Assembly (NCBI GenBank): GCA_020722185.1
Contig: DYLH01000005.1
Span: 269 to 64,268, forward strand
Direction of reading: 5' to 3'
DNA length: 64,000 bases
DNA from: Candidatus Avelusimicrobium gallicola
GTDB lineage: Bacteria; Elusimicrobiota; Elusimicrobia; Elusimicrobiales; UBA9959
Of this stretch, positions 1-64,000 are shown piece by piece. Made by a program: the position numbers and the translations under genes. Below the pieces are notes generated by a model, which worked only from the letters and a program-made list of their open reading frames with translations, did no database searches and was not told the origin of the DNA. Position 1 is the stretch's first letter. The number at the start of each line of letters is the position of its first letter.

Positions 1-23
1 AAACTTAAAAAGAATATTTTGTG

Positions 24-73
24 ATATTAAGTTTGAGAGCTTTAAAGTTATGTTTTTTTTAACCTTAATCTCT
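24..73 (+). promoter_or_regulatory. Conserved ~50-nt upstream element, copy 1 (ends 54 nt before the lptE-like start)
   Basis: Sequence ATATTAAGTTTGAGAGCTTTAAAGTTATGTTTTTTTTAACCTTAATCTCT. By eye it is about 90 percent identical to the reverse complement of 24372-24420 (3 transitions, 1 transversion, 1 one-base gap). That second copy lies in the same orientation relative to its downstream gene. Function unknown. Confidence 0.35.
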
Positions 74-126
74 CAATATCTTAATATCTCTTTTCTTACT
101 TTTTCAGATAAACATAAGGGGGTCTT

Positions 127-705
127 ATGAAAAAATATGTACTTCTTACAGCTATCTTTTGGGCAGGATGCTCTTCTAACAATGTGATTTATCGTCCGGC
201 CCAGCAAATACTGCCAAACCACATAAAATCAATAGCAGTCAGAAATTTTTCAAATAAAAGCCAACAATTCGGTCTTGAAGAGAAATTGACATTGAAAGTT
301 ATAGATGAATTTCTAAAAGATGGACAATATAAAATAGTTCCAGAGTCTGATGCAGACGGCATATTATCTGGAGAAATAATCCATTATATACTTACTCCCA
401 TACAATATGATCAGAATATGGTTGCGGTGGTATACAAGCTCAATGTTATTGTTGGCGTAAGATTTTTAGACAAAAAAGGAAATTTTTACCTCTGGCAGGA
501 ACCAGCTTTACAGACAACAAAAATTTACTCAGCCTCCACTATGCCCGGAGGGCTTACAGAAGAACAGGCAAGAGAGCAGCTATGGGAAGTGCTCTCAAAA
601 GAAATAGTCAAAAGAACAGTTCAGGGATTTGGCGCGGCAAGCAGTGTATCAGATAAGAAAGTTCCAGATGCGCCAATTAAGGAAACTTCCACCAATCCAC
701 AATGA
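127..705 (+). CDS. lptE: LptE-like LPS-assembly lipoprotein
   Basis: Lipoprotein signal with lipobox (LTAIFWAGC). Size and the IKSIAVRNFSNKS...LEEKLTLKVIDEFLKDG pattern are typical of LptE. ATGA overlap with holA reproduces the widespread lptE-holA pairing. Confidence 0.55.
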   Translation: MKKYVLLTAIFWAGCSSNNVIYRPAQQILPNHIKSIAVRNFSNKSQQFGLEEKLTLKVIDEFLKDGQYKIVPESDADGILSGEIIHYILTPIQYDQNMVAVVYKLNVIVGVRFLDKKGNFYLWQEPALQTTKIYSASTMPGGLTEEQAREQLWEVLSKEIVKRTVQGFGAASSVSDKKVPDAPIKETSTNPQ

Positions 706-1718
706 AAAACAGTCTGGAAACTTCAATAAAAAAAGAATTTTTATCTTTCAACCTAGACAAGGCTTATTTCTTTTCAGGCGCTGATTCCTGGAGAAAAAAT
801 TTGCTTATAAAAATTTTGGAGAAATCTGAGGAATATCAAAATAATCCTTTTGACTTTATCAAAAAAGAAGTGGATGCTAAATCTCTAAGCTCATTTTTAC
901 TTGACTGCGATGCGCAACCGATGCAGTCTAAAAAAAAGGTGGCTGTTCTTAAAAGAGCAGAAAAACTTAAATCAGCTGAAATTAAAGATCTTTTGACTTA
1001 TGCCCAGAATCCACCAGATTTTCTATGTTTGATAGTTTTATATGACGAAACTTTGAGAAAAAACGATCCAATTATTGGACTGCTTGAGCAAACAGCCTTC
1101 ACTCACTGCTCATTTCATGAACTTAATGAGCAAGAGGGTGTTTTTTTCATAAAAGAAATATTTAATGAAAATAAAAGAGATATAAGCAATGACAATGCAA
1201 GATTTATATATGAAATAACAGGCGGAGACAGCGCAAGACTTCAATTTGAATGCGATAAAATAATTTCTTACGCAAAAGAAAATAAAGAAATATCTAAGGA
1301 AGATATACAGGCTTGCTCATCATTGGGGAAAGAGGAAAACCCATATGAAATAATAGATGCAATAGTAAAAGGTAATGGAGATAGAATTCTTGAAATAACC
1401 CAAGAATTGATTAGATCAAATGCCGAACCAGTATATGTTCTTTCAATTTTTACATCGGCAATGGAAAAGGTTTTTAAAATGGCCACACTAAAAGAGCTTG
1501 GATTTTCCAACGATTTCAAACTGGCATATTCACTTGGAATTTTTTATAGAGAGATGAATGATTTCAATAGAGGAAGAAGTATTAGTCGGGATAAGGCATA
1601 TAGACTTCTGATGAGATGCGCTGAAGCAGAAAATCTGCTAAAGACATCCTCAGGAAGAGATCCTTCGATACTGCTAAAAAATATAGCTTACGAAATCAAA
1701 AAATCAATGTTCTTTTAA
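702..1718 (+). CDS. holA: DNA polymerase III delta subunit
   Basis: 338 aa, delta-subunit-like N-terminal layout. Synteny directly after the lptE-like gene with a 4-nt overlap. Confidence 0.7.
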   Translation: MKNSLETSIKKEFLSFNLDKAYFFSGADSWRKNLLIKILEKSEEYQNNPFDFIKKEVDAKSLSSFLLDCDAQPMQSKKKVAVLKRAEKLKSAEIKDLLTYAQNPPDFLCLIVLYDETLRKNDPIIGLLEQTAFTHCSFHELNEQEGVFFIKEIFNENKRDISNDNARFIYEITGGDSARLQFECDKIISYAKENKEISKEDIQACSSLGKEENPYEIIDAIVKGNGDRILEITQELIRSNAEPVYVLSIFTSAMEKVFKMATLKELGFSNDFKLAYSLGIFYREMNDFNRGRSISRDKAYRLLMRCAEAENLLKTSSGRDPSILLKNIAYEIKKSMFF

Positions 1719-1723
1719 AAAAT

Positions 1724-1757
1724 AAAAACGGCCACTCTTCTCAAATGGCCGTTTTTT
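1724..1757. terminator. Bidirectional intrinsic terminator between convergent holA and rpsT
   Basis: AAAAA-CGGCCA-ctcttctcaaa-TGGCCG-TTTTTT. A GC stem flanked by an A-run and a T-run, so it reads as a terminator on both strands. Confidence 0.6.
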
Positions 1758-1771
1758 GAATATTTGAAGAC

Positions 1772-2062
1772 TTACTTGCCCGATGTCGCCGCTTTTTTAT
1801 ACATCTGGCTTAGTCTAGACTTGTATCTTGAAGCACTATTTCGATGTATTGTTCCCCTCTTAGCTGCCTTATCAAGCATTGAGCTAAGCTCGGGCAACAT
1901 CTTTGAGGCGTTCTCAAGGTCTTTTGCGGAAATAAGTTTCTTGAAATTCTTTGTCTTTTCGTGAATTTTAACTTTTATTCCGCGATTCACAGCAGCCCTT
2001 TTTTCGGCCTGCCTTACGGCTTTAATCGCGCTTGTATGTCTTCCTGTTTTAAGTTTTGCCAT
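1772..2062 (-). CDS. rpsT: 30S ribosomal protein S20
   Basis: MAKLKTGRHTSAIKAVRQAEKRAAVNR... is a typical S20 N-terminus; 96 aa, basic. Confidence 0.9.
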   Translation of the reverse strand: MAKLKTGRHTSAIKAVRQAEKRAAVNRGIKVKIHEKTKNFKKLISAKDLENASKMLPELSSMLDKAAKRGTIHRNSASRYKSRLSQMYKKAATSGK

Positions 2063-2084
2063 AGTAAGTATAGTTTATTATTTT

Positions 2085-3542
2085 ATGAGTGAAAAATCAA
2101 CCATTTTAAAGAATTCTTCAGCTCTGGCAGCTGTATCTTTTTTTTCAAAGTCTCTGGGCTACACAAGAGATGCTCTGTTTGCGTGGATATTTGGGGCAGT
2201 TCCAGCGACAGACGCCTATTATGCCGCAATGCGCTTTATAACTTTTTTCAGAAAAAATGCCTCAGAAAGCAATATAAATGCCTCTATAAGCCCTTTTTTA
2301 CATGAGAGCAAATCAAATATATCAGAATTTCGTTCTCAGCTCTCCTGCGCTGCTGCGGTAGCGGGGCTTATTGGTAGCGTGGCAGTATTTATTTTTTCAA
2401 GAGATATAGCATTCATAATGGCTCCGGGATTTGACTCAGCAAGAATAAGAACTACTGCCATCATTCTTTCAATAATGTCTATACAAATATTTTTCATATC
2501 CATAACATCTGTATGGCAATCTTTCTTGAACCATGAAGGAAGTTTCGCAAAACCAGCTCTTATACAAACATTATTTTCAATATCTGTTATTCTGTCAGTC
2601 ATAATGACAAGCAGAGCAAATACTGAAAAAGCATGTTTCATTGCCGCAACTGCCGGGACAGTTTCAGGATTGATTCAGTTTGCTCTTTTCAAAAAAGCTC
2701 TCAGAGAAAAAGAAATACGCATCTCTATAAAAATACCACAAAAAAACACTTTCAAAGCTTTAATTTCTTCTTTCTTTTCGATACTGCCCCTAAATTATGA
2801 CTACTTTTTTATAACAGTCAATCTTTTATTTTCAGCTTTTTTCCCCCAAGGAACCTTGACTGCCTTCTATAATGCGGCAAGACTCGCGCAATTTCCTCTT
2901 TCTCTAGCCTCTTCTCCAGCTGCTACAGCCGCAGCAGGAGAAATAGCTAAAAATGATTTTGATAAAAATTATATTCAAAGAGAAAAAAATTTTATAGAAG
3001 CGCTCAGAATATCCATCTTTTGGTCTCTCCCTGCCGCATTTGGACTTTACAGTATGTCTATGCCGATATCATCATTTTTATACCACAGGGGCGCATACTC
3101 AAATGAAGCAAATATTTTGACGGCGAAAGCCCTCGCCTTATTTTCAGTATCAATTCCATTCTACTCATTCAATAAGATTCTTATTTCTTTTTTTTACTCA
3201 GTAAAAAAAGAAAAACTAGCAATAAAATTCTTTTTTATATCGCTATTCGCTCTCTTTATTATTTCGATATTATTGCCTCAGAAAGAGACTTCTTCTCTCA
3301 TTTCCGCAGTTATAGTATCTATTGTTGGCTCCATTTGGGGTTTTTTTAAACTTAAGAAAAACTTCTCAATAAATTTACTCAAGATGTCAGTTTTTTTAAT
3401 TAAATGCATATTGGCTTCTTTGCTGGCCGTTTTCACTGCCACACAATTGCTTGGTTTAGGTTTAAGCATTATATTTTGCATATTAGGCGCAGTATTAATT
3501 TATTTTTCGGCTATGTCTTTTTTGAAAGAGGGACTTAAATGA
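2085..3542 (+). CDS. murJ: Lipid II flippase MurJ/MviN
   Basis: 485-aa polytopic membrane protein. N-terminus SKSLGYTRDALFAWIFGA is typical of MurJ. Divergent from rpsT, a common arrangement. Confidence 0.8.
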   Translation: MSEKSTILKNSSALAAVSFFSKSLGYTRDALFAWIFGAVPATDAYYAAMRFITFFRKNASESNINASISPFLHESKSNISEFRSQLSCAAAVAGLIGSVAVFIFSRDIAFIMAPGFDSARIRTTAIILSIMSIQIFFISITSVWQSFLNHEGSFAKPALIQTLFSISVILSVIMTSRANTEKACFIAATAGTVSGLIQFALFKKALREKEIRISIKIPQKNTFKALISSFFSILPLNYDYFFITVNLLFSAFFPQGTLTAFYNAARLAQFPLSLASSPAATAAAGEIAKNDFDKNYIQREKNFIEALRISIFWSLPAAFGLYSMSMPISSFLYHRGAYSNEANILTAKALALFSVSIPFYSFNKILISFFYSVKKEKLAIKFFFISLFALFIISILLPQKETSSLISAVIVSIVGSIWGFFKLKKNFSINLLKMSVFLIKCILASLLAVFTATQLLGLGLSIIFCILGAVLIYFSAMSFLKEGLK

Positions 3543-4843
3543 AAGTAAAACTTTCCACCCTTCCTGAAAATCCTGGAGTTTATATTTTTAGAGATCTATC
3601 CTCCTTGGTAATATATGTTGGCAAAGCGAAAAATCTAAAAAAAAGGATTTCAAGTTATTTCACTAAAACAGCTCTTGAGAGCTGGAAAACATCTTCCCTC
3701 AGAATGAGTGTTGAAAGAGTTGACTATATAGTGTGCGCGGGAGAAAGGGAAGCTCTTGTGCTTGAAAGAGAACTTATAAAAAAATACAGTCCATTTTTTA
3801 ATACTATATGGAAAGATAATAAAGAATACCCCCTGATTAAAATAACAAGAGAGCCTTTCCCAAGACTTATTTTCGTGAGAAAAAAAGAAAATGACAGGGC
3901 ACTTTACTTTGGGCCCTATCCAAAAGCTAGCATAGTAAAGAAAACTATTGCCAGATTGCAGCGATATGGCCTGATACAACTGAGAAAATGTTCATGGGAT
4001 TTCTCCCCCAAAAAGCCGCTTGAAGAGAAAAAAAGAATTGCCTGTCTATATTATCACACAGGTCAATGTCCATCTCCATGCGACCCTGAAAAAATCTCAA
4101 AAAGTGAATATCTCAGACTTGTCTCAAGAGCAGTCAAAATTTTGAAAGGAGATTATGAAAATGTCTTAAAGAATCTGCGCATAGAGATGAATGAAATGTC
4201 AGAAAAAATGGAATATGAAAAAGCGGCATACTTAAGAGATTGCATGAATGCCCTTTCACATATGGCGGAAGAAGTAAGCCTAAATGAGAAAACGGCGGAA
4301 GAACTATTAAACCGAGACAATCCATTTATAGAACTCAGGAAAATATTAGGACTAAAAAAAATACCTCTTCATATAGAAATTTTTGATATCTCAACTCTAT
4401 TTGGCAGATATGCCGTAGCCTCAAGTGTATGCTTTAACAGAGGCGAAAAAAACACCGCTCATTACAGACATTACAGGATAAAATTTAAGCCAGACAATAG
4501 GGGAGGAGATGATTTCAAGATGATGCTTGAAGCGGTCAGGAGAAGACTTAAAGAGATAAAAGAAAAAGGAGAATTGCCTCCAGACCTTTTTGTTATAGAT
4601 GGCGGCAAGGGACAACTTAAAATGGCCGCATCAGCCATAAGGGAGAGCGGACTTAAAATGGAAGTCATTTCTCTGGCAAAAAGATTTGAGGAAATATATT
4701 CTCTAGGTAAAAGAGAACCTTTCAAGCTGCCACATACCTCGCCAGCTCTTCTTTCTTTGAGGAAAATGAGAGATGAGGCTCATCGTTTTGCCGTATCATA
4801 TCACAGAAAAATAAGAGACAGAGAATTTTATGAAAAAAATTAA
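3539..4843 (+). CDS. uvrC: Excinuclease ABC subunit C, short form lacking the C-terminal (HhH)2 domain
   Basis: GIY-YIG motifs (PGVYIFRD, VIYVGKAKNLKKRISSYF, REALVLERELIKKYSPFFN). UVR motif YEKAAYLRDCMNAL. RNase H-like endonuclease region (LFVIDGGKGQLKMA). The protein ends at 434 aa, right after that region. Confidence 0.75.
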   Translation: MKVKLSTLPENPGVYIFRDLSSLVIYVGKAKNLKKRISSYFTKTALESWKTSSLRMSVERVDYIVCAGEREALVLERELIKKYSPFFNTIWKDNKEYPLIKITREPFPRLIFVRKKENDRALYFGPYPKASIVKKTIARLQRYGLIQLRKCSWDFSPKKPLEEKKRIACLYYHTGQCPSPCDPEKISKSEYLRLVSRAVKILKGDYENVLKNLRIEMNEMSEKMEYEKAAYLRDCMNALSHMAEEVSLNEKTAEELLNRDNPFIELRKILGLKKIPLHIEIFDISTLFGRYAVASSVCFNRGEKNTAHYRHYRIKFKPDNRGGDDFKMMLEAVRRRLKEIKEKGELPPDLFVIDGGKGQLKMAASAIRESGLKMEVISLAKRFEEIYSLGKREPFKLPHTSPALLSLRKMRDEAHRFAVSYHRKIRDREFYEKN

Positions 4844-5144
4844 ATCGGTCAAGGATGTATTGAAAGCTATGCAATCATATCCTGCTTTTTTTAGAAAAGT
4901 CTGGAAAGCTACAATGCAAATCCCGCCAGGAGAAACTAGAAGTTATAAATGGGTGGCAGAAAATATAGGACATCCTAGGGCGGCCAGAGCAGTGGCTATG
5001 GCGCTAAAAAAAAATCCATTTGCTCCAATAGTGCCATGCCACAGAGTTATAAGATCTGACGGTAAGATAGGTGGATATTCAGGTTTTGGCGGAATTAAAA
5101 AAAAGATATATCTGCTTGAAAAGGAAAAAGAGCAAAAAACTTAA
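4830..5144 (+). CDS. Methylated-DNA-protein-cysteine methyltransferase, DNA-binding/active-site domain only
   Basis: IVPCHRVIRSDGKIGGYSG contains the PCHRV active-site cysteine motif. 104 aa. 14-nt overlap with uvrC. Confidence 0.75.
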   Translation: MKKIKSVKDVLKAMQSYPAFFRKVWKATMQIPPGETRSYKWVAENIGHPRAARAVAMALKKNPFAPIVPCHRVIRSDGKIGGYSGFGGIKKKIYLLEKEKEQKT

Positions 5145-5157
5145 AGAATCTGAGATC

Positions 5158-7836
5158 TTACACACTAAAGCTTATTCTCTTATCTACAACTCTCTTTATT
5201 TTTCCTGTTCTTTTTATTCTTTCTATTGAATTTGGCGAAACAAGTTTAATTTCTGGCGCATCTATCCAGTTCATTTTTACACTTTCTCTTAAGTCCTCAC
5301 ACTTGTCGTAAAGTGCGCAATAGAATTTCTCTTTTATTTTTGTTTGAACGGAGTAATCAAAATCTTTTTTTGTTTCAATTTCTATCGTAAGTATATCCTT
5401 ATGCGCTTTCTTATCTATAATCACCCTAAAATTGAAGCTCAGTTCTTTCACAAGTCCTATTGCATTTTGTATATCATTGACAAAAAGATGCGCTCCACCA
5501 ACATGTATTCTGTCATCACAGCGACCAAGTATTTCAAACAAAGGTTCTTTTCTCCCACAAGAACACGGGCGCATTAGCCATCGACCCAAATCGCCAACTC
5601 TATAGCGAATTATAGGCATATGCTTCTTGTTGAGGCTTGTCACAACAAGTTCGCCTATTTCTCCATCTTTAACTGGCAAGCCTGTTTTTGGGTCTACAAA
5701 TTCTATGTACTGACTGTGCGCAAAGAGATGGTGCGCTCCTTTGGAAAGCTTACTACATTGAAAACCTATAACTCCGGCATCCGCTGTGGCATATCCGGCT
5801 GATTTCACAGAAACACCGGGAAAAACTCTCTCAAAAAATTTTACCATCTCATCGCCTACATATTCTCCACCATAAAAAATTTTAGATATCGGCAATTTTT
5901 CTTTAATTGAGTCCACATATTCAGCCATTTTTACAAGAAATGACGGCAGTCCTATTATGGAAGTCACAGAAAAATCTTTCATATACTTCACTATATTTTC
6001 AACCGGCAAATTGCTGCCTGTGGGCACTGAAATGGCTTTAGTGTATGCTATAGCCTTCTCGACAGAAAGCCAGCTAGACCATAAATTTCCAGCAACAAAA
6101 AGGTTGGCTATTACATCATTCTCGTCAAGTCCTGCCGCCTCATAAGCATAGGCCAACATTCTGCAAGTACGCTCATATTCGTGCTGATCATAAAAAACAT
6201 ATTTTGGCTGGCCCGTGGATCCTCCGCTTGCAAAATAAATGCCTCTTCTAGCCCTTGATGTCAAAAGCGCCTCGCTTTCTGGCGGAGTATTTTCCAAAAC
6301 ATGATGTTTTTCAAGAAATGGCAATTTGCTAAAACTTTTCAAATCCAAAACGGGAGGGCATTTTCTATAATAGTTTGAATAAAATTTGCTTTTTTCCTTG
6401 GCTAATTTCACAATCTCTATCAATCTGTCTTCATTCTTTGGCCTTCCCTCAATAGCCACCCAATTGACCATATTCATCATTGGGAAAACTCCGTCATGAG
6501 GAGAACCAGTCTTGCCCTCAAGCATATTTCCAAGAGAGACAAATCTTGCAAGATCCAAGTCAAAAAACTTCTCTAATACGGCTTTTTTTTCAATAATATT
6601 TCCGCCTATGCCAACGGTTTGCAAATATCCTCTATACGGGAGAAGTTCTTTTTTAACAGAGTCTAAATCTGGAGCTGTTTTAAGAAACAATACCCTATTT
6701 AGGGGAGAAATCCTATAGGCTGGATCTTTTTCTAATATCACAGTCCAATGAGAAGAAGGAAATGAATCTCTATAGTCAGCTTTTTTAAGCGCTTTATCAA
6801 CTTTAGCCAATTGTCTGTATTTTGTTATTTCTGCCTCCTCATCAGGGGTAAGCTTTCCCTGGGGAAGTTTTTTTTGGAAGTCTTCAAAAGCTTTCTGAAG
6901 TGTTTCAAGCAATTTTTCCGCCTTTCTCTCTGGAGATTTACTTGAAATTAAATAAATTGTGTGCATGTTTGAACATGCGGATTGATCCCACATAGCGCAG
7001 TCTTTTACAATCTTTTCTGAAATTTTTTCATACCCCTCTTTTTCAAGTTGACTTTCAAAAAGCAATCCAAAACTTGTTTTTGGGCCAAACACTTCAACTT
7101 TGACTCCCAGAGGAGCAATTTTTTTGTAAGATTCTACGGCTTCAGCTCCCCCCCAGACAAAAACAATGTTTGATTTTGAGACTATCTCTTTTTCCAATTC
7201 CTTTTTCCCACCGCCCCAATTCAATATTGCAAATGAGTCATAAATCAGCTTTTTTTCATCGGCCTCTTTAAGAGCTGAAGCAAAGATATTCAAAAAATTA
7301 GACCCCGATGAAGATAACTTCACAATATTGACATTTTTTGTAACCATACCTAAAAGAAGAGAGTCCAGTATGCCAAGAAACACATTCCCCGCGCCTATGT
7401 GTAAGGCTACACCTTTGGGCAAAGCCCTTATCAAACCATCGTAGCCATGCCTCTCCATAGGCACATCAACCGCATATGGGAAAAACATTTCCAGACTCAT
7501 TCTCTTTGAAATCTCGTTTTTAGAAAGAAGCGAAGGTATTATTTTAAGAGTTTCATCTATCATTGGTTGAGAGAAAGAAACCGTTTCTTTCAAATGAGAA
7601 TAGGCGGCTTTGTAAAATGGAGAATTCCTATCTGAGAATTTATGCCCCACTTTTGACAATACAGAAACTATATAATCTCTAGGAGTTGAAAATAGTTTCT
7701 CCCTTCTTTTTTGAGCCTCAATTCCAAGAGCCTTTATCTCCTCAATAGTCCAATAATCTTTATTTGTTTCCTGGCCAAATATATAAGTATTTTTTATTTC
7801 CATATTCAAAGCATTTGAGAAGCGCTGACTGCGCAT
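5158..7836 (-). CDS. Fusion protein: LuxC-like acyl-CoA reductase (N-terminal) plus PaaK/F390-synthetase-like adenylate-forming enzyme (C-terminal)
   Basis: N-terminal half has HIGAGNVFLGILDSLLLGMVTKNVNIVKLSS and WDQSACSNMHTIYL, which look like the LuxC/ALDH-type catalytic Cys region. C-terminal half has FASGGSTGQPKYVFYD (AMP-forming P-loop), then YATADAG and RYRVGD. Alternative start ATG at 7803 (M12) lies 2 nt after the upstream stop. Confidence 0.6.
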   Translation of the reverse strand: MRSQRFSNALNMEIKNTYIFGQETNKDYWTIEEIKALGIEAQKRREKLFSTPRDYIVSVLSKVGHKFSDRNSPFYKAAYSHLKETVSFSQPMIDETLKIIPSLLSKNEISKRMSLEMFFPYAVDVPMERHGYDGLIRALPKGVALHIGAGNVFLGILDSLLLGMVTKNVNIVKLSSSGSNFLNIFASALKEADEKKLIYDSFAILNWGGGKKELEKEIVSKSNIVFVWGGAEAVESYKKIAPLGVKVEVFGPKTSFGLLFESQLEKEGYEKISEKIVKDCAMWDQSACSNMHTIYLISSKSPERKAEKLLETLQKAFEDFQKKLPQGKLTPDEEAEITKYRQLAKVDKALKKADYRDSFPSSHWTVILEKDPAYRISPLNRVLFLKTAPDLDSVKKELLPYRGYLQTVGIGGNIIEKKAVLEKFFDLDLARFVSLGNMLEGKTGSPHDGVFPMMNMVNWVAIEGRPKNEDRLIEIVKLAKEKSKFYSNYYRKCPPVLDLKSFSKLPFLEKHHVLENTPPESEALLTSRARRGIYFASGGSTGQPKYVFYDQHEYERTCRMLAYAYEAAGLDENDVIANLFVAGNLWSSWLSVEKAIAYTKAISVPTGSNLPVENIVKYMKDFSVTSIIGLPSFLVKMAEYVDSIKEKLPISKIFYGGEYVGDEMVKFFERVFPGVSVKSAGYATADAGVIGFQCSKLSKGAHHLFAHSQYIEFVDPKTGLPVKDGEIGELVVTSLNKKHMPIIRYRVGDLGRWLMRPCSCGRKEPLFEILGRCDDRIHVGGAHLFVNDIQNAIGLVKELSFNFRVIIDKKAHKDILTIEIETKKDFDYSVQTKIKEKFYCALYDKCEDLRESVKMNWIDAPEIKLVSPNSIERIKRTGKIKRVVDKRISFSV

Positions 7837-8972
7837 CCTTTAAGTTTTTTTACTCCCGCCCTTCCTTTCACCACAAGCACAGGGCCTTTCAATCCACAAG
7901 GACATTTTTCTTCAATACTCCCCCAATCACTTGAAAGCAGAGACAATGATGGATATGAAGTCAGATATGGCGTCATAAACTGAAGAAGCCCAACTTCGCC
8001 AAAAGGCATAGGTTTAAGCGATATGGGATGCCTTGGAATAACTTTTCCATATATTGGTATATGAAAATTTCCAAACTTGCAATCCACATATGGAACTCCA
8101 TGCTCAACCATACCGAAAAGATCTCTGACATTTTCCTGTGAAATCCCAAGGTTGTCCGCAAGTATTTTTCTGTAAATTTTTTTATCTATTGCTTCATTAG
8201 CCAGAGTCTTCCAACCGCCTCCGGTTATTACAAAAGAGACTGGATTTATTTTTGGATAAGAGCCAAATCTTTTCTTGTACTCCTCAGTCAGCTTTAAAAC
8301 AAAAGCAGGGAAACCTATGAGACGTAGCGACTTTTGGCTAATTTCACAATCTCGCAACTTTTCAATAGAAGCCTCTATATCGAAATAAAATTCTTTTTTT
8401 ACCTCACTCCACTTAAAGGCATAAAATACTTCTCCAGCCTTTGTAAATGATGTCAACAATTTGTCAGTCCACGCAGTCCCCACATCTTTGGCAACATTGG
8501 GATCATATGTCAGGCATATATAGTCATATTCCCTATCCATATCGCAAAGACCAAGCGCGTCAAAAACATTCCACGCCATACGCCTGACTCTTAGCAATGA
8601 CCCCATGTCTAGTTGCATTCTGCTAATTTGCCCGCTTGTGCCGCTTGATTTCAATTCAAGAACCATTTCTTCTTTTTTAAGAAAAGCTAGGTCTCTTTCT
8701 TTTAGAGCATTTACAGAAATAAAAGGGAATTCAGCTTTTGAGTAATCATTCACCTTTTCAATATCAAAGCTATGTGTTGTGAAATAAGCTCTTAAAAAAG
8801 ATGAGCTTTTTAACTGTATCCTGAATGCTTCTTTCATTGCCTCAAGAAAAGCTTTTTTGTCCTCAACAGAATAAGAAAAAGGATTTCTATCAATGAACTT
8901 ATCTAAAACGGCGCTGGATTTTAATGGTCTTGAAGGATGAGGAAGCTTTCTTTCTATTTCAAGTTCTTTCAT
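7806..8972 (-). CDS. LuxE-like acyl-protein synthetase / adenylate-forming enzyme
   Basis: LKSSGTSGQISRM adenylation motif near residue 108. Size and layout are typical of the LuxE family. Overlaps both neighbours. Confidence 0.55.
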   Translation of the reverse strand: MKELEIERKLPHPSRPLKSSAVLDKFIDRNPFSYSVEDKKAFLEAMKEAFRIQLKSSSFLRAYFTTHSFDIEKVNDYSKAEFPFISVNALKERDLAFLKKEEMVLELKSSGTSGQISRMQLDMGSLLRVRRMAWNVFDALGLCDMDREYDYICLTYDPNVAKDVGTAWTDKLLTSFTKAGEVFYAFKWSEVKKEFYFDIEASIEKLRDCEISQKSLRLIGFPAFVLKLTEEYKKRFGSYPKINPVSFVITGGGWKTLANEAIDKKIYRKILADNLGISQENVRDLFGMVEHGVPYVDCKFGNFHIPIYGKVIPRHPISLKPMPFGEVGLLQFMTPYLTSYPSLSLLSSDWGSIEEKCPCGLKGPVLVVKGRAGVKKLKGCAVSASQML

Positions 8973-10149
8973 TTTGGAAAACCACTTCTATATAATTTTC
9001 TCTCCAAAGTTTCAAATATTCTTTTAGAATATTTCTGTAAAGAGATATTATCTTCACATTTCTAAAATCCAATATGTCAAATGTTCTGGAAAAAGCTATG
9101 CAGTCATATCTCTTATTGCCTACTTTCTTTGCGCAAGGAAAATACCCAGTTGGGATAAATCTTGCATCTATTGCCATTCTTTGATATAGGGGATGATAGG
9201 CATCTATCAATATTTCCAGATAAGCCATATTCATTTCCCTCAGCTTACGCGCCGCGCTTTCGAGAACCACAACTGGATCTTTATCTGTGAAGCCGCCCAT
9301 GATAACGCTATATTTGTCCTTTGGATAATAGTGAAGATAAAGTTCTGTATTTCCATCTTTTGACACAAAAATAAGATTAGGATCATGGAATGGCATATAA
9401 GTAGACTTAAAAAAATCTCCGTGACTAATCTGCTTAAATCTCCTTTTCACAAATTCAGAAGCTGTGATTACTTCAAGTTCAATAACTGGTATTTTCTGTT
9501 TTTGATCGCTAAAATCTGTTTTGACATTTTCAACTTTAGGTTTGTCCAAATGCATCTGTTTTAAAACTATCTCATAAAAAGGCAAAACTTCTGGTATTAT
9601 ATTCGGGTGAGGTTTTCTTTTCTTTAATGAACTTTCTGTGTAATACGCGGTAAGGCAATGCGTTTCATTGTCATATACCTTATGTGTATTTGGGAAAATC
9701 CCAAGTTTTACAAAGCCAAGGCTATCTGTAAGTCGCTGTGGCGCAGAGCTTGCCGTTCTTGTTGTGGCATAAACAACATCCACTAAATTTCTCTTTTGGG
9801 TTATATCATCAAGCACCAACTTCATCATTATATAGGCTATATCATGCTTTCTAAATTCCATACTTACCACAGCGCCAAAAGCTTTTGAGAGCCTATCTTT
9901 CAAGTCCATGGCATAGACAAGACTGCCTATTATCCTTCCCTTGCACTCCGCCACAAGCCAGTAATAATTGTCGTTCTCTATGGCGGAACGCATTTTATCC
10001 CTATCCGTTATCAAGCTGACTGAATAAGAAGCGCCATATATCTCAGTATAAAGCATCTGTATTCGCCTCATATCCTGAGTTTTGGCAAGCCTTATTATCA
10101 CTTGGCCCTTGTCAGGCAGTTCTACTACCTTTTCTATTTTTTCCCTCAT
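8959..10149 (-). CDS. GNAT-family acyltransferase with a second GNAT-like C-terminal half
   Basis: N-terminal ~170 aa has GNAT layout (WLVAECKGRIIGSLVY...FRKHDIAYIMM...SLGFVKLG). 14-nt overlap with the LuxE-like gene. Confidence 0.55.
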   Translation of the reverse strand: MREKIEKVVELPDKGQVIIRLAKTQDMRRIQMLYTEIYGASYSVSLITDRDKMRSAIENDNYYWLVAECKGRIIGSLVYAMDLKDRLSKAFGAVVSMEFRKHDIAYIMMKLVLDDITQKRNLVDVVYATTRTASSAPQRLTDSLGFVKLGIFPNTHKVYDNETHCLTAYYTESSLKKRKPHPNIIPEVLPFYEIVLKQMHLDKPKVENVKTDFSDQKQKIPVIELEVITASEFVKRRFKQISHGDFFKSTYMPFHDPNLIFVSKDGNTELYLHYYPKDKYSVIMGGFTDKDPVVVLESAARKLREMNMAYLEILIDAYHPLYQRMAIDARFIPTGYFPCAKKVGNKRYDCIAFSRTFDILDFRNVKIISLYRNILKEYLKLWRENYIEVVFQNERT

Positions 10150-10227
10150 GATTTATATTCTACCAAAATACAAGCTTTGATTTTTTGACCACAAAATATA
10201 TAATAGTATTTCCATGAGGTAAAAAGT

Positions 10228-10959
10228 ATGATAAAAGTCATATTTAATTTTCTCTTGTTTACTTTTATTTTCTCATTTTTCACATCCTGCGCTTCCTTTA
10301 AAACTATGGATCCTTTCCCTAGGAAAATAATTTATCAGGCCTCAAATGACAAAGAAAAAAGACCTTTTTCAAAAATACTTGTAAGATGGAGAAACTTTCC
10401 ACTTTTGACATTTCAAAATACCATTGGATATACAGATGAAGAAAAAGCCAAAATAAAGCCAGAAGAAGTTCCTTATAGTCATTACATAAAGTTCAAAAAA
10501 AGGATCATAAAAGCTTTCAAAGAGACTGGTTTATACGATGAAAAAAATGGAAAAGGCACGGTTAAAATTGATCTGACTTCTTATGGGAGGTGGACATATG
10601 GTGATCTGACAAAAAGTTTTTTGACTGAAACTTCATTCATATACATACTGCCGCAATCTCTTAAAGTAAACTATCATATGAAAGTTGAAATAGAAAGAGA
10701 AGGGCAGACAAAAAGCGCAGAAGAATTTTCATATATAAAAACCACTTTCCATCTTCTAATTTTCCCTCTTTATCCTTTTTCAAGTTTTTCTTCCGCTGAG
10801 AGAGGAATACTAAAAAATATGGCATGGAAAGCTGTAACAGATGCATATTCATTGGATAAAGGAATAGAAATAGAAAAGAAAAAATTTGACGATTTTTCAG
10901 AAAAAACCCAAAAAAAGCAGAAAGTAGAGAAAACAGAAGAACAAAAACAAGACTACTAG
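10228..10959 (+). CDS. Hypothetical lipoprotein with K/E-rich C-terminal tail
   Basis: Signal peptide plus lipobox (FSFFTSC). No recognisable catalytic motif. Confidence 0.5.
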   Translation: MIKVIFNFLLFTFIFSFFTSCASFKTMDPFPRKIIYQASNDKEKRPFSKILVRWRNFPLLTFQNTIGYTDEEKAKIKPEEVPYSHYIKFKKRIIKAFKETGLYDEKNGKGTVKIDLTSYGRWTYGDLTKSFLTETSFIYILPQSLKVNYHMKVEIEREGQTKSAEEFSYIKTTFHLLIFPLYPFSSFSSAERGILKNMAWKAVTDAYSLDKGIEIEKKKFDDFSEKTQKKQKVEKTEEQKQDY

Positions 10960-11041
10960 CCTGAAAATTTCAGTTGCAAGAAGGACAGATATAAAGCGCT
11001 ACAGCGAATAAGCGTGAAAGAGCGGCATTGTAAAAATAACT

Positions 11042-11080
11042 TTAGAACTTATGAAATTGCGAACTAATGCACTTTTTCAC
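11042..11080 (+). repeat. Intergenic repeat TTAGAACTTA-Y-(GAAATTGC)-GAACTAAT-N4-TTTTTCA, copy B
   Basis: TTAGAACTTATGAAATTGCGAACTAATGCACTTTTTCAC aligns with 24521-24550 (TTAGAACTTACGAACTAATATAGTTTTTCA), differing by an 8-nt insertion. Both copies lie just 3' of the stop codon of a minus-strand gene. Confidence 0.6.
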
Positions 11081-11086
11081 TGTCCT

Positions 11087-14000
11087 CTACTTCAGTATCA
11101 TGTCTGCCTGAGACTTTAATTCCTGATTCATTTCAATAGCTTTTTGAGTAAATATCTTCGCTTCTTCCTTTTTACCCATTTTCACATAAGCTCTGGCAGT
11201 GTTAATAAAAATATTTTCGTCGTATGGATCCAGAGTGGATGCCTTCTCATAATACTCAGCAGCCTTTGCGTATTCTCCTTTTATAAAGAAGACATTGCCA
11301 AGATCATTTATCACAGCTGAATTATATTCATCTTTTAAAAGAATTTCATTGAATATCTTCTCAGCTTCTTCAAGTTTCCCATAACCGCTATAGAGAATTC
11401 CCAGATTTATGTAAGCGGATAAATCATTAGGATCACTCTTTATCCCTTGCATATAGAGATTTTCATAAAAAGAGAATCTTTTCTCAGACAGTAAATCCAG
11501 TTCTTTGGCAATATCTTCATATGTGGATTCTGTGGAAAGCTTGAATTCATCAGACATATCGGGCAATGTCACCGGCTCAAATTTTGACATAGCTTTATCT
11601 AAATCCACAACTTTGACATTGTCTTTGGCATTCTTATACATATCAGCCGCATATTTTACGGATTCATAAAAACTCTTGCCAAGCATTGTGGTCTCAATAG
11701 GGACATAATACCTGTTCTCATACCTTATTATGAGTTCATCTGGAAGACCAACCTCACTTATTTCCTGAGCTTTTGTCTCAAACATCACAGCAATGTGCCC
11801 CGGATAGTCAAGTATTTTTACCACAGCCCCTACAGACTCAAACATGGTGGCAAAAAGAACAGTTAAATCATCACAATCTCCGCTTTTCAACTTAAGCGTA
11901 TTGCGCGGGAACTGAACAGTATCTGTCAGGATAGAGTCTGAACTTTTAACTGAGGTGTATGGATTTGACGGATCAGGGATATATGAAATTGGATATTTAG
12001 ATAGATTGTGCCATATTATTGTAGCCATTATGACACTGTCGTCAAAGCCTTTCTTATTGTCAAACTTTGACTTCTGCGCCAGCATAGCTCTTGAAAAAGC
12101 GTATACTGGCGGATCTTTTACAGTGACAAAATTTGCTATCCTTTCAGTATTATCCCATGTTATGGCGTTTTTAGACAGTATCTTTATTGGTTTGTTTATA
12201 AGACTCTGATTTTCTTTCCCATCCCTGTAGTATGAAACAGTAAGCTGCGCCTGTACCGGGGTATCTTCGTTTATGGTAAGTATTCTATTATTTAGCGTAG
12301 CTTTGAGCTCCACATATGAAGATGACATTGACTTAAGTTCCGGGATTATTATGTCGCTTGGGAAATCCATATAATCCTTAAGGAAAAAAGACACTTTCAC
12401 ATTGCTGAAATTTTCTTCGGTATTATTTTTAACCAAAACTTTGCCCACTGGATTGTCTATATAGTATTTGTAATTAGCAGAGAATATGTAATTGAGCTCA
12501 ACAGGTACTATTTCTACCGGCGGTTTATTTTTAAAACTCTCATCGCTTTCAACAACTGGCTCTTCAACTTTCTTTTTTATTCCTTCGAAGTAAACACTCG
12601 CTATATCAGAAAAAATCTCATCATTTTTGCCAGAAGATGCAATTCTGTAGTAAAATGTTCCTTCATCTTTGAGAGAAGAATCAGTCCATGAGACAGTTTT
12701 CACACTGTCCACCTTTTTCAAACCATCTGGACTTTTACCCTTGTATATATCAAACTTTTTCACAAAGGAAGAGTTTGCAACTGTCCATGAAACTTCAACT
12801 GAATCAGAGCTAATCTTTGCTGAAACATTTTCAGGTTTTGGCGGAAAATAGACCATATCATATGAAGCTAATTTTGAATTTGCTGGATCTGAAACGAAAA
12901 GTTTTTCTCCATAAATTCTCACAATAGTTGGCTCATAAAATTCCATTTTTCCATGTCCTTTGGCAAAAAAGGATGAAATATAATTTCCTTTTTTACCATA
13001 AACCGATACATTAGACTTTTCCCTGTCGAGAAAATAGAAGTATCCCATACCATCGTAGTCAAAAGAGACGGGTTTCGACAAAGCTGATATATCCCATGAA
13101 TTTATATACTTTCCATTTGAGTCAACTACTATAACTTTTTTAAGTTCCGAGTCTAAAATGTAAAGGGTATTGTTCTCATCCACCTTTACATCGGAAGGTT
13201 TTAGCAACTTAATGCCACCTATTTCTGGCCCTACGGTAAATAGAAAAATGCCATCCTTATTAAAAGCCTGCACCATAGAAAAACCAGAGTCTGCCACATA
13301 AATTTTTCCATTCAAATCGCAGGCAATTGACACAGGAGAGCTAAATTTTCCCTCTTTATTTTTTTCTAAAAATCCGACTTTCCCTCCAAAGAAAGAGTTA
13401 TATTTGCCATCTTTTGAAAAAATTTGAACCCTGCCATTTCCAGTATCGGACACATACAACTTACTTGAGTTAAAAACCATATCAGCTGGATCTTTTACAG
13501 AACCTTCGGCTTCGCCATATCCTAAAAACGCTTTTTTAGATTCCCCGGAAATTAAATATACCTTTTTATCTTTTTTGTCATAGTAAGAAAGAGAGTCGCC
13601 CAAAAAGGCAAATGAATGAGCAGAAATCGGGTATGAATTTGAAGGGTTTAGTTTTAAAAGGCTATATTCTTGCGCTTCAGATAATTTATCTAAGTGTTTA
13701 GAGTTTTCCAGTTTGAGAACCATTATTTTCTTGTTTTTAGGATCCAAAATTATAAGATCGCCATTCTCATCAACTTCAAGATCTGCAAATGAAAGAAATT
13801 CAAATTTAGCTCTGCCTTTTGTGCCAAATGAGCTTATATCAGAAAAATCTCTATCTAATTCCTTCACCTTTCCATCCTTATTCCATGCCAGGTATATCAA
13901 GCCATAGTCATTCACAGCCAAAGCAGATGAAGCAATATTTTTTTCAGATTCCAATCTGCCATTCAGATCATATTTTTGAATCAACTTTGAATTTGAATCT

Positions 14001-14536
14001 GACACATAAATGAATCCACTTCTGTCAATGTAGATATTAGAAGGAGATATTTTCTTTAAGCCATCTCTGCTGACAAGTGGAAATCCGTAAAGATAAATCC
14101 CGTTTGAATCAAAGACCTCTATTTTTGACGCGCCTCTATTTGCTATGTAAACCTTCCCATTGAAAAATTTAATATCCGAAGGATCAGATAGTTGTCCATT
14201 TTCCTTGCCTTTGGCTCCGAAAGAAAAAAGAAACTCCCCTTTAAGAGAATAAACACTTATGAGAGAAGAATGACAATCAAGCACATAAATTTTTTCTTTA
14301 CTTGCTGTGATAGAGCAATAAGATCCCGAGGGCAATGTCGTTTTAGAAACAAAAGTAAATGATGAGTTATAAACAGAAATTTGATCCTTAGAAAGCACAT
14401 AAAAAAGATTATTTTCTTTGGCAACTGACACAGCAGAAGATATTGTAGAATCACTTATCTGTCCTATGAAATCTATCTTTTCATAAGCTGAAATATTTGA
14501 AACAAAAAAAGAAATGACAAAAACAAAAAAATTCAT
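11087..14536 (-). CDS. Secreted multidomain protein: NHL-repeat beta-propeller(s), FN3, transglutaminase-like cysteine protease core, TPR
   Basis: Signal peptide present. Repeated NHL units (DPSDIKFFNGKVYIANRGASKIEVFDSNG; DPADMVFNSSKLYVSDTGNGRVQIFSKDG; SPVSIACDLNGKIYVADSGFSMVQAFNKDG). FN3-like PENVSAKISSDSVEVSWT...GTFYYRIAS. Transglutaminase core KSGDCDDLTVLFATMFESVG...GHIAVMFE. C-terminal TPRs (GKLEEAEKIFNEIL, GEYAKAAEYYEKA). Confidence 0.65.
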   Translation of the reverse strand: MNFFVFVISFFVSNISAYEKIDFIGQISDSTISSAVSVAKENNLFYVLSKDQISVYNSSFTFVSKTTLPSGSYCSITASKEKIYVLDCHSSLISVYSLKGEFLFSFGAKGKENGQLSDPSDIKFFNGKVYIANRGASKIEVFDSNGIYLYGFPLVSRDGLKKISPSNIYIDRSGFIYVSDSNSKLIQKYDLNGRLESEKNIASSALAVNDYGLIYLAWNKDGKVKELDRDFSDISSFGTKGRAKFEFLSFADLEVDENGDLIILDPKNKKIMVLKLENSKHLDKLSEAQEYSLLKLNPSNSYPISAHSFAFLGDSLSYYDKKDKKVYLISGESKKAFLGYGEAEGSVKDPADMVFNSSKLYVSDTGNGRVQIFSKDGKYNSFFGGKVGFLEKNKEGKFSSPVSIACDLNGKIYVADSGFSMVQAFNKDGIFLFTVGPEIGGIKLLKPSDVKVDENNTLYILDSELKKVIVVDSNGKYINSWDISALSKPVSFDYDGMGYFYFLDREKSNVSVYGKKGNYISSFFAKGHGKMEFYEPTIVRIYGEKLFVSDPANSKLASYDMVYFPPKPENVSAKISSDSVEVSWTVANSSFVKKFDIYKGKSPDGLKKVDSVKTVSWTDSSLKDEGTFYYRIASSGKNDEIFSDIASVYFEGIKKKVEEPVVESDESFKNKPPVEIVPVELNYIFSANYKYYIDNPVGKVLVKNNTEENFSNVKVSFFLKDYMDFPSDIIIPELKSMSSSYVELKATLNNRILTINEDTPVQAQLTVSYYRDGKENQSLINKPIKILSKNAITWDNTERIANFVTVKDPPVYAFSRAMLAQKSKFDNKKGFDDSVIMATIIWHNLSKYPISYIPDPSNPYTSVKSSDSILTDTVQFPRNTLKLKSGDCDDLTVLFATMFESVGAVVKILDYPGHIAVMFETKAQEISEVGLPDELIIRYENRYYVPIETTMLGKSFYESVKYAADMYKNAKDNVKVVDLDKAMSKFEPVTLPDMSDEFKLSTESTYEDIAKELDLLSEKRFSFYENLYMQGIKSDPNDLSAYINLGILYSGYGKLEEAEKIFNEILLKDEYNSAVINDLGNVFFIKGEYAKAAEYYEKASTLDPYDENIFINTARAYVKMGKKEEAKIFTQKAIEMNQELKSQADMILK

Positions 14537-14641
14537 TATTCCTCCCTAAATCTCAGGATATGTCAAATTCTATAATATTTGACTTAGTGTGGCAATAGTA
14601 AGAAATTACACAAAACTCTTGACATTACCTTGTCTAGCGTG

Positions 14642-14670
14642 GTTTGATTTTTGCAAGCCAATATTATAAT
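14642..14670 (+). promoter_or_regulatory. Candidate sigma70-type promoter of the sdh operon
   Basis: Perfect TATAAT at 14665-14670, with a weak -35 (GTTTGA, 17-nt spacer) at 14642-14647. Sits ~45 nt upstream of the start. Not validated. Confidence 0.3.
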
Positions 14671-14712
14671 ATTTTAGCATAGCTTTACTTTGAAATCCTA
14701 AGGAAGGTGTAT

Positions 14713-15405
14713 ATGAACTTCAAATATATTGTGCGTATGCCATTTTCTTCAATAGGCAGAAAAATTCTTATGGCTTCAAGCGGTTTGCTCCTGGCCTTAT
14801 TCATGCTTGTTCATCTTGGCGAAAATCTGTTGATCTTAAAAGGAGAATCCGCATACAATGGCTGGGTGGATTTACTCCTTTCTAATCCGCTTATACCAGC
14901 AATGGAAGTTGGTTTATTGGTCCTCTTTTTGCTCCATATATTTTTTGGCCTATGGGTAAGATTCGAGGATTGGAAGAATTCAAGAAAGAGGAACTATGAA
15001 GTAAACAAAAGCCAGGGAGGAAGGACAATAGGATCTGCCACAATGCTTTACACAGCATTTGCTCTTCTTTTATATCTGGTGTATCATATGATTCATTTTA
15101 GATTTGCTGATCACTCAATGGGATTTTATCAGATGGTTACAGAAGCTTTCAGAGATAAATTCTTTGTGAGCATTTATGTGCTTGGAGCTCTGGCGCTAGC
15201 TCTTCATTTAAGTCATGGTTTTCAAAGCGCTTTTCAAACTCTGGGGATTCAACATGAAAAATACACTCCTGTGATAAAGGCTACGGGATGGATAGTGTCT
15301 GCATTAATGATATTGTTCGCTTTTATATCCATCTATTTTTTTGCTGGGTTTGACGCCAAACTGCAATATGAACAAGAAAAAGTGCTGGAAACAGTTATAG
15401 AATAA
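14713..15405 (+). CDS. sdhC: Succinate dehydrogenase/fumarate reductase cytochrome b subunit (single-subunit b558 type)
   Basis: Five hydrophobic helices with conserved His positions ([33 protein letters not shown]). C-A-B gene order. ATG at 14713 preferred over GTG at 14707 because AAGGAAGG lies 6 nt upstream. Confidence 0.7.
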
Positions 15406-15415
15406 GGAGAAAAAA

Positions 15416-17326
15416 ATGAAACTTGATTCTAAAATACCCTCCGGGAATATTCAACAAAAATGGGACAATTATAAATTCAACGCGAAGCTGGTAAATCCTA
15501 ATAATAGGAAGAAATTTGACATAATAATAGTTGGCAGTGGACTATCCGGCGCTTCCGCCGCTGCCTCACTCGGAGAACAGGGGTATAATGTAAAACTTTT
15601 CACTATACCAGATTCACCGAGAAGGGCGCATTCCATAGCGGCTCAAGGTGGAATAAATGCCGCTAAAAATTACAAGTACGACGGTGACTCTGTTTATAGG
15701 CTTTTTTATGACACGATAAAAGGCGGAGATTACAGAGCCAGAGAAGCCAATGTGTACAGATTGGCCCAGATATCAAATCAGATAATAGACCATTGTGTTG
15801 CGACAGGTGTCCCTTTTGCCAGAGAATACGGAGGGCTTTTAGCCAACAGATCCTTTGGGGGAGCGCAAGTCTCAAGAACTTTTTATGCCAGAGGACAGAC
15901 AGGGCAACAACTTTTACTTGGGGCGTATTCTCAAATGATGAGGCAGGCCGCGGCTGGAACTGTAAAAATTTTTCCCAGAAGAGAAATGTTAGACATAGTA
16001 ATTAAGGATGGGAAAGCAAGAGGAATAATAGTAAGAAACCTTGTAACAGGTGAATTGGAGACTTACTTAGGACATGCTGTACTATTGTGTACTGGAGGAT
16101 ATGCAAATGTTTTCTACCTTTCCACAAACGCGGCCAATTGCAATGTCTCTGCGGCATGGGCGGCATATAAAAAAGGTGCAGGATTTGCAAATCCATGTTT
16201 TACTCAAATACATCCCACCTGCATTCCTCGATCAGGAGAACATCAATCAAAGCTGACATTAATGAGTGAAAGTCTTAGAAATGACGGCAGGGTTTGGGTG
16301 CCAAAGAAAAAAGGTGATTCGAGAAACCCTTCCGAAATACCCGAAGATGAAAGAGACTATTATCTGGAAAGGATATATCCCGCCTTTGGAAATCTTGTGC
16401 CAAGAGATATAGCGTCCAGAGCGGCGAAAAGAATGATAGATGAAGGTAGAGGAGTTGGCCCTACCGGTCAAGCAGTATATCTGGACTTTGCTGATGCCAT
16501 AGCCAAACAAGGCGAAGACAAGATAAAAGAAAAATATGGAAATCTCTTTGATATGTATTACCGTATAACTGACGAAAACGGATATAAAACACCAATGAGA
16601 ATATATCCCGCTCCACATTACACTATGGGTGGACTGTGGGTTGATTATGAGCTGATGACCACTGTTGAAGGGCTTTTTGCTTTAGGTGAAGCAAACTTTT
16701 CAGACCACGGGGCAAACAGGCTGGGAGCAAGCGCTCTTATGCAAGGACTAGCAGATGGGTACTTTGTAATATCCGCCACACTGCCAAATTATCTTGCTAA
16801 TGCTAAATTCAATTCTGTATCTGAATCAGATGATGAGTTTGTTCATGCAAGAGAATCAGTTTCATCAAAAATAAAGAAATTGTTATCCATAAAAGGATCA
16901 AAAACTCCTACAGAGTTTCATAGAGAATTAGGGAATATAATGTGGGATTTGTGCGGGATGTCAAGAAGCGAAGAATCTCTGAAAAAAGCATTGAAAGAAA
17001 TACCAAAACTTAAAGAAGAGTTTTGGCAAAATGTATATGTCCCCCAAAATGAAAAATTCAATCAGACCCTTGAAAAGGCTTTGAAAGTTGCTGATTTTAT
17101 TGAATTTGCTCAATTGCTGGTCAAAGACGCTCTTGAAAGGCGCGAATCATGCGGAGGGCATTTCAGAGAGGAATCTACAACTAAAGAAGGTGAAGCTAAG
17201 AGAGATGATGAAAATTTCTCATTTGTTAGCGTTTGGGAATATGCGGGGGAAGGGAAAGAGCCGATTCTCAATAAAGAGGAACTTAAATTTGAGAATCTTA
17301 AACCAACAGTTAGAAGCTATAAATAG
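15416..17326 (+). CDS. sdhA: Succinate dehydrogenase/fumarate reductase flavoprotein subunit
   Basis: FAD-binding [21 protein letters not shown]. Covalent-FAD histidine context [15 protein letters not shown]. 636 aa. Confidence 0.9.
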
Positions 17327-17340
17327 GTGGAGGACATAAA

Positions 17341-18105
17341 ATGGAGAAAAAAACTTTTGGAATAACATTGCGAGTCTGGAAACAGGAACAGGGAGAGCAG
17401 ACAGGGCATTTTGAGATTTATAAAATTGATGGACTGACAGGGGATATTTCTTTCCTTGAAATGCTTGATATACTGAATGAAAAACTTCTCAAAGAAGGAC
17501 GCGAGCCCATAGCAGTTGAGAGCGACTGCAGAGAAGGCATTTGCGGTTGTTGCGGACTTGTGATAAATGGCGATGTTCACGGCCCTGATGAGCACTCCAC
17601 AGTCTGCCAGCTTCACATGAGAAGATTTAAAGACAAAGATGTGATAACTATTGAACCTTTTAGAGCGGCGCCATTTCCACCGATAAAAGATTTAGTTATA
17701 GATAGATCAGCCATGGACTCAATAATAAAAGCCGGAGGATATATTTCAGTAAATACCGGATCTGCTCCAGACGCAAATTCCATACCAATTGAAAAAGCTC
17801 AAGCGGAAAAAGCTATGGATTTCGCGGCCTGTATAGGATGTGGCGCATGCGTAGCTGCCTGTCCAAACAGCGCGGCTATGCTTTTTACAGGAGCAAAAAT
17901 AGCGCAACTATCCCTTTTGCCTCAGGGCAATCCAGAAAGGAATATTAGAGTTCTTAACATGGTTAAAGCTATGGACTCGCTTGGTTTTGGCAATTGCTCT
18001 AATGAGTATGAGTGCGAGGCAGTATGTCCTAAGGAAATAAGGATCTCAGCCATAGCAAAAATGAACAGAGAATTTATAAAAGCTAATTTTGCGTCTGAAC
18101 AATGA
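17341..18105 (+). CDS. sdhB: Succinate dehydrogenase/fumarate reductase iron-sulfur subunit
   Basis: Three Cys clusters: CREGICGCCG, CIGCGACVAACP, CSNEYECEAVCP. Confidence 0.9.
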   Translation: MEKKTFGITLRVWKQEQGEQTGHFEIYKIDGLTGDISFLEMLDILNEKLLKEGREPIAVESDCREGICGCCGLVINGDVHGPDEHSTVCQLHMRRFKDKDVITIEPFRAAPFPPIKDLVIDRSAMDSIIKAGGYISVNTGSAPDANSIPIEKAQAEKAMDFAACIGCGACVAACPNSAAMLFTGAKIAQLSLLPQGNPERNIRVLNMVKAMDSLGFGNCSNEYECEAVCPKEIRISAIAKMNREFIKANFASEQ

Positions 18106-18150
18106 GGTTATTTATCTAGAGTATATTCACAGTTAAAATTAGCTGATTTT

Positions 18151-18260
18151 GAGGCGAGACAAGGGGCGAGGAGAGAGCATACGCTAGTCTGTAAGCGAAG
18201 AGCAAAGAAGTTGCAGACCAAAAGCGGCAATTTGAAGATTAAAGGAAAGTTAGAATTTTT
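18151..18260 (+). repeat. Intergenic repeat-family member (AAGCG/AGCGGCA words followed by TTAGAATTT)
   Basis: AAGCGAAGAGC...AGCGGCAATTTGAAG...TTAGAATTT mirrors AAGCGTGAAAGAGCGGCATTGTAAAA...TTAGAACTTA at 11010-11051. It fills most of the 231-nt sdhB-fumarase spacer. Aligned by eye only. Confidence 0.4.
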
Positions 18261-18336
18261 TTTCTCTTTTATTTTTACATAGATAAAAAGACTTTCCGAT
18301 AGACTTTTTTAGGAATACCTGTTCAGGGGGATTGAT

Positions 18337-19965
18337 ATGAAATTTGAATATGAAAAAATTTTTCAGCTTTCCAAAGATAAGACAGAGTATAGATTGATAA
18401 GCAAGGATGGAATAAAGGTTATAAAGGGTCCAGACGGGAAAAAATTTCTTTTAGTCTCTCCAAAAGCTTTAACTCTGTTGGCAAAAGAGGCATTTAGAGA
18501 TATTTCTTTTTTGCTGAGAAAAAAACATCAAAAACAGGTAGCTTCTATACTTGATGATAAAGAAGCTTCTGAAAATGATCGTTTTATGGCATATTGCCTG
18601 CTTGAGAATTCCATAATATCCTCTAATTTTTCCCTCCCTTTCTGCCAAGACACTGGCACGGCCATAGTGTTGGGGAAGAAAGGGCAATATGTAATAACTG
18701 ATTGCAATGATGAAGAATTTATATCTAAGGGAATTTTTGAGACCTACACAAAAGAAAATCTCAGATATTCTCAAGTAATTCCAATATCAATGTATCAAGA
18801 AAAAAACTCTGGCAATAACTTGCCAGCGCAAATAGAAATTTATGCCACTCAGGGGATGGAATATGAGTTTCTATTCATAGCTAAAGGCGGAGGTTCTGCA
18901 AATAAAACTTTTCTATATCAGGAAACAAAGGCTCTGCTAAATCCAGATTCGCTTAAAAAATTTATAATTGAGAAAATAAGCACACTTGGCACATCAGCCT
19001 GTCCCCCATATCATATAGCTGTGGTTGTCGGAGGCACTTCAGCTGAATTTTGCCTTAAAACTGTGAAATTAGCGTCAACTGGCTATCTTGATGGCTTGCC
19101 AATAAAAGGGAAAAATGGCAGAGCATTCAGGGATAAAGAATTGGAGGCGTGGTTATTGAAAGAAACAGAAAAATTGGGCTTTGGCGCACAATTTGGCGGA
19201 AAAAGCTTCGCCCATGACATAAAGGTTATAAGGCTGTCTCGTCATGCGGCAAGCTGTCCTGTGGGACTTGGAGTTTCCTGCTCTGCAGATAGGCAGGCAA
19301 AAGCTAAGATAAATTCCTCCGGGATATGGCTTGAAAAACTTGAAAGAAATCCTGAGAAATTATTGTCTAAAAAGATAAGAGCCAAATATTCATCATGTAA
19401 CAATTGTGTCTCAATAGACTTAAACAGGCCTATGAAAGAGATTTTGCATGATCTTTCATATCTGAAGATTGGCAACAGAATTTACTTGAATGGAAAAATC
19501 ATAGTTGCCAGAGATGCCGCGCATGCAAAATTCAAAAGCATAATAGATTCAGGCGGGAAATTGCCGGAATATCTTTTGGCTCACCCAATTTATTATGCCG
19601 GCCCAGCCAAAACGCCAAAGGGTATGCCAAGTGGATCCTTTGGACCTACTACTGCTGGTAGAATGGACGCATATGTAAATGAGCTGCAAGAAAGAGGCGC
19701 TTCGATGGTGATGATAGCCAAGGGAAATAGAAGCTCAATTGTGGCGAAATCCTGCAAAAAGCATGGTGGATTTTATCTCGGTTCTCCAGGAGGCCCAGCG
19801 GCTTTTTTAGCCAAGTACAATATAAAAAGCGCAAAGGCCATAGACTACCCAGAACTTGGGATGGAAGCTGTGTGGGAAATAGAAGTTGAAAATTTTCCTG
19901 TATTCTTGCTAATAAACGACAAAGGCGAAGACTTTTTTGAAAATATTAAAAAAAAGACACAATAA
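18337..19965 (+). CDS. fumA: Class I (Fe-S) fumarate hydratase, fused alpha/beta type
   Basis: [17 protein letters not shown] motif. 542 aa. C-terminal beta-domain ([16 protein letters not shown]). RBS AGGGGGA. Confidence 0.85.
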
Positions 19966-20013
19966 TTTTTACAGATAAAATTTGCTATTATGTTCTTGTA
20001 CCATGGAGGGATT

Positions 20014-21399
20014 ATGAAAATGTTCATCTCTTTTATTCTTATCTCAACTTCTCTGTTTGCTCTTGATAGAAAGGAAGTATCCTTAACAGTTTATAATCAA
20101 AATTTTGCGGTAATTAAAGATGTTAGAACAGCTGATATTAAAAAAGGGTTAAACAAAATAGATTTTGATGAAACCCCTACTTCAATTATAAGTGAAAGCG
20201 TAAGGGTGAAATTTCCAAAGGCGGATGTAAACATTCTTGAACAAAACTTCGAATATGACCTGATAAATTCCGATAAAATGCTTTCAAAGTTTATTGACAA
20301 TCAGATAAAGGTTATAACAAAAGACAACAATATGTATTCCGGTTCCTTATTGAGCTTTGATGCCTCATACATACTAATAAAAGCTGATGATGGCAAAGTC
20401 AATATGCTCTCAAGGGAAAACATAAAAACACTCGAATTTGTCAAAATGCCATCAGATTTCAAGACAAAGCCAACTTTGGTGTGGCTTTTAAATTCAGCTA
20501 AAAGTTCAAAAGAGGATATTGAAGTAAGCTATATGGCCAACAATTTTTCATGGCAGGCAGATTATGTTGTAACACTAGATTCTAAAGACAAAAATCTCGA
20601 TATAAACGCTTGGGTAAGCATAACAAATAATAGCGGAGCATCTTATGAAAACGCAAAGCTTAAGCTTATGGCTGGGGATGTAAATATCGTCTCCGCGCCG
20701 CCTATGTATGCCAGCTTAGCTGGCAGAGCAAATAAATCCTTGCTTATGGAAGACTCAGCTGCGCAATTTGAAGAAAAAAACTTCTTTGAATACCACATTT
20801 ATAACCTTTCCAGAAAAGCGGATCTCAAAAACAATCAAACGAAACAGATCTCGCTATTTAATGCTTCTTCAATAAAAGCGGAAAAAGTTTACTCCTATGA
20901 CGGAGCGCTATACAAATGGTATTTCTACGACAATTGGAGAAATCAGGGCAGCAACAAAAAAGTGGATGTTTCAATTAAATTCAAAAATTCAAAAGACAAT
21001 AATCTCGGAATGCCTTTTCCAAAGGGCAAAATAAGAATTTATAAAAAGGATGAAAATAGTGTTGAATTTGTGGGCGAAGATGAGATAGATCACACCCCGA
21101 AAGATGAATATATTGAATTAACTGTGGGGCAAGCTTTTGACATAAGCGCCAGCAGAAAAATAATGAATCATCAAGTTGTAGCGACAAATATTTACAGAGA
21201 CTCATATGAAATAAAAATCAAAAATCACAAAGATGAGCCAGTGAAAGTCATAATAAAAGAAAGGCAATGGGGCGACTGGAAAATAATTGAAACCACACAT
21301 GAATATGTAAAGAAAGATAAAAACACACTGGAATTTGTGATAAATGTGGAAAAAAACTCATCAGCTACGCTTAAATACAGCGCTGAATATAAATTCTAA
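20014..21399 (+). CDS. DUF4139-family secreted protein
   Basis: Signal peptide MKMFISFILISTSLFA. N-terminal VSLTVYNQNFAVIKDVR and the beta-rich layout are typical of the DUF4139/TIGR02231 family. Start moved to ATG 20014 (GGAGGG 4 nt upstream). Confidence 0.55.
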   Translation: MKMFISFILISTSLFALDRKEVSLTVYNQNFAVIKDVRTADIKKGLNKIDFDETPTSIISESVRVKFPKADVNILEQNFEYDLINSDKMLSKFIDNQIKVITKDNNMYSGSLLSFDASYILIKADDGKVNMLSRENIKTLEFVKMPSDFKTKPTLVWLLNSAKSSKEDIEVSYMANNFSWQADYVVTLDSKDKNLDINAWVSITNNSGASYENAKLKLMAGDVNIVSAPPMYASLAGRANKSLLMEDSAAQFEEKNFFEYHIYNLSRKADLKNNQTKQISLFNASSIKAEKVYSYDGALYKWYFYDNWRNQGSNKKVDVSIKFKNSKDNNLGMPFPKGKIRIYKKDENSVEFVGEDEIDHTPKDEYIELTVGQAFDISASRKIMNHQVVATNIYRDSYEIKIKNHKDEPVKVIIKERQWGDWKIIETTHEYVKKDKNTLEFVINVEKNSSATLKYSAEYKF

Positions 21400-21401
21400 A
21401 A

Positions 21402-21827
21402 ATGAAAAAAGGGTTTACGCTTATAGAGTTAATGATAGTTGTGACTGTAATCGGCATACTTGCAACTGTCAGTGCAGTCAGGGTTTCAAATCTACTTGCC
21501 AAATCAAGAGAAGCCTCATTAAAGGGGCATCTTGGCACACTTCGTTCTGCATTGAACATATACTACTCAGACAATATCGGGAGCTATCCTCAAGACAATC
21601 TCTCATCTCTTACACCAAAGTATATATCTAAAATAGAATCTCTCGATTTTCCTGGAAATATTCATCCCAATACAAATGCAGTAAACACCGGAGCAGACCT
21701 ATCTTCCGCTGTAAATGATACCGGCGGATGGGCTTATGTGAACATGTCCAGCTCTTCTCAATGGGGGAATCTGGCTATTAACTGCTCTCATTCTGATATG
21801 AATGGTCATATCTGGAGTTCATACTAA
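21402..21827 (+). CDS. Prepilin-type N-terminal cleavage/methylation domain protein (pilin/pseudopilin-like)
   Basis: MKKGFTLIELMIVVTVIGILA is the class III signal peptide. 141 aa. Starts 2 nt after the DUF4139 gene. Confidence 0.8.
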   Translation: MKKGFTLIELMIVVTVIGILATVSAVRVSNLLAKSREASLKGHLGTLRSALNIYYSDNIGSYPQDNLSSLTPKYISKIESLDFPGNIHPNTNAVNTGADLSSAVNDTGGWAYVNMSSSSQWGNLAINCSHSDMNGHIWSSY

Positions 21828-21855
21828 AGAGATAATAGAAAATAGATGTTAAAAA

Positions 21856-22042
21856 ATTAAGTTTGAGAATTGAAATTTTAAAACTTACTAACTTTCGAAC
21901 TGATTTAGCGCGAAAGCAAAAGCTTAAAAAGGCAAAACTACAAAAGAACTTGCACAATTAAGAACCGTCGCGCTTTACTAACTTTTCGAATTTCTAATTT
22001 TAGAATTTACACACCTACTAGCTAATTTAGTTTTTGTGTAAA
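21856..22042. repeat. Composite repeat-rich spacer between convergent genes
   Basis: ATTAAGTTTGAGA (21856-21868) matches positions 26-38 of the upstream element. Direct repeats ACTAACTTTCGAA (21887-21899) and ACTAACTTTTCGAA (21978-21991). Inverted AGCGCG/CGCGCT pair. 8-bp stem TTTACACA (22006-22013) with TGTGTAAA (22035-22042) immediately 3' of the amidase stop. Confidence 0.5.
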
Positions 22043-22048
22043 GCATTT

Positions 22049-22723
22049 TTATTCATTTGTAAATGAGTCTGGAATAGGGATATCATTTGGCGCAGATATG
22101 CCAATTGATTTAAAACTGCTTATTTCACTCAAATCTTTCTTTTTAACAAAGCTTATGTATGAGTGAGATGGAGATGGTGAATTGGCAACAGTGTTATAGA
22201 ACTGCTCGCTTGGAGTAAGAGGCCAGCCCATGCCTTTTTCTTGATCGTCTGGAGTTGGATTTAACCCAACTTTCTCATATACATATTCCACAAAACCAAC
22301 ACAATCAAATTCCTTGGGGCCTTTCTGAGAATCATGCATAAGATTATAGGCTTTTGGTTTCAACATTTTTGAGGCAATCTTTACTACATAATTTCTCTGT
22401 TCAGTTGAAGGTTTTTTACGCGTTGTTCTATTCCCATAATAAGGATATCTGAGATTATGAGTAAAGTTTTTCCATGAAACTTTTCTTATGCCTCCTGGTC
22501 TAAAATAATCTGGCACACAATCTATAATGACAGCCTTTATTTTGCCATTCTTTTTTTCAGTGCCAGCAAATATTCCCACATGTCCAAGCGGTAGCTCCCC
22601 AATCAAGTCATAAGGAATGCCAAAAACTCCACCTGTGTATATAATATCAGCTTTTTCAAGAGAAAATGCCTGAACTGAACACATTAGAATCAATGAAAGG
22701 ACAATATTCTTTATATCTTTCAT
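22049..22723 (-). CDS. Secreted permuted papain-like (NlpC/P60 superfamily, YiiX/C92-like) amidase
   Basis: Signal peptide present. His precedes Cys (LPLGHVGIF ... FDCVGFVEYVYEKVGL), as in circularly permuted NlpC/P60 enzymes. TAATG overlap with the upstream HEAT gene. Confidence 0.45.
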   Translation of the reverse strand: MKDIKNIVLSLILMCSVQAFSLEKADIIYTGGVFGIPYDLIGELPLGHVGIFAGTEKKNGKIKAVIIDCVPDYFRPGGIRKVSWKNFTHNLRYPYYGNRTTRKKPSTEQRNYVVKIASKMLKPKAYNLMHDSQKGPKEFDCVGFVEYVYEKVGLNPTPDDQEKGMGWPLTPSEQFYNTVANSPSPSHSYISFVKKKDLSEISSFKSIGISAPNDIPIPDSFTNE

Positions 22724-23391
22724 TATTTCCCCTCCAATTCATCTATCATTTCATAAGCCGCAGATCTCACCGCCTCGTTTTCAAGCTCATTTGAAGCTAT
22801 TTTATTAAGATACGGCAAGACTTTATCACTCTTTATCTTGTACATAGAAAATATTATGTTTATTCTTATAATTTCATCAGAAGCATTGTAATATTTTTCA
22901 AGAAGTTTCATAGTGGAAGCAGAACCTATTTCTCCCAATGCCCAGATTGAATCTATAGCAGCTATCTTCTTTTTTATATCTCTTTCACCTGATCTATCCG
23001 GATTAAAAAGAAAATCTTCCACAATTGAAGCCAAAGCATCCTGAGCATAAGTATTCTTAGACTCGCCTGACGCTCTTGTAAGGCACGACTTAATATCGCT
23101 GCCAGATTCTAAAATCATCTTAGCCATCTCTTTCTGAGCTTTTTCAAGACCACTAATAGAAATAGCTGCTGATAAAGAACAGATATATGAAGGGTCACTG
23201 CTATTATGAAGATCTTTTAATGCTATCTCAATCATTGAAGGATTTTTTTTGATAATTTCTGCTATTTGTTGTTTTAAAACATCATTTGAAGGATTAATTT
23301 TTAAAGCAGAAAGTTTTTCTTCTATTTCGACCGCAAAAAGGCTGGCGCTAAAAACAAATACTGCTGTTAGGAAAATACTTATTTTTCTCAT
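22723..23391 (-). CDS. Secreted HEAT/armadillo-like repeat protein
   Basis: Signal peptide MRKISIFLTAVFVFSASLFA. Helical repeats ending in a PBS-lyase-HEAT-like unit (LPYLNKIASNELENEAVRSAAYEMI). RBS AAGGAGGAG. Confidence 0.4.
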   Translation of the reverse strand: MRKISIFLTAVFVFSASLFAVEIEEKLSALKINPSNDVLKQQIAEIIKKNPSMIEIALKDLHNSSDPSYICSLSAAISISGLEKAQKEMAKMILESGSDIKSCLTRASGESKNTYAQDALASIVEDFLFNPDRSGERDIKKKIAAIDSIWALGEIGSASTMKLLEKYYNASDEIIRINIIFSMYKIKSDKVLPYLNKIASNELENEAVRSAAYEMIDELEGK

Positions 23392-23539
23392 TAACTCCTC
23401 CTTTATTAAATTTTAATATCTTGAATACAAAAAAGTAAGGGCAATACGGGAAGGATTAAAAAAAATTTATTCCCAATACATAATAGGACCTAAGGGAAAT
23501 GAGGTCAGTTAAATTCTATGATAAGAACTTCTGCTTGAG

Positions 23540-23568
23540 CCAAAAGACGCATGGGATGCCCCCATGCG
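23540..23568 (-). terminator. Candidate intrinsic terminator ending the long polysaccharide operon
   Basis: 8-bp GC-rich stem CGCATGGG (23548-23555) / CCCATGCG (23561-23568) with a 5-nt loop. On the minus strand it is followed by GTCTTTTGG. Lies ~90 nt after the wbqC-like stop. Confidence 0.4.
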
Positions 23569-23658
23569 CCAGATCCAGAAGAAAAATAAAGGGAAGAAGA
23601 ATTTTTACTATAGAGACCATAGAAATGATAATAAAAATAGAAAACTCATAAGCACTTT

Positions 23659-24333
23659 TTACAGATAATCCACCGCCTTTTTACCACAATTCATAATTAA
23701 ATCCAGTATCGATAAATCGGGCAAAAAATCGCCATAAAGTTGGGGATAAGGTTTTATCTTAAAGTCCTGCCACATAACCTTTATACCTCTTTCTTCAAAG
23801 GGATTCATTTCAAGATAATTTTTTCCCCCAATTCCTGAAAGATATCTATCTGCGCCAACCTTAATGCACAATTCAGCAAGCCTGAGACTTGAATAGCTAG
23901 AAAGATTAAATTCACTTGAAAATCGATATAGAGAATTTATACCAAGCTGTTTTCTAAATAAGTTTATAAAAGACATAGACAATTCAGACAATTTTTTGTG
24001 ATCTTCAAAATAAATTTTTTCTATCTCTGGAAATAATACGTTAAAGTATGGGGCGCGAGAATAGTTAAATCTTATTTTTTTTAAGTGTTCCAATGCCATT
24101 TGTTTATATTGCGAAATTTCAACTTCTAAAATTTTTTGATTAAATTTACTTTTGGTGATGACGGGAACTGTTATGTATTGGGGTCCATCCGATGTCTTTA
24201 TTTTATTTCTATTTTGAAATTCTCTTTTTTCATACTGAACATCATCAAGATAAATGAATATATCAGATGATTTCATCTTTGAAAAAAATCTAAGTCCCGG
24301 CATGAACTGTATCTGATGTATAGCGCAAATCAA
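23659..24333 (-). CDS. WbqC-like protein (polysaccharide biosynthesis accessory)
   Basis: N-terminus MICAIHQIQFMPGLRFFSKM...IYLDDVQYEKREFQNRNKI is typical of the WbqC family. TTG start with GAGGTG 5 nt upstream. Confidence 0.7.
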   Translation of the reverse strand: MICAIHQIQFMPGLRFFSKMKSSDIFIYLDDVQYEKREFQNRNKIKTSDGPQYITVPVITKSKFNQKILEVEISQYKQMALEHLKKIRFNYSRAPYFNVLFPEIEKIYFEDHKKLSELSMSFINLFRKQLGINSLYRFSSEFNLSSYSSLRLAELCIKVGADRYLSGIGGKNYLEMNPFEERGIKVMWQDFKIKPYPQLYGDFLPDLSILDLIMNCGKKAVDYL

Positions 24334-24371
24334 TTTAACACCTCAAAAATTTAAGATATAAGTAAGAGAAT

Positions 24372-24420
24372 AGAGATTAAGGTTCAAAAAATATAATTTT
24401 AAAGCTCTTAAACTTAATAT
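24372..24420 (-). promoter_or_regulatory. Conserved ~50-nt upstream element, copy 2 (ends 39 nt before the wbqC-like start)
   Basis: The reverse complement ATATTAAGTTTAAGAGCTTTAAAATTATATTTTTTGAACCTTAATCTCT matches 24-73. Confidence 0.35.
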
Positions 24421-24425
24421 TTTAA

Positions 24426-24481
24426 TCTCTATTTTATGTTCTCTATTTTTTAATATCTATTGTCTATTCTCTATTTTCTAA
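24426..24481. repeat. Four tandem 14-nt units (core TCTCTATTTT)
   Basis: Units are TCTCTATTTTATGT, TCTCTATTTTTTAA, TATCTATTGTCTAT and TCTCTATTTTCTAA. Perfect 10-mers at 24426, 24440 and 24468; an 8/10 match at 24454. Confidence 0.7.
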
Positions 24482-24484
24482 TTC

Positions 24485-24550
24485 AGCGCTTAAGCGCTAA
24501 AAACAAACCACTAAAAAATCTTAGAACTTACGAACTAATATAGTTTTTCA
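24485..24550 (+). repeat. Perfect 14-nt palindrome AGCGCTTAAGCGCT followed by intergenic repeat copy C
   Basis: Palindrome at 24485-24498. TTAGAACTTACGAACTAATATAGTTTTTCA at 24521-24550. Related AGCGCTTAA word at 52849-52857. Confidence 0.6.
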
Positions 24551-24594
24551 TGCGGCCATAAATAGACATTCTAGCAAAAGTAAAAGAATATATA

Positions 24595-25758
24595 TCAAAC
24601 AATATTTTCAGTTATTATGTTTTTAGTTTTTAAAGCGTAAGAGTCAAAAGAATAATTTTTTTGGGCACATTCTCTTGCCCGCGCTGAGAGAGACGCTATA
24701 TCCCCTCTTAGTATAAATTTTTCTATCCCATCAGCTATATCCTGTGGATTTACTCCTTTAAAAATAAGAGATTTATCCAATACCCCCACCACACTTTCAT
24801 TAGCTCCGATGGGAGTGGCCAGTACTGGCAAGCCACAAGACATAGCTTCGGCGCTTACAAGCCCAAAGCCTTCAAGTTTATAAGTGGGCAGGATAAAAGC
24901 ATCGCAAGATGCATAAAATGAAGGTAAATTCTCCTCCTTTATTCGACCCTCCAACCGACAAACATTCATTAAATCCAGCGAATAAATAAGTCTTTCCAGT
25001 TCTTCTTTCATATAGCCTTCTCCGCCTATGACAAAAAAACATTTATCCAGAATTTTTTTATCAAGCATAGAGATAGCTTTAATGAGATTTTCAATACCCA
25101 TTCTTGGCTCAAGATTTCTAAGTGTAAAAAAAACAATTTTTCCAATTGGCAAATTAAATTTTTTTCTAAAAATTTCTTTTTGCTCTATATTTATCGGAAT
25201 AAACTTTTCAGTGTCAACACCCAGAATTAAAATTTTTCCACTAAGTCCATGCACTTGCCCCAGTCTATCATTCATATAAAAGCTTTCAGTTATTATCACG
25301 GAACTTTTTGAAAGCGCAAAAAATTCCATTTTTTTTCTTATAAAGGAGCAAATTTTTATTCTCCAATGACTATATCCTTTTTTCAAAGCTCTTATCTCAT
25401 ATTCTTCACTCCACGGAGAGTGGAAAGTGTAAACACATGGGATTTTGATCTTGAAAATACTCATATAAAGGGCGCAAAAAAAAGAGCCATAAGGATCGTG
25501 AAAATTAATGGCTTTTATCTGTTTTTGAAAAATATTTGAAAGTATTTTAAAAAGTGAAAACACATTGCCATAATACCTGAAGACCTTTACCTCTCCAAGT
25601 TTTTCTGTATGGGCAGAAGTCTTTAATCCCCGCAAAATTAAGTTAACGGAAAAGTTTTTTGATAAATAATCAGACAAGCCACCAGACACTCTAGCTTGAC
25701 CGCCAGGGGACTCATTAAGCAAATAATCTGAAATGATTATAATCTCATTTTTTTTCAT
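24595..25758 (-). CDS. Glycosyltransferase, GT4-type (GT-B fold)
   Basis: C-terminal Glycos_transf_1 signature (EGFGLVSAEAMSCGLPVLATPIG). Start taken at MKKNEIIIISDY (25758; 14-nt overlap with the asnB-like gene). The ORF-track start 25791 is possible. Confidence 0.7.
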   Translation of the reverse strand: MKKNEIIIISDYLLNESPGGQARVSGGLSDYLSKNFSVNLILRGLKTSAHTEKLGEVKVFRYYGNVFSLFKILSNIFQKQIKAINFHDPYGSFFCALYMSIFKIKIPCVYTFHSPWSEEYEIRALKKGYSHWRIKICSFIRKKMEFFALSKSSVIITESFYMNDRLGQVHGLSGKILILGVDTEKFIPINIEQKEIFRKKFNLPIGKIVFFTLRNLEPRMGIENLIKAISMLDKKILDKCFFVIGGEGYMKEELERLIYSLDLMNVCRLEGRIKEENLPSFYASCDAFILPTYKLEGFGLVSAEAMSCGLPVLATPIGANESVVGVLDKSLIFKGVNPQDIADGIEKFILRGDIASLSARARECAQKNYSFDSYALKTKNIITENIV

Positions 25759-27544
25759 TTTTAAGCCAGAGTTCCAGTGCGCATATAGCATAAATTATGT
25801 CTGAATTATCCTGTTTATTTTCTATATGCTCCTTTAAAAGTTTCATTGCATAATCCCTATCGTAGAAAACTCCATCTGAGGATGAAATTAGATCTATCGC
25901 GAAATCTTTGAGCTCTTTTGAAAACCACATAGCAATTGGAAGTTGAAATCCCCTTTTTCCTTTGAAAACCTCATCAGGCAATCTGCCAATCATTATCTTC
26001 TTAAGCAAATATTTAAGCTTGAAAAATCTCATCCTAAGGGGAAGTGGCAGAGAAGCGACTTTTTCAACCAGCCTTATATCCAAGAAAGGCACTCTTACTT
26101 CAAGTGAAGCGGCCATAGAAGATAAATCACTGAGATATAACAAATCTCCTTCCAAATAATTTTCAAACTCAAAACGGGATGGATTGACGCAAAGCTCATC
26201 AAAATTGTCTATTTTACAAGTAGCAGTGTCTATTTTCAAGAACTTATTTCTCTCATAATCTTTTATATAAGATATCCAGTGTTTGTAAGGATTATCTGTC
26301 TCAAAACCGGCAAAAAACCTCTTTATTCTTCCTTTTGTGTTTGATGAATTATATCTCTCACTCATCTTTTGAGATAATAAAAGGCTAATTTTTCCTATAT
26401 AAGAGTGTAATGGTCTATAAAAATTTGAAAGTCTTAAAGCTGTATATCTCGGATATCCAGCAAAAACCTCATCCCCTCCAAGTCCGCTTATAGCTGTCTT
26501 TATATATTTTCTTGCTTCTTTGCTTATGAGATAATTAGGTATTATGGATGAATCAGCAAAAGGCTGATCAAGCAATATGGAAATAATTTTTTCCATTTCA
26601 TCCGCTGATATAGAAATATCAAGTCTGGTATTTCGAGAGTTAAACATAGCTGCAGTTTTTGCGGCTATATCTCCCTCATCATAGCCATTCTCTTTTGAAT
26701 AAGAAACAGTAAAAGTGTCAATAGTTCTGTATCTAGAGGCATAGTAAAGTAAGGAAGAAGAATCCATCCCCCCAGATAAAAATATGCCTAAAGGGACATC
26801 GGAAACAAGTTGTTCCTTTACTGATTCAGAAAGCATATAATCTATTTCTTCTAAGAAATGTTTATCTATTTTTTCTTTAGATAAAGCCGGGAATTTCCAG
26901 TATCTCTCAATTTTTAAACCATTTTTATCCATTACCAAAAAATGAGATGCTGGGAGTTTTTTAGCTTTCTTGTATATTGTTTTATCTTTGCGCCCGTAAA
27001 GAAAAGTAAAATAATCTGCTATATAATTTTCATCAATTTTACTCTCAAAAAAAGGGATTTTTTTGAGAGCCTTCAATTCTGAGGCAAAAAAGAGAAAATT
27101 TTTTTCAGTGAAATAATAAAGTGGTTTTATACCGAAATGGTCCCTTGCCGCAAACAGAATGTCGCTCTTTATGTCATAAACAGCTAAGGCAAACATCCCC
27201 CTCATTTTTATACAAAGGTTCTTTCCATACTCTTCATATAGATGAGGTATCACTTCCCCATCAGATCTCCCCATAAAATTATGACCTTTTTTTTCAAGTT
27301 CAGCTCTAATTTCCTGAAAATTATATATCTCTCCATTAAAAACCACAACTATTGTTCTATCTTCATTAAAATAAGGCTGTGAACCACTTTCTAGATCTAT
27401 TATCGAAAGTCTTCTCATTGCAAGAGAACAGTTATTACTCTGGAAAAAACCTTCTTCATCAGGGCCGCGATGTATTAAAGAGGCATTCATTTTTTTCAAT
27501 GTGCCTTCATCTTTTAATCCATAAAAACCGGTTATCCCGCACAT
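25745..27544 (-). CDS. asnB: Asparagine synthase (glutamine-hydrolysing)-like amidotransferase
   Basis: MCGITGFYG N-terminal nucleophile Cys. FLSGGMDSSS PP-loop. 599 aa. Its polysaccharide-locus context suggests a sugar-amidating paralogue. Confidence 0.8.
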   Translation of the reverse strand: MCGITGFYGLKDEGTLKKMNASLIHRGPDEEGFFQSNNCSLAMRRLSIIDLESGSQPYFNEDRTIVVVFNGEIYNFQEIRAELEKKGHNFMGRSDGEVIPHLYEEYGKNLCIKMRGMFALAVYDIKSDILFAARDHFGIKPLYYFTEKNFLFFASELKALKKIPFFESKIDENYIADYFTFLYGRKDKTIYKKAKKLPASHFLVMDKNGLKIERYWKFPALSKEKIDKHFLEEIDYMLSESVKEQLVSDVPLGIFLSGGMDSSSLLYYASRYRTIDTFTVSYSKENGYDEGDIAAKTAAMFNSRNTRLDISISADEMEKIISILLDQPFADSSIIPNYLISKEARKYIKTAISGLGGDEVFAGYPRYTALRLSNFYRPLHSYIGKISLLLSQKMSERYNSSNTKGRIKRFFAGFETDNPYKHWISYIKDYERNKFLKIDTATCKIDNFDELCVNPSRFEFENYLEGDLLYLSDLSSMAASLEVRVPFLDIRLVEKVASLPLPLRMRFFKLKYLLKKIMIGRLPDEVFKGKRGFQLPIAMWFSKELKDFAIDLISSSDGVFYDRDYAMKLLKEHIENKQDNSDIIYAICALELWLKNEKK

Positions 27545-28599
27545 CCAGCGGCCTCCTTAAAAACTTTAGCCATTTCTAAGCAAAATTTTTCCTCATTGAA
27601 TATAGAAGCTCTCTCTCTGCCTTTTATCGAAAGCGTAGACAATTCTTCTGGACTTGAGAGAATCCTCTCAACTTTTTGTGCAAAATCGTTTAAATCAAGT
27701 GGATTAAAATAAATCGCGCCATCTCCCAAAATTTCTGGCATTGGAGGCATACCTGAGCTTAAAACCGGGCACCCAGCTTTCATTGCTTCAAGAGGAGGTA
27801 AACCAAATCCTTCTATAAGGGAAGGGAAAACAAATATACTTGCTCCATTGTAAAGTCTGTCTATATCTAAATCATCTAAAACACCAAGAGAAATTATCTC
27901 TCCTCCACCGTCAATCTTTTCCCTATACTTCTCTTTCCCACCGGCAATAACAAGAGAAAAAGAGTTTCTAAATAAAGCCCTCATTCTTTTATAAGCCAAA
28001 ATGAGAAAGTCCATGTTTTTGTGCGGTCTATCATCCCCCAGTGAAAATATATATTTTCCCTTGGAATTAAGAGGAGGATAAAAATCATACTTATTTTTCG
28101 CGCCTATTTCTCTAACGCATGGATATACACAGGAAATATTCTTAATGCCAACTTTTTCAAGCTCATCTCTTGAGTATTTTGAAATCGTCAAAACTTTTGT
28201 TTTATTTGAATAAAATCGGATCAAAGGTAAGGAAATATACTTATGTAAAGACCTTTTTGGCATTGCAATATCTATAAGATCGCAGACAGTTACAATCGAA
28301 GGGACAGGAAGAAACAAACTTCTCTTATAGTATGGAGAATAATAAAGGTCAAATCTTTTTTTTTGGAAAGTAATAATTGGAGCCATTTGGTCCCAGAGTA
28401 TTGTTGGATAGAAGTTGTAAACATAAAAATCACAGTTATCTGCAAGAGGAAATGGCAATTTAGTATTTTTGTCGCCAATCAAGATAAAATAAAAATTTTT
28501 TTCATACTTATTAATTTTTCTCAATAAACAGGAAAGCATACTACCTATCCCTGTTTTCCTCCCCGCAGAAAATTCTCTGACATCAATTGCTATTTTCAT
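27532..28599 (-). CDS. Glycosyltransferase, GT4-type
   Basis: MKIAIDVREF start. EGFGLPPLEAMKAGCPVLSS signature. Start moved to 28599 (M12 of the track ORF). Confidence 0.7.
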   Translation of the reverse strand: MKIAIDVREFSAGRKTGIGSMLSCLLRKINKYEKNFYFILIGDKNTKLPFPLADNCDFYVYNFYPTILWDQMAPIITFQKKRFDLYYSPYYKRSLFLPVPSIVTVCDLIDIAMPKRSLHKYISLPLIRFYSNKTKVLTISKYSRDELEKVGIKNISCVYPCVREIGAKNKYDFYPPLNSKGKYIFSLGDDRPHKNMDFLILAYKRMRALFRNSFSLVIAGGKEKYREKIDGGGEIISLGVLDDLDIDRLYNGASIFVFPSLIEGFGLPPLEAMKAGCPVLSSGMPPMPEILGDGAIYFNPLDLNDFAQKVERILSSPEELSTLSIKGRERASIFNEEKFCLEMAKVFKEAAGCAG

Positions 28600-29623
28600 A
28601 TACATCCATATATATCTTTTTAAGTTTAACAAATTGGCTCATAAATGAAAACTCAGCCCTTGATTTCTCAAATGCCCTCTTTTTTAAATTTTCATCTGCA
28701 GAAAGCGCCTTTTGAATTGATTCTGACATGCTTTTAACCACAGGAATACATAAAAAACCATCAAAACCATTTTTTATTATTTCTAAATGTCCGCCCAAAG
28801 ATGTAGCGACCACAGGCTTACCAAGACTCATTGCCTCTATAAGCACCCGGCCAAAACCTTCAATCAATGTTGAGGGACTTACAACCACGTCACAGGCATT
28901 CATATAATCCGCAATATTTTCCTTATGTCCGGTGAAAATAAAATTCATACCCCACCTCGATGAGATAATTCTTCTTTCAATTTCATCTTTAAGCTCGCCA
29001 TCTCCAACAAGTAAAAATTTCAAATTTGAATTATATTCAAGCAAATCAATGGCAGATGATATGAATAAGTCATGGCCTTTTCCAAAAATAAATCTTGAAA
29101 AAACACCAATTAACTTGTCATTTTCTTTTAAATTAAGTTCCTTTTTTATTTCCTCAGGAGGAATTTTAGCTAGAAAGTCTGGTGATATGGAATTGTAGAC
29201 AATTTCAGTCTTTTTTCTCCACATAGGGTTTAATTTATCTCTCACAACTTTGGAAATGGCTATTATCCTACTACTTAAAAAGGCAATTATATCGTCTTTT
29301 AAAAATGCTTTCTCAGTAACCCTGACATGCCATATGAATGGAATTTTCAATCTAAAAGCGGCTAAAGCGGCCTTAAAAGAATAGTATGTAGTGGCGCTAT
29401 TACAATGTATTATGTCTGGGGAGTATTCACTTATTTTTTTATAAAGGGATTTAGAATCAACTATTTCAAAAGGAATATTCTTTTTACTCAATGTATTGCT
29501 AAAAGTTCCATGTGAATCCAAAAAGACTTTTTTTTCAAATTCTGGGAAGAGAAGGATATTGAGAAGGCTTATTTGCCCTCCCCCAGGAGGATCTATTGGA
29601 GAATCTATATAAAGTATTTTCAT
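28583..29623 (-). CDS. Glycosyltransferase, GT4-type
   Basis: EGFGRVLIEAMSLGKPVVATSLGG signature. MKILYIDS start. ATGA overlap with the upstream gene. Confidence 0.7.
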   Translation of the reverse strand: MKILYIDSPIDPPGGGQISLLNILLFPEFEKKVFLDSHGTFSNTLSKKNIPFEIVDSKSLYKKISEYSPDIIHCNSATTYYSFKAALAAFRLKIPFIWHVRVTEKAFLKDDIIAFLSSRIIAISKVVRDKLNPMWRKKTEIVYNSISPDFLAKIPPEEIKKELNLKENDKLIGVFSRFIFGKGHDLFISSAIDLLEYNSNLKFLLVGDGELKDEIERRIISSRWGMNFIFTGHKENIADYMNACDVVVSPSTLIEGFGRVLIEAMSLGKPVVATSLGGHLEIIKNGFDGFLCIPVVKSMSESIQKALSADENLKKRAFEKSRAEFSFMSQFVKLKKIYMDVYENSN

Positions 29624-30993
29624 TTTCTATTGTAATAAAAAAATTCTATTTCTCCAGACCTAAAGTAATGATCTAATTTTAACTTTTTTTCTATTTCCCT
29701 TTGGTATAAAAAAGATTTTTTATCATAGTCGTGGGAACATATATAGAGAAGTTTATCAGACTTTATATCTAGATCTTCTGGATTTAAATCACTTTTTATA
29801 GCGAGAAAATCACCCTTATAGTAAAATGAGAAAGGGTATTTCATTGCCTCTTTAAAAACAACAATTTTAAAACCGCTATCAGAAGCCTCTTTTGCATAAA
29901 TGGACGCTTCCTTCCAATTCTCCTTATTGTATGCTATATCAAAAAGGAAAGCGGCCATATTAAATAATATAAGAATAAAAATTAAAATTCTGGGAATTTT
30001 TTTAGCGCTTAAATAGATCCCTCGAGCAAATCCTGCCACAAATATTGGGTATACGCATATAAGATATTTAGGTGAATAGAGAACTTTTGGAATCTTAAGT
30101 GAAACTAAAAAAGAACAGAGGAAAGCAAATAAAAAGGTTGTAAACAGTATTTTTTCCCTGTATTCACTTTTTGATAAAAGCCCTTTAAGAAAAAGGAATA
30201 TAGGGAAAAAAGCTGTCAAAGCAAAGATTATTAATTTCCATCCTCTTATTGAATTGTATGGAAAAAATTCCTGCGAAAAAGCAAAAGAATAAAATAGATA
30301 CGGCAGAAAAGCTCCAGATGAAAATTTAAGGGATGTAATAAATCTGGATTTAAGCGATGAAGGAGAGAAAAAATAAAATGCAGTTATAGAAAAAATAAAT
30401 ATCAGAGCAAATGAATAAAGATAATATTTTACAGGAGAATCGCTTTTTTTGAAAAATAGCAGAAAAGCCACAAAAAGTCCAAAAGTCAGAGAAAGCGATG
30501 GATAGAAATTATGTGAATTTAAAATGGAAAAAAGGCAGAAAAAAATAAAATTTTGAATACGTTTATTTTCAAATGTATTAAGAAAAAAATAAATTTCTGC
30601 GGAAGAGAAAAAAAGAGTAAAAGCATGCATCCTAGATATTGATCCCTCTTTTATGACAAAATAAGAAAAAGCAGATATAGCGACAGGGATAATTGAGATT
30701 TTAGATATTTTTTTTATAAAAAACAGAGATAAAAATCCGGCTATAGCAAAAATCCATCTCACTCCAAATTCACTTGCGCCTATATCAAAAAATTTATGAA
30801 TAATATGCACCATAGCAGGAGCTGTGCTATCTAATTTAACTTCGGCAAATATTTCAGCAAAACTTTTTTTTGAGAGAGTAAAGCTCCATGCTTCATCCAA
30901 AGTTAATGGATAAAAATAGGAAAAAGCAAATCTTAAAGCAAGACCCAAAAAAATAATAATAAAAATTTTTTTATCTTCACTTATTTCTTTCAT
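29620..30993 (-). CDS. Polytopic membrane glycosyltransferase, GT-C fold (ArnT/PMT_2-like)
   Basis: More than 10 hydrophobic helices. First-loop YPLTLDEAWSF (DE motif) and GASEFGVRWIFAIAG are typical of ArnT/GT39/GT83-like enzymes. Start moved to ATG 30993 (M52), reducing a 170-nt overlap to 17 nt. Confidence 0.55.
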   Translation of the reverse strand: MKEISEDKKIFIIIFLGLALRFAFSYFYPLTLDEAWSFTLSKKSFAEIFAEVKLDSTAPAMVHIIHKFFDIGASEFGVRWIFAIAGFLSLFFIKKISKISIIPVAISAFSYFVIKEGSISRMHAFTLFFSSAEIYFFLNTFENKRIQNFIFFCLFSILNSHNFYPSLSLTFGLFVAFLLFFKKSDSPVKYYLYSFALIFIFSITAFYFFSPSSLKSRFITSLKFSSGAFLPYLFYSFAFSQEFFPYNSIRGWKLIIFALTAFFPIFLFLKGLLSKSEYREKILFTTFLFAFLCSFLVSLKIPKVLYSPKYLICVYPIFVAGFARGIYLSAKKIPRILIFILILFNMAAFLFDIAYNKENWKEASIYAKEASDSGFKIVVFKEAMKYPFSFYYKGDFLAIKSDLNPEDLDIKSDKLLYICSHDYDKKSFLYQREIEKKLKLDHYFRSGEIEFFYYNRK

Positions 30994-32017
30994 AAATAGA
31001 CGATAAAACCCTGGCATGACTGTCCCAGGAATAATGTTCTGCCTTCCTAGATATTTCATCCTTAAATTTTCTTTCTTCAACCATGCAAGCCATGTCCATG
31101 GCCTTAGATAGAGAATAAATATCTTGAGGATTAAATGATATACCACAGCCCGATAATTCAGCCTCCAATGTTGGCAAACTGGAATAAATCACAGGTTTTC
31201 CCATAGAAATAGCAAATGACACAAGTCCAGAATTGAATATTTCTCTATATGGAAGAACAAGAAAATCTGAAGCGGCCCAGTAAATGGATGTTTCCTCCCT
31301 TGAAACATACTCACAGTGAAATAAAAAGTTTTTAAGACCATTTAATTTGTTTTTTATACTCTTTTCAGTCTCATCATCACATCTCCCTGCTATTATGAGA
31401 AATTTGCCAAAAGGATTTAACAAAAAAGCATCTATCAATATATCCACTCCTTTATATGGCCTTATATTGCCATAGAATAGAAAAACCTTTTCTTTCTCGG
31501 CTATGCCAATTGTTTTTTTTGCCTGATCATATGAAATTTTTTTTTCATAAAGACTTGCGTATCCGCCTTGTGGCGCAATAAAAGTTTTTCCTTTAACTTT
31601 TTCACCGTAAAATTCAATAAGTTTTTCCTTTTGGGCGTGTGAATGAACTATAAGAGAATTTGAAAGGCGAATGACTATTTTATTTACAAAAAATTCAAAT
31701 TTTTCCTGGTATCTTTCATGATTGATGAGATTGTGAACTGTCCACACTATTTTTATACCTGTAAGTCTCAATAAAACAAGCTCAAAAATAAAATGAATGG
31801 ATTTAAGAAAACTTAAAAATATAGAGGAGGAAAAAACATAAGTTCCAGTCCAGTGAAGATGAAGGGCTTTAGCTTGATATTTTGCGCATGATCTCATCAA
31901 TGGAAATAAGGATTTGCGTAAAGCAGAAAAAGTTTCAATATTTAGCTTATTCAAACTAAATTTAAGCAAATATTGATAATCATTATCTCCAAAATCTGGA
32001 GCGAAAACTACTCTCAT
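30977..32017 (-). CDS. Glycosyltransferase, GT-B fold (GT4-like)
   Basis: FLFYGNIRPYKGVDILIDAF ... NSGLVSFAISMGKPVIYS pattern. Start at MRVVFAPDF (32017) gives an ATGA overlap with the GT2 gene. Confidence 0.6.
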   Translation of the reverse strand: MRVVFAPDFGDNDYQYLLKFSLNKLNIETFSALRKSLFPLMRSCAKYQAKALHLHWTGTYVFSSSIFLSFLKSIHFIFELVLLRLTGIKIVWTVHNLINHERYQEKFEFFVNKIVIRLSNSLIVHSHAQKEKLIEFYGEKVKGKTFIAPQGGYASLYEKKISYDQAKKTIGIAEKEKVFLFYGNIRPYKGVDILIDAFLLNPFGKFLIIAGRCDDETEKSIKNKLNGLKNFLFHCEYVSREETSIYWAASDFLVLPYREIFNSGLVSFAISMGKPVIYSSLPTLEAELSGCGISFNPQDIYSLSKAMDMACMVEERKFKDEISRKAEHYSWDSHARVLSSIYERNK

Positions 32018-32937
32018 AACCCTAGACTCCATAAAAGCAATTCTTTTCTGTTTTTAATCTTTTTAATTGTATAATCTCTGTCATTTTTTATGATAAATTT
32101 AAAAACGAGCACGGAAAGATAAATCAAACACATGAGAGCTATTGAAATTCTTATAAAGATACCTGCCCCCATAAAGCCGTGTTTAAGATGATATCTATAC
32201 ATGCTCTTATAATATTCAACGCTCCTGACATTAGTTTTTTCACTAACCTTTCCTTTTTTATGAATTATTTCACATTCAGGCAGAAAAAACACATCTAAAT
32301 TTCTTTTAGACAATCTCTTGCATAAGTCAATCTCTTCAAAATACATAAAAAAATCTTCATCAAAACCACCGATATACTCAAAAGTCTCCTTTTTAACTAC
32401 AAAAGCGGCACCTATAACCCAATCTACTTTTTGATAAAAATTAAAAATCTCAAAATCATAATTCACCCTTCTATTAAGAGGATTATTTGGAAAATAATAG
32501 TGTATCTCAAAAAGCTCCATAACCGAAAAAAATGGAGAAAAAAATCTTTTATAAGAATCTTGATAAGACCCGTCAGGCCATAGAAGTTTAGCTCCGACAG
32601 CTGTAATATCTGGATGCATGTTTAGAAATTTGATCATATTTGAAATAGAGTTTTTTTTCACTTCAGTATCTGGATTTAAGAAAAAAAGCCAATTCCCAAT
32701 AGCTTTTTGCGCACCCAAATTACATGCGGCGCCGAAGCCAATATTTGCACCCGCCTCTATGACTTTGACCTCTGGATAAAGAGCTTTTGTATTCTTAACA
32801 GTATCATCTGAGGAGGCATTGTCAACCACTATAACTTCAAAATCTTTACAGTTACTTTCGCGAAATGACTTAAGGCATGGATAAAGCATATCCCAACAAT
32901 TCCAGCTAACTATTATGACAGATATTTTTGTATTCAT
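32014..32937 (-). CDS. Glycosyltransferase family 2
   Basis: ISVIIVSWNCWDML...VVDNASSDDT...FLNPDT is GT-A with a DXD-type motif. C-terminal hydrophobic helix. Confidence 0.8.
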   Translation of the reverse strand: MNTKISVIIVSWNCWDMLYPCLKSFRESNCKDFEVIVVDNASSDDTVKNTKALYPEVKVIEAGANIGFGAACNLGAQKAIGNWLFFLNPDTEVKKNSISNMIKFLNMHPDITAVGAKLLWPDGSYQDSYKRFFSPFFSVMELFEIHYYFPNNPLNRRVNYDFEIFNFYQKVDWVIGAAFVVKKETFEYIGGFDEDFFMYFEEIDLCKRLSKRNLDVFFLPECEIIHKKGKVSEKTNVRSVEYYKSMYRYHLKHGFMGAGIFIRISIALMCLIYLSVLVFKFIIKNDRDYTIKKIKNRKELLLWSLGL

Positions 32938-32974
32938 TTAATTACTCTCTCAAATACATATTTCTGGCATACTA

Positions 32975-34615
32975 TCAAAAAGCTATTCTCTCTAAATTCA
33001 TAACTTCGGCAATTTTCATAGCAACAGTATCTGGTTTTATTTTCCTCATACATTTGTGATGTCTGAGAGGACAACCTTTTTTTAACTCCGGTTCTCTGTA
33101 AATGCCCTTAGTATAGCAACCATAACATTCAGTGTCAAAAAATGGAAAAGTAAAACCATTGTATGCCCTTAGTTTTGACTCAGCCGGACCGTATAAAACA
33201 AAACTTTTGGCTTTCACTAAAGCTGCGATATGAGCCAAACCACTGTCATTGCCAAGGAAAAAACCACATTTAGAAATAATCCATGCAGTTTGTCTAAGCG
33301 TAAGACGATTAGTAAAATCTATATCTGCATAAGACAATCTCAATTCTCTTGATCTTCTTTTGTCAAATCCACAAGTCCCATTGACCATCCAGTATTTAGA
33401 ATATCTGCCAATTTCAATTATTTTAATTTTAAAACTTTCTTTAAGTATGCGGCATGTCTTTTCAAAATTTTCAAAAGGCCAAAGTCTGGAGGCCCATCCA
33501 CTTCTGGTATCCACAGCTAAACACGGTAAGCTTAAATCAAAATCTATCTCATCTTCTTTTGAAAGTCGAAGCTCAGCCATAGGAAGATCCACTTCGTCTA
33601 ATCCAGCCTGATTTGCAAATTCTCTGTTAAGGTGTACTGAAAGATCTCTGGCGAAATGAAACTCAACAATATTTACCCCTGACATTGCCCTGTCTGAAAT
33701 TCCAGAAAAAACTGGGCTGAGTGACAATATATCTTTGTAAGTTGAATCTTCACTTAAATAGAGAGATATGTCCTTAAATTTTTGTTTTATAAGTTCGAGG
33801 GATGGCAATACACAAAGGTTGTCCCCTATAGACATTCTCATTCTAACTAAATTAGGACCACTTATATTGAATATTTTATTTACAGTTTTCTTCTTTTTTC
33901 TGTATATCATTGTATTTATGAATGGCAATATCTCAGCAGGCACATATGCTTTGTAAAATCCAGCTTTTTCAAAAACTTCATCCCAAAATGATGGGCGCTC
34001 AAAAATCCTATGAGTTGGGTCATCATAAAAATCCCTAATACTATTTGGATAAACAGGAATACTGCAAATAACCCAGTCTGAAGATATATTGTAAATTTTA
34101 GATAGAAAATTACTGATTTCCTCTTTTTCTATATGCTCAACTACACTGAAAAGACAAACTATATCAAATTTTTTTGAAAAAAGAGATTCGTCCAACTTGA
34201 ACACATGGTTTGAAACCTTTTTATTCAGGGCGTTTGGCGAGCTCTCATAACCTTCAGCATCATATCCCATTTCTCTTAATTTTTTAACCAGATCTCCAGT
34301 TCCACAGCCCAAGTCACATATCTTAGTTTTATGGTCAGGAACCGCATACATTACAGCTTTTAAGCAAGACTCAAGATAAACTGAATAATTTTCATTATGT
34401 ATTCTTTCATAGTATTTGGAATCCTGCCCGACATTAAATCTTAATCCCAAAGATGGATAAAGCCAAAATAAAAATTTTTTTCCCGGCGAAAAAAGTTTCT
34501 TAATAGCCATCATAAATATTAGTACATTTTTGAAATTATCGTATTTATCCCTGTAAGACATGGAAAGAACTATCTTTTCATAAAAATTTACAAATTTCAT
34601 CAATATAGATTTCAT
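32975..34615 (-). CDS. Fusion protein: class I SAM-dependent methyltransferase (N-terminal) plus GT9 heptosyltransferase-like glycosyltransferase (C-terminal)
   Basis: ICDLGCGTGDLVKKL and FDIVCLFSVVEHI (methyltransferase motifs I and post-II). C-terminal GNDSGLAHIAALVKAKSFVLYGP (GT9 signature) and SIGDNLCVLPSLELIKQKF. Confidence 0.65.
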   Translation of the reverse strand: MKSILMKFVNFYEKIVLSMSYRDKYDNFKNVLIFMMAIKKLFSPGKKFLFWLYPSLGLRFNVGQDSKYYERIHNENYSVYLESCLKAVMYAVPDHKTKICDLGCGTGDLVKKLREMGYDAEGYESSPNALNKKVSNHVFKLDESLFSKKFDIVCLFSVVEHIEKEEISNFLSKIYNISSDWVICSIPVYPNSIRDFYDDPTHRIFERPSFWDEVFEKAGFYKAYVPAEILPFINTMIYRKKKKTVNKIFNISGPNLVRMRMSIGDNLCVLPSLELIKQKFKDISLYLSEDSTYKDILSLSPVFSGISDRAMSGVNIVEFHFARDLSVHLNREFANQAGLDEVDLPMAELRLSKEDEIDFDLSLPCLAVDTRSGWASRLWPFENFEKTCRILKESFKIKIIEIGRYSKYWMVNGTCGFDKRRSRELRLSYADIDFTNRLTLRQTAWIISKCGFFLGNDSGLAHIAALVKAKSFVLYGPAESKLRAYNGFTFPFFDTECYGCYTKGIYREPELKKGCPLRHHKCMRKIKPDTVAMKIAEVMNLERIAF

Positions 34616-34620
34616 AGTTT

Positions 34621-35241
34621 TTATTTTACTTTTTCAGCTATTATATGAAAGCTCCAATATATATCTGCCTCTTTTGATGAAAATATAATCTTACAGCCGC
34701 AGGAAGAAATAAAACTTTCAAGAATTTCAGATTCAGGAATCCATTTATGCTGCATCCCCACCCATGGAGCAAGAGGTCTCCACAATAGCATAGATTTGTG
34801 CGGAGCATATATAAAAAGAATCCCACCTTGCCTCAACTTTCTTATCCATAGAGACAAGGCATCCCGCCACCTTTCTAGATGTTCTATACAGTGTGAACTA
34901 AACACATAATCAAGAGAATTATCTTTAAAGATATTAAGTTTATAAGCATTCACATCTTTTTCATCCCTTACTGGAAAAGCTGATTTAAGTGGCCATTGTC
35001 CCGCGCCGACATCTATGCCTCGCCCATGGCAATATTTCAAGGCCTCTATTTTTATAAATGAAACCGCATTTCCTTTATTTAAGTATTCTGGATAGAAATA
35101 CCCTTTGTATGTATAATATAATCTCCCATTTATAGTTATTTGATTTAAAAAGAGTTTATTAAGCCTAATAATAGTTTTGTATAGGAAAATTTTGGGATTG
35201 GTAAAAAGGAGAAAAAATTTTTCAAGTATATTTTTTATCAT
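34621..35241 (-). CDS. SAM-dependent methyltransferase (Methyltransf_11-like)
   Basis: GIDVGAGQWP and LDYVFSSHCIEHL motifs; 206 aa. Confidence 0.6.
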   Translation of the reverse strand: MIKNILEKFFLLFTNPKIFLYKTIIRLNKLFLNQITINGRLYYTYKGYFYPEYLNKGNAVSFIKIEALKYCHGRGIDVGAGQWPLKSAFPVRDEKDVNAYKLNIFKDNSLDYVFSSHCIEHLERWRDALSLWIRKLRQGGILFIYAPHKSMLLWRPLAPWVGMQHKWIPESEILESFISSCGCKIIFSSKEADIYWSFHIIAEKVK

Positions 35242-36796
35242 AGCAAAAAACTCTCATCAGTCTAATGACAAGTATTTTATTTTTTTCAAAAAATCTCTTA
35301 TCAATCAAATCAAATGGTTTTAGCAAATAAATAATAGACAGATACACGAACAGATAAAGAGCAAACAATTCTGACAATATTAATACTAATTCAAACTTAG
35401 TATACGAATATTTAAAATGAGAAGCCGCCAGATATGTAAAGATAAAAGCTATAAATCCCGACAGAAAAAAAGATAATATCTTTTTGAAAAACAATTTATT
35501 GTCCAATTTAATCAAAGGATGAAGCATGTTCATAAAATATAAAACTGCTACAGTCATTGGGATAGCTGTGCCGACGGCCGCGCCAGAAAAACCAAAAAGA
35601 TATATAAAGAAAAAGCTCAAAAAAATATTCAAAATCATATTCAAAACAGCGCCTTTCATTTGCAAATCAGGCCTGCCTATGCCCTGTGAAACTGCCCCGC
35701 TGACAGCGCCGAATACAGTATTAAACATATATCCCCATCCCATTATAGTAACAATCCTAACAGATTCAGGATAGTTTGAACCAAGCCAAAATTTTATAAT
35801 CAGAGATGGAGAGGCTGAGACAAAACCAAGTAATAAAACTGTTATAAAAGCAAGATATTTAACAGATCTGAAATAGATTTCGCTTAATTCGGTGTGCTTT
35901 TCCACCGCTTTAAGTCTTGAAAACACCGGGAAAAGAGCTCCCACTATTAAAGTTGGGATATTTCTTGTCTGTTCACATAGAGAATTTCCTATTTGATAAA
36001 AACCCACATATGAAAGTCCGACAAGACGCGTTATTATTATTTTTTCAAGATGAGAGGCGATAATTGAAGAAAGCCTTGTAATCTGCAATTTCCCCCCATA
36101 ACTAAATATCAAATAAAAAATCTCTCTATCAAAATAGAAAATTCTTATTTTAAGATACGGCAAAAGTTTAAAAGATATATAGAGATAAATTAATCCACTC
36201 AAAATCACAATCAAAAGACTGTTTAGCATAAGGCCATATAAACCAAAGCCTCTATCTAGAAAAAAAATAGATCCAAACAAATTAAGAATAGAGAAAAGAA
36301 TGGACAATGATGACACTAAATCAAAACGCTCTATAGCTGGAATAATAGCTTGAAAGGGAGAAAACAAACCAGAAAAAGAAAGTATAGATCCATAAATCAT
36401 AAGAATTAAAAAAGCTTCTTTTTTGAAATTGTCAGGTAATTTCAAAAAATCGATAATATGCTCTCCTCCAAAGAAAAAAAGAGAAAATATTAAAACACCA
36501 AAGAGAAAATAAAATGAGATTCCACATCCAATAATCTTGTTTATCTTTTCATTTTGGTTTAAAGCTTTATATTCAGAAATATATTTAACAAAAGAAGTCC
36601 CGACTCCAAGGTCTAAAAGAGAAAAATATCCTCCAGCAGCAGTTATTAGAGCATAAATTCCATATTTTTCAATGCCAATTTTCTTTATTATGTAGTAAGT
36701 CAAAAAAAGTCCGACTAGAGAAGAGAATAATTTTCCGCCAGCATTCCACATTGTATTTCTAAATATGGATGGCCTTGTATATTCAATTTCTCCCAT
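35222..36796 (-). CDS. wzx: Oligosaccharide-unit flippase (Wzx, MOP superfamily)
   Basis: 524 aa, ~14 hydrophobic helices. The N-terminal NTMWNAGGKLFSSLVGLFLTYYIIKKIG pattern is typical of polysaccharide flippases. Confidence 0.7.
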   Translation of the reverse strand: MGEIEYTRPSIFRNTMWNAGGKLFSSLVGLFLTYYIIKKIGIEKYGIYALITAAGGYFSLLDLGVGTSFVKYISEYKALNQNEKINKIIGCGISFYFLFGVLIFSLFFFGGEHIIDFLKLPDNFKKEAFLILMIYGSILSFSGLFSPFQAIIPAIERFDLVSSLSILFSILNLFGSIFFLDRGFGLYGLMLNSLLIVILSGLIYLYISFKLLPYLKIRIFYFDREIFYLIFSYGGKLQITRLSSIIASHLEKIIITRLVGLSYVGFYQIGNSLCEQTRNIPTLIVGALFPVFSRLKAVEKHTELSEIYFRSVKYLAFITVLLLGFVSASPSLIIKFWLGSNYPESVRIVTIMGWGYMFNTVFGAVSGAVSQGIGRPDLQMKGAVLNMILNIFLSFFFIYLFGFSGAAVGTAIPMTVAVLYFMNMLHPLIKLDNKLFFKKILSFFLSGFIAFIFTYLAASHFKYSYTKFELVLILSELFALYLFVYLSIIYLLKPFDLIDKRFFEKNKILVIRLMRVFCYDKKYT

Positions 36797-38165
36797 CTTT
36801 ATTTACTCCCTCTATGCGTGAATAGGCAAGGCTGGCAAGAGCTGTAAGAAACCAAAAAGGCTCCATTATCCTGACTATTATGAAAGTATTTACACCCAAT
36901 CCCTGAACCAATAGCCCCGGCAAAGCGCATAAAAGCCCCAAACCTATCACTTTCTCAATTTCATTAGCAGAATTTTTATAGATAAAATAAAAAACTTTTA
37001 AAAGAGAGTACATTAACCATATAAAGCCAGCAAGACCTATCAATCCTATTTCTCCCATAACTAAGGCATACTGATTATCCCCAAGCCCTATTCCTGTAAC
37101 ACCCATACCAAGAGCTGGGTGTTTAGGTAAAACATTGTTTATTACATTTATCAAGGATTGATATCTAAGCCATGCAGATTCCTCAAGTTTTATCTCGCCA
37201 AAGGGCGTATTTACAGATTTTATAGCTTCATCCCCTGAGAAAGTGCTTTTTATCCTATTTTCCACTTTTTCACTGGTGCCAGGCAAAGTTAAAGCAAGAA
37301 TAAAGCCTAATAGTGCGGCTAAAATAAAAAAAATTCTTTTTTTACTCGATAAAAAAATGAATACAGTAAAAGAGACAATCAAACCTAGATAAGAAGCTCT
37401 GGAGAATGTCAAAAGGAAAGAGTTATACATTAAAATCATAGTGATAATAGACAACAAAAACATCCATCCAAAGTATTGCGATGACAAAGCTAAAAGAATG
37501 GAGTAAGCAATTATGTAATAACCACCCAGAGAGGCTGGTTCCGATTCTTCTGGCGAATCAAGGGGAGCCTCAAATGGAGCGCTTGCCCTTATATCCTGGC
37601 CAACTGCATTATAGTAATAGTAGTATGAGTACACTATGACTGCTATCAAGACTATCCATGCGTATTTCAAATATCTGGAAAAATCTTTTTCATCCTTCAA
37701 CACATTCAAAGTCATAAAATAAAGAATATAGTACTCTATGTATTTAAGCAGATAAAAAAATGCCTTCTTATACTCTATATTTCCTCTAAAAACGCCAAAG
37801 GATGTGGATATGATATACACTAAAGTATAAAACAAAAGAGGCTTCGTTATTGGGCTATATGCCAGTGACCCTTCTTTTTTAAAGATAGCCATCCTTGCAA
37901 GCCAGGCAAAAAATATCATTATTAAAAATACATCATCGTACCTTATAACCACATTTCTTCCAGGAACTCCACCCACAGCGATCTCAGGAGAGAGAAGCAT
38001 TGAAAAAACCAATAATATAAGGCTTGATTTTATGGAGAAAAAAGCGAAAAAAGCTGATATGACACCTATCAATCCCGCTAAAAGCAAATGCAAAGAAAAG
38101 TTGACTACAATCCATCCAGAAAAAACAGCTATAAGTACTAAAGCAATGATAATGATTATAGGCAT
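36783..38165 (-). CDS. O-antigen ligase/polymerase-like membrane protein (Wzy_C family)
   Basis: 460 aa, polytopic, with a large loop after TFSRASYLGLIVS (Wzy_C-like motif). Positioned between wzx and wzc. Confidence 0.6.
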   Translation of the reverse strand: MPIIIIIALVLIAVFSGWIVVNFSLHLLLAGLIGVISAFFAFFSIKSSLILLVFSMLLSPEIAVGGVPGRNVVIRYDDVFLIMIFFAWLARMAIFKKEGSLAYSPITKPLLFYTLVYIISTSFGVFRGNIEYKKAFFYLLKYIEYYILYFMTLNVLKDEKDFSRYLKYAWIVLIAVIVYSYYYYYNAVGQDIRASAPFEAPLDSPEESEPASLGGYYIIAYSILLALSSQYFGWMFLLSIITMILMYNSFLLTFSRASYLGLIVSFTVFIFLSSKKRIFFILAALLGFILALTLPGTSEKVENRIKSTFSGDEAIKSVNTPFGEIKLEESAWLRYQSLINVINNVLPKHPALGMGVTGIGLGDNQYALVMGEIGLIGLAGFIWLMYSLLKVFYFIYKNSANEIEKVIGLGLLCALPGLLVQGLGVNTFIIVRIMEPFWFLTALASLAYSRIEGVNKDGRN

Positions 38166-40037
38166 TTATCGCCCTGAATATCTGGAATAGTCGTAACTGT
38201 AATATCCATATTTTGGGCCCATTTCAGAAGCCCTCACGCCATTTAGCACAACTCCTATCATTTTTGCTTCAACACCGTTTATCTGATCTTTTGCTCTCTT
38301 CAGAGCTCCGCGAGCTATTTTACCAGCTTTATAAACGAGAACCGCTCCATCATTTTTTTTAGCAAGTATAACGGAATCTATAAAGAGAAGAACAGGAGGC
38401 GCATCAAAAACCACTATATCAAATTCAGATTTTGCAAAAGATATAAATTTCTCCCAGTCAGCATTGTCTAAGAGATCAACCACATTTGCTGGCGTTGTTC
38501 CACAGGAAATTATCTTAAGATTTTCTATACCCTGAAATCTTATCACCTGAGAGGAGTCAAGCCCTCCGGTAATAAAATCTGCGCTTTCTCTTAAAGTTTC
38601 TCTATAATCCACTTTCCCCACTAGGAGATCGCTTAATCCGGGCTGTTTTGGCAAACCGAATACCTGATGTATCACAGGCCTTCGCATATCAGCGTCTATA
38701 AGCAAAGTTTTAAGTCCAGAATGAGCGCTGGCCAGAGCGAAATTTATCGCCGTTAAAGTCTTTCCTTCCGCAGCTCCAGAAGAACTAATAACAACCGAAA
38801 CAGAGCCTTTTTGTGATATATTGGATATAATATTGGCGCGCAAGGTATGATAAGACTCTATGATGCTACTTGAATATTTTCTATTGAACAGCAAAACACT
38901 TCTAAATGCGTCTAGGCCAAAACGTTCTTTCCTGAATATTTCAGTGAGCATATTGTCTATTCTGTGTTCACTAGCTATGTTTGGTATTATTCCTAGCACC
39001 GGCAGATTTATAAAGTTCTCTATTTCCTCTATAGTGCTGATGGAAACATCTAAATTTTCAAGCAAGAAAACAAAAACCACAGATAAGAAAGCGCCAAGCA
39101 AAATTCCTACGGTTAAATTGAGCCTTTTATTTGGAGAGACAGGGACTGTATTGGGAAAAGACGGGTTTACCACGCTTACAAAGGATACAATAGAAGAAAG
39201 CCCAAGCTTAGCCTCCTCGTACTGCTTGCTTATCGTGGCATAAAGGTCTTCCTGAAGTCTTAGATCCCTTGTTATTCTGGCTAGGTCTAATTCCTGAGCC
39301 GGAATCTGAGATAATCTATTCTGCATATTCTCTATTCTTTTTTCTATAGAGTTTATTTCGGGATGGTTTGGGGTATATTTTTCCAGAAGTTCTTTTCTTT
39401 TTATTTCAAGTTCGGCAAGCTGATCTGCATAATAACCACCTATGCCAGTTTTTGGATTTTTCTCTATAAAATTTTTCTTTCGTTTTTCCAGTTCCTTAAG
39501 TTTTTCCTCTATATCATTTTTTCTAGAAACAATATCTTCAAGGGTCTTTCTTGCCTGAGCGCTTTTCTGCTCTAAATCATATTCTCTATACGCATTAATA
39601 ACAGCGTTGATTATATCATTGGCTTTGTAAGGATTGTCAGTTTTTGATGTTATTTTTATCAAGTTTGAATCCTGCACCCTTTCAGCATAATAAGACCCAA
39701 GAACCTCACTGGCCGACAATCTTATTGAAGAATTACTTTCTTGCATCTTGAGATTTATTATTCCAGCCGCTCGAGAAGCTATTTCCATTGAGCCTATAAC
39801 TCTTATCTCAGTTGAAACAGCTCCCCAAGGATCAATTGAAGATATATCTGATCCAGGAAGTTTTGAATAGATATTGGGCGGTTGAGTGTTTATAATGGCA
39901 GAAGAGCTGTATATAGTAGGCTGAAATCTGGTGTATATAAGCGTTGAAACTATTGTAGATACAAAAACTAAAAGCGCAGTCCACTTTCTCCTGTTTATTA
40001 TTCGCCAGTAATCATGAAGTGTAAGTTCGGTATTCAT
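38166..40037 (-). CDS. wzc: Polysaccharide co-polymerase / BY-tyrosine kinase (Wzc-like, PCP-2a)
   Basis: N-terminal Wzz domain (TLHDYWRIINRRKW plus TM). Periplasmic coiled coil and a second TM. Walker A SSSGAAEGKT, Walker B IVVFDAPPV. Tyr-rich tail YGYYSYDYSRYSGR. Confidence 0.8.
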   Translation of the reverse strand: MNTELTLHDYWRIINRRKWTALLVFVSTIVSTLIYTRFQPTIYSSSAIINTQPPNIYSKLPGSDISSIDPWGAVSTEIRVIGSMEIASRAAGIINLKMQESNSSIRLSASEVLGSYYAERVQDSNLIKITSKTDNPYKANDIINAVINAYREYDLEQKSAQARKTLEDIVSRKNDIEEKLKELEKRKKNFIEKNPKTGIGGYYADQLAELEIKRKELLEKYTPNHPEINSIEKRIENMQNRLSQIPAQELDLARITRDLRLQEDLYATISKQYEEAKLGLSSIVSFVSVVNPSFPNTVPVSPNKRLNLTVGILLGAFLSVVFVFLLENLDVSISTIEEIENFINLPVLGIIPNIASEHRIDNMLTEIFRKERFGLDAFRSVLLFNRKYSSSIIESYHTLRANIISNISQKGSVSVVISSSGAAEGKTLTAINFALASAHSGLKTLLIDADMRRPVIHQVFGLPKQPGLSDLLVGKVDYRETLRESADFITGGLDSSQVIRFQGIENLKIISCGTTPANVVDLLDNADWEKFISFAKSEFDIVVFDAPPVLLFIDSVILAKKNDGAVLVYKAGKIARGALKRAKDQINGVEAKMIGVVLNGVRASEMGPKYGYYSYDYSRYSGR

Positions 40038-40038
40038 A

Positions 40039-40716
40039 CTACCTTCTAATCAACACAATTCCGAATGTAAAAAGCATAGTCCATGGCATAAGGTTATCCG
40101 TTATCCATTTCCCAGCTGAGGTGAATTTCTTTCTTGGGATGTAAACTATATCTCCAGGCGAAAGTTCTATGTTTTTCTCAGTATTACCCTTAAACAATTC
40201 ACTTAGATCAATCTCAAAAGAAGATTTAATTGTTTCTCCCTTTTCATTCTTCTTATTTCTAAAAATTCTAATATTCTCAGTATCGGGATAATCAGAAAAT
40301 CCTCTGGCGCTAGATATCAGATCAAGAATTCGCATTCCTTCGTAGTAGTCATAATATCCTCCCCATTGAACTTGACCTATAACACCTACTTTATAAGTGG
40401 AAAATTTTCTCACACTGACAGTTACTTTTGGTTCTGAAACATATTTTGAAAATTTAGATGTAAGAATTTTTTCAAGTTCAGAAGCCCTAATTCCAGAGAC
40501 CTTTATAGCGCCAAGTAATGGCAATTCTATACTGCCATCTGGTTGAACAGTAACCTCCTTGGAAAATTCATCAGCGGGATACACATTTATATCCACAATA
40601 TCTCCAGCTGAGATGAAATAATCTTTTTCACCTAAAGAGGGGATTTCAAATGAGTAAACTGGAAAACCTGACAAATTGATGGCAAAAGATATCAAAAAAG
40701 CAAACATTTTTCTCAT
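40039..40716 (-). CDS. wza: Outer-membrane polysaccharide export protein (Wza/OPX-like, short form)
   Basis: Signal peptide present. Poly_export motif ISAGDIVDINVY...VQPDGSIELPLLGAIKVSG. SLBB-like LSPGDIVYIP. C-terminal hydrophobic helix. Confidence 0.75.
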   Translation of the reverse strand: MRKMFAFLISFAINLSGFPVYSFEIPSLGEKDYFISAGDIVDINVYPADEFSKEVTVQPDGSIELPLLGAIKVSGIRASELEKILTSKFSKYVSEPKVTVSVRKFSTYKVGVIGQVQWGGYYDYYEGMRILDLISSARGFSDYPDTENIRIFRNKKNEKGETIKSSFEIDLSELFKGNTEKNIELSPGDIVYIPRKKFTSAGKWITDNLMPWTMLFTFGIVLIRR

Positions 40717-40748
40717 AAAAGATCTCCCTAATGGCTTTCGAATATAAA

Positions 40749-41309
40749 TTATATACTTTTACCAGCGGCTCTGGAAAGAGTTTTTACTATTGCTTTAAGC
40801 TCCGCAACCTTATCTTCAAGCTCTTTTATTTTTCTATCATCAAAAGAAACTGAAGAATTAGAAAATGTTGAAACCTTCCTTTCAAGCTCAGAAATCTTGT
40901 ATATCAAATCATCATTTCTGCGCTGAGCATAAGAAGCAAATACTATATAACGAAAAAATGCCATAAATGACACTAGAGAAAAAAGCATAAAAGAAACTCC
41001 ACCAACCATGCTTATATACTCTCTATCCGAAAAAATTCCTATCAAAAGAACTATTATCGATGCAAGCATTCCAAAAAGCAGGGCTTCTTTATTTTCACTC
41101 CAAAGAATATTGAATTTAGGATTTATTGGACGATCAGATAATGGTCGCTGATGAGAAGGCAGCGGAATATTTTGCGGCATTTGAATATTCCCTCTAACCG
41201 CAAGAGAATGTGGCTGAGATGGTTTTTCTATATCTTCCTCTGTGTGATAAAAAGACGTTTCAACCTTTAACTTTTCAAGCATTGATCTTAGATCTTCATT
41301 TTTTTTCAT
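40749..41309 (-). CDS. Hypothetical membrane anchor: P/Q-rich N-terminus, two TM helices, C-terminal coiled coil
   Basis: Hydrophobic helices LLFGMLASIIVLLIGIF and VGGVSFMLFSLVSFMAFFRYIVF, then ISELERKV...KELEDKVAELKAIVKTL. No recognisable family. Confidence 0.5.
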   Translation of the reverse strand: MKKNEDLRSMLEKLKVETSFYHTEEDIEKPSQPHSLAVRGNIQMPQNIPLPSHQRPLSDRPINPKFNILWSENKEALLFGMLASIIVLLIGIFSDREYISMVGGVSFMLFSLVSFMAFFRYIVFASYAQRRNDDLIYKISELERKVSTFSNSSVSFDDRKIKELEDKVAELKAIVKTLSRAAGKSI

Positions 41310-42030
41310 CTTTATTCTCCGACATTTTTGAAAATGAGTATTTTCTCTCCCAGTCGGCTATCTTTTCTTGTTTTCTTATGATTTCTTTTTCTCTATTTTC
41401 TAAATCTAACCTTACCTTTTCAAAAGTTCTTATCAAGTCCTTTTTCTTATTTATAAAATCTTCACTAAGAATTTTCTCTTTTGTTTTTAATTCTGCCATC
41501 TTTCTTGAATAATCTTTTTCCATAGCCAAATGCCTGTTTTCCAACTCTCTGTTTTTCTCTTCCCATTTTTTCAACATAGCATCTTCTTTAATCCTGATTT
41601 CCTCGTAGAGTGACTGCGCCCTAGAAGAATATTCCATTGTCAATTTGGTCTTCTCCAGAGCCACTTCAGCCTTTATTTCTGCCTTTTCTGCCTCAAGCTT
41701 TTTTACAGCCTCTTTTAAATCCCTCAATTCATCATAAGTTTTTACATTTTCCTCAGATAGTTTGTTGTTTATTTCTTTAAGTTTTAATAGTTTCAATTCA
41801 AACTCGGATTCTATTTCCTTTTTTTCTTCTTTAAGGGCTTCCAATCTTTTTTTGAAATCCTCTGTAGTTTTTCCAGCAAGATCCTCATAGGAAATAATTT
41901 CATCTTCAAATTCTTCAAGTATGGTAGACAACTCCACAGAAGAAGGATTTTTATACTGCCAGAGTTTTTCAGCAAATTCTTTAAGTCTTGCTAAAAAGGA
42001 TGAGGGGACGCATTTAAGTTCTTTTTTCAT
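41296..42030 (-). CDS. Hypothetical coiled-coil protein (244 aa)
   Basis: E/K-rich heptad-like sequence after a ~60-aa N-terminal region. 2 nt downstream of the giant gene; 14-nt overlap with the next gene. Confidence 0.5.
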   Translation of the reverse strand: MKKELKCVPSSFLARLKEFAEKLWQYKNPSSVELSTILEEFEDEIISYEDLAGKTTEDFKKRLEALKEEKKEIESEFELKLLKLKEINNKLSEENVKTYDELRDLKEAVKKLEAEKAEIKAEVALEKTKLTMEYSSRAQSLYEEIRIKEDAMLKKWEEKNRELENRHLAMEKDYSRKMAELKTKEKILSEDFINKKKDLIRTFEKVRLDLENREKEIIRKQEKIADWERKYSFSKMSENKDEKK

Positions 42031-42032
42031 AT

Positions 42033-45000
42033 TTACCTGGCCTTATTTTTATATTCAGCAATAGTCCTTGTAAGTTCAAGACGCAAATTCTCTATTTCAG
42101 ACTGACGCTTGGCATATTCTCTTTCAAGATCCAATCTTCTGGTCTCAAGCTCTCTTTCTCTCTTTTCAAACTCTTCAGCTTTCCTTGCGTTTTCCTTATC
42201 AATCTCAGTTAATTTTTCTTGAAGTTTTACTTCCATTTCATTCAAGCGAGACTGCTTCAATGAAAGCATAGAGTCTTTTGCCGACATATTCTTTTCCATT
42301 TCTTCAATGGTCTGCTGCATCTGTGCTACCCTCTTATTGTACAATTCTTTAAGGGAGTTATTTTCCTGGATAAACTTTTCTTCCATAGCAGCCTGCTCTG
42401 CTCTGTAAGAGGCGAGAGTTTCTGAAAATCTCTTTTCCTCTTGCGCCAAATGTTGCGCAAGCATAGAAGAATAGTTGTCTCTGTATTTAGATATTTCCTC
42501 TTTAAGTTTTTCCATTTTCTCTTCAGCTTCTTTCATAGCAGCATCCTTTTCAGCTAAAACACTAAGCATTCTTTCCTTATCTGCTTTGTAACTTTCTCTC
42601 ATCTTTTCTATTTCATACACGCTTCTTTCATTAAGCTCTACTAATTCTCTTTGGGTGATATCCAACTTTTCTTCAAGCATAGCAGTCGCTCTTGAAACGG
42701 CTTCTGCCAATCTTTTATTAAAATCCTTTGACATTGAATCTACAATTTGAGCTTTTTCCTGAGAGAATTCTTTCGCCATTTCAACAGCTTCCTGTGTCAG
42801 TTGAGATTCTCTTTCTTTTGATTGTATCAATTCGGCGCTTAAAGCCGATATTCTCTCTTTTAGAGAAGACGATTCCTTTCTTAAAGAATCTTCTTTCATA
42901 CTAAATTCTGATTTTATATCTTCTATCTGAGACTTCATAGAATTTTCCAAATCAGCTTTGGCTTTTTTATACTTTTCTGCATATATCTCAGCTTGTTTTC
43001 GAGAAACTTCATTTTGGAAAGATTCCATTTTTTCATCCATTTCCCTTTGAAAAGCAGAAAGTCTCTCAGAAAGAGATTTTATTTCTTCATCTTTTGAATT
43101 AAGTATTCTGAAACTCTGGCTCAATTCCTCCTCATAGGCTAGGATCTTATTATTAAGAGATTCAGTTTCTGCTTTGACCTGTTTTTCTATCCTTTGAGAA
43201 AATTCCGACTCCATTTCAGCTTTCTGCTGAGCAAGAAGTCTTCTTGAATTTATTTCCAGATCCGCAAGTTTGCTGGATAAATCTTTGTTCTCTTCAATAG
43301 CGCTGGCTAGTTTTTCTTTTACTTGACCTAATTCAAAAACAGCCGCATCTGCTATTTTTTCAAGATGCTCTTTTTCTTTACCCCAATTAATTCTTTCCTT
43401 ATCATACACTTCCTTATGCATTTCAAGATTTTGCTGATATTCCTGCTCATATTGTTTTTTTATATCTTCAATTTTAGACTTCGATTCTTCTCTAATCTCT
43501 CTTATAGAAACTTCATTTTCCTGTTTGTATTTTTCAGAAATTTTCCTTAATCTGAAATCAAAATCTTTTTCCCTTGACAAAATTTCACTGCGAAGCCTTT
43601 CTATTTCTTCATTTAGGCTATTTGTTTCTTTAACCCTGAGAACTCTCTCTTTTTCCTTTTCAGATTTAAGCTCATCCATCTCTTTTTTCATCTGAGAATA
43701 AAAAAGATTCTTTTCTTCCTGAATTTCTTTTTTTCTATTTTCAAATTCAAGAGATATTAGCCTTATTTTTTCAGCATAATCTTGAGACAATGAATTTCTT
43801 AAAGAATTTTCACTCTCTCTATGTTTTACTTCAAGAGATTCAATAGCCTCACGGAACTCAATATCTTTATCTGTAAGTTTTTTCTCATAGTCTTTTATAA
43901 TATCCTCATATTTTTTTTCTATTTGAGCTTTTTCCTCTTCAAGAGATAAAGCTCTGGCCTGATATTCCTGCTCCCTTTGAGAAATTTGTTGTCTGAGATG
44001 ATCCGATATTGCGGCTTTTTCTTGTGAAAATTTCACAAACAAATCTGATATCTTGCTCTCATATTCAGAAACCATTTTTTCATACTTATCTTTTTCTTCT
44101 TTGAGAGCCACTTCATCTTTTTGTTTAAGTTCAGAAATCAATTTTTCATATTCAGATTTGAGTTTCTCGGAATTCTTCTCAAAATCTTTCGTAAGAGAAA
44201 GGATTATTTCCTCTTTATCTTTTAAGAGAGCTGATAGAGTAGCATCTTTTTGCGCTATCTCATTATCAAAAGATTTTGAAATTTCTTTTCTTTTAGTTCT
44301 TTCATTTTCAAGCAAAATCATCATTTCATTTTCATACTTTGACTTTGCTTCTTCATAAGTGGCTTTTAAATTAGCTACCTTTTCCTCAAAACGTTTTCTC
44401 AAATTCTCCATTTCTTTATTGTGCCTTTCTTCTATTTCTTTTTCACGCTCATTAAAATTTGCCATTAGTTGATTTTTTAATTCTTCTTTTTCCGCTGAGA
44501 CTAATTTAAGCTTTTCATTTATTTTGTTTAACTTTTCCTCGTAATCTGCCTCAATAGCAGTTTTCTCTTCTTCATATTTCATCAAAATATCGTCTTTCTC
44601 AGCAGAAGCTTTTAGCAAAACATCTCCCATAGCTTGCCAAAAAGATTGTCTCATTTCTTCTTTTTGTTGAGAAATTTTTTCAATTTCTTTTTCCCATTTA
44701 AGAGCGCTTTCCTGATTTTCTTTTCTAAGGTTTATGATGGCTTCATCTTTTTCTTTACTAATACTTGATATCTTAGACTCATAAAAAGATATCCTCTCGC
44801 TGATTTTATCTTCTAAAGATTTTTTCTCTATTTCCATTTGATTTTTTAAGTTCTCAATGGAATTTTTCAAATCGGTTCTCTCTTTGTCAAATTCTGACTC
44901 TTTTATGGATAAAGTCTCCTGCCATTGACTATTTGTCTTTTCAATCTTTTCTCTAAGCTCTTTTTCTTTTTTATTAAGCAATTCTTCAAGCTCTTTTATC

Positions 45001-48000
45001 TTTTCACTTCTTGCCACCAGCTCCCCGGAATATTTCTTTTCGTATTCACTTCTAAGGCTTAGATTCTCACCTATAAACCTCTCTTCCATCTCTTTCTTCT
45101 CAGCTTCAAAGCGAGATTTTATCTCTTTTATCTTATCGCTATTTACCGCCTCTTTTTGCTCAAGTTCTAAAATTAATTGCTTTTCCCTCTTCTCATATTC
45201 AGCTTTTATATCTTGTATCTGACTCGCAAATTCGCTTCTGGCCTTCTCTAGTTCTAGCGAATATTCCTTCTCTTTCTTAGCTATATCTTCAGACAGCTTT
45301 CTTACTTCAACCTCTTTGCCTAAAATAGCATTCTCATAATCCGCCTTAATCAATGAAAAAGAATTCTTAAGCTCTTCATTCGCTGACAAAAGCTCACTCT
45401 CCCTATGTGAAAACTCTTTCCTTAAATCCCCTAAGGCTTTTTCACGCTCGGCTATAAAGCGGCTCTCTGTCCTAGAAAGAAGTTCTTGCATCTCTCCAAT
45501 CCTTTTTTGCGCATTCTCTATCCTTGCAATATATGTCGCGGCTATTGAAGCTTTTTCTTCTTCGTTTTCACTTCTCACCGCGGACAGCTGTTCAAGATAA
45601 TAATCCTCTTTGGCTTTAAGCGCTGACTCCATATCTTCTCGATACTTCTGCGATAACTCATTCTTCTCTTTGATCAGCTCATTCTTTAATTCCTCTATCT
45701 TGTCTTCATATTCTTTATTTAATAAACCTATCTTCTCAATAAGAGAATTTTTCTCTGTTTCTATCTTCTCTTTATTTTCCTCTATCTTTTTTAACTTTAT
45801 CTCAAAATTCTTCTCTTTTTCCTCAAGCGCCTGGGACATCTTCTGCTCAAATTCTGACTCTTTTATGGATAAAGTCTCCTGCCATTGACTATTTGTCTTT
45901 TCAATCTTTTCTCTAAGCTCTTTTTCTTTTTTATTAAGCAATTCTTCAAGCTCTTTTATCTTTTCACTTCTTGCCACCAGCTCCCCGGAATATTTCTTTT
46001 CGTATTCACTTCTAAGGCTTAGATTCTCACCTATAAACCTCTCTTCCATCTCTTTCTTCTCAGCTTCAAAGCGAGATTTTATCTCTTTTATCTTATCGCT
46101 ATTTACCGCCTCTTTTTGCTCAAGTTCTAAAATTAATTGCTTTTCCCTCTTCTCATATTCAGCTTTTATATCTTGTATCTGACTCGCAAATTCGCTTCTG
46201 GCCTTCTCTAGTTCTAGCGAATATTCCTTCTCTTTCTTAGCTATATCTTCAGACAGCTTTCTTACTTCAACCTCTTTGCCTAAAATAGCATTCTCATAAT
46301 CCGCCTTAATCAATGAAAAAGAATTCTTAAGCTCTTCATTCGCTGACAAAAGCTCACTCTCCCTATGTGAAAACTCTTTCCTTAAATCCCCTAAGGCTTT
46401 TTCACGCTCGGCTATAAAGCGGCTCTCTGTCCTAGAAAGAAGTTCTTGCATCTCTCCAATCCTTTTTTGCGCATTCTCTATCCTTGCAATATATGTCGCG
46501 GCTATTGAAGCTTTTTCTTCTTCGTTTTCACTTCTCACCGCGGACAGCTGTTCAAGATAATAATCCTCTTTGGCTTTAAGCGCTGACTCCATATCTTCTC
46601 GATACTTCTGCGATAACTCATTCTTCTCTTTGATCAGCTCATTCTTTAATTCCTCTATCTTGTCTTCATATTCTTTATTTAATAAACCTATCTTCTCAAT
46701 AAGAGAATTTTTCTCTGTTTCTATCTTCTCTTTATTTTCCTCTATCTTTTTTAACTTTATCTCAAAATTCTTCTCTTTTTCCTCAAGCGCCTGGGACATC
46801 TTCTGCTCAAATTCTGACTCTTTTATGCGCAGTCTTTCATTTAACTCAAATATCTCATTTTGTTTAGCTAAAATCTCTTCCTCAAATTTTTTTGAAAGAT
46901 TTTCAATCCTTTGCTGATATGACTTTTCGCTCTCTACACGCATATCTTCCATAGCTTTTTGAGAAGATTCAATGCTTTTCTGATATTCCTTAAGCAATCT
47001 TTCTTTTTCCTGAGCATACTTCATTTCTATTTCATGAAGAGTCTCTCTGAGTTTTTCATTTTCTTGATTGAGTCTGCTTCTTTCTGCCTCAAAGGCACTT
47101 TTGTCGCTTATAAATTTTTGCTCTGTTTCACTGATTTTTAATATCAGCTCCTCGTCAAATCTTTTTTTGATTTCTATTATCTTATTTTCAAGATTTTTTA
47201 TCTGTTCTTGAGCCTGCCAGTATTTTTCAGCCATTTCTTTTGCGCTTTCTTCAAGTCTTGCTCTCTCTTTATCCCATGCCATATGCAAAGACTTTATTTC
47301 TTTTTTTCTCTCTTCCTCTATAGACATAAGCCTATTGTTCATATTAAAAGCAAGACTCTCTTTATACTTCTCATAAGCCTGAGAGACTTCTTCTTTTTTT
47401 GCTATGTACTCAGCTTCCAAAGCCGCCTGTCTATTTTTTATCCATTCTTCTTTCTCTTTTGCAGAATTTTCCAGAAAATTTACTCTCTCCATAAGCTCTT
47501 TTTCTCTATCTGAGTATGAAGCCTGAAGAGATGAAATTCTCTTATCATAGGATCTCTGAAGCTCAATATTCAGCTCATCATATTTTTTCTGAGCTTCTGC
47601 AAGTTTTTGTGAGTACTGGCTTTCAGTTTCAAGCAGACGCCTATTCCAGTTTTCAACCATATTTTTTTGAGATTTATCCAGCTCTTCAAATTTTTTCTGA
47701 TAGTCATTCTCAAGCTCGCGTCTGAGTATATCTATTCTGGCCTCTTTTTCAATAAGTTGTCTCACATCCAGTTTGCCCTCTCCAAGCAACTGCATTGTGG
47801 CTTCAAGTTTCCTGTAAAATTCTTCCTTATCTTCAACAGTTTTTATCCTTGCGGAAAATGAATCGCGGATATTTTCAAGTTTTGCGGATAACTCTTTATT
47901 TGAATTTTCAGCTATTTCAAGATTTTTTCTCAATTCAGAGCCTTCTTTTTCCATTCCTGAAATCTTTTCCAAAGCCCAACGCAAGGTCATTTTTGCTGTA

Positions 48001-48053
48001 TCGAGACTTGAAACCTCGCTTATGAGATTCTCTATTTCATTCTTTTCTTTCAT
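42033..48053 (-). CDS. Giant coiled-coil protein (2006 aa), no enzymatic or membrane motif recognised
   Basis: One uninterrupted ORF. E/K/L/I/S-dominated heptad-like sequence end to end. No signal peptide, TM helix or Walker A. GGAG 8 nt upstream of the ATG. Contains a 320-aa exact internal duplication. Confidence 0.7.
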   Translation of the reverse strand: MKEKNEIENLISEVSSLDTAKMTLRWALEKISGMEKEGSELRKNLEIAENSNKELSAKLENIRDSFSARIKTVEDKEEFYRKLEATMQLLGEGKLDVRQLIEKEARIDILRRELENDYQKKFEELDKSQKNMVENWNRRLLETESQYSQKLAEAQKKYDELNIELQRSYDKRISSLQASYSDREKELMERVNFLENSAKEKEEWIKNRQAALEAEYIAKKEEVSQAYEKYKESLAFNMNNRLMSIEEERKKEIKSLHMAWDKERARLEESAKEMAEKYWQAQEQIKNLENKIIEIKKRFDEELILKISETEQKFISDKSAFEAERSRLNQENEKLRETLHEIEMKYAQEKERLLKEYQKSIESSQKAMEDMRVESEKSYQQRIENLSKKFEEEILAKQNEIFELNERLRIKESEFEQKMSQALEEKEKNFEIKLKKIEENKEKIETEKNSLIEKIGLLNKEYEDKIEELKNELIKEKNELSQKYREDMESALKAKEDYYLEQLSAVRSENEEEKASIAATYIARIENAQKRIGEMQELLSRTESRFIAEREKALGDLRKEFSHRESELLSANEELKNSFSLIKADYENAILGKEVEVRKLSEDIAKKEKEYSLELEKARSEFASQIQDIKAEYEKREKQLILELEQKEAVNSDKIKEIKSRFEAEKKEMEERFIGENLSLRSEYEKKYSGELVARSEKIKELEELLNKKEKELREKIEKTNSQWQETLSIKESEFEQKMSQALEEKEKNFEIKLKKIEENKEKIETEKNSLIEKIGLLNKEYEDKIEELKNELIKEKNELSQKYREDMESALKAKEDYYLEQLSAVRSENEEEKASIAATYIARIENAQKRIGEMQELLSRTESRFIAEREKALGDLRKEFSHRESELLSANEELKNSFSLIKADYENAILGKEVEVRKLSEDIAKKEKEYSLELEKARSEFASQIQDIKAEYEKREKQLILELEQKEAVNSDKIKEIKSRFEAEKKEMEERFIGENLSLRSEYEKKYSGELVARSEKIKELEELLNKKEKELREKIEKTNSQWQETLSIKESEFDKERTDLKNSIENLKNQMEIEKKSLEDKISERISFYESKISSISKEKDEAIINLRKENQESALKWEKEIEKISQQKEEMRQSFWQAMGDVLLKASAEKDDILMKYEEEKTAIEADYEEKLNKINEKLKLVSAEKEELKNQLMANFNEREKEIEERHNKEMENLRKRFEEKVANLKATYEEAKSKYENEMMILLENERTKRKEISKSFDNEIAQKDATLSALLKDKEEIILSLTKDFEKNSEKLKSEYEKLISELKQKDEVALKEEKDKYEKMVSEYESKISDLFVKFSQEKAAISDHLRQQISQREQEYQARALSLEEEKAQIEKKYEDIIKDYEKKLTDKDIEFREAIESLEVKHRESENSLRNSLSQDYAEKIRLISLEFENRKKEIQEEKNLFYSQMKKEMDELKSEKEKERVLRVKETNSLNEEIERLRSEILSREKDFDFRLRKISEKYKQENEVSIREIREESKSKIEDIKKQYEQEYQQNLEMHKEVYDKERINWGKEKEHLEKIADAAVFELGQVKEKLASAIEENKDLSSKLADLEINSRRLLAQQKAEMESEFSQRIEKQVKAETESLNNKILAYEEELSQSFRILNSKDEEIKSLSERLSAFQREMDEKMESFQNEVSRKQAEIYAEKYKKAKADLENSMKSQIEDIKSEFSMKEDSLRKESSSLKERISALSAELIQSKERESQLTQEAVEMAKEFSQEKAQIVDSMSKDFNKRLAEAVSRATAMLEEKLDITQRELVELNERSVYEIEKMRESYKADKERMLSVLAEKDAAMKEAEEKMEKLKEEISKYRDNYSSMLAQHLAQEEKRFSETLASYRAEQAAMEEKFIQENNSLKELYNKRVAQMQQTIEEMEKNMSAKDSMLSLKQSRLNEMEVKLQEKLTEIDKENARKAEEFEKRERELETRRLDLEREYAKRQSEIENLRLELTRTIAEYKNKAR
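44887..46827. repeat. Perfect tandem duplication, 960-bp unit, 2.02 copies, in frame
   Basis: Line-by-line comparison shows every base from 44887-45867 is identical to 45847-46827 (offset 960). The 21-nt TCAAATTCTGACTCTTTTATG occurs at 44887, 45847 and 46807. Confidence 0.95.
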
Positions 48054-48184
48054 AATTTTCTCCGCTTGAAAATATTTCCGCTTTTATTTTCACAATCTTA
48101 TTATAACAGGCCGGTAGTTTTATTTATGTTACATTTTTGTAAAATTTATATTTAGGTAGAACGGTTTTAGTAAAAACTGGCAAT
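48054..48184. promoter_or_regulatory. Divergent promoter region (giant-gene operon versus 138-aa gene)
   Basis: 131-nt AT-rich spacer between divergent starts. On the minus strand a perfect TATAAT lies at 48100-48105, ~45 nt upstream of the giant-gene ATG, with a weak -35. Not validated. Confidence 0.3.
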
Positions 48185-48601
48185 ATGAAGAAGAAAATAC
48201 TTGTATTTCTTGCGATTATAATAATTACAGTTTGTTTCTATAATATGTCTTTCCTTATGTCAAGAATAGTTTCGATTAATCTGGAAGTAAGCATTTCCCC
48301 AGAAATAGCTTCTAAGTATTTTTCTCAAAACAATATGCTGCTCATTATGATAAAAAACTCCAAAGGAGCTCCACTTGGAGTAAAAAAAATAATAGATCCG
48401 ATATACCCCCTCAGAACAAGGATAACAAGCGAAGACATACTCTTAAAGGATCTAATAACTCCCAAACTTGAACTATCTGCTGAAATGAATTCTCACGGTT
48501 TGGCTGGAGAGAGAAAAAAAGGCGATTTTTTTTCCTCTAAAAATGAAAAGACTTTCATAATTTCAACCAACAAAACTATTCAGCTAGACTCTCTCGAGTA
48601 G
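48185..48601 (+). CDS. Hypothetical N-terminally anchored protein
   Basis: N-terminal hydrophobic helix KILVFLAIIIITVCFY. No secure family assignment. Confidence 0.4.
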   Translation: MKKKILVFLAIIIITVCFYNMSFLMSRIVSINLEVSISPEIASKYFSQNNMLLIMIKNSKGAPLGVKKIIDPIYPLRTRITSEDILLKDLITPKLELSAEMNSHGLAGERKKGDFFSSKNEKTFIISTNKTIQLDSLE

Positions 48602-48715
48602 GGGACACTGAAAAAAGTGCCCGCAAATAGGCCTTTAGACCTAATTGATATTATTACCTTTGAAACTTGTGATTTTAAGGCAATTGTGCAAAAATGTTTT
48701 TATAGGGGAGGGGGT

Positions 48716-48898
48716 ATGACCTGGAAAGAAATAAATACAAACTATGAAAAAAATGGCGGAGTTGCTTCTTTAAAAAAAGAAGAGATGACTCGTGTGGGCA
48801 AAAACTGGAAAAAGCTCATGGACTCAACTGACAAACTTTTGTGGCTTTTTATGATTTCTAATGAGCTACAAAAAAGAACAACAAACAAAGAAAACTAA
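48716..48898 (+). CDS. Small hypothetical protein (60 aa)
   Basis: ATG at 48716 is preceded by GGGGAGGGGG. The track ORF begins at GTG 48617 inside a hairpin with no RBS, so the internal start is preferred. Confidence 0.3.
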   Translation: MTWKEINTNYEKNGGVASLKKEEMTRVGKNWKKLMDSTDKLLWLFMISNELQKRTTNKEN

Positions 48899-48901
48899 AC
48901 A

Positions 48902-49111
48902 CTATATTTTTGAAAGAGCCATATACAAAAGCAAAAGTCCAGAAAGCCAAAAGAAAAGAGCGGCTTTCTGCCTTATCATAGAAAGGTATGAGTTGTTTAA
49001 AATTGTATCCTTGATTAAGTCGCTTATATTGTAAATTTTTTGAGGTTTATAAAGGAAACAATATCCGATAAAACAGAAAAACAATCCGAGAATAAGTTTT
49101 AAAAAAATCAT
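48902..49111 (-). CDS. Small two-TM membrane protein
   Basis: 69 aa with two hydrophobic helices. Lies 18 nt downstream of pth on the same strand. Confidence 0.35.
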   Translation of the reverse strand: MIFLKLILGLFFCFIGYCFLYKPQKIYNISDLIKDTILNNSYLSMIRQKAALFFWLSGLLLLYMALSKI

Positions 49112-49129
49112 AGTTTAGCTCAGTGTTCC

Positions 49130-49696
49130 CTAATTAAACAGATTCATCGCCTTTTCTATATCTTCTTCCAATATTTTCTTGCAAGCCATTGAAGATTTTT
49201 CAAGCACACCATTAATATATTCACACTGTTGTCTATCAAAATTGCCGAGAACAAAATTTTTCAAATCAAATTTGGCTGGGACAGGCCCAACGCCTATTTT
49301 AATCCTCTTTATACAATCAGTTGAAAAATGCTCTATAATCGATTTTACTCCATTATGTCCGCCAGCGGAACCGCATTTCCTAATACGGATATTTCCGAGA
49401 TCAATTGAAATATCGTCAAATATAATGAGCAAATTTGGATAATCTATTTTATAAAAGTCTAAAAACTTTTTAAGAGGCGCTCCTGAATTATTCATATATG
49501 AAAGCGGCTTTAATAACCATATCTTTTTCCCAGCAAAGATCCCGCATGAAAATTCTATTTCTTTTTTCCACAAAGAAAAATTTCCAAAACCTAAAACATT
49601 TGAAAGATGTTCTACTGCTAAAAAACCGATATTGTGTCTTGTTCTTTCGTATTCTTTTCCAGGATTCCCCAAACCTGCTATGGCAAAATTATCCAT
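49130..49696 (-). CDS. pth: Peptidyl-tRNA hydrolase
   Basis: AIAGLGNPGKEYERTRHNIGF. Start placed at MDNFAIAGLGNPG (49696), because Pth proteins have very short N-termini. The track start 49744 is possible. Confidence 0.85.
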   Translation of the reverse strand: MDNFAIAGLGNPGKEYERTRHNIGFLAVEHLSNVLGFGNFSLWKKEIEFSCGIFAGKKIWLLKPLSYMNNSGAPLKKFLDFYKIDYPNLLIIFDDISIDLGNIRIRKCGSAGGHNGVKSIIEHFSTDCIKRIKIGVGPVPAKFDLKNFVLGNFDRQQCEYINGVLEKSSMACKKILEEDIEKAMNLFN

Positions 49697-49745
49697 ATTC
49701 AAAAAAATGGGGCCGAGTCTTAACTCAGCCCCATTGTCAAACAAT

Positions 49746-50444
49746 TTATTTTTTGGCTTCAGGTTTCTTTTCAGCCGCTGGTTTTGCAGCTTCTTTTCCA
49801 GCCTCGGCGCCTTCCTCTTCTTTCTTACCCTTAGCTATAACTTCTGGTTCCTGAGCGCCCTCTGGGGTGGCAGCCACTTTCTCTATAACTTCTTCTTTAG
49901 GAGTTATTACGCTGGCCACTATCCTTTCGCCATCTTCTTTTATTTCAACTTTTTCAACCTTTATGTCTTTCACTCTTATGGAGTCGCCTATTTTGAGATT
50001 TGTAACATCAACCACAATTTCTTGAGGTATGTCTGAAGGCAAACATCTTACAGTAAACTCTCTCATATCATGCTCTATTATTCCACCTTGAGTTTTTACT
50101 CCATATGCTTCGCCCACAAATTTAAGAGGAACTTTAACTTCTATTTTATCTTTCAAAGAGACTCTATAAAAGTCCACATGTATTATTTTTCCACTGACTA
50201 CATGCCTCTGTATTTCTTTGACAATAACGCTATCTTCAACCTTATCATATTTCAGCTTTATTATCGCATTATGTCCTTTTTTCATTATTGACACAAACTC
50301 TTTCTCATTTATAGAAAGCGAAAGGGATTTTTTTTCTGTGCCATACACAACAGCCGGGACAATACCTTGAGTTCGAAGGGAACTGTTTACTCCCCTAACT
50401 CCAGTCTTTTCTCTCAAAGAAGCATTAAGCAAAAGTTGTTCCAT
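49746..50444 (-). CDS. rplY: 50S ribosomal protein L25/general stress protein Ctc with K/E/A-rich C-terminal extension
   Basis: SSLRTQGIVPAVVYG motif. Two-domain Ctc form. Conserved glmU-prs-ctc-pth order. Confidence 0.85.
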   Translation of the reverse strand: MEQLLLNASLREKTGVRGVNSSLRTQGIVPAVVYGTEKKSLSLSINEKEFVSIMKKGHNAIIKLKYDKVEDSVIVKEIQRHVVSGKIIHVDFYRVSLKDKIEVKVPLKFVGEAYGVKTQGGIIEHDMREFTVRCLPSDIPQEIVVDVTNLKIGDSIRVKDIKVEKVEIKEDGERIVASVITPKEEVIEKVAATPEGAQEPEVIAKGKKEEEGAEAGKEAAKPAAEKKPEAKK

Positions 50445-50467
50445 ACTTCCTCCTTGTAAAACGAGTA

Positions 50468-51418
50468 TTAGTTGAAAAGCTCGCTTATAGATTCTCTCAA
50501 ATGGTTTCTTCTAATAGCTTCTGCTAAAATACCGGAAACCGATACACTCCTTATTTTAGCACTTTTTGAGGCATCAATTCCAATGGTATCTGTCAAAACC
50601 AACTCTTCTATAGGCGATTTATCTATTTTTTCAATGGCATTTAAAGAGAGAACACCATGAGTGCAGCAAGCTATTATCTTGGACGCTCCCCGCTCCTTTA
50701 TAGTCTTGGCGACCTCAGTTAATGTGCCGGCAGTATCCACAAGATCATCAAATATAATGCAATTCATCCCCTCTACGCTACCTATGACATTGAATACTTC
50801 CGCTTGATTTGGCTTTGGTCTTCTTTTGTCTATTATCACCAATCCCAAATCAAGCCTCTTGGCAAAAGACCTTGATCTTTCCACACTCCCCACATCTGGG
50901 GATACAACAACCATATTTTCCAGATTTTTATTTCTTATGTAATCAAGTATCACCGGCCTTGCATAAAGATGGTCGAGAGGTATATCAAAAAATCCCTGTA
51001 TCTGAGGCGCATGAAGATCTATCGTTATCACTCTGTCAGCCCCAGCTTCAGTTATTAGATTGGCCACAAGTTTTGCTGTTATGGCCACTCTTGGCGCAGG
51101 TTTTCTATCAGCTCTGGCATAGCCGTAATAAGGGATAACCGCAGTTATTCTACCCGCCGATGCCCGTCTAAGAGCATCCATCATTATCAATAGTTCCATC
51201 AAATTTTCATTTACTGGATTGCATGTGGATTGTACTATATAACAATCCTCGCCCCTTACATTTTCAAGTATATGAACATCTATTTCCCCATCTGCAAAGC
51301 GCGAAACCTTAGAACTGCTAAGCGGTATGCCAAGATGCTCGCATATCCTAGTCGCCAACTGTGGATTTGAATTACCACAAAAAACTCTCATAGAACCGCT
51401 TTTCCAGTATTCTTTCAC
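50468..51418 (-). CDS. prs: Ribose-phosphate pyrophosphokinase
   Basis: DLHAPQIQGFFDIPLDHL and the PRPP loop IIFDDLVDTAGT. GTG start gives a GTGA overlap with glmU. Alternative ATG at 51391 (MRVFCGNSNP). Confidence 0.9.
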   Translation of the reverse strand: MKEYWKSGSMRVFCGNSNPQLATRICEHLGIPLSSSKVSRFADGEIDVHILENVRGEDCYIVQSTCNPVNENLMELLIMMDALRRASAGRITAVIPYYGYARADRKPAPRVAITAKLVANLITEAGADRVITIDLHAPQIQGFFDIPLDHLYARPVILDYIRNKNLENMVVVSPDVGSVERSRSFAKRLDLGLVIIDKRRPKPNQAEVFNVIGSVEGMNCIIFDDLVDTAGTLTEVAKTIKERGASKIIACCTHGVLSLNAIEKIDKSPIEELVLTDTIGIDASKSAKIRSVSVSGILAEAIRRNHLRESISELFN

Positions 51419-52803
51419 TTTTTCCTCCTATACTTTATAACCTGTCTTGCCCTGGCAAGCGCTAGAGAACCTTCAGGCACATCCTCAGTTATGGTGGAAC
51501 CTGCGCCTATAAGAGCCCTTTTACCAACCTTAACTGGAGCAACCAGATTTGTGTTTGAACCAATAAAAGCTTCATCATCAATGTAAGTTTTATTCTTTTT
51601 TACTCCGTCATAATTGCATGTTATAGTGCCGGCACCTATATTGACTTTTTCACCCATATAGGTGTCTCCAATATAGCTTAAATGAGGCACTTTTGAACCT
51701 TTGCCTATGAAAGACTTTTTCACTTCTGAAAAATTGCCAACTTTTGCCCTTTGACTTAAAACTGTCTCCGGTCTCAAATGAGAAAATGGCCCAATATTCA
51801 CATTTTCGCCCGCCTTGCTTGAATAAAGACAGGAAAAAGGTTTTATCTCGCTTCCTGAATCTATTTCGCAATCTTCTATGACACAATACGGTCCTATTAC
51901 GCAAGATTTGCCAATTTTGGTTTCACCTCTTATGACAACGCCAGGATATATTGTGGTATCCTTGCCTATCTTTGACTCCATGGAAATATAAATATTTTCT
52001 GGATCCACTATATTGACGCCTTCTTCATAGAGTTGTTCAATCTTTCTCTTAACAGAACGCATATATAAATCGGAAAGCTCTTTTTTTGAATTTACTCCAG
52101 TTATCTGAATTTCATCCTTTATCCTATAAAGCTCTGTTTTACCTCTGTTTGAGTATATGTAAGAGATACAATCTGTCAGATAATATTCTTTTTTTGGCCC
52201 TTGTGGTTTAAGAGAAGAAAGAGCTTTTTTAAGAATTTTTGTTCTAAAAATATAAATGCCAGAGTTTATTTCCTTTATCAAAAGCTGATCAGAATCTGCG
52301 TCCGAAGCCTCAACTATCGCCTTAAAATTACTCTTGTCGTCCCTTATTATACGGCCATAAGTTTTGGCATCTTCCACATGACAGCTGAGGACAATACAAT
52401 CGCATCTTGTTCGGAAAAACTTATCTGACATTTTATTAAGAGTTGATTCTTTTATAAGTGGCACATCCCCTGAGAGTATCATAACAGAATCTGAAACTGA
52501 AACACTTTCCAGAGATTCAAGAACAGCCCTTCCACTACCTTTCAAAAGTTTCTGTCTGACAAAAACAACCTCAGTAGCTGTATTAATGTTTTGGAGCCAT
52601 TTTAAAACAAAAGACTCCACATCATCCGCTTTGTGACCAACAACTACTATCGCTTTATCTGGATTTAGAGATAAAGCTGTCTTTAAAACCCGTATTATCA
52701 AAGGAACCCCATCAAATTTGTGAAGCACTTTTGGATAATCTGATTTCATCCTGGTGCCAAGACCGGCGGCAAGCACTATTACAGAAAGTTTATTATTGGA
52801 CAT
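51415..52803 (-). CDS. glmU: Bifunctional UDP-N-acetylglucosamine pyrophosphorylase / GlcN-1-P acetyltransferase
   Basis: VIVLAAGLGTRMKSDYPKVLH. C-terminal left-handed beta-helix hexapeptide repeats. 462 aa. Confidence 0.9.
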   Translation of the reverse strand: MSNNKLSVIVLAAGLGTRMKSDYPKVLHKFDGVPLIIRVLKTALSLNPDKAIVVVGHKADDVESFVLKWLQNINTATEVVFVRQKLLKGSGRAVLESLESVSVSDSVMILSGDVPLIKESTLNKMSDKFFRTRCDCIVLSCHVEDAKTYGRIIRDDKSNFKAIVEASDADSDQLLIKEINSGIYIFRTKILKKALSSLKPQGPKKEYYLTDCISYIYSNRGKTELYRIKDEIQITGVNSKKELSDLYMRSVKRKIEQLYEEGVNIVDPENIYISMESKIGKDTTIYPGVVIRGETKIGKSCVIGPYCVIEDCEIDSGSEIKPFSCLYSSKAGENVNIGPFSHLRPETVLSQRAKVGNFSEVKKSFIGKGSKVPHLSYIGDTYMGEKVNIGAGTITCNYDGVKKNKTYIDDEAFIGSNTNLVAPVKVGKRALIGAGSTITEDVPEGSLALARARQVIKYRRKK

Positions 52804-52898
52804 AATTAGATTTTACAAAATTTTAATCTTTTCTCACTTTGGCTCTTTAGCGCTTAAACTTCGCAATTTCCTCTTTAAGATTTTTTGACACTTTTTCT

Positions 52899-53678
52899 TT
52901 ATGATATTCCTATGGCCACCAGAAGAGCGCTTACGAAGTAGTCTATGGTAAGTATAAGAACCATTGAAGAAACCACTGACTCGGTAGTGGCTTTTCCCAC
53001 CCCCTGAGCTCCCCCCTCAGCGTAAAGACCCTTATAGCATGACACTGTGGCTATTGTCAAAGCGAAGAAAAAGCTTTTTATAAAACCATGCATAAAATTC
53101 TTTATTTCCATGTAGTTCAAGATATCGTCGAAATAAATGCTTGATGCAACTGAAAGCTTTACTGAACTGACTATGAAACCGCCAGCTATTCCAATAAAGT
53201 CGCTAAATACTGTAAGCACTGGAAGAGCTATAAAAAAAGCGAAATATCTTGGAATTATGAGGTATGAGGATGGATTTGTACCAAGCGTATATAAGGCATC
53301 TATTTGTTCAGTCACACGCATAGTCCCTATTTCAGCAGTGACAGCTGCGCCAGCCCTGCCTGCAACAACTATGGCTGTCAAAACAGGACCTAACTCTTTA
53401 ACAAGGGCAAACCCTACCACACTGCCAACATAAAGGGGCTCGTTAAAAAGAGATTTTGAGGTGTAGCCACTTTGAAGAGCAAGCACCATCCCGGCAAATA
53501 GACTGGTTAAAGAGGTTACGCTCAAAGACTGCACGCCTATTCTAACTGTCTGTTTTATTATTTCCTTTTTTTCCAGTGGGGAATAAAACATCCATAAAAA
53601 AGCGAACTTAGCCATATAATAAGTTTGGCCAAGTTTTCTTGAAAGCTCAATTAAATTTCTTCCTATAAAGTAAAACAT
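52899..53678 (-). CDS. mlaE: MlaE-family ABC transporter permease
   Basis: 259 aa. Typical MlaE/YrbE helices and ELGPVLTAIVVAGRAGAAVTAEIGTMRVTEQIDAL motif. Confidence 0.8.
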   Translation of the reverse strand: MFYFIGRNLIELSRKLGQTYYMAKFAFLWMFYSPLEKKEIIKQTVRIGVQSLSVTSLTSLFAGMVLALQSGYTSKSLFNEPLYVGSVVGFALVKELGPVLTAIVVAGRAGAAVTAEIGTMRVTEQIDALYTLGTNPSSYLIIPRYFAFFIALPVLTVFSDFIGIAGGFIVSSVKLSVASSIYFDDILNYMEIKNFMHGFIKSFFFALTIATVSCYKGLYAEGGAQGVGKATTESVVSSMVLILTIDYFVSALLVAIGIS

Positions 53679-53684
53679 TAGTTT

Positions 53685-54785
53685 CTAATCTTTGACATAA
53701 AACCGCGGCACCCTTTGCATAACAAGAGTAGCTATTTCATAACCTATGGTTCCAGCCCACTTTGCAAGCTGATTTACGCTTATTCTCTCATTTTCGCTTT
53801 CTCCAAGAAGTATAACCTCATCTCCCACTTTTGCTTTTTTTACGGCGCTTATGTCCACCATTGTCATATCCATAGTGACATTGCCTATCACTGGACATCT
53901 CTTTCCAGATATAAGAACATAAGCCTTGTTTGAAAAAGCTCTTAGATAACCATCTCCATATCCTATTGGCAGAGTGGCAACCCTGATGTTTTTTTGGGCT
54001 TTGAATGTTTTGTTATAGCTTATGAAGGAGTCTTTCTTTACTGTTTTGATAAATACTATCTTGCTTTTAAGACTGAGCACCGGCTTAAAGCCATCTACTC
54101 CTCCATATGCCGCCCAGCCACATCGCGCCATATCAAAACGCGCCTGAGGAAAATTTATTAAACCAGCGGAATTGGCTATATGTCTTAAAATATTTCTATC
54201 CTTGCTATAACTATCAGTTATGAGTTTGAATAATTCTATTTGTTTAAGGGAATATCCTTTATCAGTATCGGCGCTGGAAAAATGACTATATAAACCCTCG
54301 ACATATATATTTTCTGATTTTTCAATCGTATCCATTATGTCTATAAAGGCTTTATGACTGACGCCAATTCTATTCATACCGGTTTCAATTTTGATATGGC
54401 ATGGGACTTCTTTGCCTGATTTCCGGGCTGCCATTTGAAGTTCTTTTGCCCCCCATAAGCTTGAAACTGTGGGAGTGAGATCATATCCCGGAAAAGCCAG
54501 AAAATTTTTCATTGGATAAACGCTTCCAAAAACCAGAATAGGCATCTTTATGCCTTTTTCCCTCAGTATGATACCCTCTTCTATTGAAGATACGCCAAAG
54601 CAGTCACAAAGTTTTTTATCTTGCGCAAATGAGGCCACTTCAACTATGCCATGTCCATACGCATTAGCTTTTACGACAAACATCAGTCTTCTTATACTTC
54701 CCAGAATTTTTTTAAGCTTTTTGAGATTGTAAGACAAGTGTGACAAATTTATTTCAGCATGAGTGGGTCTGTATATGTCGCCCAT
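53685..54785 (-). CDS. alr: Alanine racemase
   Basis: FVVKANAYGHG PLP-lysine motif; 366 aa. Confidence 0.85.
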   Translation of the reverse strand: MGDIYRPTHAEINLSHLSYNLKKLKKILGSIRRLMFVVKANAYGHGIVEVASFAQDKKLCDCFGVSSIEEGIILREKGIKMPILVFGSVYPMKNFLAFPGYDLTPTVSSLWGAKELQMAARKSGKEVPCHIKIETGMNRIGVSHKAFIDIMDTIEKSENIYVEGLYSHFSSADTDKGYSLKQIELFKLITDSYSKDRNILRHIANSAGLINFPQARFDMARCGWAAYGGVDGFKPVLSLKSKIVFIKTVKKDSFISYNKTFKAQKNIRVATLPIGYGDGYLRAFSNKAYVLISGKRCPVIGNVTMDMTMVDISAVKKAKVGDEVILLGESENERISVNQLAKWAGTIGYEIATLVMQRVPRFYVKD

Positions 54786-54786
54786 A

Positions 54787-56181
54787 TCAAAGAGGCGTTT
54801 CCTCTACTACTATTTTCTCCACATTTTCCGGAGCTTTATTGGTAAATCTGGTATATTCAGGAAGAAAGGTGAGCTCAATTTCCTTAACTGCGCCATTGCG
54901 GTTTTTGGCTATAATTAAAGAGGCCTTGTTTTTGTCTTCATCTTTTCTTGTATAATAATGCTCCCTGTGTATCATGGCGACCACATCTGCATCTTGCTCA
55001 AGAGATCCCGACTCCCTCAGATCTGAAAGCTGAGGTTTATTCCCCTCTCTTGATTTATCCTCGCTTCTTCTGTTTAGCTGAGAAAGAGCCACAACCGGAA
55101 TATTTAGCGTCCTAGCCATATCCTTTAGTAAACGAGATATTTCAGAAACTTCCTGTTGTCTGCTTTCAATCCTTCCTCTGCCACGTATGAGTTGTAAATA
55201 ATCTATTATGACAAGCATCTTGTCAAAATTTGGATCTTTAGCCTTAAGCTCCATCATCAGCTTTCTGGTTCTGGAACGTATCTCCATTATGCTTAAACCG
55301 GGGGTGTCATCTATCCATATCTTTCCTTTACTAAAAACATTTATAACATTTGTAAGAGAATGAAAATCTTCATTTGAAAATCTACCATGCCTGACCCTAC
55401 CTACATTTATTCCTGCAGCAGAACATATCATCCTATTTACAAGAGACATTTTATCCATTTCAAGAGAAAAGAATACGACAGGTATCTTGTGATTTAACTC
55501 AACAGCGGCATGGTAAGCCATGTTGAGTGCTAAAGCAGTCTTTCCCTGAGATGGTCTGGCCGCGAGAATTATGAATTCAGATCTTTGAAAACCGCCTATA
55601 GCTTCATCAAACTCAGTGAAACCGCTTGGGATGCCAGTTATTCCGTGCCTATTGGAATAAAGTTCAGAAAGTCTCTTTGTATAGCTGTCTGAAAGATCAG
55701 CCGCATCAGAAAAACCATGTTCAGTATTTTTTTGGGATATTTCAAAAGCGGATTTCTGAGCATAATCAAGTATTGAATCAAGTTCCTCAGCCTGATCATA
55801 AGCTTTCTCTACAACAGTCGTAGAGGATTTTATAAGCTCCCTCAATATGTATTTTTCTCTGACTATTCTGGCATAATTCTGATTGTGTGCGGGAGTACTG
55901 ACAGCCTCTATCAGATCTGTTATATACTTTCCGCCGCCTATCTGTTCAAGCAATCCCTGTCTCTTAAGTTCTTCAGAGAGTGTAATAAGGTCCACATCCT
56001 TTTTTTTATCTCTCATCGAAATAATAGTTTCAAATATGATCTTATGTTTGTCTGAATAGAAATGTTCTGGCTTAAGTATTTCGCCAACAGCGTCTATACT
56101 GTCTTTGCTTATTATCATAGATCCCAAGACAGCCATTTCAGCTTCAATGGAATTGGGATAAATTTTATTGACGGAACTCAT
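54787..56181 (-). CDS. dnaB: Replicative DNA helicase
   Basis: PNSIEAEMAVLGSMI N-terminus. Walker A ILAARPSQGKTALALN. IIDYLQLI motif. Confidence 0.9.
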   Translation of the reverse strand: MSSVNKIYPNSIEAEMAVLGSMIISKDSIDAVGEILKPEHFYSDKHKIIFETIISMRDKKKDVDLITLSEELKRQGLLEQIGGGKYITDLIEAVSTPAHNQNYARIVREKYILRELIKSSTTVVEKAYDQAEELDSILDYAQKSAFEISQKNTEHGFSDAADLSDSYTKRLSELYSNRHGITGIPSGFTEFDEAIGGFQRSEFIILAARPSQGKTALALNMAYHAAVELNHKIPVVFFSLEMDKMSLVNRMICSAAGINVGRVRHGRFSNEDFHSLTNVINVFSKGKIWIDDTPGLSIMEIRSRTRKLMMELKAKDPNFDKMLVIIDYLQLIRGRGRIESRQQEVSEISRLLKDMARTLNIPVVALSQLNRRSEDKSREGNKPQLSDLRESGSLEQDADVVAMIHREHYYTRKDEDKNKASLIIAKNRNGAVKEIELTFLPEYTRFTNKAPENVEKIVVEETPL

Positions 56182-56235
56182 CAGCCCCTCGCAAAAAACA
56201 AAAAAAGACGCGGGTAGGATTAGAAGAAAAAAATA

Positions 56236-56682
56236 TCAGTTTTGCGCAACCACTGTCACTTTTATTTTTGCCGAAACATCGGCATTCAAATAAACAGAAA
56301 CTTCAAAATTGCCAACTGCCTTTATTGATGAAGGCAAATCTATCATTTCTCTTTTTATTTCCACATCAGCGGCTTTCAAAGACTTAACTATGTCGCCCTT
56401 AGCCACAGAGCCAAACATAATACCATCTTCATTCACTTTTCTAGTAAAAGACAATGTAATCTGAGATATTTTTTCAGCTATAGCTGAAAGAGCTTTATTT
56501 TCTTGTTCTCTTTTCTTTTTTCTTTTATCTTCGGCAGATTTCCATGATTTTATAGCGCCATCAGTGGCGACTTCCGCAATACCTCTGGGAATCAGATAGT
56601 TTCTGGCATAACCATCTTTTACCTGTTTAATATCCCCGGATCTACCCAATGTCCTAAAATCTTTTTTAAGTATAACTTTCAT
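56236..56682 (-). CDS. rplI: 50S ribosomal protein L9
   Basis: MKVILKKDFRTLGRSGDIKQVKDGYARNYLIP. ATG 56682 has AAGGAG 7 nt upstream; the track's TTG at 56700 is unlikely. Confidence 0.9.
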   Translation of the reverse strand: MKVILKKDFRTLGRSGDIKQVKDGYARNYLIPRGIAEVATDGAIKSWKSAEDKRKKKREQENKALSAIAEKISQITLSFTRKVNEDGIMFGSVAKGDIVKSLKAADVEIKREMIDLPSSIKAVGNFEVSVYLNADVSAKIKVTVVAQN

Positions 56683-56696
56683 AAAATCTCCTTTTC

Positions 56697-57008
56697 TCAA
56701 TCATTATATGGCAGCATTGCCAGATTTCTGTTTATCTTTATGGCGCGCGCCAACTGTCTTTGATGTTTGGCGCAGGTTCCTGTCACTTTTCTGGGCAATA
56801 TTCTGCCAGTTTCAGTGCAATAAGGCTTAATCAGGTGAAACTGTTTATAATCCACATGTTTTATTTTCTCGGCGCACAACCTGCAACTCTTTTTCTTGTT
56901 TGAAAAATGTCTTCTGAAAGGCCTTTTGGGCGCAGTGTTCTGAGACGCCGAAGCTGTATTTGATGCCGCAGCCTGATTTTCTGTTTTCATATTATCATTG
57001 TTTTCCAT
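56697..57008 (-). CDS. rpsR: 30S ribosomal protein S18 with N-terminal low-complexity extension
   Basis: CRLCAEKIKHVDYKQFHLIKPYCTETGRILPRKVTGTCAKHQRQLARAIKINRNLAMLPY. Confidence 0.9.
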   Translation of the reverse strand: MENNDNMKTENQAAASNTASASQNTAPKRPFRRHFSNKKKSCRLCAEKIKHVDYKQFHLIKPYCTETGRILPRKVTGTCAKHQRQLARAIKINRNLAMLPYND

Positions 57009-57024
57009 AAACTTCTCCTATTTT

Positions 57025-57468
57025 TTAGAAGGGGGTTTCCTCTTCATTTATTCCGCTGACAGACCCCGGCTCAGCCGAAGTTTCTTCAAGGGACTCATCA
57101 ATTGATTGCTTTTCTTCTCTGGATACTGTCGCCAAAAATTGAACTCTATTAGCCACAATTTTCAAAGTTTTTCTCTTCACTCCGCTCTTATCTGTATACT
57201 CTTCCGAAGCAAGGCGACCTTCTACATGAACAGGACTGCCTTTTTTAAGCTTATCTTTACACCTTTCAGCTATAGATCCCCATGCCACAACAGGAATATA
57301 GGTAACATCGTCTTTCCACTCATTTGACACTTTATCCAGATATCTTCTATTAACAGCCACATCAAAGGAACACACTGCTGTGCCTTTTTGTGTATAAGAT
57401 GAATTAGGATCACGAGTAAGCCTACCAGCTATCATGACAATGTTTTGCTCTGGGAGTTTAATATTCAT
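57025..57468 (-). CDS. ssb: Single-stranded DNA-binding protein
   Basis: OB-fold N-terminus NIVMIAGRLTRDP. Acidic tail ending EEETPF. rpsF-ssb-rpsR synteny. Confidence 0.9.
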   Translation of the reverse strand: MNIKLPEQNIVMIAGRLTRDPNSSYTQKGTAVCSFDVAVNRRYLDKVSNEWKDDVTYIPVVAWGSIAERCKDKLKKGSPVHVEGRLASEEYTDKSGVKRKTLKIVANRVQFLATVSREEKQSIDESLEETSAEPGSVSGINEEETPF

Positions 57469-57770
57469 TATTTATTCACAGTTTCCATCACGGCATTTAT
57501 GATTGAGACCCTCAACACATTTTCCTGCACTTTTAGATTGAAATTTATCTCTTTTATAGAAGATGAGGGCGCTTTGAATTTTATATAGGCGTAGTATCCA
57601 TCTCTGTTCTTCTTTATATCGTGATAAAATCTCTTCCTGCCAAGCAAATCCTCTGTCAGAATTTCGCCCTGATTAGAGGAGATAATTTTCTTTGATTTTT
57701 CCAGCGTTTCTTTTACCTGAGTTTCTGAAAGCTGAGGACTCAATACAAGTATCAATTCATAATTTTTCAT
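57468..57770 (-). CDS. rpsF: 30S ribosomal protein S6
   Basis: MKNYELILVLSPQLSE...GRKRFYHDIKKNRDGYYAYIKF. Confidence 0.9.
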   Translation of the reverse strand: MKNYELILVLSPQLSETQVKETLEKSKKIISSNQGEILTEDLLGRKRFYHDIKKNRDGYYAYIKFKAPSSSIKEINFNLKVQENVLRVSIINAVMETVNK

Positions 57771-57793
57771 AGTGTATTAATTATACCATATTT

Positions 57794-58519
57794 TCAGCGC
57801 ATTTTTTGCAAGGAGCGTCTGGCAGCCGAAAGTTTTTCAGGATCGCCTATATCATGCCAGAGTCCGCTTTCATATTCAAAAAAGGATATTGGCTCCCCTT
57901 TCTTAGATATTTCCAAATAAAGTTCTGTCAGAGAAAATTTTTCTTTTTCAGGAAAAAAGTCGAAGATTTCTGTGGAAAGCAACTGTATTCCGCAAAATGG
58001 CATCTCAGTTTCCTTTTCTGTTGGTCTGGAAATTATTCTTTCTTGAGTTTTCAAATTGCTCCATCCACAAAGCAAACCTTTTTCGTCGAAAATAAATTTT
58101 CTGGAAGATGGACGTTTTTTCACTGCTAAAACTCCTTTGTACTTGTCTTGCGCAAATTTCTTTTTGAGAAAATTTAGATCAAAATCGCATAAAATGTCGC
58201 AATTGTAGACAAAAAAACTCTCATCCCCCTTAAAAAACCATGAAGCTTTTTTCAATCCACCGCCAGTATCGAGCAAATATTTTTCTCTTGAAATTTCCAT
58301 ATCAACGCCAAAATTATTGTTCTTGCGCAAGAATGATTCCACCTTTTCAGCCAGATGCCAGGTGTTTATTATAAACTGAAAAACACCAGCCTTTTTAAGA
58401 GTCAAGATTGACCTCTCAAGCATTGTAATCCCATCTATTTCTATCAGAGGCTTTGGGATTGAATCTGTTATAGGCCTAAGCCTCTCTCCTCTTCCAGCAG
58501 CAAGTATCATAGCTTTCAT
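57794..58519 (-). CDS. Sugar-1-phosphate nucleotidyltransferase (MurU-like)
   Basis: MKAMILAAGRGERLRPITDSIPKPLIEIDG. Start moved to 58519, 1 nt after the upstream stop. Paired with an AmgK-like kinase, as in the MurNAc salvage route. Confidence 0.65.
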   Translation of the reverse strand: MKAMILAAGRGERLRPITDSIPKPLIEIDGITMLERSILTLKKAGVFQFIINTWHLAEKVESFLRKNNNFGVDMEISREKYLLDTGGGLKKASWFFKGDESFFVYNCDILCDFDLNFLKKKFAQDKYKGVLAVKKRPSSRKFIFDEKGLLCGWSNLKTQERIISRPTEKETEMPFCGIQLLSTEIFDFFPEKEKFSLTELYLEISKKGEPISFFEYESGLWHDIGDPEKLSAARRSLQKMR

Positions 58520-58520
58520 A

Positions 58521-59963
58521 TTACTTCCCCAACTCGCGATGAGAAATCTCAACTTTTAATCCTTTTAATCCTTTCAAGGCTGAAGCCAATTTTTCGGCCA
58601 TATACACCGATCTATGCTGGCCTCCAGTACATCCAAAACACACAGATAAATCTGTAAAATTTCTTGATAGATAATTGTCAATCGCCTGAGAAACAAGAGA
58701 AAAGGCGCCATGGGAAAATTTTTCCACTTCAGGGCTTGAAGCTAAATACTTAGCCACATCTCTGTCTTTTCCTGTAAGATTTTTGTATTTTTCTTCCCTA
58801 CCTGGATTTGGCAAGCACCTACAATCGAAAACAAATCCGCCATTGTGACCACTAAAATCCTGAGGGATACCATTCCTATACGAAAAACTGGATATTTTAA
58901 CAGTGAGTCCAAGTTTTTTAGAGCCAAAATTTCTAAGATATGTTGAGGCGACTATTCTTTTGAAAACTCTATTTAGTTCTGGAAGTGTCAAAGGCATTTG
59001 AGCATGCGAAAGCAGCCACTCCATATTCTTTATTACATATGGAACACTTTGAAGGAAATGAGTTTTCTTTTCATAGAAACCTCTCAGGCCATAAGCTCCC
59101 ATTGCCTGCATTAATCTTATATACACGAAAGGATAATAGAATTTTAAAAACTCTTCTTTATCCACAACATTTTTTATCTCAGGCAAATTCAAATAGTAGT
59201 CAAGCAATTCCAACCTTAGCTCAGGGCTTAGATCAGCTTTTGCGTCAAAAAGCAAAGAAGCCACATCATATTGCAAAGCTCCGCGCCGCCCCCCTTGATA
59301 ATCTAAGAAAAAGACTTCTCCATCTTTTACCATTATATTTCTTGACTGAAAATCGCGGTAGAGAAAAAAATCGCTTTTAGCTTGAACAAGCAAATCACAC
59401 AAGAATATGTAATCATCCTCCAATTTTTGTTCATTGAATGATATGCCGCCAAGCTTTACAAAGTAGTACTTGAAATAATTCAAATCCCACAACATTGACT
59501 GTCTGTCAAAAGAAGCGCGAGGATAGCAAAGTTTGAAATTAAAGTTTTTAATGCCATAAACTTGAAATTTAGCCAGATGAAAAAGAGATTTTTTATAGAG
59601 TTCAACTACTTCTGATGTGATGATATTCTCTTTTCTTGATGAACTTATGGCATCAAAAAGTGTGGTATCTCCAAGATCTGTTTCGAGATATATCTTATTA
59701 TTCTCCTCATAGGCATATATCTCAGGTACTGGCATCCCTATGGATTTGAAGTGGCGAGAAAATCCGACAAAGGCATTGTTTTCCAATCTATCGGGGCCAT
59801 AGACTCCGACAATGGAAAAATCGCCTGACTTAATGCGAAACAACTTGCGATTCGAGCCATCCGCTCTTAAATCCAGTATCTCAGAAGGCTTCTTTGAAAA
59901 GGTTTCTGAAAAGAGAGCTGAAAGATCCTTATAACACTTTTCTTTTACCTTTTGTTCAAGCAT
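58521..59963 (-). CDS. Fusion protein: APH-fold sugar kinase (AmgK-like) plus RapZ C-terminal domain
   Basis: Kinase core FLYRDFQSRNIMVKDGEVFFLDYQGGRRGALQYDVASLLFDAK. C-terminal ~140 aa has SFSYRNGIPQD...FDCRCLPNPGREEKYKNLTGKD...GCTGGQHRSVYMAEKLA, matching the conserved RapZ/YvcJ C-domain motifs. Confidence 0.65.
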   Translation of the reverse strand: MLEQKVKEKCYKDLSALFSETFSKKPSEILDLRADGSNRKLFRIKSGDFSIVGVYGPDRLENNAFVGFSRHFKSIGMPVPEIYAYEENNKIYLETDLGDTTLFDAISSSRKENIITSEVVELYKKSLFHLAKFQVYGIKNFNFKLCYPRASFDRQSMLWDLNYFKYYFVKLGGISFNEQKLEDDYIFLCDLLVQAKSDFFLYRDFQSRNIMVKDGEVFFLDYQGGRRGALQYDVASLLFDAKADLSPELRLELLDYYLNLPEIKNVVDKEEFLKFYYPFVYIRLMQAMGAYGLRGFYEKKTHFLQSVPYVIKNMEWLLSHAQMPLTLPELNRVFKRIVASTYLRNFGSKKLGLTVKISSFSYRNGIPQDFSGHNGGFVFDCRCLPNPGREEKYKNLTGKDRDVAKYLASSPEVEKFSHGAFSLVSQAIDNYLSRNFTDLSVCFGCTGGQHRSVYMAEKLASALKGLKGLKVEISHRELGK

Positions 59964-59966
59964 ACT

Positions 59967-61952
59967 TTATTGCTTTGTCTCAGTTTTTTCTGCCTGTGCA
60001 TTGGCACCTATACTTTTGAGGAAAGCATCCATCTGCACTTCTCGCCCAAGAAATTGCTTTACTTGCTCGTTCTCATCCACACTTCCGCCTTTTGAAAGCA
60101 CACAGTCAATATATCTCTTGCCTATTTGGGGATTCAATATTCCCTCTCTTTCAAAAACTGAGAATATATCCGCAGCTATGACTTCACTATACAAATAACT
60201 GTAATATCCCGCCTGATATCCACCCATCAAATGGCCAAAACTGGCTTGAGGGTGAGTGCCTGGCGTCATTGGAATAAAGAATGTTTTTTTCATTAGCTTT
60301 TCATAAAGCGCCGTGGTATCTAATTTGCCATTTTTGGTGTGATACTTTATATCCAGTATGCTAAAAAAAATCTGCCTTAGATAAAAAAGGCCGCTATCCA
60401 TATTTTTGCTGTCTATCAACCTTTTTATTATATCCTCTGGCAATTTTTCACCAGATCTGTAATGAGATGAGATCTTATTCAAAACCTCTGGATAGTAAGC
60501 CCAGTTCTCAAGCATCTTTGAAGGGACTTCAACAAAGTCCATAGCAGTACTTGTCCCAGAAAAACGGCCATACTCTGATTTCGTGAATATATTGTGTGTC
60601 ACATGTCCAAACTCATGAAAGAGTGTGACCACCTCGTCAAATTTTAAAAGTGAAGGGGTATCTTTAGTGGGAGGTGTAAAGTTTGATACAATAGCAGCGG
60701 CTGGAATTTGATATACATTACCCTCCAATCTTCTCCCTTTTCTTATGCCAAAACATGCGGCATGTTTATATTTCCCCTCGCGAGGAAAGAGGTCGAAATA
60801 GAAGTAGGCAAATGTTTTGCCAGAACTATCTTTTACTTCATATGTTCTTACATCACTATGCCATTTATCCAGAGCAGAAGGCTCAAACTTAACACTAAAG
60901 ACTGATCCAAATATGTCAAACATTCCACTTATAACTGTTTCAAGAGGAAAATATTCCTTTATCTTTTCGTGATCAATTGAATATTTCTCCTTTTTTAGAA
61001 GATTGTTGTAGAATCTCCATTCCCAGTTATTCATTGTCTTTTCTTGAGATTGGGAAATTTTCTTTTTCAACTTAAGTCTTTCCTTCAACTCTTTCTTTCC
61101 TTTTTTGAGAACTGCTTTCTTCAAATTTTCAATTAAAGCTAAAACATTTTCAGCATTCTTAGCCATTCTATCGGCCATAGCATAATCCGCAAAAGTTTTA
61201 TATCCCAACATTCTAGCTATTTGCGATCGAAGTTTTATAGCCTTCTCCATAAGAGGAACATTTTTTTCATGGCATCTATTATTGAAAAGGAATTCCATCT
61301 TTTTTCTTGTTTCTGACACACTACAATTATCCATAAGAGGCATATAGTCGGGATAATTAGTTGTAACTATGTATTTGCCATCTTCGCTTTTTTTCAATCT
61401 GCTTTTATAGTCCTCTCCCATACCTTCAAGTTCGGCTTCGCTAAACTGGGCGAAATCAGAAGATTCCCTTAAATTTTTTGAGAACTCAAGCTCTAGATTA
61501 ACCAATTCCTTTAGCATATTTTTAAGCTTTTCTCTTTTCTTATTTTCTAGACCAAGACCATTTTGCTTAAACTCAAAAAGTGTTTTATCCAAAATCCTTT
61601 TTTCCACTTCTCCTATATTCTCGCCCAAGGAGGCATATTCGCTTATGGCTTTGTAGACATCTTCTCTCGTGTAAATATCTATAGAGTACTGGTTTATTTT
61701 AAGCTCTAACTCCTGAGCAGCATTTCTCATCTGCTCATTGTCTGAGACATATGCCATAAATATTGGAATATTAACGTAATCGCTAAAGTCGCTCAGGGCA
61801 TTTTCAAAAGCTGCAACTGTATTGTGAAAATTTCTCTTTTCTTTTGGCATTGAAGCAATCAAGGCAAGTCTTCCTTCAAGAGTTTTTATAGCTGTATCTG
61901 CAACTGAATTGATATGTTCCACAGAAATATTAAAAGCAGGCATCTGATTCAT
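59967..61952 (-). CDS. M3-family zinc oligopeptidase (thimet/Dcp/oligopeptidase A-like)
   Basis: LFHEFGHVTHN HExxH motif; 661 aa; M3A-like layout. Confidence 0.85.
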   Translation of the reverse strand: MNQMPAFNISVEHINSVADTAIKTLEGRLALIASMPKEKRNFHNTVAAFENALSDFSDYVNIPIFMAYVSDNEQMRNAAQELELKINQYSIDIYTREDVYKAISEYASLGENIGEVEKRILDKTLFEFKQNGLGLENKKREKLKNMLKELVNLELEFSKNLRESSDFAQFSEAELEGMGEDYKSRLKKSEDGKYIVTTNYPDYMPLMDNCSVSETRKKMEFLFNNRCHEKNVPLMEKAIKLRSQIARMLGYKTFADYAMADRMAKNAENVLALIENLKKAVLKKGKKELKERLKLKKKISQSQEKTMNNWEWRFYNNLLKKEKYSIDHEKIKEYFPLETVISGMFDIFGSVFSVKFEPSALDKWHSDVRTYEVKDSSGKTFAYFYFDLFPREGKYKHAACFGIRKGRRLEGNVYQIPAAAIVSNFTPPTKDTPSLLKFDEVVTLFHEFGHVTHNIFTKSEYGRFSGTSTAMDFVEVPSKMLENWAYYPEVLNKISSHYRSGEKLPEDIIKRLIDSKNMDSGLFYLRQIFFSILDIKYHTKNGKLDTTALYEKLMKKTFFIPMTPGTHPQASFGHLMGGYQAGYYSYLYSEVIAADIFSVFEREGILNPQIGKRYIDCVLSKGGSVDENEQVKQFLGREVQMDAFLKSIGANAQAEKTETKQ

Positions 61953-62047
61953 AAGACCTCCTAAGTTCTTATAATTCTATCAATTATTTAGCCTTTTTAA
62001 TCAAGAAAGATATTTTTTATAGGCTCCTTATTTAATAACATATATGC

Positions 62048-62833
62048 ATGAAGGAAAAAGAAATCGCTGTCAAAGCTATAACAAAAGCTGGAAGCATAAT
62101 AAAGAAGTATTTTTGTAAAACAAACTATACACTTAAAAGCAGAGCTAATCCTGTGACCATTGCCGATATAGAATCACAGAAAACTATCATAAAGGAGATA
62201 AGCAGAGTTTTTCCAGATCACAAATTTATAGCTGAAGAAAGCGGATTTAAAAAAATTAGCGCAGAAAAGCTCTGGATACTTGACCCTCTGGATGGCACGG
62301 TGAATTATACACATGGATATCCACACTGCGCCATATCTCTGGCTTATATCGTGAAAGATGAGATAATTTTGGGACTTATATACAATCCAATTGAGGATGA
62401 GTTTTTCTACTCAATCAAAGGCAAAGGCGCATTTTTAAATGGCAAGAGGATATATGTCTCAAAGGTAAAGTCCATAAAAGATTCACTTCTAGCTACAGGA
62501 TTTGCCTATGACCGAGCTGAAAAAGCAGATTTTTACTGCTCATTTTATTCTGACTTTATGAAAATTTCACATGATATAAGGAGGGCTGGAGCCGCCTCTC
62601 TGGATATGGCATGGACGGCCTGTGGCAGACTAGATGGATATTGGGAATTCAATCTGAAGCCATGGGATGTGGCGGCTGGCATATTGATTTTATCAGAGGC
62701 AGGCGGGAAGGTAAGCGATTTTAGAGGCAAATCTCTTTTGTTAACCGATATTTTATCTTGGGGCAAGGAAACGCTATGTTCAAACGGGCTTTTGCATAAT
62801 CAGATGCTAAATGTTATAAGGAGAAAATTGTGA
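62048..62833 (+). CDS. suhB: Inositol monophosphatase family protein (SuhB-like)
   Basis: LWILDPLDGTVNYTHGYP and WDVAAGILILSEAGG motifs. Confidence 0.8.
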   Translation: MKEKEIAVKAITKAGSIIKKYFCKTNYTLKSRANPVTIADIESQKTIIKEISRVFPDHKFIAEESGFKKISAEKLWILDPLDGTVNYTHGYPHCAISLAYIVKDEIILGLIYNPIEDEFFYSIKGKGAFLNGKRIYVSKVKSIKDSLLATGFAYDRAEKADFYCSFYSDFMKISHDIRRAGAASLDMAWTACGRLDGYWEFNLKPWDVAAGILILSEAGGKVSDFRGKSLLLTDILSWGKETLCSNGLLHNQMLNVIRRKL

Positions 62834-64000
62834 GGAAAGAAGGCATTCTTCTTTTTCTTTTATCCATTTTGAGCTCTATAGAGCTTTATTTCTATTTCTC
62901 TCCAAACAATCAACATTGGCTTGCTTGGTCTGCTTTTTTGCCTGTGTGGTTTGCAGCGATTAAAGCCAAAAATGGAAAGGAGGCTTTCACTATCTCCTTT
63001 TTTTCTTTTTACATTCTTTATTTCTTTGCGCTTGATTGGATGCGAGATATCTTTTCATGGAAAACATGGATATTCTACGCCATTTTTTCCTTTTGGCCCA
63101 CCATTCACTCTCTTGCGCTTAGAAAGATTTGGACAAAAGCTAAATCTTTTTCTTCCACATCGATATGGATATCTGGCTTTTTAGTCTCAGCATTGTACAC
63201 AGGACTTGAATATTTTAGATGCGAGGTATGGTTTCTCAATTGTCCATGGCTTGCTCTTGGGTATGGCCAAAGCAGCAATCACGCTCTATATCAAGGGATA
63301 GACATATTGGGAGTATTTTCAATTACATTCTTTATAATATTCTTTAACTTTTCCATACTTGCTTTAATCTGCGCCAGAAAGATTTCGCCACTTATTTTTT
63401 CGGTCTTTCTAATGTTAATTCTTACATTTTACGGAGAGAACAAAATTAAAAAGCCTTTTGGCAAAGAATCAATCAAATCTATGCTTGTGCAAGATGAAAG
63501 TTATTCCTTTGAGAGACTTTTCAATATGTCAAAGATCATAAAAGATGAAGACATAATTATATGGCCTGAAAATTCTTTTTTTCTTAAAGAAGGAGAAAGT
63601 ATATTTCAATATCTGGATAAAATATCTGAAACATTTAAAAATAAAAAAATTGGAATACTTGTGCCAGTAGGGATAAAAAAAGAAAAAGATGGCAGAATAA
63701 AAAGGGAAAATTTTGCTATTTTCATGGATACTAAATATTCAAAAAAGCAGATATACAAAAAAATGCATCCTGTTCCCTTTATTGAATCCGGGCTTGACAG
63801 AGGGCCAGAGCCAGAACCTATTGAATACCATTCAAAAAAACTTGGCGTCCAAATATGCTATGACCTAAATTTTGAGAATGGGTCTAGAATACTTGCTCGG
63901 AAAGGCGCTCAAATTATCCTTGCTCCGACAAATGATCCAATAGAGTGGACAGCTAAACAGCAAAGACAGCATGCGGATATGTCATCTGCTAGAGCCATTG
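62830..64000 (+). CDS. lnt: Apolipoprotein N-acyltransferase, 3'-partial (continues beyond the window)
   Basis: Not in the ORF track because no stop is reached. My own translation of the frame starting at GTG 62830 (GTGA overlap with the suhB stop) gives hydrophobic helices and EYFRCEVWFLNCPWLALGYGQS. It also gives the CN-hydrolase triad contexts IIIWPENSF, KKMHPVPFIE and GVQICYDLNF. Confidence 0.8.
   Translation, partial: MRKEGILLFLLSILSSIELYFYFSPNNQHWLAWSAFLPVWFAAIKAKNGKEAFTISFFSFYILYFFALDWMRDIFSWKTWIFYAIFSFWPTIHSLALRKIWTKAKSFSSTSIWISGFLVSALYTGLEYFRCEVWFLNCPWLALGYGQSSNHALYQGIDILGVFSITFFIIFFNFSILALICARKISPLIFSVFLMLILTFYGENKIKKPFGKESIKSMLVQDESYSFERLFNMSKIIKDEDIIIWPENSFFLKEGESIFQYLDKISETFKNKKIGILVPVGIKKEKDGRIKRENFAIFMDTKYSKKQIYKKMHPVPFIESGLDRGPEPEPIEYHSKKLGVQICYDLNFENGSRILARKGAQIILAPTNDPIEWTAKQQRQHADMSSARAI

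Follow-up and report, generated by a model that had tools for sequence, protein, structure and literature searches.

Peptide aldehydes such as leupeptin (acetyl-Leu-Leu-argininal) are protease inhibitors in wide use. The leupeptin operon of Klebsiella michiganensis/oxytoca, Photorhabdus and Xenorhabdus, consisting of leupABCD and an MFS transporter, was reportedly described by Li et al. in 2020 (Angew Chem 59:17872), and to our knowledge this NRPS-independent route has to date been reported in Gammaproteobacteria. The gene cluster is listed as comprising an MFS transporter, a LuxE/PaaK-family acyltransferase, an acyl-CoA reductase, a PaaK-family ligase and a GNAT. In the making of leupeptin, the amide bonds are formed by separate AMP-dependent ligases, and a reductase generates the aldehyde (PMC11212599). 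The Klebsiella pathway also yields a pyrazinone, for which effects on bacterial signaling and on a host receptor have been reported.

Here, we compare this system with a three-gene cassette from Candidatus Avelusimicrobium gallicola, whose host is an uncultured Elusimicrobiota bacterium and not a gammaproteobacterial pathogen. The window, i.e., the whole stretch of DNA analyzed, comprises 64,000 nucleotides. Judging from its sequence, the cassette is a stripped-down relative of the leupeptin operon that belongs to a separate three-gene clade.

Layout of the locus

The cassette is made up of three minus-strand genes, encoding a tandem GNAT, a LuxE/LeupA-like protein and a LuxC::PaaK fusion (Table 1). 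A first-pass annotation had described them as linked genes facing a divergent region, and its coordinates were confirmed: the GNAT and LuxE-like open reading frames (ORFs) overlap by 14 nt, and the LuxE-like/fusion junction is a 31-nt overlap if the fusion starts at ATG 7836 or a 2-nt gap if it starts at Met12. Given that the homologues of the fusion are ∼880 amino acids (aa) long and start at the position of Met12, the downstream start is more likely. The divergent intergenic region held only weak sigma-70-like matches, and the counts of the promoter and terminator scan equaled chance expectation, so that the case for an operon consists of the overlaps and their conservation, with the order GNAT>LuxE>LuxC::PaaK being contiguous in 66 of 87 loci. 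In the window, the cassette is surrounded by housekeeping genes. The putative 243-aa lipoprotein encoded divergently has no Pfam or NCBIfam match; a syntenic neighbor within Elusimicrobiales, it is at most a candidate for a part of the system.

Table 1 Features of the cassette and its upstream neighbors (positions in the window)
Feature	Position (nt)	Strand	Remarks
GNAT ORF	8959-10149	-	396 aa
N-terminal GNAT domain	9673-10095	-	about aa 19-159
Degenerate CoA-loop motif RKHDIA	9835-9852	-	
C-terminal GNAT-like domain	8962-9612	-	about aa 180-396
LuxE/LeupA-like ORF	7806-8972	-	388 aa
P-loop SSGTSGQ	8628-8648	-	
GGGWK loop	8208-8222	-	
Tail cysteine Cys380	7833-7835	-	in KLKGCAVS
LuxC::PaaK, longest ORF	5158-7836	-	892 aa
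LuxC::PaaK, probable start	5158-7803	-	about 881 aa from ATG 7801-7803
LuxC reductase domain	6460-7674	-	PF05893
Catalytic Cys288	6973-6975	-	
PaaK-type adenylating domain	5176-6441	-	PF00501 + PF14535
P-loop SGGSTGQPK	6202-6228	-	
A10 lysine Lys879	5200-5202	-	
Divergent intergenic region, 5' of GNAT gene	10150-10227		78 bp; presumed promoter, by position alone
Putative lipoprotein	10228-10959	+	243 aa; divergently transcribed; Elusimicrobiales syntenic neighbor
NHL/TPR protein	11087-14536		

Comparison with the leupeptin operon

The Klebsiella leup locus (L088) was recovered by means of the published primers, both of which were present and lay 1,235 bp apart, exactly as published. It encodes an MFS transporter, the LuxE-like LeupA, an 803-aa LuxC::PaaK fusion (LeupB), a stand-alone PaaK (LeupC) and the GNAT LeupD. 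LeupA resembles the LuxE-like protein of the window (31% identity over 361 aa, E = 1e-62), the tail cysteine aligning as KGCAVSAS in the window versus RSCALAAS in LeupA. LeupB is collinear with the fusion of the window over both domains, at 26% identity across 764 aa (E = 1e-68), and the catalytic cysteine, the P-loop and the A10 lysine are shared. Both systems also appear to do without an NRPS, relying on N-acylation, on adenylate-forming ligases and on a thioester that is reduced to the aldehyde. This agrees with the proposal of the first-pass annotation that two activation modules, a reductase and an N-acyltransferase could suffice, in the absence of an NRPS, to make an N-acylated aldehyde or alcohol.

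There are, however, clear differences. The window GNAT is of a 396-aa two-domain type and matches the 305-aa LeupD over the N-terminal domain only (BLASTP E = 1e-4; hhalign probability, 96.5%), and the gene order in the window begins with the GNAT. No stand-alone LeupC was detected: when the 64-kb window was searched by tblastn with LeupC and the Massilia paralogue, the fused domain was the sole match. Such stand-alone ligases form a clade of their own, found only in loci of the Klebsiella, Streptomyces and Massilia type. Likewise, a search of the 64-kb window with the MFS genes of Klebsiella and Massilia gave no homologue, and the neighbors of the operon include none. Identity to the Leup proteins is just 26 to 31%, and a rough neighbor-joining tree places the window in a separate clade. 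The lack of LeupC and MFS, the other type of GNAT and the low identity lead us to expect a product that is shorter than leupeptin or different from it.

The five-gene leup-like clusters of Streptomyces linear plasmids and of Massilia (PaaK, MFS, tandem GNAT, LuxE and LuxC::PaaK) share with the window the tandem-GNAT family (25 to 37% identity), the LuxE-like protein and the fusion. Unlike the window, they have retained both the MFS transporter and a LeupC-like ligase, and the tree puts them with Klebsiella LeupB. The trio does fall within a characterized type of pathway, as had been considered at the outset, albeit as a distinct three-gene variant, and given that its module set is that of leupABCD, the cassette is neither an orphan nor an unrecognized kind of system. 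The leupeptin route of Streptomyces roseus and the livipeptin route of S. lividans were set aside as models, as they are reported to be NRPS or tRNA dependent and are unrelated.

NRPS-reductase and carboxylic acid reductase (CAR) routes (antipain, flavopeptins, livipeptin and CAR) resemble the predicted chemistry of the cassette, in which ATP activates the acid, a thioester forms and NAD(P)H serves to reduce it to the aldehyde. They differ in that Pfam detected no carrier protein (PP-binding), phosphopantetheine, condensation or SDR-type reductase domain in the three proteins; the cysteine of the LuxE tail would replace the carrier arm.

Active sites of the fusion and the LuxE-like protein

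All motifs quoted by the first-pass annotation (SSGTSGQ, HIGAGN, WDQSACSN and SGGSTGQPKY) are present, and its LuxC, LuxE and PaaK-like family assignments were borne out by the models. The reductase domain of the fusion matches LuxC (PF05893, E = 1.1e-61, aa 55 to 459), and the adenylating domain matches AMP-binding and AMP-binding_C_2 as well as NCBIfam models of the PaaK type (E = 9e-53, with scores that fall well short of the equivalog cut-off). In the PDB, the fusion matches PaaK (4r1l, E = 1.6e-38) and LuxC (7xc6_A, E = 3.5e-22). Among 72 homologues of the fusion, the cysteine is conserved in all, the P-loop lysine in 69 and the A10 lysine in 70. The LuxE-like protein matches PF04443 over its full length (E = 7.5e-41) and aligns end to end with Photobacterium phosphoreum LuxE (7xc6_E, E = 2e-22), including GGGWK and KGC; both the tail cysteine and the GGGWK loop occur in 85 of 87 homologues. 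The tail motif and this loop have been described for acyl transfer between LuxC and LuxE (PMC9157457).

These similarities raise the question of whether the cassette is a Lux-type fatty acid reductase, in which a fatty acid would be turned by LuxE and LuxC into a fatty aldehyde or alcohol destined for lipids or a signal, with the PaaK domain as a second feed via acyl-CoA and the GNAT as the maker of an N-acyl lipid. Besides the strong Pfam matches, the LuxE tail cysteine, the GGGWK loop and the LuxC cysteine are those that serve myristate reduction, and LuxC is reported in the literature to accept acyl-CoA in vitro. As in the LuxC-LuxE(-LuxD) system (PDB 7XC6), the LuxC domain carries its active-site cysteine and the ANL C-terminal subdomain is missing from the LuxE-like protein. 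Against this stand scores far under the NCBIfam equivalog cut-offs for LuxC (NF052251, 118.8 versus 750) and LuxE (NF052244, 107 versus 550), and the higher score of the LuxE-like protein with LeupA (193 bits, BLASTP) than with genuine LuxE (83 bits, phmmer), a comparison that is rough because the programs differ. Moreover, the window LuxC forms a single protein with a complete PaaK-type ligase and is coencoded with a GNAT, and a peptide aldehyde is the product of the one characterized system with the same fusion. Luciferase, LuxD and flavin reductase are absent from the ∼45 window ORFs scanned with Pfam, as the first-pass annotation had stated, lipid genes are absent from the operon and from these ORFs, and neither luxD nor luxAB was found by gene order in more than 80 related loci. 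We therefore regard a Lux-type fatty acid reductase as unlikely: the Lux framing of the first-pass annotation holds for the protein families, but its fatty acid reading is probably misleading, its suggestion of a lipid or signal derived from a fatty aldehyde found no specific support, and the enzymes probably act on something other than a fatty acid. The Streptomyces acyl-ACP reductase TabE is merely a distant ALDH-like analogue.

The PaaK domain offers another reading, a CAR-like route for aryl or short-chain acids, where PaaK would supply an (aryl)acyl-CoA for reduction to the aldehyde by the fused LuxC, LuxE and GNAT being accessory or unrelated. The domain indeed resembles phenylacetate-CoA ligases most closely and has retained both the C-terminal subdomain and the A10 lysine, and fusion to LuxC would permit channeling. 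Nevertheless, the PaaK equivalogs are not reached (NF041878, 179 versus 700 bits; TIGR02155, 149 versus 646 bits), so the profiles place the domain as PaaK-like at the superfamily level only. In addition, a CAR-like route leaves the invariable, fixed-order coinheritance of LuxE and the tandem GNAT unexplained, and the leup fusion of the same kind serves peptide-aldehyde synthesis, which together make this route highly improbable.

A GNAT with a second half that is GNAT-like by predicted fold

The 396-aa protein had been annotated as a GNAT followed by a second GNAT-like half. For the N-terminal half, the Pfam match is marginal (PF00583, E = 3.7e-4, aa 36 to 146). For the C-terminal half, the claim stands by predicted fold but not by sequence: neither this half nor those of five remote homologues matched any Pfam family even at E = 10, and a profile comparison of the two halves was not significant (E = 0.024), while an AlphaFold model of the C-half alone shows GNAT topology, with the best 50 PDB Foldseek matches all being GNAT acetyltransferases. 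This suggests that the second half is GNAT-like at the level of predicted fold only. The AF2 model of the full-length protein (pLDDT, 86) matches GNATs and tandem GNATs, the closest folds being RimJ/RimL-type protein N-acetyltransferases. An aminoacyl-tRNA-dependent role like that of FemX or L/F-transferase was also considered; structures of neither were among the top Foldseek matches of the models. The protein is 62 to 85% identical to 29 sampled Elusimicrobia homologues, which keep both halves, and its family comprises 378 representatives (50% clustering).

Conservation and distribution of the cassette

Related loci were collected by a profile search with a 12-sequence GNAT alignment. The LuxC::PaaK fusion was found in every complete locus. 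The cassette occurs in Elusimicrobia and at least eight other lineages, mostly uncultured, and the three-gene clade spans Elusimicrobia, Riflebacteria, Muiribacteriota, Bdellovibrionota, Cloacimonadota, WWE3 and Thermoplasmata archaea. The window proteins are ∼60 to 66% identical across most of the Elusimicrobia homologues found, and the gene tree groups by lineage; within Elusimicrobia the cassette looks vertically inherited, and across unrelated phyla and archaea its distribution appears patchy and HGT-like. In Elusimicrobia, the cassette is adjoined by homologues of the lipoprotein in 28 loci and of the NHL/TPR protein in 27, neither being found beside it in other phyla. No neighbor was found to be conserved across phyla except the MFS and LeupC genes within the leup-type clade. 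The flanks change between lineages, and the cassette stays a unit. Most three-gene loci are without an exporter. Some related loci add an MFS exporter or carry one fused to the GNAT, an arrangement that speaks for a small molecule being secreted.

This distribution bears on the notion that the cassette modifies a macromolecule or envelope component (a protein N terminus, peptidoglycan or a glycan) as a conserved housekeeping function of Elusimicrobia. High identity and lineage-wise grouping in this phylum, the housekeeping neighbors, the exporterless loci and the RimJ/RimL-type folds of the GNAT would fit such a function, as would the luxC/luxE homologues reported within Aeromonas flagellin-glycosylation islands. 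However, those islands are set apart by their partner genes (ACP, ketoreductase, AMP-ligase and glycosyltransferases), and the changing flanks, the patchy spread over unrelated phyla and archaea and the MFS exporters of related versions also speak against it, so that we consider a macromolecular target improbable.

Proposed pathway

Our preferred reading, to which we assign a probability of roughly 0.6, is that by analogy with leupeptin the three genes form an NRPS-independent assembly line for a short N-acylated peptide or amino acid aldehyde. In the first step, the tandem GNAT, the fold of which is modeled, would N-acylate the first amino acid from acyl-CoA. The PaaK-type domain would then adenylate the N-acyl carboxylate and form an amide bond between it and a second amino acid, as inferred from leupeptin biosynthesis. 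Subsequently, the LuxE-like enzyme would adenylate the terminal carboxylate and load it as a thioester onto its own C-terminal Cys380, from which the acyl group would move to Cys288 of the fused LuxC domain, where reduction by NAD(P)H would release the free aldehyde. The motifs for these last two steps are present; the chemistry would follow that known from LuxC-LuxE structure and biochemistry.

Given that two amide bonds and one reduction are served by three adenylating modules in leup, and that the cassette has two such modules, an N-acyl dipeptide aldehyde is the simplest prediction. Such a product would probably inhibit proteases or be converted to a pyrazinone-type signal. Which Leup enzyme takes which step is deduced here from the number of modules, and the ligases could be iterative or ordered differently. 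Considering the housekeeping surroundings and the apparently vertical inheritance, the product could be a physiological metabolite instead of a leupeptin-like inhibitor.

More tentatively, and with some doubt, the three-gene clade may be more than a truncated leupeptin pathway and represent an ancient, mainly vertical system of Elusimicrobia, with further occurrences in Riflebacteria, Muiribacteriota, Bdellovibrionota, CPR/WWE3 and Thermoplasmata archaea, that makes a new class of N-acyl amino or dipeptide aldehydes for physiological use. Its products would serve, e.g., as endogenous protease regulators, predation or defense molecules or pyrazinone-type signals, and the chemistry of the two-domain GNAT would differ from simple N-acetylation.

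Implications

A leaner, three-gene relative of the leupeptin operon across a whole candidate-rich phylum, scattered also in archaea and CPR bacteria, suggests a far wider occurrence of this chemistry than the reports so far would indicate. At ∼5 kb, the cassette is small enough to be synthesized, making it a genome-mining lead for expression and product discovery from unculturable organisms. Set beside leup, it also provides a natural experiment on how the number of ligase modules relates to peptide length in such assembly lines.

Organization and family assignments of the cassette

The three minus-strand genes of the cassette are closely packed. The tandem GNAT and LuxE-like open reading frames (ORFs) overlap by 14 nt, and the longest fusion ORF overlaps the LuxE-like ORF by 31 nt, given a start at ATG 7836. 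Since homologues of the fusion are ~880 amino acids long and begin at the equivalent of Met12 of the window protein, the real start is probably ATG 7801-7803, 2 bases past the LuxE stop; among the homologues, the start is frequently found 4 nt inside the LuxE stop. The arrangement proposed in the first-pass annotation, with junctions of 14 nt and of 31 nt (or a 2-nt gap), is thus borne out by the ORF coordinates, and every motif quoted there was found in the window proteins. The operon is separated from a divergently transcribed lipoprotein gene by a 78-bp intergenic region.

Genes of the cassette, selected window genes and the leup locus of Klebsiella type (L088)
Locus	Feature	Position	Strand	Description
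Window	UvrC homologue	3539-4843	plus	434 aa
Window	LuxC::PaaK fusion	5158-7836	minus	longest ORF, 892 aa
Window	LuxE-like	7806-8972	minus	ORF, 388 aa
Window	Tandem GNAT	8959-10149	minus	ORF, 396 aa
Window	Putative lipoprotein	10228-10959	plus	family-less; syntenic with cassette in 28 Elusimicrobia loci
Window	NHL/TPR protein	11087-14536	minus	1149 aa; syntenic with cassette in 27 Elusimicrobia loci
Window	Large ORF	42033-48053	minus	2006 aa, no Pfam family
L088	MFS gene			MFS transporter
L088	LeupA			LuxE family, 378 aa
L088	LeupB			LuxC + AMP-binding (LuxC::PaaK fusion), 803 aa
L088	LeupC			PaaK-like, 446 aa
L088	LeupD			GNAT, 305 aa

Pfam models upheld the LuxC and LuxE assignments: LuxC matched amino acids 55-459 of the fusion (E value of 1e-61), with AMP-binding and AMP-binding_C_2 at amino acids ~466-887, and LuxE matched the LuxE-like protein with an E value of 7.5e-41. 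Matches to PaaK-, LuxC- and LuxE-type NCBIfam models were all well under the equivalog cutoffs, indicating that, as judged by these scores, the trio proteins are members of the LuxC, LuxE and PaaK families rather than orthologues of the named enzymes. An aryl-acid reductase, as an alternative reading of the LuxC::PaaK fusion, is less well supported than the peptide-aldehyde pathway discussed below.

For the GNAT, Pfam gave marginal support for an N-terminal domain in the first 160 amino acids, while the C-terminal half matched no Pfam family at a cutoff as loose as an E value of 10, and profile comparison of the two halves gave no significant similarity. The earlier notion of a second GNAT-like half therefore stands for the predicted fold and not for the sequence: the full-length AlphaFold model (pLDDT of 86) contains two alpha/beta domains and matches, in Foldseek, single GNATs as well as tandem GNATs (e.g., MAB_4324 over ~400 columns), the C-terminal half modeled alone has the strand and helix order of a GNAT, and its best 50 PDB matches are all GNAT acetyltransferases. 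The protein is 62-85% identical to the 29 Elusimicrobia homologues sampled, with strong conservation in each half.

An exhaustive search for this GNAT family yielded 378 representatives, some of them with an N-terminal MFS transporter fusion (proteins P0302, P0342 and P0373; one such protein, from Streptomyces lasalocidi, has 668 aa). In a Massilia locus (L034, 9160-10380), an MFS gene lies between the GNAT and LuxE genes. This suggests that acylation is coupled to transport in these relatives. Two tandem GNAT genes are found side by side in Thermoplasmata archaea (L036, 7926-10392; L065, 2442-4851) and in L008, L009 and L015. The family is not exclusive to the cassette, given that members from Deltaproteobacteria, Planctomycetota and Elusimicrobia metagenome-assembled genomes (L005, L006 and L013) have neither LuxE nor LuxC::PaaK in the available flanks.

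Conservation of catalytic residues

In the structure of LuxC-LuxE, the key residues are the lysine of the LuxE GGGWK loop, the acyl-carrying cysteine of the C-terminal TRxxKGCxLS motif and the active-site cysteine of LuxC (PMC9157457). The alignment of the window LuxE-like protein with LuxE from P. phosphoreum runs from end to end, with the GGGWK and tail-cysteine motifs in register. Among the LuxE-like proteins of the collected loci, including Klebsiella LeupA, both GGGWK and the tail cysteine are found in 85 of 87, and the fusions retain the LuxC cysteine (72/72), the adenylation P-loop lysine (69/72) and the A10 lysine (70/72). Given this conservation, both adenylating modules and the reductase look catalytically competent, and a cysteine-to-cysteine relay of the Lux type is likely retained. 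No luciferase, LuxD or flavin reductase was detected among the ~45 window ORFs scanned, in agreement with the first-pass annotation, and a Lux-like fatty aldehyde route finds less support than a peptide-aldehyde pathway.

Relationship to the leupeptin pathway

According to a secondary account (PMC11212599), the leupeptin pathway is independent of NRPS, with separate AMP-dependent ligases forming the amide bonds and a reductase forming the aldehyde. As a direct test of homology, metagenome contigs were scanned for the published leupA forward primer. This yielded L088, in which the leupB reverse primer is also present, exactly 1,235 bp away, the size given for the leupA-leupB amplicon in the published description. 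The window fusion is collinear with LeupB (26% identity over 764 amino acids, E value of 1e-68), the LuxE-like protein is 31% identical to LeupA (E value of 1e-62), and the tandem GNAT matches LeupD in its N-terminal domain only (E value of 1e-4; hhalign probability of 96.5%). Window and leup have in common the LuxE-like synthetase and the LuxC::PaaK fusion. The window GNAT is of a distinct two-domain type, and neither a second PaaK-like gene (LeupC) nor a leup-type MFS transporter gene was found in the 64-kb window.

A rough neighbor-joining tree of the fusions splits into two groups. One contains Klebsiella LeupB together with Streptomyces, Massilia and two groundwater Elusimicrobia loci; all of its loci have an MFS gene, and a complete stand-alone LeupC-like ligase is present in those from Klebsiella, Streptomyces and Massilia. 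The larger group is composed of three-gene cassettes, the window among them. The stand-alone ligases cluster together in a clade separate from the fused PaaK domains.

Distribution and genetic neighborhood

The homologues closest to the window proteins all come from metagenome-assembled genomes of Elusimicrobiota, including a 396-aa protein with 100% identity on a 64.7-kb NCBI contig; in neighborhoods of homologues at 47-60% identity, the trio is kept and the flanks differ. Scanning one genome per GTDB species with a profile of distant GNATs yielded 80 loci, which were scored for gene order, together with those fetched separately, against the four modules of the window. GNAT, LuxE and LuxC::PaaK follow one another in this order without interruption in 66 of the 87 loci, and the LuxC-PaaK fusion occurs in all complete ones. 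Outside Elusimicrobia, hosts were found among Muiribacteriota, Riflebacteria, Cloacimonadota, Bdellovibrionota and WWE3, Thermoplasmata archaea (there with two GNAT genes), Massilia and, by tblastn, Streptomyces plasmids; the last two have two additional genes, one for an MFS transporter and one for a stand-alone PaaK-like ligase. Finding the cassette both in archaea and in the genome of a CPR member (WWE3) implies transfer between domains.

The Streptomyces linear plasmids NZ_CP109501 (L085, 6249-13882) and NZ_CP034351 (L086, 6405-13822) carry complete five-gene leup-like clusters (PaaK ligase, MFS, tandem GNAT, "acyl-protein synthase" and an 845-aa "acyl-CoA reductase" fusion) whose annotation is merely generic, with a "bioluminescence" GO term on the fusion. 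These clusters are relevant to leupeptin-type aldehyde synthesis in actinomycetes, attributed in published work to NRPS routes.

The lipoprotein and NHL/TPR genes were not found beside the cassette in other phyla, and their linkage reflects either synteny confined to the lineage or an accessory role. The ~45 window ORFs that were scanned encode housekeeping functions or polysaccharide biosynthesis. Modification of a macromolecule or of the envelope by the cassette is less well supported than peptide-aldehyde synthesis. In two deep-branching Elusimicrobia loci (L001, 10664-15393; L003, 4298-9035), the cassette is directly followed by a gene for a 280-aa family-less protein and then by genes for a MutS_V-domain protein, seen again in L014 and L021, and for lysine/ornithine aminomutase-like alpha and B12-binding subunits; the arrangement may be fortuitous or may serve to supply a diamino-acid building block. 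Similar stand-alone response-regulator receiver genes lie no more than 5 kb from the cassette in seven loci (L043, L009, L016, L019, L024, L038 and L057), starting 7 nt past the fusion gene in L043 (13053-13475), and seven others have similar hybrid histidine kinases as neighbors (e.g., upstream of the cassette in L025, 5854-7836). A regulatory link is possible, although such domains are common in general.

Elsewhere in the window, the 2006-aa ORF, possibly encoding a giant surface protein, lies in a stretch where GC and AT skew are very strongly negative (~-0.3) and adjoins a polysaccharide export/biosynthesis locus (Wza-like, Wzz/tyrosine-kinase-like, Wzy, flippase and GT4 glycosyltransferases). 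The short UvrC homologue combines GIY-YIG, UVR and RNase H-like endonuclease domains and apparently lacks the usual C-terminal helix-hairpin-helix region; its gene overlaps both the stop codon of murJ and the start codon of ogt.

Predicted product and implications

Our analysis best supports a reading of the trio as a three-gene variant of the NRPS-independent, leupeptin-type route to peptide aldehydes. From the module count, we infer that leup uses its three adenylating modules for two amide bonds and for activating one carboxyl group ahead of reduction. Given that the window has two, its cassette would carry out N-acylation, then formation of one amide bond and then reduction, and by parsimony we predict an N-acyl dipeptide aldehyde as its product. 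The ligases may, however, act iteratively.

The leupeptin-type pathway is a known kind of system, and the cassette is thus not categorically new. As far as we can tell, the variant itself is undescribed: it lacks LeupC and a transporter, its GNAT is of a distinct two-domain type, and it belongs to a deep and separate clade. No paper in the literature searched tied Elusimicrobia or the three-gene architecture to leupeptin-like chemistry. This clade is broadly distributed in uncultured phyla and archaea, and the cassette is a compact, synthesizable target for genome mining.

Follow-up and report, generated by a model that had tools for sequence, protein, structure and literature searches.

What does a 2006-aa coiled-coil protein, encoded together with two small partners, do immediately upstream of a polysaccharide export operon? 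The question is raised by a locus of Candidatus Avelusimicrobium gallicola that lies within a 64,000-nucleotide stretch of contig DYLH01000005.1, hereafter called the window. We tentatively propose, with nearly an even chance of being right, that the three proteins form a cytoplasmic, membrane-tethered coiled-coil scaffold that is coupled to Wzx/Wzy-dependent export and organizes the export machine in space. The genes concerned and one putative regulatory element are given here from high to low coordinates.

48185..48601, plus strand: divergent neighbor, 138 aa, whose N-terminus holds a hydrophobic helix and whose Ig_CycH-like match is weak (Pfam E = 4e-4, under the curated cut-off).
48100..48108, minus strand: candidate operon promoter, an extended -10-like box (TGtTATAAT) read directly from the sequence, 47 nt 5' of the ATG of the giant gene.
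42033..48053, minus strand: giant rod protein of coiled-coil type, 2006 aa, which would measure about 298 nm as one continuous helix.
41296..42030, minus strand: putative adaptor, 244 aa, with a small head (aa 1-47) and one helix of about 190 aa (aa 48-240) in an AF2 model (pLDDT 87).
40749..41309, minus strand: putative membrane anchor, 186 aa, with a conserved N-terminal helix (MKKNEDL..ML.KLK), a Pro/Gln-rich linker, a TM hairpin and a C-terminal helix.
40039..40716, minus strand: short Wza-like OPX protein, 225 aa, with Poly_export, one SLBB domain and a hydrophobic C-terminus (Pfam E = 4e-22); the first gene past the trio.
38166..40037, minus strand: Wzc-like protein of 623 aa (PCP-2a/BY-kinase; Pfam Wzz, GNVR and AAA_31) whose C-terminal tail is rich in Tyr.
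36783..38165, minus strand: Wzy_C-family polymerase/ligase, from the Pfam annotation of the identical gene in the relative L001.

Coordinates derived anew for the three ORFs agree with the initial annotation of the window. The giant and adaptor genes are separated by a 2-nt gap, the adaptor and anchor genes overlap by 14 nt, and 32 nt lie between the anchor gene and wza. The same-strand run said to extend from the trio to position 24595 is likewise real, with downstream spacers of at most 37 nt, and continues past Wza, Wzc and the Wzy_C protein with a flippase, glycosyltransferases and methyltransferases. A terminator had been named as something that might set the trio apart from wza, and no terminator-like site is found in 40717-40748. 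At the other end of the operon, the TATAAT box and a non-coding block upstream of it (AAATTTTACAAAAATGTAACATAAATAAAAC) are conserved in the close relatives L003 and L006. A consensus promoter scan did not call the box, which is therefore no more than a candidate promoter. The divergent 138-aa gene is kept beside the module in most relatives, but a Peptidase_M48 gene takes its place in L029, so that it probably does not belong to the system.

None of the three proteins matches an entry of Pfam, NCBIfam, PHROG, PADLOC or the PDB at curated cut-offs. We therefore consider the families to be undescribed, in keeping with the initial annotation, which saw in the trio its best candidate for an undescribed system. 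Foldseek searches of the PDB with models of the giant N-terminus and of the adaptor also return no match, and PF04012 (PspA/IM30/ESCRT-III) is absent from both proteins at E <= 0.1. Poly_export, SLBB, Wzz, GNVR, kinase, Wzy_C and Polysacc_synt domains are lacking in the trio and all occur within the next four genes. The adaptor family yields 39 matches at E <= 1e-3 among 1.84 billion representatives. All homologues with a taxon name belong to the Elusimicrobia, and the protein set has so far been found by sequence only in this group.

A giant coiled coil encoded with two small subunits calls to mind a chromosome-handling complex of the SMC/MukB/RecN type. The three-gene layout superficially resembles mukFEB, sub-threshold matches to SMC and Rad50 models exist (E = 0.04), and the relative P0007 carries the JGI label "DNA repair ATPase RecN." However, these NCBIfam matches score 11-12 bits against cut-offs of at least 700 bits, and the Walker A motif (GxxxxGK[ST]), which together with Walker B and the signature motif marks the ABC-type ATPase head halves at the two ends of SMC/MukB/RecN/Rad50 proteins, is missing from all 14 family members examined (the window protein and 13 relatives). 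There is also no SMC_N hit in Pfam and no hinge domain. Antiparallel arms folded about a globular hinge would require a non-helical central domain, and none is seen; a periodicity of 3.63 residues is uniform across all rod windows. Moreover, one of the partners is an integral membrane protein. The warning in the initial annotation that an SMC label would be unjustified is thus well founded, and we give this explanation, which is refuted at the level of sequence, almost no credence. The trio probably represents a cytoplasmic scaffold tied to envelope polysaccharide export rather than to chromosome handling.

The composition of the giant protein (no Pro, no Cys, 19 Gly, 20.5% Glu and 14% Lys) is that of an uninterrupted rod, and Pro is nearly absent across the family, with 0-1 residues in rods of up to 2813 aa except for three in L027. 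As first described, the protein has neither a signal peptide nor a TM helix, the highest 19-residue Kyte-Doolittle mean being 0.49. It can be divided into a conserved N-terminal domain, a proline-free rod and a conserved C-terminal region, with the following features.

47781..48053, minus strand: head helix at the N-terminus (aa 1-91; AF2 helix 2-91), heptad-like in periodicity and bearing the SLDTA[KR]MTLRWALE signature of the family.
47766..47780, minus strand: hinge, aa 92-96, within LLGEGKLD, where AF2 places a break between the head helix and the rod.
44887..46827, minus strand: rod unit of 960 nt (320 aa) repeated exactly and in tandem, 2.02 copies, about aa 409-1056, from base-by-base comparison.
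42036..42425, minus strand: conserved C-terminal region, the last ~130 aa, ending ...RLDLEREYAKRQSEIENLRLELTRTIAEYKNKAR, from an alignment of 11 family members that includes 473-aa forms.

The strong conservation of the two terminal domains is not mentioned in the initial annotation. The head signature is present even in relatives of 429-476 aa, and residues G91, E92, G93, K94 and L95 of the hinge region, after which the AF2 model continues as a helix from 97 to 249, are invariant in the family alignment. Comparison with L003 reveals 92% identity over aa 1-150 and 40-55% over the remainder, the rod averaging about 45%. The giant protein therefore appears, judging from these alignments, to be constrained at its ends and free in its middle.

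The sequence had been described as heptad-like from end to end. This holds for aa 1-90, where the hydrophobic periodicity is 3.46 in the window protein and lies at 3.45-3.47 in all but one of the 12 long orthologues tested (the exception, L019, gives 3.40 with a z of 1.8, which is not significant). It does not hold for the rod, whose periodicity is 3.63 (range 3.56-3.67) along the whole length of the window protein and of 11 orthologues, with z = 8-20 relative to shuffled sequences; the C-terminal ~130 aa give 3.57-3.58. In the rod, autocorrelation has peaks at lags 7, 11, 18, 29 and 40 and almost vanishes at 21 and 28. The signal is strongest at lag 11, and lags 18, 29, 40 and 51 are all high, such that no specific 51-residue repeat stands out. 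The rod is a heptad/hendecad mix and is not heptad-based.

A value of 3.63 is also the periodicity that an undistorted alpha-helix has (PMC9858780). It fits an amphipathic helix lying on a surface as well, which counts against a bundled scaffold. One could thus imagine the rod as a very long amphipathic helix that coats the inner leaflet and stabilizes or shapes the membrane, following the 11-mer logic of apolipoproteins, LEA proteins or synucleins. The dominance of lag 11, the very high content of charged residues and the presence of a membrane anchor among the partners would agree with such a coat. However, only ~27% of rod residues are hydrophobic, and they form the narrow seam typical of a-d-h hendecad cores. 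Apolipoprotein repeats carry Pro punctuation, which the rod does not have. The heptad-like first 90 aa indicate bundle formation, and a middle that varies freely between conserved ends hints at a tether or strut. We consider a membrane coat to be improbable.

Family members range from 429 to 2813 aa, a six-fold spread that poorly fits the fixed-length "ruler" offered earlier as one form of the scaffold. An origin for this variation can be seen in the window, where 44887-45867 is identical to 45847-46827, a duplication not reported in the initial annotation; the L003 and L006 orthologues carry one copy of the unit. At 3.63 residues per turn, its 320 aa amount to 88.2 turns, which keeps the two copies in phase. 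Recent, independent tandem duplications in the family measure 320, 185/232/417, 98 and 69 aa, equivalent to 88.2, 51.0/63.9/114.9, 27.0 and 19.0 turns, and these near-integer counts imply that the hydrophobic seam is preserved. From such comparisons, the rod appears to lengthen by in-phase tandem duplication.

How might a rod without a TM helix be held at the membrane? The AF2 model of the adaptor bears out the earlier description of a small head followed by a long helix, and family alignments define a head motif (CVP..F..RL..F..KLW..KNPSSVELS.I.EEFEDE). The anchor also conforms to its first description, since alignment and hydropathy confirm a P/Q-rich N-terminus, two hydrophobic helices (at about aa 76-94 and 98-125) and a helical C-terminal tail; a WSENKEALLFG...FFRY motif is conserved in its alignment. 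The membrane segment is as follows.

40935..41084, minus strand: hairpin formed by the two TM helices of the anchor (aa 76-125), which are joined by a 5-residue loop and have Kyte-Doolittle maxima of 2.6 and 2.0.

Because this loop is very short and the partners lack signal peptides, we infer that both anchor termini are cytoplasmic. Anchor homologues adjoin the adaptor gene in 15 lineages. In most lineages the overlap between these two genes amounts to 4-14 nt, and nearly every relative has all three genes either abutting or overlapping. In L025/L026, a natural 177-aa fusion joins the adaptor head (fusion aa 6-67, 39% identity, E = 1e-13) to the anchor's linker and TM hairpin (fusion aa 77-176 against anchor aa 3-131, E = 4e-10). 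The fusion and the gene overlaps therefore support the pairing of adaptor and anchor, an idea that had been advanced from the window alone.

Orthologous trios or pairs were located on more than 20 independent contigs. The predicted linkage to wza and wzc in relatives is confirmed for 13 lineages, in which the trio lies directly 5' of wza-wzc-wzy on the same strand, and fails for seven, in which a rod and adaptor pair occurs with no adjacent wza. The spacer before wza is 23-38 nt in nine of the 13 linked lineages; in three it exceeds 90 nt (92 nt in L029, 365-412 nt in L015 with L031/32, and 380 nt in L018), which leaves room for a separate promoter. A deep clade (L007-L010 and L028) lacks both the anchor gene and any wza within 10 kb. 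There, a histidine kinase gene is among the neighbors, the L007-L010 pairs lie near a divergent yceG/mltG and an SLT-LysM lytic transglycosylase gene, and the L028 pair is located 4.6 kb upstream of murB. Adjacency to wza has also been lost by the modules of L011/L004, L019, L025/26 and L030. In a rough NJ tree, wza-less cases are nested among wza-linked ones. Given that wza-less loci exist, export is not the only or obligatory context of the module.

It is therefore a serious possibility, although one we judge to be wrong on balance, that the proteins form a general cytoskeletal or polarity scaffold serving cell shape, the division site or the wall-growth zone, and that adjacency to wza reflects inherited gene order and shared envelope regulation instead of any physical or functional tie to export. 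The seven wza-less lineages, and the mltG/yceG, SLT-LysM and murB surroundings in some of them, are as expected for such a scaffold. In most wza-linked loci an unrelated housekeeping block upstream, prs-L25-pth, shows conservation equal to that of the EPS genes downstream. Gene order in this clade is thus stable in general, and some of the synteny merely reflects common descent. In addition, the architecture matches that of Scy, a polarity scaffold (PMC3718342). Inherited order accounts less well for L029, which retains the trio and wza although a Peptidase_M48 gene has replaced the upstream pth block, or for L027, where the trio still precedes wza-wzc-wzy at ~25% adaptor identity. Furthermore, wza follows the module in 13 of the 15 lineages with a separate anchor gene and in none of the five without one. 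The short spacers and the absence of a terminator-like site between the anchor gene and wza also argue for a link to export.

If the trio is a membrane-tethered scaffold coupled to export, it may work as follows. A proline-free rod of about 300 nm, with a head and hinge at its N-terminus, a variable middle and a conserved C-terminal region, would form an essentially unsupercoiled heptad/hendecad bundle along a seam that recurs every 3.63 residues. Adaptor and anchor would hold this rod at the inner face of the cytoplasmic membrane, with the N- and C-terminal helices flanking the TM hairpin facing the cytoplasm. Because the operon runs into wza-wzc-wzy in most lineages, the scaffold and the Wzx/Wzy-dependent assembly and export machine are probably produced together; in our preferred reading the coupling to the EPS export operon is ancestral, and a predicted role in export is plausible. 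The scaffold would then cluster, space or place the machine, with the kinase ring of Wzc in the cytoplasm as its most plausible point of contact. Cells of cultivated Elusimicrobia are small enough to pass 0.2-um filters (PMC7308576), and so a 300-nm rod would span the width of the cell. In a more specific form, which we find rather unlikely, the complex is a previously unknown cytoplasmic Wzx/Wzy accessory whose anchor or adaptor docks on the Wzc kinase ring (or on Wzy/Wzx), while straight rods of 100-400 nm cluster, space or place machines along the tiny cell.

Several consequences would follow. If the Wza-Wzc-Wzy link is functional, the trio would be the first cytoplasmic structural accessory of a much-studied pathway, and the positioning of export sites would become a testable question. 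If the docking model is correct, the length of the rods, adjusted through in-phase duplications, would determine the geometry of the sites at which polysaccharide is secreted. On a practical level, likely SMC/RecN misannotations can be corrected, and breaks of MAG contigs inside the giant gene are explained.

Among known systems, the Wza-Wzc complex shares its operon and strand with the trio, and Pfam identifies Wza, Wzc, Wzy and the flippase as canonical. The abstracts of structural studies describe the complex without such a cytoplasmic partner (PMC12881504, PMC13469938), a point against the proposed coupling to export. The tail of ZorA (Zorya) resembles the system in being a very long, membrane-anchored cytoplasmic coiled coil. 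However, a MotA/ExbB channel domain and a TM helix are both lacking in the giant protein, and its neighbors are EPS genes rather than ZorB-D. The PADLOC match to ZorA (E = 1e-4, 18.8 bits) covers profile positions 438-830, which is the tail, and is best read as compositional, confined to the coiled-coil region.

Caulobacter TipN, in which two N-terminal TM helices are combined with a long coiled coil that lies in the cytoplasm and marks a site in the cell, functionally resembles the anchor plus the rod. No sequence similarity to TipN was found, and TipN is a single polypeptide, whereas anchor, adaptor and rod are separate here and partly fused only in L025/L026. Crescentin, the Helicobacter Ccrp pairs and Anabaena ZicK/ZacK are likewise cytoplasmic, lineage-restricted coiled coils without a nucleotide-binding domain, often encoded as adjacent pairs. 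These proteins have a few hundred residues and are mostly heptad-based. To our knowledge, none has been reported with a TM-hairpin anchor gene or in a Wzx/Wzy export operon, and a literature search for such a connection returned nothing relevant. ZicK and ZacK are a heteropolymer pair that co-assembles (bioRxiv 10.1101/553073).

The Scy/FilP system shares with the locus a giant rod gene beside a smaller coiled-coil partner gene and a rod whose length varies by species. The scy and filP genes are adjacent. Scaffolds such as Scy, FilP, crescentin and TipN organize growth and polarity, and nearly all studied cases come from few model phyla. Streptomyces Scy opens with a canonical coiled coil of 63 aa, followed by a hinge of 8 aa and a non-canonical rod of 1226 aa in which 51 residues make 14 turns, or 3.64 (PMC3718342); here, the helix measures ~90 aa with a periodicity of 3.46, the hinge has 5 aa, and the rod periodicity is 3.63. 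In contrast, no homology is detectable, and the organism belongs to a different, diderm phylum. The N-terminal motif that defines Scy/FilP/DivIVA-like proteins and leads into their heptad coiled coil (RGYDxxEVD; PMC9858780) is absent from 14 family members by regex search, and Pfam returns no DivIVA match at E <= 0.1. A TM-hairpin anchor, an adaptor with a globular head and a position at the start of a wza-wzc-wzy operon are specific to the system described here. We conclude that the architecture is Scy/FilP-like by apparent convergence, an analogy rather than a homology. In a barely cultivated phylum, a sequence-unrelated family seems to have arrived at the Scy design of canonical head, hinge and 3.63-periodicity rod, to have added a dedicated adaptor and TM-hairpin anchor whose pairing is evidenced by a natural fusion, and to have varied its rod length six-fold through duplications that hold the hydrophobic seam in phase.

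The genes for the 2006-aa rod protein, the 244-aa adaptor, and the 186-aa anchor form a real, conserved, and unannotated feature of the window. Their open reading frames lie exactly at the coordinates proposed in the initial annotation, joined by a 2-nt gap and then a 14-nt overlap; the next gene follows the anchor gene after 32 nt.

42033-48053, minus strand, ORF for the giant rod protein (2006 aa)
41296-42030, minus strand, ORF for the adaptor (244 aa)
40749-41309, minus strand, ORF for the anchor (186 aa)
40039-40716, minus strand, Wza-like OPX protein (225 aa; Poly_export and SLBB, Pfam E = 4e-22)

Beyond wza lie genes for a Wzc-like protein (Wzz, GNVR, and AAA_31), a Wzy_C protein, a Polysacc_synt flippase, methyltransferases, glycosyltransferases, and an asparagine-synthase-like enzyme. 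Every gene from the trio down to 24595 is on the same strand, with spacers of at most 37 nt. This co-directional run of Pfam-typed neighbors bears out the earlier proposal that the trio is chained to a wza/wzc operon. In a promoter and terminator scan, no terminator-like site turned up in the gap that separates the anchor gene from wza. Counts of both kinds of site equal the shuffle expectation and are therefore without weight. A TTTCCA-18-TATAAT match at 40777-40748 overlaps the anchor stop codon and is not kept in the related loci L011 or L012, and thus is uninformative about an internal promoter. Neither Rfam nor tRNA scanning of the window gave a match.

Several other genes in this region deserve mention. 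The Wza-like protein has Poly_export, a single SLBB domain, and a hydrophobic C-terminus, and is much shorter than the Wza of E. coli; a 2026 paper (PMC12819527) discusses “Class-3” OPX proteins, a widespread type without the pore domain that spans the outer membrane. A 508-aa ORF amid the glycosyltransferase run (29620-31146) has no Pfam match at E<=1e-4, and its counterpart on the related contig L001, called as 465 aa, is likewise without a Pfam entry. The same-strand run extends past 24595, where the initial annotation had ended it, with a 261-nt gap followed by a WbqC-like gene (23659-24333, minus strand, Pfam E = 3e-66) and two further minus-strand ORFs (run 22049-24333). On the plus strand, downstream of an Ig_CycH-like gene, a small ORF at 48617-48898 (start probably near 48716) resembles a conserved small protein of ~60 aa. 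Its motif, MTW.E(I/L)...W+.(L/I)M.STDKL.WLF, can also be read in L025 (6916-7149, minus strand), and genes of 56-76 aa are called at the matching position in related contigs, one with a weak DUF6199 match.

Searches of Pfam, NCBIfam, PHROGs, and PADLOC with the trio proteins and the termini of the giant protein, a check proposed in the initial annotation, returned no family above curated cut-offs, and sub-threshold matches were coiled-coil noise (ANG-1, FAM184, bZIP, SMC, Rad50, and the ZorA tail). The best PDB-sequence profile match to the N-terminal alignment, the SPX domain of XPR1 (E = 0.02), was likewise read as noise. Foldseek comparison of two AF2 models with the PDB gave 0 and 10 matches, all at E>=6, long single helices being poor queries for such fold searches. 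A literature search brought up no relevant work on Elusimicrobia coiled-coil proteins or on coiled-coil proteins that partner Wzc.

When the adaptor alignment was searched exhaustively with HMMER against 1.84 billion representatives, it matched 39 proteins at E<=1e-3 (18 at E<=1e-10), which marks the family as small and confined to one lineage. All homologues with a named source come from Elusimicrobia or Elusimicrobiota MAGs; one, P0019, is labelled only “MAG: bacterium.” A genome scan with the anchor alignment found one species, a result that says little about distribution because the two peptide patterns used were very strict. In one word-index homology search, coiled-coil words filled the candidate list, and 8000 candidates yielded 6 matches.

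The giant protein contains 20.5% Glu, 14% Lys, 19 Gly, and neither Pro nor Cys. Its highest 19-residue Kyte-Doolittle mean is 0.49 and a Walker A motif is absent, in agreement with the initial view that it has no hydrophobic helix or nucleotide-binding motif and that an SMC label would be unsupported. The SMC and Rad50 matches are sub-threshold, and tests for SMC, RecN, PspA, and ZorA membership failed; an SMC-like complex is refuted at the sequence level, and we give it almost no credence.

The description of the rod as heptad-like proved wrong. Fourier analysis of hydrophobic positions gives 3.62-3.64 residues in every 250-aa window except the first (peak power 3.3-5.2 versus 1.1 +/- 0.3 for shuffle maxima), and a period of 3.46 is confined to aa 1-90, with 3.57 in the last 130 aa. 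These three values recur across the 12 orthologues tested, the value for aa 1-90 in 11 of them (L019 gives 3.40, not significant). Autocorrelation is high at lags 7, 11, 18, 29, 40, and 51 and disappears at lags 21 and 28, a pattern characteristic of heptads mixed with hendecads. The 3.63 periodicity also fits an amphipathic coat lying on the membrane, but we regard such a coat as unlikely.

Both ends of the giant protein, overlooked in the initial annotation, are conserved domains. Over the first 150 aa, identity to the L003 orthologue reaches 92%, versus ~40-55% over the remainder, and the signature SLDTA[KR]MTLRWALE...EKExFYxKLEATMxLLGEGKLD occurs in every relative, even in proteins of 429-476 aa. 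The last ~130 aa can be aligned across the whole family.

The AF2 model of the adaptor (pLDDT 87) has a small head, with a beta-bridge (7-8/46-47) and helices at 10-25 and 30-42, followed by a single helix (aa 48-240). In the anchor, a pair of hydrophobic helices at about aa 76-94 and aa 98-125 lie only five residues apart, with a Pro/Gln-rich stretch before them and a helical tail after them. Because the loop is so short and the partners lack signal peptides, both anchor termini are probably cytoplasmic. Loci L025 and L026 encode a natural 177-aa fusion of the two proteins, in which residues 6-67 match the adaptor head (39% identity, E = 1e-13) and residues 77-176 match anchor residues 3-131 (E = 4e-10). 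The fusion retains the N-terminal helix, Pro-rich linker, and TM hairpin of the anchor. Missing from it are the long helix of the adaptor and the C-terminal helix of the anchor, and thus these helical parts would connect adaptor and anchor in the split system, leaving the adaptor head as the likely working end that meets the rod. Together with the tight gene coupling, this fusion largely sustains the earlier idea of an anchor-adaptor-rod assembly.

Paralogy between adaptor and rod was rejected as unproven: the adaptor HMM does not match giant proteins at E<1e-5, and BLASTP of the L007 rod and adaptor gave E = 0.001 over 69 aa. Separately, the Elusimicrobiota contigs L009 and L010 carry a second adaptor-like paralogue (6639-7538, 299 aa, E = 5e-47 to the adaptor HMM) upstream of yceG, adjoining an AbiEi/AbiEii toxin-antitoxin pair and a phage-integrase fragment.

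Gene neighborhoods were compared by annotating 30 related loci with HMMs of the three families and phmmer searches using the window's neighboring genes, with precomputed Pfam calls added for five further cases. Three patterns emerged. In the first (pattern A), the order rod-adaptor-anchor-wza-wzc-wzy is found on one strand in 13 lineages: the window (with L001/L002), L003, L006, L012, L013, L015 (with L031/32), L016, L017, L018, L020, L023, L027, and L029. Trio junctions are 4-14-nt overlaps or gaps of at most 15 nt in nearly all (exceptions L027 and L029), and nine lineages have 23-38 nt between anchor and wza, one has 57, one has 92, and two have 365-412. On the upstream side, prs-L25-pth and, after them, a divergent Ig_CycH-like gene are also kept at most of these loci. 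In L029, Peptidase_M48 genes take their place and the trio still stays with wza-wzc, and L027 retains the gene order with an adaptor only about 25% identical.

In pattern B the module lacks an adjacent wza. The next gene encodes NTP_transf_5 in L011/L004 and Methyltransf_24, then a convergent gene, in L019; L030 has no anchor and continues with a WG-repeat protein gene, and L025/L026 pair a 729-aa rod with the 177-aa fusion, followed by NHL-repeat proteins. In pattern C (L007/8, L009/10, and L028), the gene for a 429-476-aa rod protein overlaps by 4 nt a gene for a 252-292-aa adaptor-like protein, with no anchor homologue and no wza within 10 kb; neighbors are divergent yceG/mltG, SLT-LysM, or a histidine kinase, and in L028 the gene after that for the adaptor encodes an unrelated single-TM protein of 343 aa. 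In a rough NJ adaptor tree, to be read with caution because it is built on coiled-coil sequence, pattern C is a separate deep group and pattern B falls inside pattern A clades, which points to secondary rearrangement.

These comparisons establish a conserved three-part rod, a globular-head adaptor, a TM-hairpin anchor, and an adaptor-anchor fusion, in an operon that continues into wza-wzc-wzy in most lineages. We consider it probable that together the three proteins make up a membrane-tethered scaffold, whose rod, likely a parallel dimer or a bundle of higher order, would be held under the inner membrane through adaptor and anchor. The fuller proposal, that this scaffold would be made together with the Wzx/Wzy machinery and organize it in space, has in our judgment slightly less than an even chance of being correct. 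It is plausible and half supported by gene context: the linkage that the initial annotation proposed to check holds in 13 lineages but not at the loci of patterns B and C. Those wza-less loci suit the chief alternative, possible if somewhat doubtful, that the same scaffold serves shape, polarity, or wall growth and that adjacency to wza is inherited gene order; L029 and L027, which keep the linkage, speak against it. Because cultivated Elusimicrobia pass 0.2-um filters (PMC7308576), a 300-nm strut would be as long as the cell is wide.

Rod length varies widely among relatives (429, 473/476, 729, 790, 1122, 1194, 1253, 1368, 1562, 1708, 1965, 2006, 2251, and 2813 aa); at 0.1485 nm per residue, this spans about 64-418 nm. 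The window's giant gene contains a 960-nt exact tandem duplication (44887-45867 = 45847-46827, 100%) that is present as a single copy in the orthologues of L003 (1708 aa) and L006 (1562 aa). Either the repeat expanded in phase very recently or the assembly introduced it. Proteins of the window also occur in the near-identical MAG GCA_973314155.1, whose contig (L001) breaks, and so begins, inside the giant gene. Since in-phase duplications recur in the family, the window duplication may well be real. Repeats were found by an offset-identity scan; BLASTP self-comparison returned the diagonal only.

Duplicated units within rod proteins: locus, unit length, identity, and helical turns.
Window: 320 aa; 100%; 88.2 turns at 3.63 residues per turn
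L019: 185, 232, and 417 aa; 95-100%; 51.0, 63.9, and 114.9 turns
L016: 98 aa; 85%; 27.0 turns
L020: 69 aa; 72%; 19.0 turns
L012: about 600 aa; 50%; 165.3 turns

The recent duplications in different loci have arisen independently. All units except that of L012, which is old with imprecise bounds, come to a whole number of turns to within 0.2, suggesting, from a small sample in which the three L019 values are mutually non-independent, that duplications keep the hydrophobic seam continuous. The adaptor also grows by internal repeats, reaching 537 aa in L030 (10001-11614), 340 aa in L018 (15-1037), and 332 aa in L029 (4482-5480) compared to the usual ~240 aa. The adaptor HMM matches several times along each, and length plasticity is therefore not limited to the giant rod.

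The trio is probably a sort of bacterial coiled-coil scaffold, itself previously unannotated, and its closest analogue is Streptomyces Scy with FilP. In Scy, a canonical coiled coil of 63 aa and a hinge of 8 aa accompany a rod of 1226 aa, whose 51 residues per 14 turns amount to a period of 3.64 (PMC3718342). However, Scy, FilP, DivIVA, and GpsB have in common a DivIVA-like motif, RGYDxxEVD (PMC9858780), whereas the trio family lacks this motif and no DivIVA domain was detected in it. Thus, the likeness to Scy reflects convergent architecture in an unrelated family.

Follow-up and report, generated by a model that had tools for sequence, protein, structure and literature searches.

The window analysed here, a stretch of 64 kb, carries on its minus strand a giant gene (42033..48053, from the open reading frame list and its translation) for a helical rod protein of 2006 aa with 0 prolines and 0 cysteines. 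Comparison of this protein with Pfam, NCBIfam and PDB sequences gave no hit above threshold; the Pfam search returned zero families at E up to 0.01, and NCBIfam gave SMC-arm noise alone (23.7 bits vs. a cut-off of 567). A conserved N-terminal head (aa 1-96; 47766..48053, minus strand), recognised by AlphaFold2, motifs and hydrophobic phase, consists of one helix followed by an LLGEGKLD break, and its TLRWALE and EATM..LLGEG motifs are invariant. By inspection, neither the N-terminus (MKEKNEIENLISEV...) nor the C-terminus (...AEYKNKAR) contains a hydrophobic segment, a signal peptide or a C-terminal sorting signal, and the protein is cytoplasmic as judged by its sequence. The intergenic region upstream of the gene (48054..48184, minus strand) holds GGAG as ribosome-binding site, 8 nt ahead of the ATG, and is shared with a divergent 138-aa ORF on the plus strand; a consensus promoter scan of the same interval gave no score beyond shuffle expectation.

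The genes directly downstream lie on the same strand as the giant gene. A gene for a 244-aa coiled-coil protein (41296..42030, minus strand) starts 2 nt past the giant gene's stop, with syntenic counterparts of 232-267 aa in L007, L009 and L011, and is followed by one for a 186-aa protein (40749..41309, minus strand), whose two hydrophobic segments and C-terminal coiled coil make it a candidate membrane anchor and whose syntenic counterparts measure 190-193 aa. Wza-like (Poly_export/SLBB), Wzc-like (Wzz+GNVR+P-loop) and Wzy-like genes, assigned by Pfam, complete the array (36783..40716, minus strand), while pth, L25, prs and glmU are the upstream neighbours. The order giant gene, ~240 aa, ~190 aa, Wza, Wzc, Wzy was found in three other species too, the family gene always standing ahead of the two small coiled-coil genes and the wza-wzc-wzy-like genes.

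Within the giant gene, positions 44887-45867 and 45847-46827, both 981 nt long, are identical with 0 mismatches by direct comparison within the window, and blastn self-comparison of the gene recovered the same pair at 100 %. This computed comparison bears out the exact identity and the coordinates that the earlier note had read from the letters, including the three sites of a 21-mer, TCAAATTCTGACTCTTTTATG, which occurs in the window exactly at 44887, 45847 and 46807. The repeat unit of 960 nt (320 codons) is present head-to-tail in one orientation, without spacer, at a period of 960 nt; in gene orientation, the first copy (45847..46806, aa 410-729) is followed by the second (44887..45846, aa 730-1049), both on the minus strand and inside a single ORF whose reading frame is preserved. 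The 21-nt direct repeat exceeds the number of units by one, marking the promoter-proximal boundary (46807..46827), the junction, where unit end, 21-mer and unit start follow each other (45847..45867), and the distal boundary, behind which unique sequence begins (44887..44907), all on the minus strand. Its product, IKESEF, accordingly appears at aa 410 (410-415), 730 and 1050 (1050-1055). Identity stops abruptly at the edges of the 21-mer, with 0 nt of extension to the left or right, and an exact repeat of 981 nt cannot have originated by chance. Tandem Repeats Finder did not report the duplication, which is explained by its maximum period of 500.

The earlier note had described the rod as a coiled coil, a view that in its canonical form is not borne out and that we reject: the hydrophobic period is 3.632 residues (power 100.5, shuffle maximum 9.8), whereas power at the heptad period of 3.5 is 0.5. 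This value represents a mix of 29- and 40-residue spacings, not a strict 29. From aa ~100 to ~1930, a single phase-coherent hydrophobic seam extends over about 1830 residues with no proline, so that the protein has the long alpha-helical rod with continuous seam that characterises intermediate filament-like bacterial proteins. Before about aa 100 the hydrophobic phase differs from that of the rod, and AlphaFold2, run on an 18-sequence alignment, gave a helix at 4-91, a break at 92-96 and a further helix at 97-408. At the duplication joint (aa 730) there is no phase break, and periodicity power in the duplicated protein rises to 127. The 320 added residues correspond to 88.1 turns at a period of 3.632 and are a local optimum for phase among unit lengths of 300-340 aa, although 9 % of random duplications match them in this respect, which leaves a p of about 0.09 for the single event. 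The duplication would leave the seam unbroken from about aa 100 to about aa 1930, and the helix would gain about 48 nm, its length rising from about 238 nm to 286 nm if each residue contributes 0.15 nm.

Removal of one unit yields a deduced single-copy progenitor of 1686 aa (5061 nt), in which no direct repeat is longer than the 21-mer pair, the runner-up measuring 16 nt; a direct repeat of 21 nt was reached in 1 of 300 codon shuffles of the single-copy gene. Among the orthologues found, the closest is L019 (1704 aa); its alignment with the reconstruction runs end-to-end with 740 identities and no gap of at least 15 aa, whereas a series of gaps, the largest of 112 aa, opens against the 2006-aa form. 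The proposal of a ~1686-aa ancestor carrying two 21-nt repeats 960 bp apart, as put forward earlier, gains support from this colinearity of L019 with the single-copy and not with the 2006-aa form, and from the rank of the 21-mers as longest repeat. The DNA of L019 is too diverged for the 21-mers to be carried, and the homologue searches recovered no single-copy allele of the same species. A KE..FE-type motif is kept in orthologues at the first site and, in L018, also at the second, while the motif K-E-x-[DE]-[FY]-[DE] occurs in the protein at aa 411, 731 and 1174 only.

We therefore regard a genuine, lineage-specific, in-frame tandem duplication within the rod of this giant helical protein as probable. 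In the mechanism that we propose, the progenitor would have possessed two identical 21-nt stretches, 960 bp apart and both encoding IKESEF, as instances of the K-E-x-[DE]-[FY]-[DE] motif in one helical phase. When these misaligned, the end of the 960-bp segment would have become connected with the beginning of that segment, either by replication slippage or template switching at the 21-nt stretches, or by unequal exchange between sister chromosomes, for which the homology is near the minimum usable by recombination. The outcome would be two head-to-tail copies plus a third 21-mer, and 320 residues added to the product. Such a duplication is an ordinary, textbook event, and no new mechanism is required.

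Evidence that the junction is more than a feature of one assembly comes from the JGI contig L004, which is 99.8 % identical to the window over 14.7 kb (background difference 0.18 %). It reads through the unit and the junction and then into 109 nt of the next unit, and its last 200 nt contain 0 mismatches to the window junction as against 67 to a single-copy model. A further JGI contig, L005, runs from the unit end through the distal 21-mer into the unique flank. The underlying assembly was made with SOAPdenovo at k = 81-101, followed by Newbler and minimus2 with a minimum overlap of 80 nt (PMC4288042), so that a 21-nt repeat was unable to make a false junction there. By this comparison of sequences the duplication junction is very probably real, the confirmation being that of an independent assembler within the same cave-biofilm study, to which the related short-read assemblies also belong, and not that of an independent sample. 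An assembly artefact, in which every molecule holds a single copy and a graph loop at the repeated 21-mer was walked twice, would account for the perfect identity of the copies, as if one path had been printed twice. A common smallest k-mer size in assemblers, 21, equals the exact length of the duplication's repeat, and in further assemblies of this organism the contigs end within or close to the giant gene. However, assemblers usually collapse repeats instead of expanding them, the 109 nt of unit start that L004 shows behind unit end and 21-mer at k 81-101 require real reads across the junction, and near-identical tandem copies, together with a pair of alleles with two and three copies, are found in many other family members from unrelated projects. 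A pure artefact, which the earlier note had left as an option, is for these reasons very improbable.

What the printed sequence says about the state of the copies is a different matter. The earlier claim that zero divergence implies a very recent event is unsafe, as the related assemblies stem from short reads, which are unable to phase 960-bp copies. A short-read assembler would print one graph path twice, and if the window goes back to such reads, both the identity of the copies and their number of exactly two could have arisen in assembly. Since no k-mer is unique to a single-copy allele, single-copy cells could coexist with the two-copy form, and more than two copies or copies that differ could likewise be present, given that short reads do not span 960 bp. 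A real duplication of this kind, printed in simplified form with mixed copy numbers (1, 2, 3 or more) or with flattened copy differences, seems to us rather unlikely. Between the window and the first copy in L004 there are four differing sites, 46695, 46434, 46265 and 46054, and L004 shows an N at 46788. L004 ends 3 nt before the second-copy equivalent of 46695, and L005 begins about one 81-mer past the equivalent of 46054, which fits unresolved copy or strain differences. A perfect repeat of 960 bp is, moreover, a strong substrate for RecA-dependent unequal exchange, and copy number does vary in a relative (P0024/P0025). Nevertheless, four variants per 960 nt are not clearly above the background, so that strain variation alone would suffice to explain the differences in L004. 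The promoter-proximal 21-mer of L004 reads CTTAAAAG..., with A to T at window position 46826, leaving 19 nt of homology there. Lengths and "perfect" repeats of such genes in short-read MAGs should be read with caution, being partly assembler decisions.

The value of the duplication is that it leads to an uncharacterised family of proteins restricted to Elusimicrobiota, of which 1.84 billion proteins yielded 69 representatives and about 100 species genomes contain relatives. All 33 homologues of the first search (33/33) share a period of about 3.59-3.63 and have 0-3 prolines. Complete reading frames are mostly ~900-2950 aa long (the longest 2954 aa; frames under about 900 aa are possibly truncated), the N- and C-terminal parts being conserved while rod length varies about threefold among species. 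To our knowledge, few non-heptad helices run as far as these rods without interruption and in coherent phase. Tandem duplications of 66-99 % identity at the DNA level occur in many family species, and 12 of the 13 distinct unit lengths fall within 0.14 turn of an integer, a proximity to whole turns reached in 0 of 200,000 random draws; most units are multiples of 29 aa (87, 116, 145 and 232), and units of 51 aa occur in P0001 and P0021. Hence, the central rod expands repeatedly by tandem duplication in units that are almost always whole turns, and the evolution of the family is dominated by these seam-preserving events, of which that in the window would be the youngest example. Population-level length variation, suggested earlier for the window, was directly seen in another species of the family, where P0024 and P0025 carry two and three copies, respectively, of a 232-aa unit and are identical outside the extra unit (a 961-aa prefix and a 738-aa suffix). 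With two copies in place, copy number shifts through ordinary homologous unequal exchange, as in this pair.

As to the role of the protein, we tentatively propose a cytoplasmic rod or filament, built as a two- or multi-stranded coiled coil without supercoiling, in which the central rod would set subunit length, the conserved ends would mediate assembly, and the co-transcribed 244-aa coiled-coil protein and 186-aa membrane protein would provide a tie to the inner membrane; oligomeric state, filament formation and a link to polysaccharide export are all presumed here. That the rod serves as the ruler or spacer considered in the earlier note, and that its gain of 48 nm was selected, appears doubtful. 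The threefold variation of the rod between conserved ends, the whole-turn units and the conserved synteny with envelope polysaccharide export genes would suit it. However, whole turns would result just as well from a tolerance limited to duplications that preserve the seam, which would amount to purifying selection on foldability and not on length, and microhomology at same-phase motifs also biases events to whole turns; furthermore, a rod without signal peptide is unable to span the periplasm. Similarly improbable is the broader idea of an undescribed, phylum-specific element of elusimicrobial cell architecture. In this view, one unbroken helix of ~1000-2900 residues, its period about 29/8, would build straight rods without supercoiling, and tandem duplication together with unequal exchange would tune their length by whole turns. 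If this were true, strains would differ in spacing, for example in filament striation, cell width or placement of the Wza-Wzc machine, and the window would represent a first-step, 48-nm length mutation caught in a natural population. In any case, the natural series of rods from roughly 900 to 2950 residues, together with two- and three-copy alleles within a species, would permit a test of whether some cellular dimension depends on how long a bacterial coiled-coil rod is.

Several known systems invite comparison. Molecular rulers such as the phage tape measure protein, or Lpp with respect to periplasm width, are likewise long helical proteins in which in-frame indels would change length proportionally, but the rod protein is cytoplasmic by sequence and has no measured dimension linked to it; a phage tape measure protein was rejected, there being no phage genes around, no family match, and pth/L25/prs/glmU and wza/wzc/wzy-like neighbours. 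The SMC/Rad50 type was rejected as well, since SMC_N, hinge and P-loop domains are missing and the N-terminus consists purely of helix. Streptococcal M protein and other repeat-bearing surface fibrils vary in size by intragenic recombination, and they share with the rod protein an in-frame tandem repeat in an alpha-helical coiled-coil rod, discrete length steps and a copy number that varies among close strains, as in P0024 and P0025. In contrast, M-type fibrils are secreted, wall-anchored virulence factors with short repeats under immune selection, exchanged between pre-existing repeats, whereas the rod protein has a 320-aa unit, neither signal peptide nor anchor, and a first duplication at a 21-nt microhomology. 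A wall-anchored fibril of this type was rejected because the termini lack a hydrophobic segment.

Further parallels are offered by the cytoskeleton. The rod protein has no Pfam Filament or NCBIfam membership that would place it in the bacterial intermediate filament-like class (crescentin, FilP, Scy). The non-canonical repeat of Scy and FilP reportedly comprises 51 residues per 14 turns, a period of 3.64 that is close to the 3.63 found here and recalls the 51-aa units of P0001 and P0021. Scy of Streptomyces joins a short N-terminal canonical domain to a non-canonical one of 1226 aa (PMC3718342), and PMC6599971 cites Walshaw et al. 2010 for the Scy/FilP repeat. Scy/FilP and the rod protein alike are very long bacterial cytoplasmic rods of mainly non-canonical, non-heptad coiled coil; they share no sequence family match and belong to different phyla, and the present family is longer (up to 2954 aa). 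Unlike Scy and FilP, the rod protein has no hinge or proline, and its gene lies ahead of wza/wzc/wzy-like genes. SF-assemblin, in turn, has a 29-residue repeat of four heptads and a skip residue, giving 29/8 = 3.625 residues per turn (PMC2119799). SF-assemblin and beta-giardin, eukaryotic proteins of striated fibres, combine a rod of 253 residues with a head rich in proline, and neither a Pfam match nor homology to SF-assemblin was detected for the rod protein. In its sequence periodicity, however, the rod protein appears to resemble SF-assemblin without homology, the family having periods of 3.62-3.63 and, for the most part, duplication units in multiples of 29 aa.

The repeat lies wholly inside a single open reading frame, 42033..48053 (-), which encodes the giant protein of 2006 aa. 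When compared within the window, 44887-45867 and 45847-46827 (981 nt each) were identical at all positions, with identity stopping immediately to the left and right of the pair, and blastn of the gene against itself recovered the same 981-nt pair. The 21-mer TCAAATTCTGACTCTTTTATG occurs in the window at 44887, 45847 and 46807 only, and the 960-bp unit comprises 320 codons, with IKESEF at aa 410, 730 and 1050. Thus, the perfect in-frame tandem duplication bounded by a 21-nt microhomology that the earlier note had described proved exact in its identity (981/981), its three 21-mers and its single in-frame ORF, the computed alignment disclosing no mismatch overlooked between the two segments. Tandem Repeats Finder reported no repeat; as the longest period it allowed was 500, its silence is not evidence against a repeat with a unit of 960.

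Removal of one unit yields a reconstruction of 5061 nt and 1686 aa, in which no other direct repeat matches the 21-mer pair in length (the second longest has 16 nt), and a 21-nt repeat was reached in only one of 300 codon shuffles of this sequence. By N-terminal alignment, a scan of species genomes gave two closer orthologues, L018 and L019, with 66-68 % identity over the first 400 residues. The protein of L019 (1704 aa) aligned with the 1686-aa reconstruction over its full length, and all gaps stayed below 15 aa, whereas a series of long gaps was required against the 2006-aa form. Since L019 is colinear with the reconstruction, the single-copy architecture is most likely ancestral, and the duplication, to judge from these sequences, probably postdates the split from the L018 and L019 lineages. 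A KE..FE-type motif is kept at the first site in the orthologues, and at the second site also in L018, while K-E-x-[DE]-[FY]-[DE] is found in the reconstruction at aa 411, 731 and 1174 only; from this placement, the microhomology is one structural motif occurring twice in the same AT-rich codons. Two such 21-nt repeats could misalign via slippage, template switching or unequal sister-chromosome exchange, and the anatomy of the duplication points to this misalignment as the likeliest mechanism. The two-site progenitor of about 1686 aa and, as the likeliest explanation, the mechanism proposed in the earlier note therefore stand, upheld by the colinear L019 protein, which fits the single-copy form and not the longer one, and by the 21-mer pair being the longest repeat.

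No exact match to the 2006-aa product was found in the protein look-up, nor any close relative when species genomes and JGI metagenomes were scanned with protein seeds, and the sole match of the 21-mer in a metagenome scan (L006) was unrelated and due to chance. Closer orthologues were also sought beside DnaB at 80-85 % identity (loci L013-L017), where none was reached because gene order differs. In those relatives mlaE is followed by mlaF, mlaD and radA; at 51415-53678 of the window, by contrast, mlaE precedes glmU, prs, L25, pth and the giant gene, and the order is thus rearranged here.

Whether the junction is real could be judged from contigs of other assemblies, which represent nearly the same organism. 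Those of GCA_973314155.1 (L001 and L012), of Logan SRR1559028 (L002 and L003) and of JGI metagenome 3300000227, 'TB_AS07_7' (L004 and L005), are 99.9 %, 99.98 % and 99.8 % identical to the window, respectively; the first four end before reaching the repeat and are thus uninformative on copy number. Both SRR1559028 and sample AS07-7 stem from a single investigation of sulfidic cave biofilms at Frasassi and Acquasanta Terme, based on HiSeq 2000 reads; the JGI assembly was made with SOAPdenovo at k = 81-101 and then Newbler and minimus2, at overlaps of 80 nt or more (PMC4288042). Contig L004 covers upstream genes, the first unit copy, the junction 21-mer and 109 nt of the next copy, where it ends, and its final 200 nt show no mismatch to the window junction but 67 to the single-copy model. 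L005 contains the last 126 nt of a unit and reads on into the unique flank. With k of at least 81 or overlaps of at least 80 nt, a false join at a 21-nt repeat is impossible, and junction-spanning reads must therefore exist, which makes a pure assembly artefact highly improbable.

Short reads, being unable to span 960 bp, may limit what the window can tell. If it was built from the same reads, both copies would be a single graph path printed twice, and the identity of the copies, a number of exactly two and the absence of single-copy cells would not be secured; a single-copy allele, having no k-mer unique to it, is invisible without depth data. Consequently, a very recent event, one of the readings of zero divergence in the earlier note, was not upheld. 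Compared with the window, the L004 copy has four differing bases, at 46695, 46434, 46265 and 46054, and carries an N at 46788; the contig ends 3 nt short of the second-copy equivalent of 46695, and L005 starts about one 81-mer past the equivalent of 46054. These differences and contig ends are hints of variation hidden by assembly. Four differences in 960 nt do not clearly exceed the background of 0.18 % by which L004 departs from the window, so that strain variation alone could account for them. The first 21-mer of L004 reads CTTAAAAG... (A to T at 46826), which leaves a homology of 19 nt there. At about 620-690 of L005 (window about 44393), one A is added after GAGAAAA in the giant gene, breaking it into products of 208 aa and 763 aa in the JGI assembly; the extra base can be put down to a homopolymer error or to a frameshift variant.

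The giant protein is rich in Glu (20 %) and Lys (14 %) and contains neither proline nor cysteine. It matched no Pfam family at E up to 0.01, nothing in a PDB sequence search, and only SMC-arm noise in NCBIfam (23.7 bits against a cut-off of 567). Its hydrophobic spectrum displays a single sharp peak at 3.632 residues with a power of 100.5 (shuffle maximum 9.8), and nothing at the heptad period of 3.5. Aromatic residues are spaced mainly by 11, 22, 29, 18 and 7. Between aa ~100 and ~1930, the local phase varies by no more than about ±60°, making one unbroken hydrophobic seam of roughly 500 turns. An AlphaFold2 model of aa 1-409 (18-sequence alignment, mean pLDDT 81) places helices at 4-91 and 97-408, separated by a break at the conserved LLGEGKLD. 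At this period, 320 aa equal 88.1 turns; the phase track is unbroken at aa 730, with the second copy shifted by about 38°, inside the natural drift, and spectral power rises from 100 to 127 with the duplication. Among units of 300-340 aa from the same start, one of 320 aa lies at a local optimum, and 9 % of random duplications preserve phase equally well. The event thus keeps the seam, with weak statistics as a single event. Taking 0.15 nm per residue, the helix grows from about 238 nm to 286 nm, an increase of about 48 nm.

The main new result concerns the family. Fragment-against-whole searches, used since blastp self-comparison drops off-diagonal matches inside the full-length self match, showed that most members carry internal tandem duplications in the rod, with units of 51, 62, 69, 78, 87, 116, 145, 210, 217, 225, 232, 276 and 320 aa and about 55 % to 100 % identity between copies; at the DNA level, duplications in the species genomes were 66-99 % identical. 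Of the 13 distinct unit lengths, twelve depart by at most 0.14 turn from an integer number of turns, a closeness not attained in any of 200,000 random draws, and multiples of 29 aa (8 turns) are frequent. This whole-turn rule can stem from selection against duplications that break the seam, or from a mechanical bias in which homologies arise at motifs of the same phase. P0024 (1524 aa) and P0025 (1756 aa), two homologues that come from separate metagenomes, agree in every residue of a 961-aa prefix and a 738-aa suffix, their difference being exactly one 232-aa unit; they are two- and three-copy alleles in another species of the family, produced by exchange in a 175-aa identical stretch. The event in the window, a duplication from unique sequence at a microhomology, is the first step of this family-wide process. 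The longest complete reading frames are 2954 aa (L045, 8001 onward, Elusimicrobia bacterium GWA2_56_46) and 2649 aa (L069, 8001 onward), both longer than the window protein, and frames below about 900 aa are possibly cut by frameshifts. The L069 member has the strongest periodicity seen (3.626 residues, power 166).

The family is small and specific to the phylum Elusimicrobiota. A word-indexed search gave 33 matches, 69 representatives were found among 1.84 billion proteins, and 100 relatives in species genomes; of the 80 kept, the titles mostly name Elusimicrobia or Elusimicrobiota, and in a few cases just a 'bacterium'. The organism itself belongs to this phylum, its DnaB being 80 % identical to a protein of a named Elusimicrobiota genome. 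Conservation is seen in the N-terminal ~320-400 aa and in the C-terminal ~450 aa, but not in the middle. Three other species share the gene order glmU, prs, L25, pth, giant gene, a ~240-aa coiled-coil gene and a ~190-aa membrane plus coiled-coil gene, followed by Wza-, Wzc- and Wzy-like genes; a promoter and terminator scan gave no signal above shuffle level. In the literature, we found no description of the family and nothing relevant on Elusimicrobia and coiled coils. This uncharacterised family is more interesting than the duplication, which is itself a well-known kind of event. In many homologues (e.g. P0003, P0009, P0010 and P0014), a segment at about aa 240-340, in the conserved N-terminal part, resembles with 27-37 % identity another that lies about 130-200 aa from the C-terminus; as matching rod-end motifs, the two may serve head-to-tail or antiparallel assembly.

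As to function, we tentatively regard the giant protein, by analogy with the bacterial intermediate-filament-like proteins, as a cytoplasmic coiled-coil rod or filament that is straight and non-supercoiled. Its period of 3.632 resembles those of SF-assemblin and Scy, both near 3.63. The Scy repeat is said to be 51 residues long, a value attributed to Walshaw et al. in 2010. The SF-assemblin rod is built on a 29-residue repeat (PMC2119799), and Scy contains a non-canonical coiled coil (PMC3718342). In such a rod, assembly would fall to the conserved ends and subunit length would depend on the variable middle, while the co-transcribed 244-aa and 186-aa proteins are candidate membrane tethers. 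A role of the rod as a ruler, which the earlier note had considered, seems unlikely to us. Less likely than a coiled coil is also a lipid-binding amphipathic helix of the apolipoprotein type, against which argue strongly hydrophobic residues of only 27 %, about one per turn, as in coiled coils. A phage tape measure protein was rejected, as there is neither a tail gene module around the gene nor a family match; an SMC protein, as no SMC_N, hinge or P-loop domain was matched in Pfam or NCBIfam; and a surface fibril, as by inspection the termini bear no signal peptide or sorting signal.

Other genes of the window deserve mention. Downstream of the giant gene, a long polysaccharide cluster (22000-40716, -) contains Wza-, Wzc- and Wzy-like genes, a flippase, methyltransferases, several glycosyltransferases and asparagine synthase; its Wzy-like gene is called at 405 aa in GCA_973314155.1 (L001) versus 460 aa. 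At 5158-10149 (-), an 892-aa fusion of a LuxC-type acyl-CoA reductase and an AMP-binding (acyl-protein synthetase-like) domain is followed by ORFs of 388 and 396 aa, which together may form a fatty aldehyde or alcohol module. A 1149-aa protein (11087-14536, -) with NHL / six-bladed beta-propeller repeats and C-terminal TPR repeats has relatives at 90 % identity or more in two other contigs. Finally, a divergent 138-aa ORF (48185-48601, +) has a hydrophobic segment at its N-terminus and weakly matches Ig_CycH, and a 141-aa counterpart, likewise with a weak Ig_CycH match, sits at the equivalent place in two syntenic species (L007 and L011).
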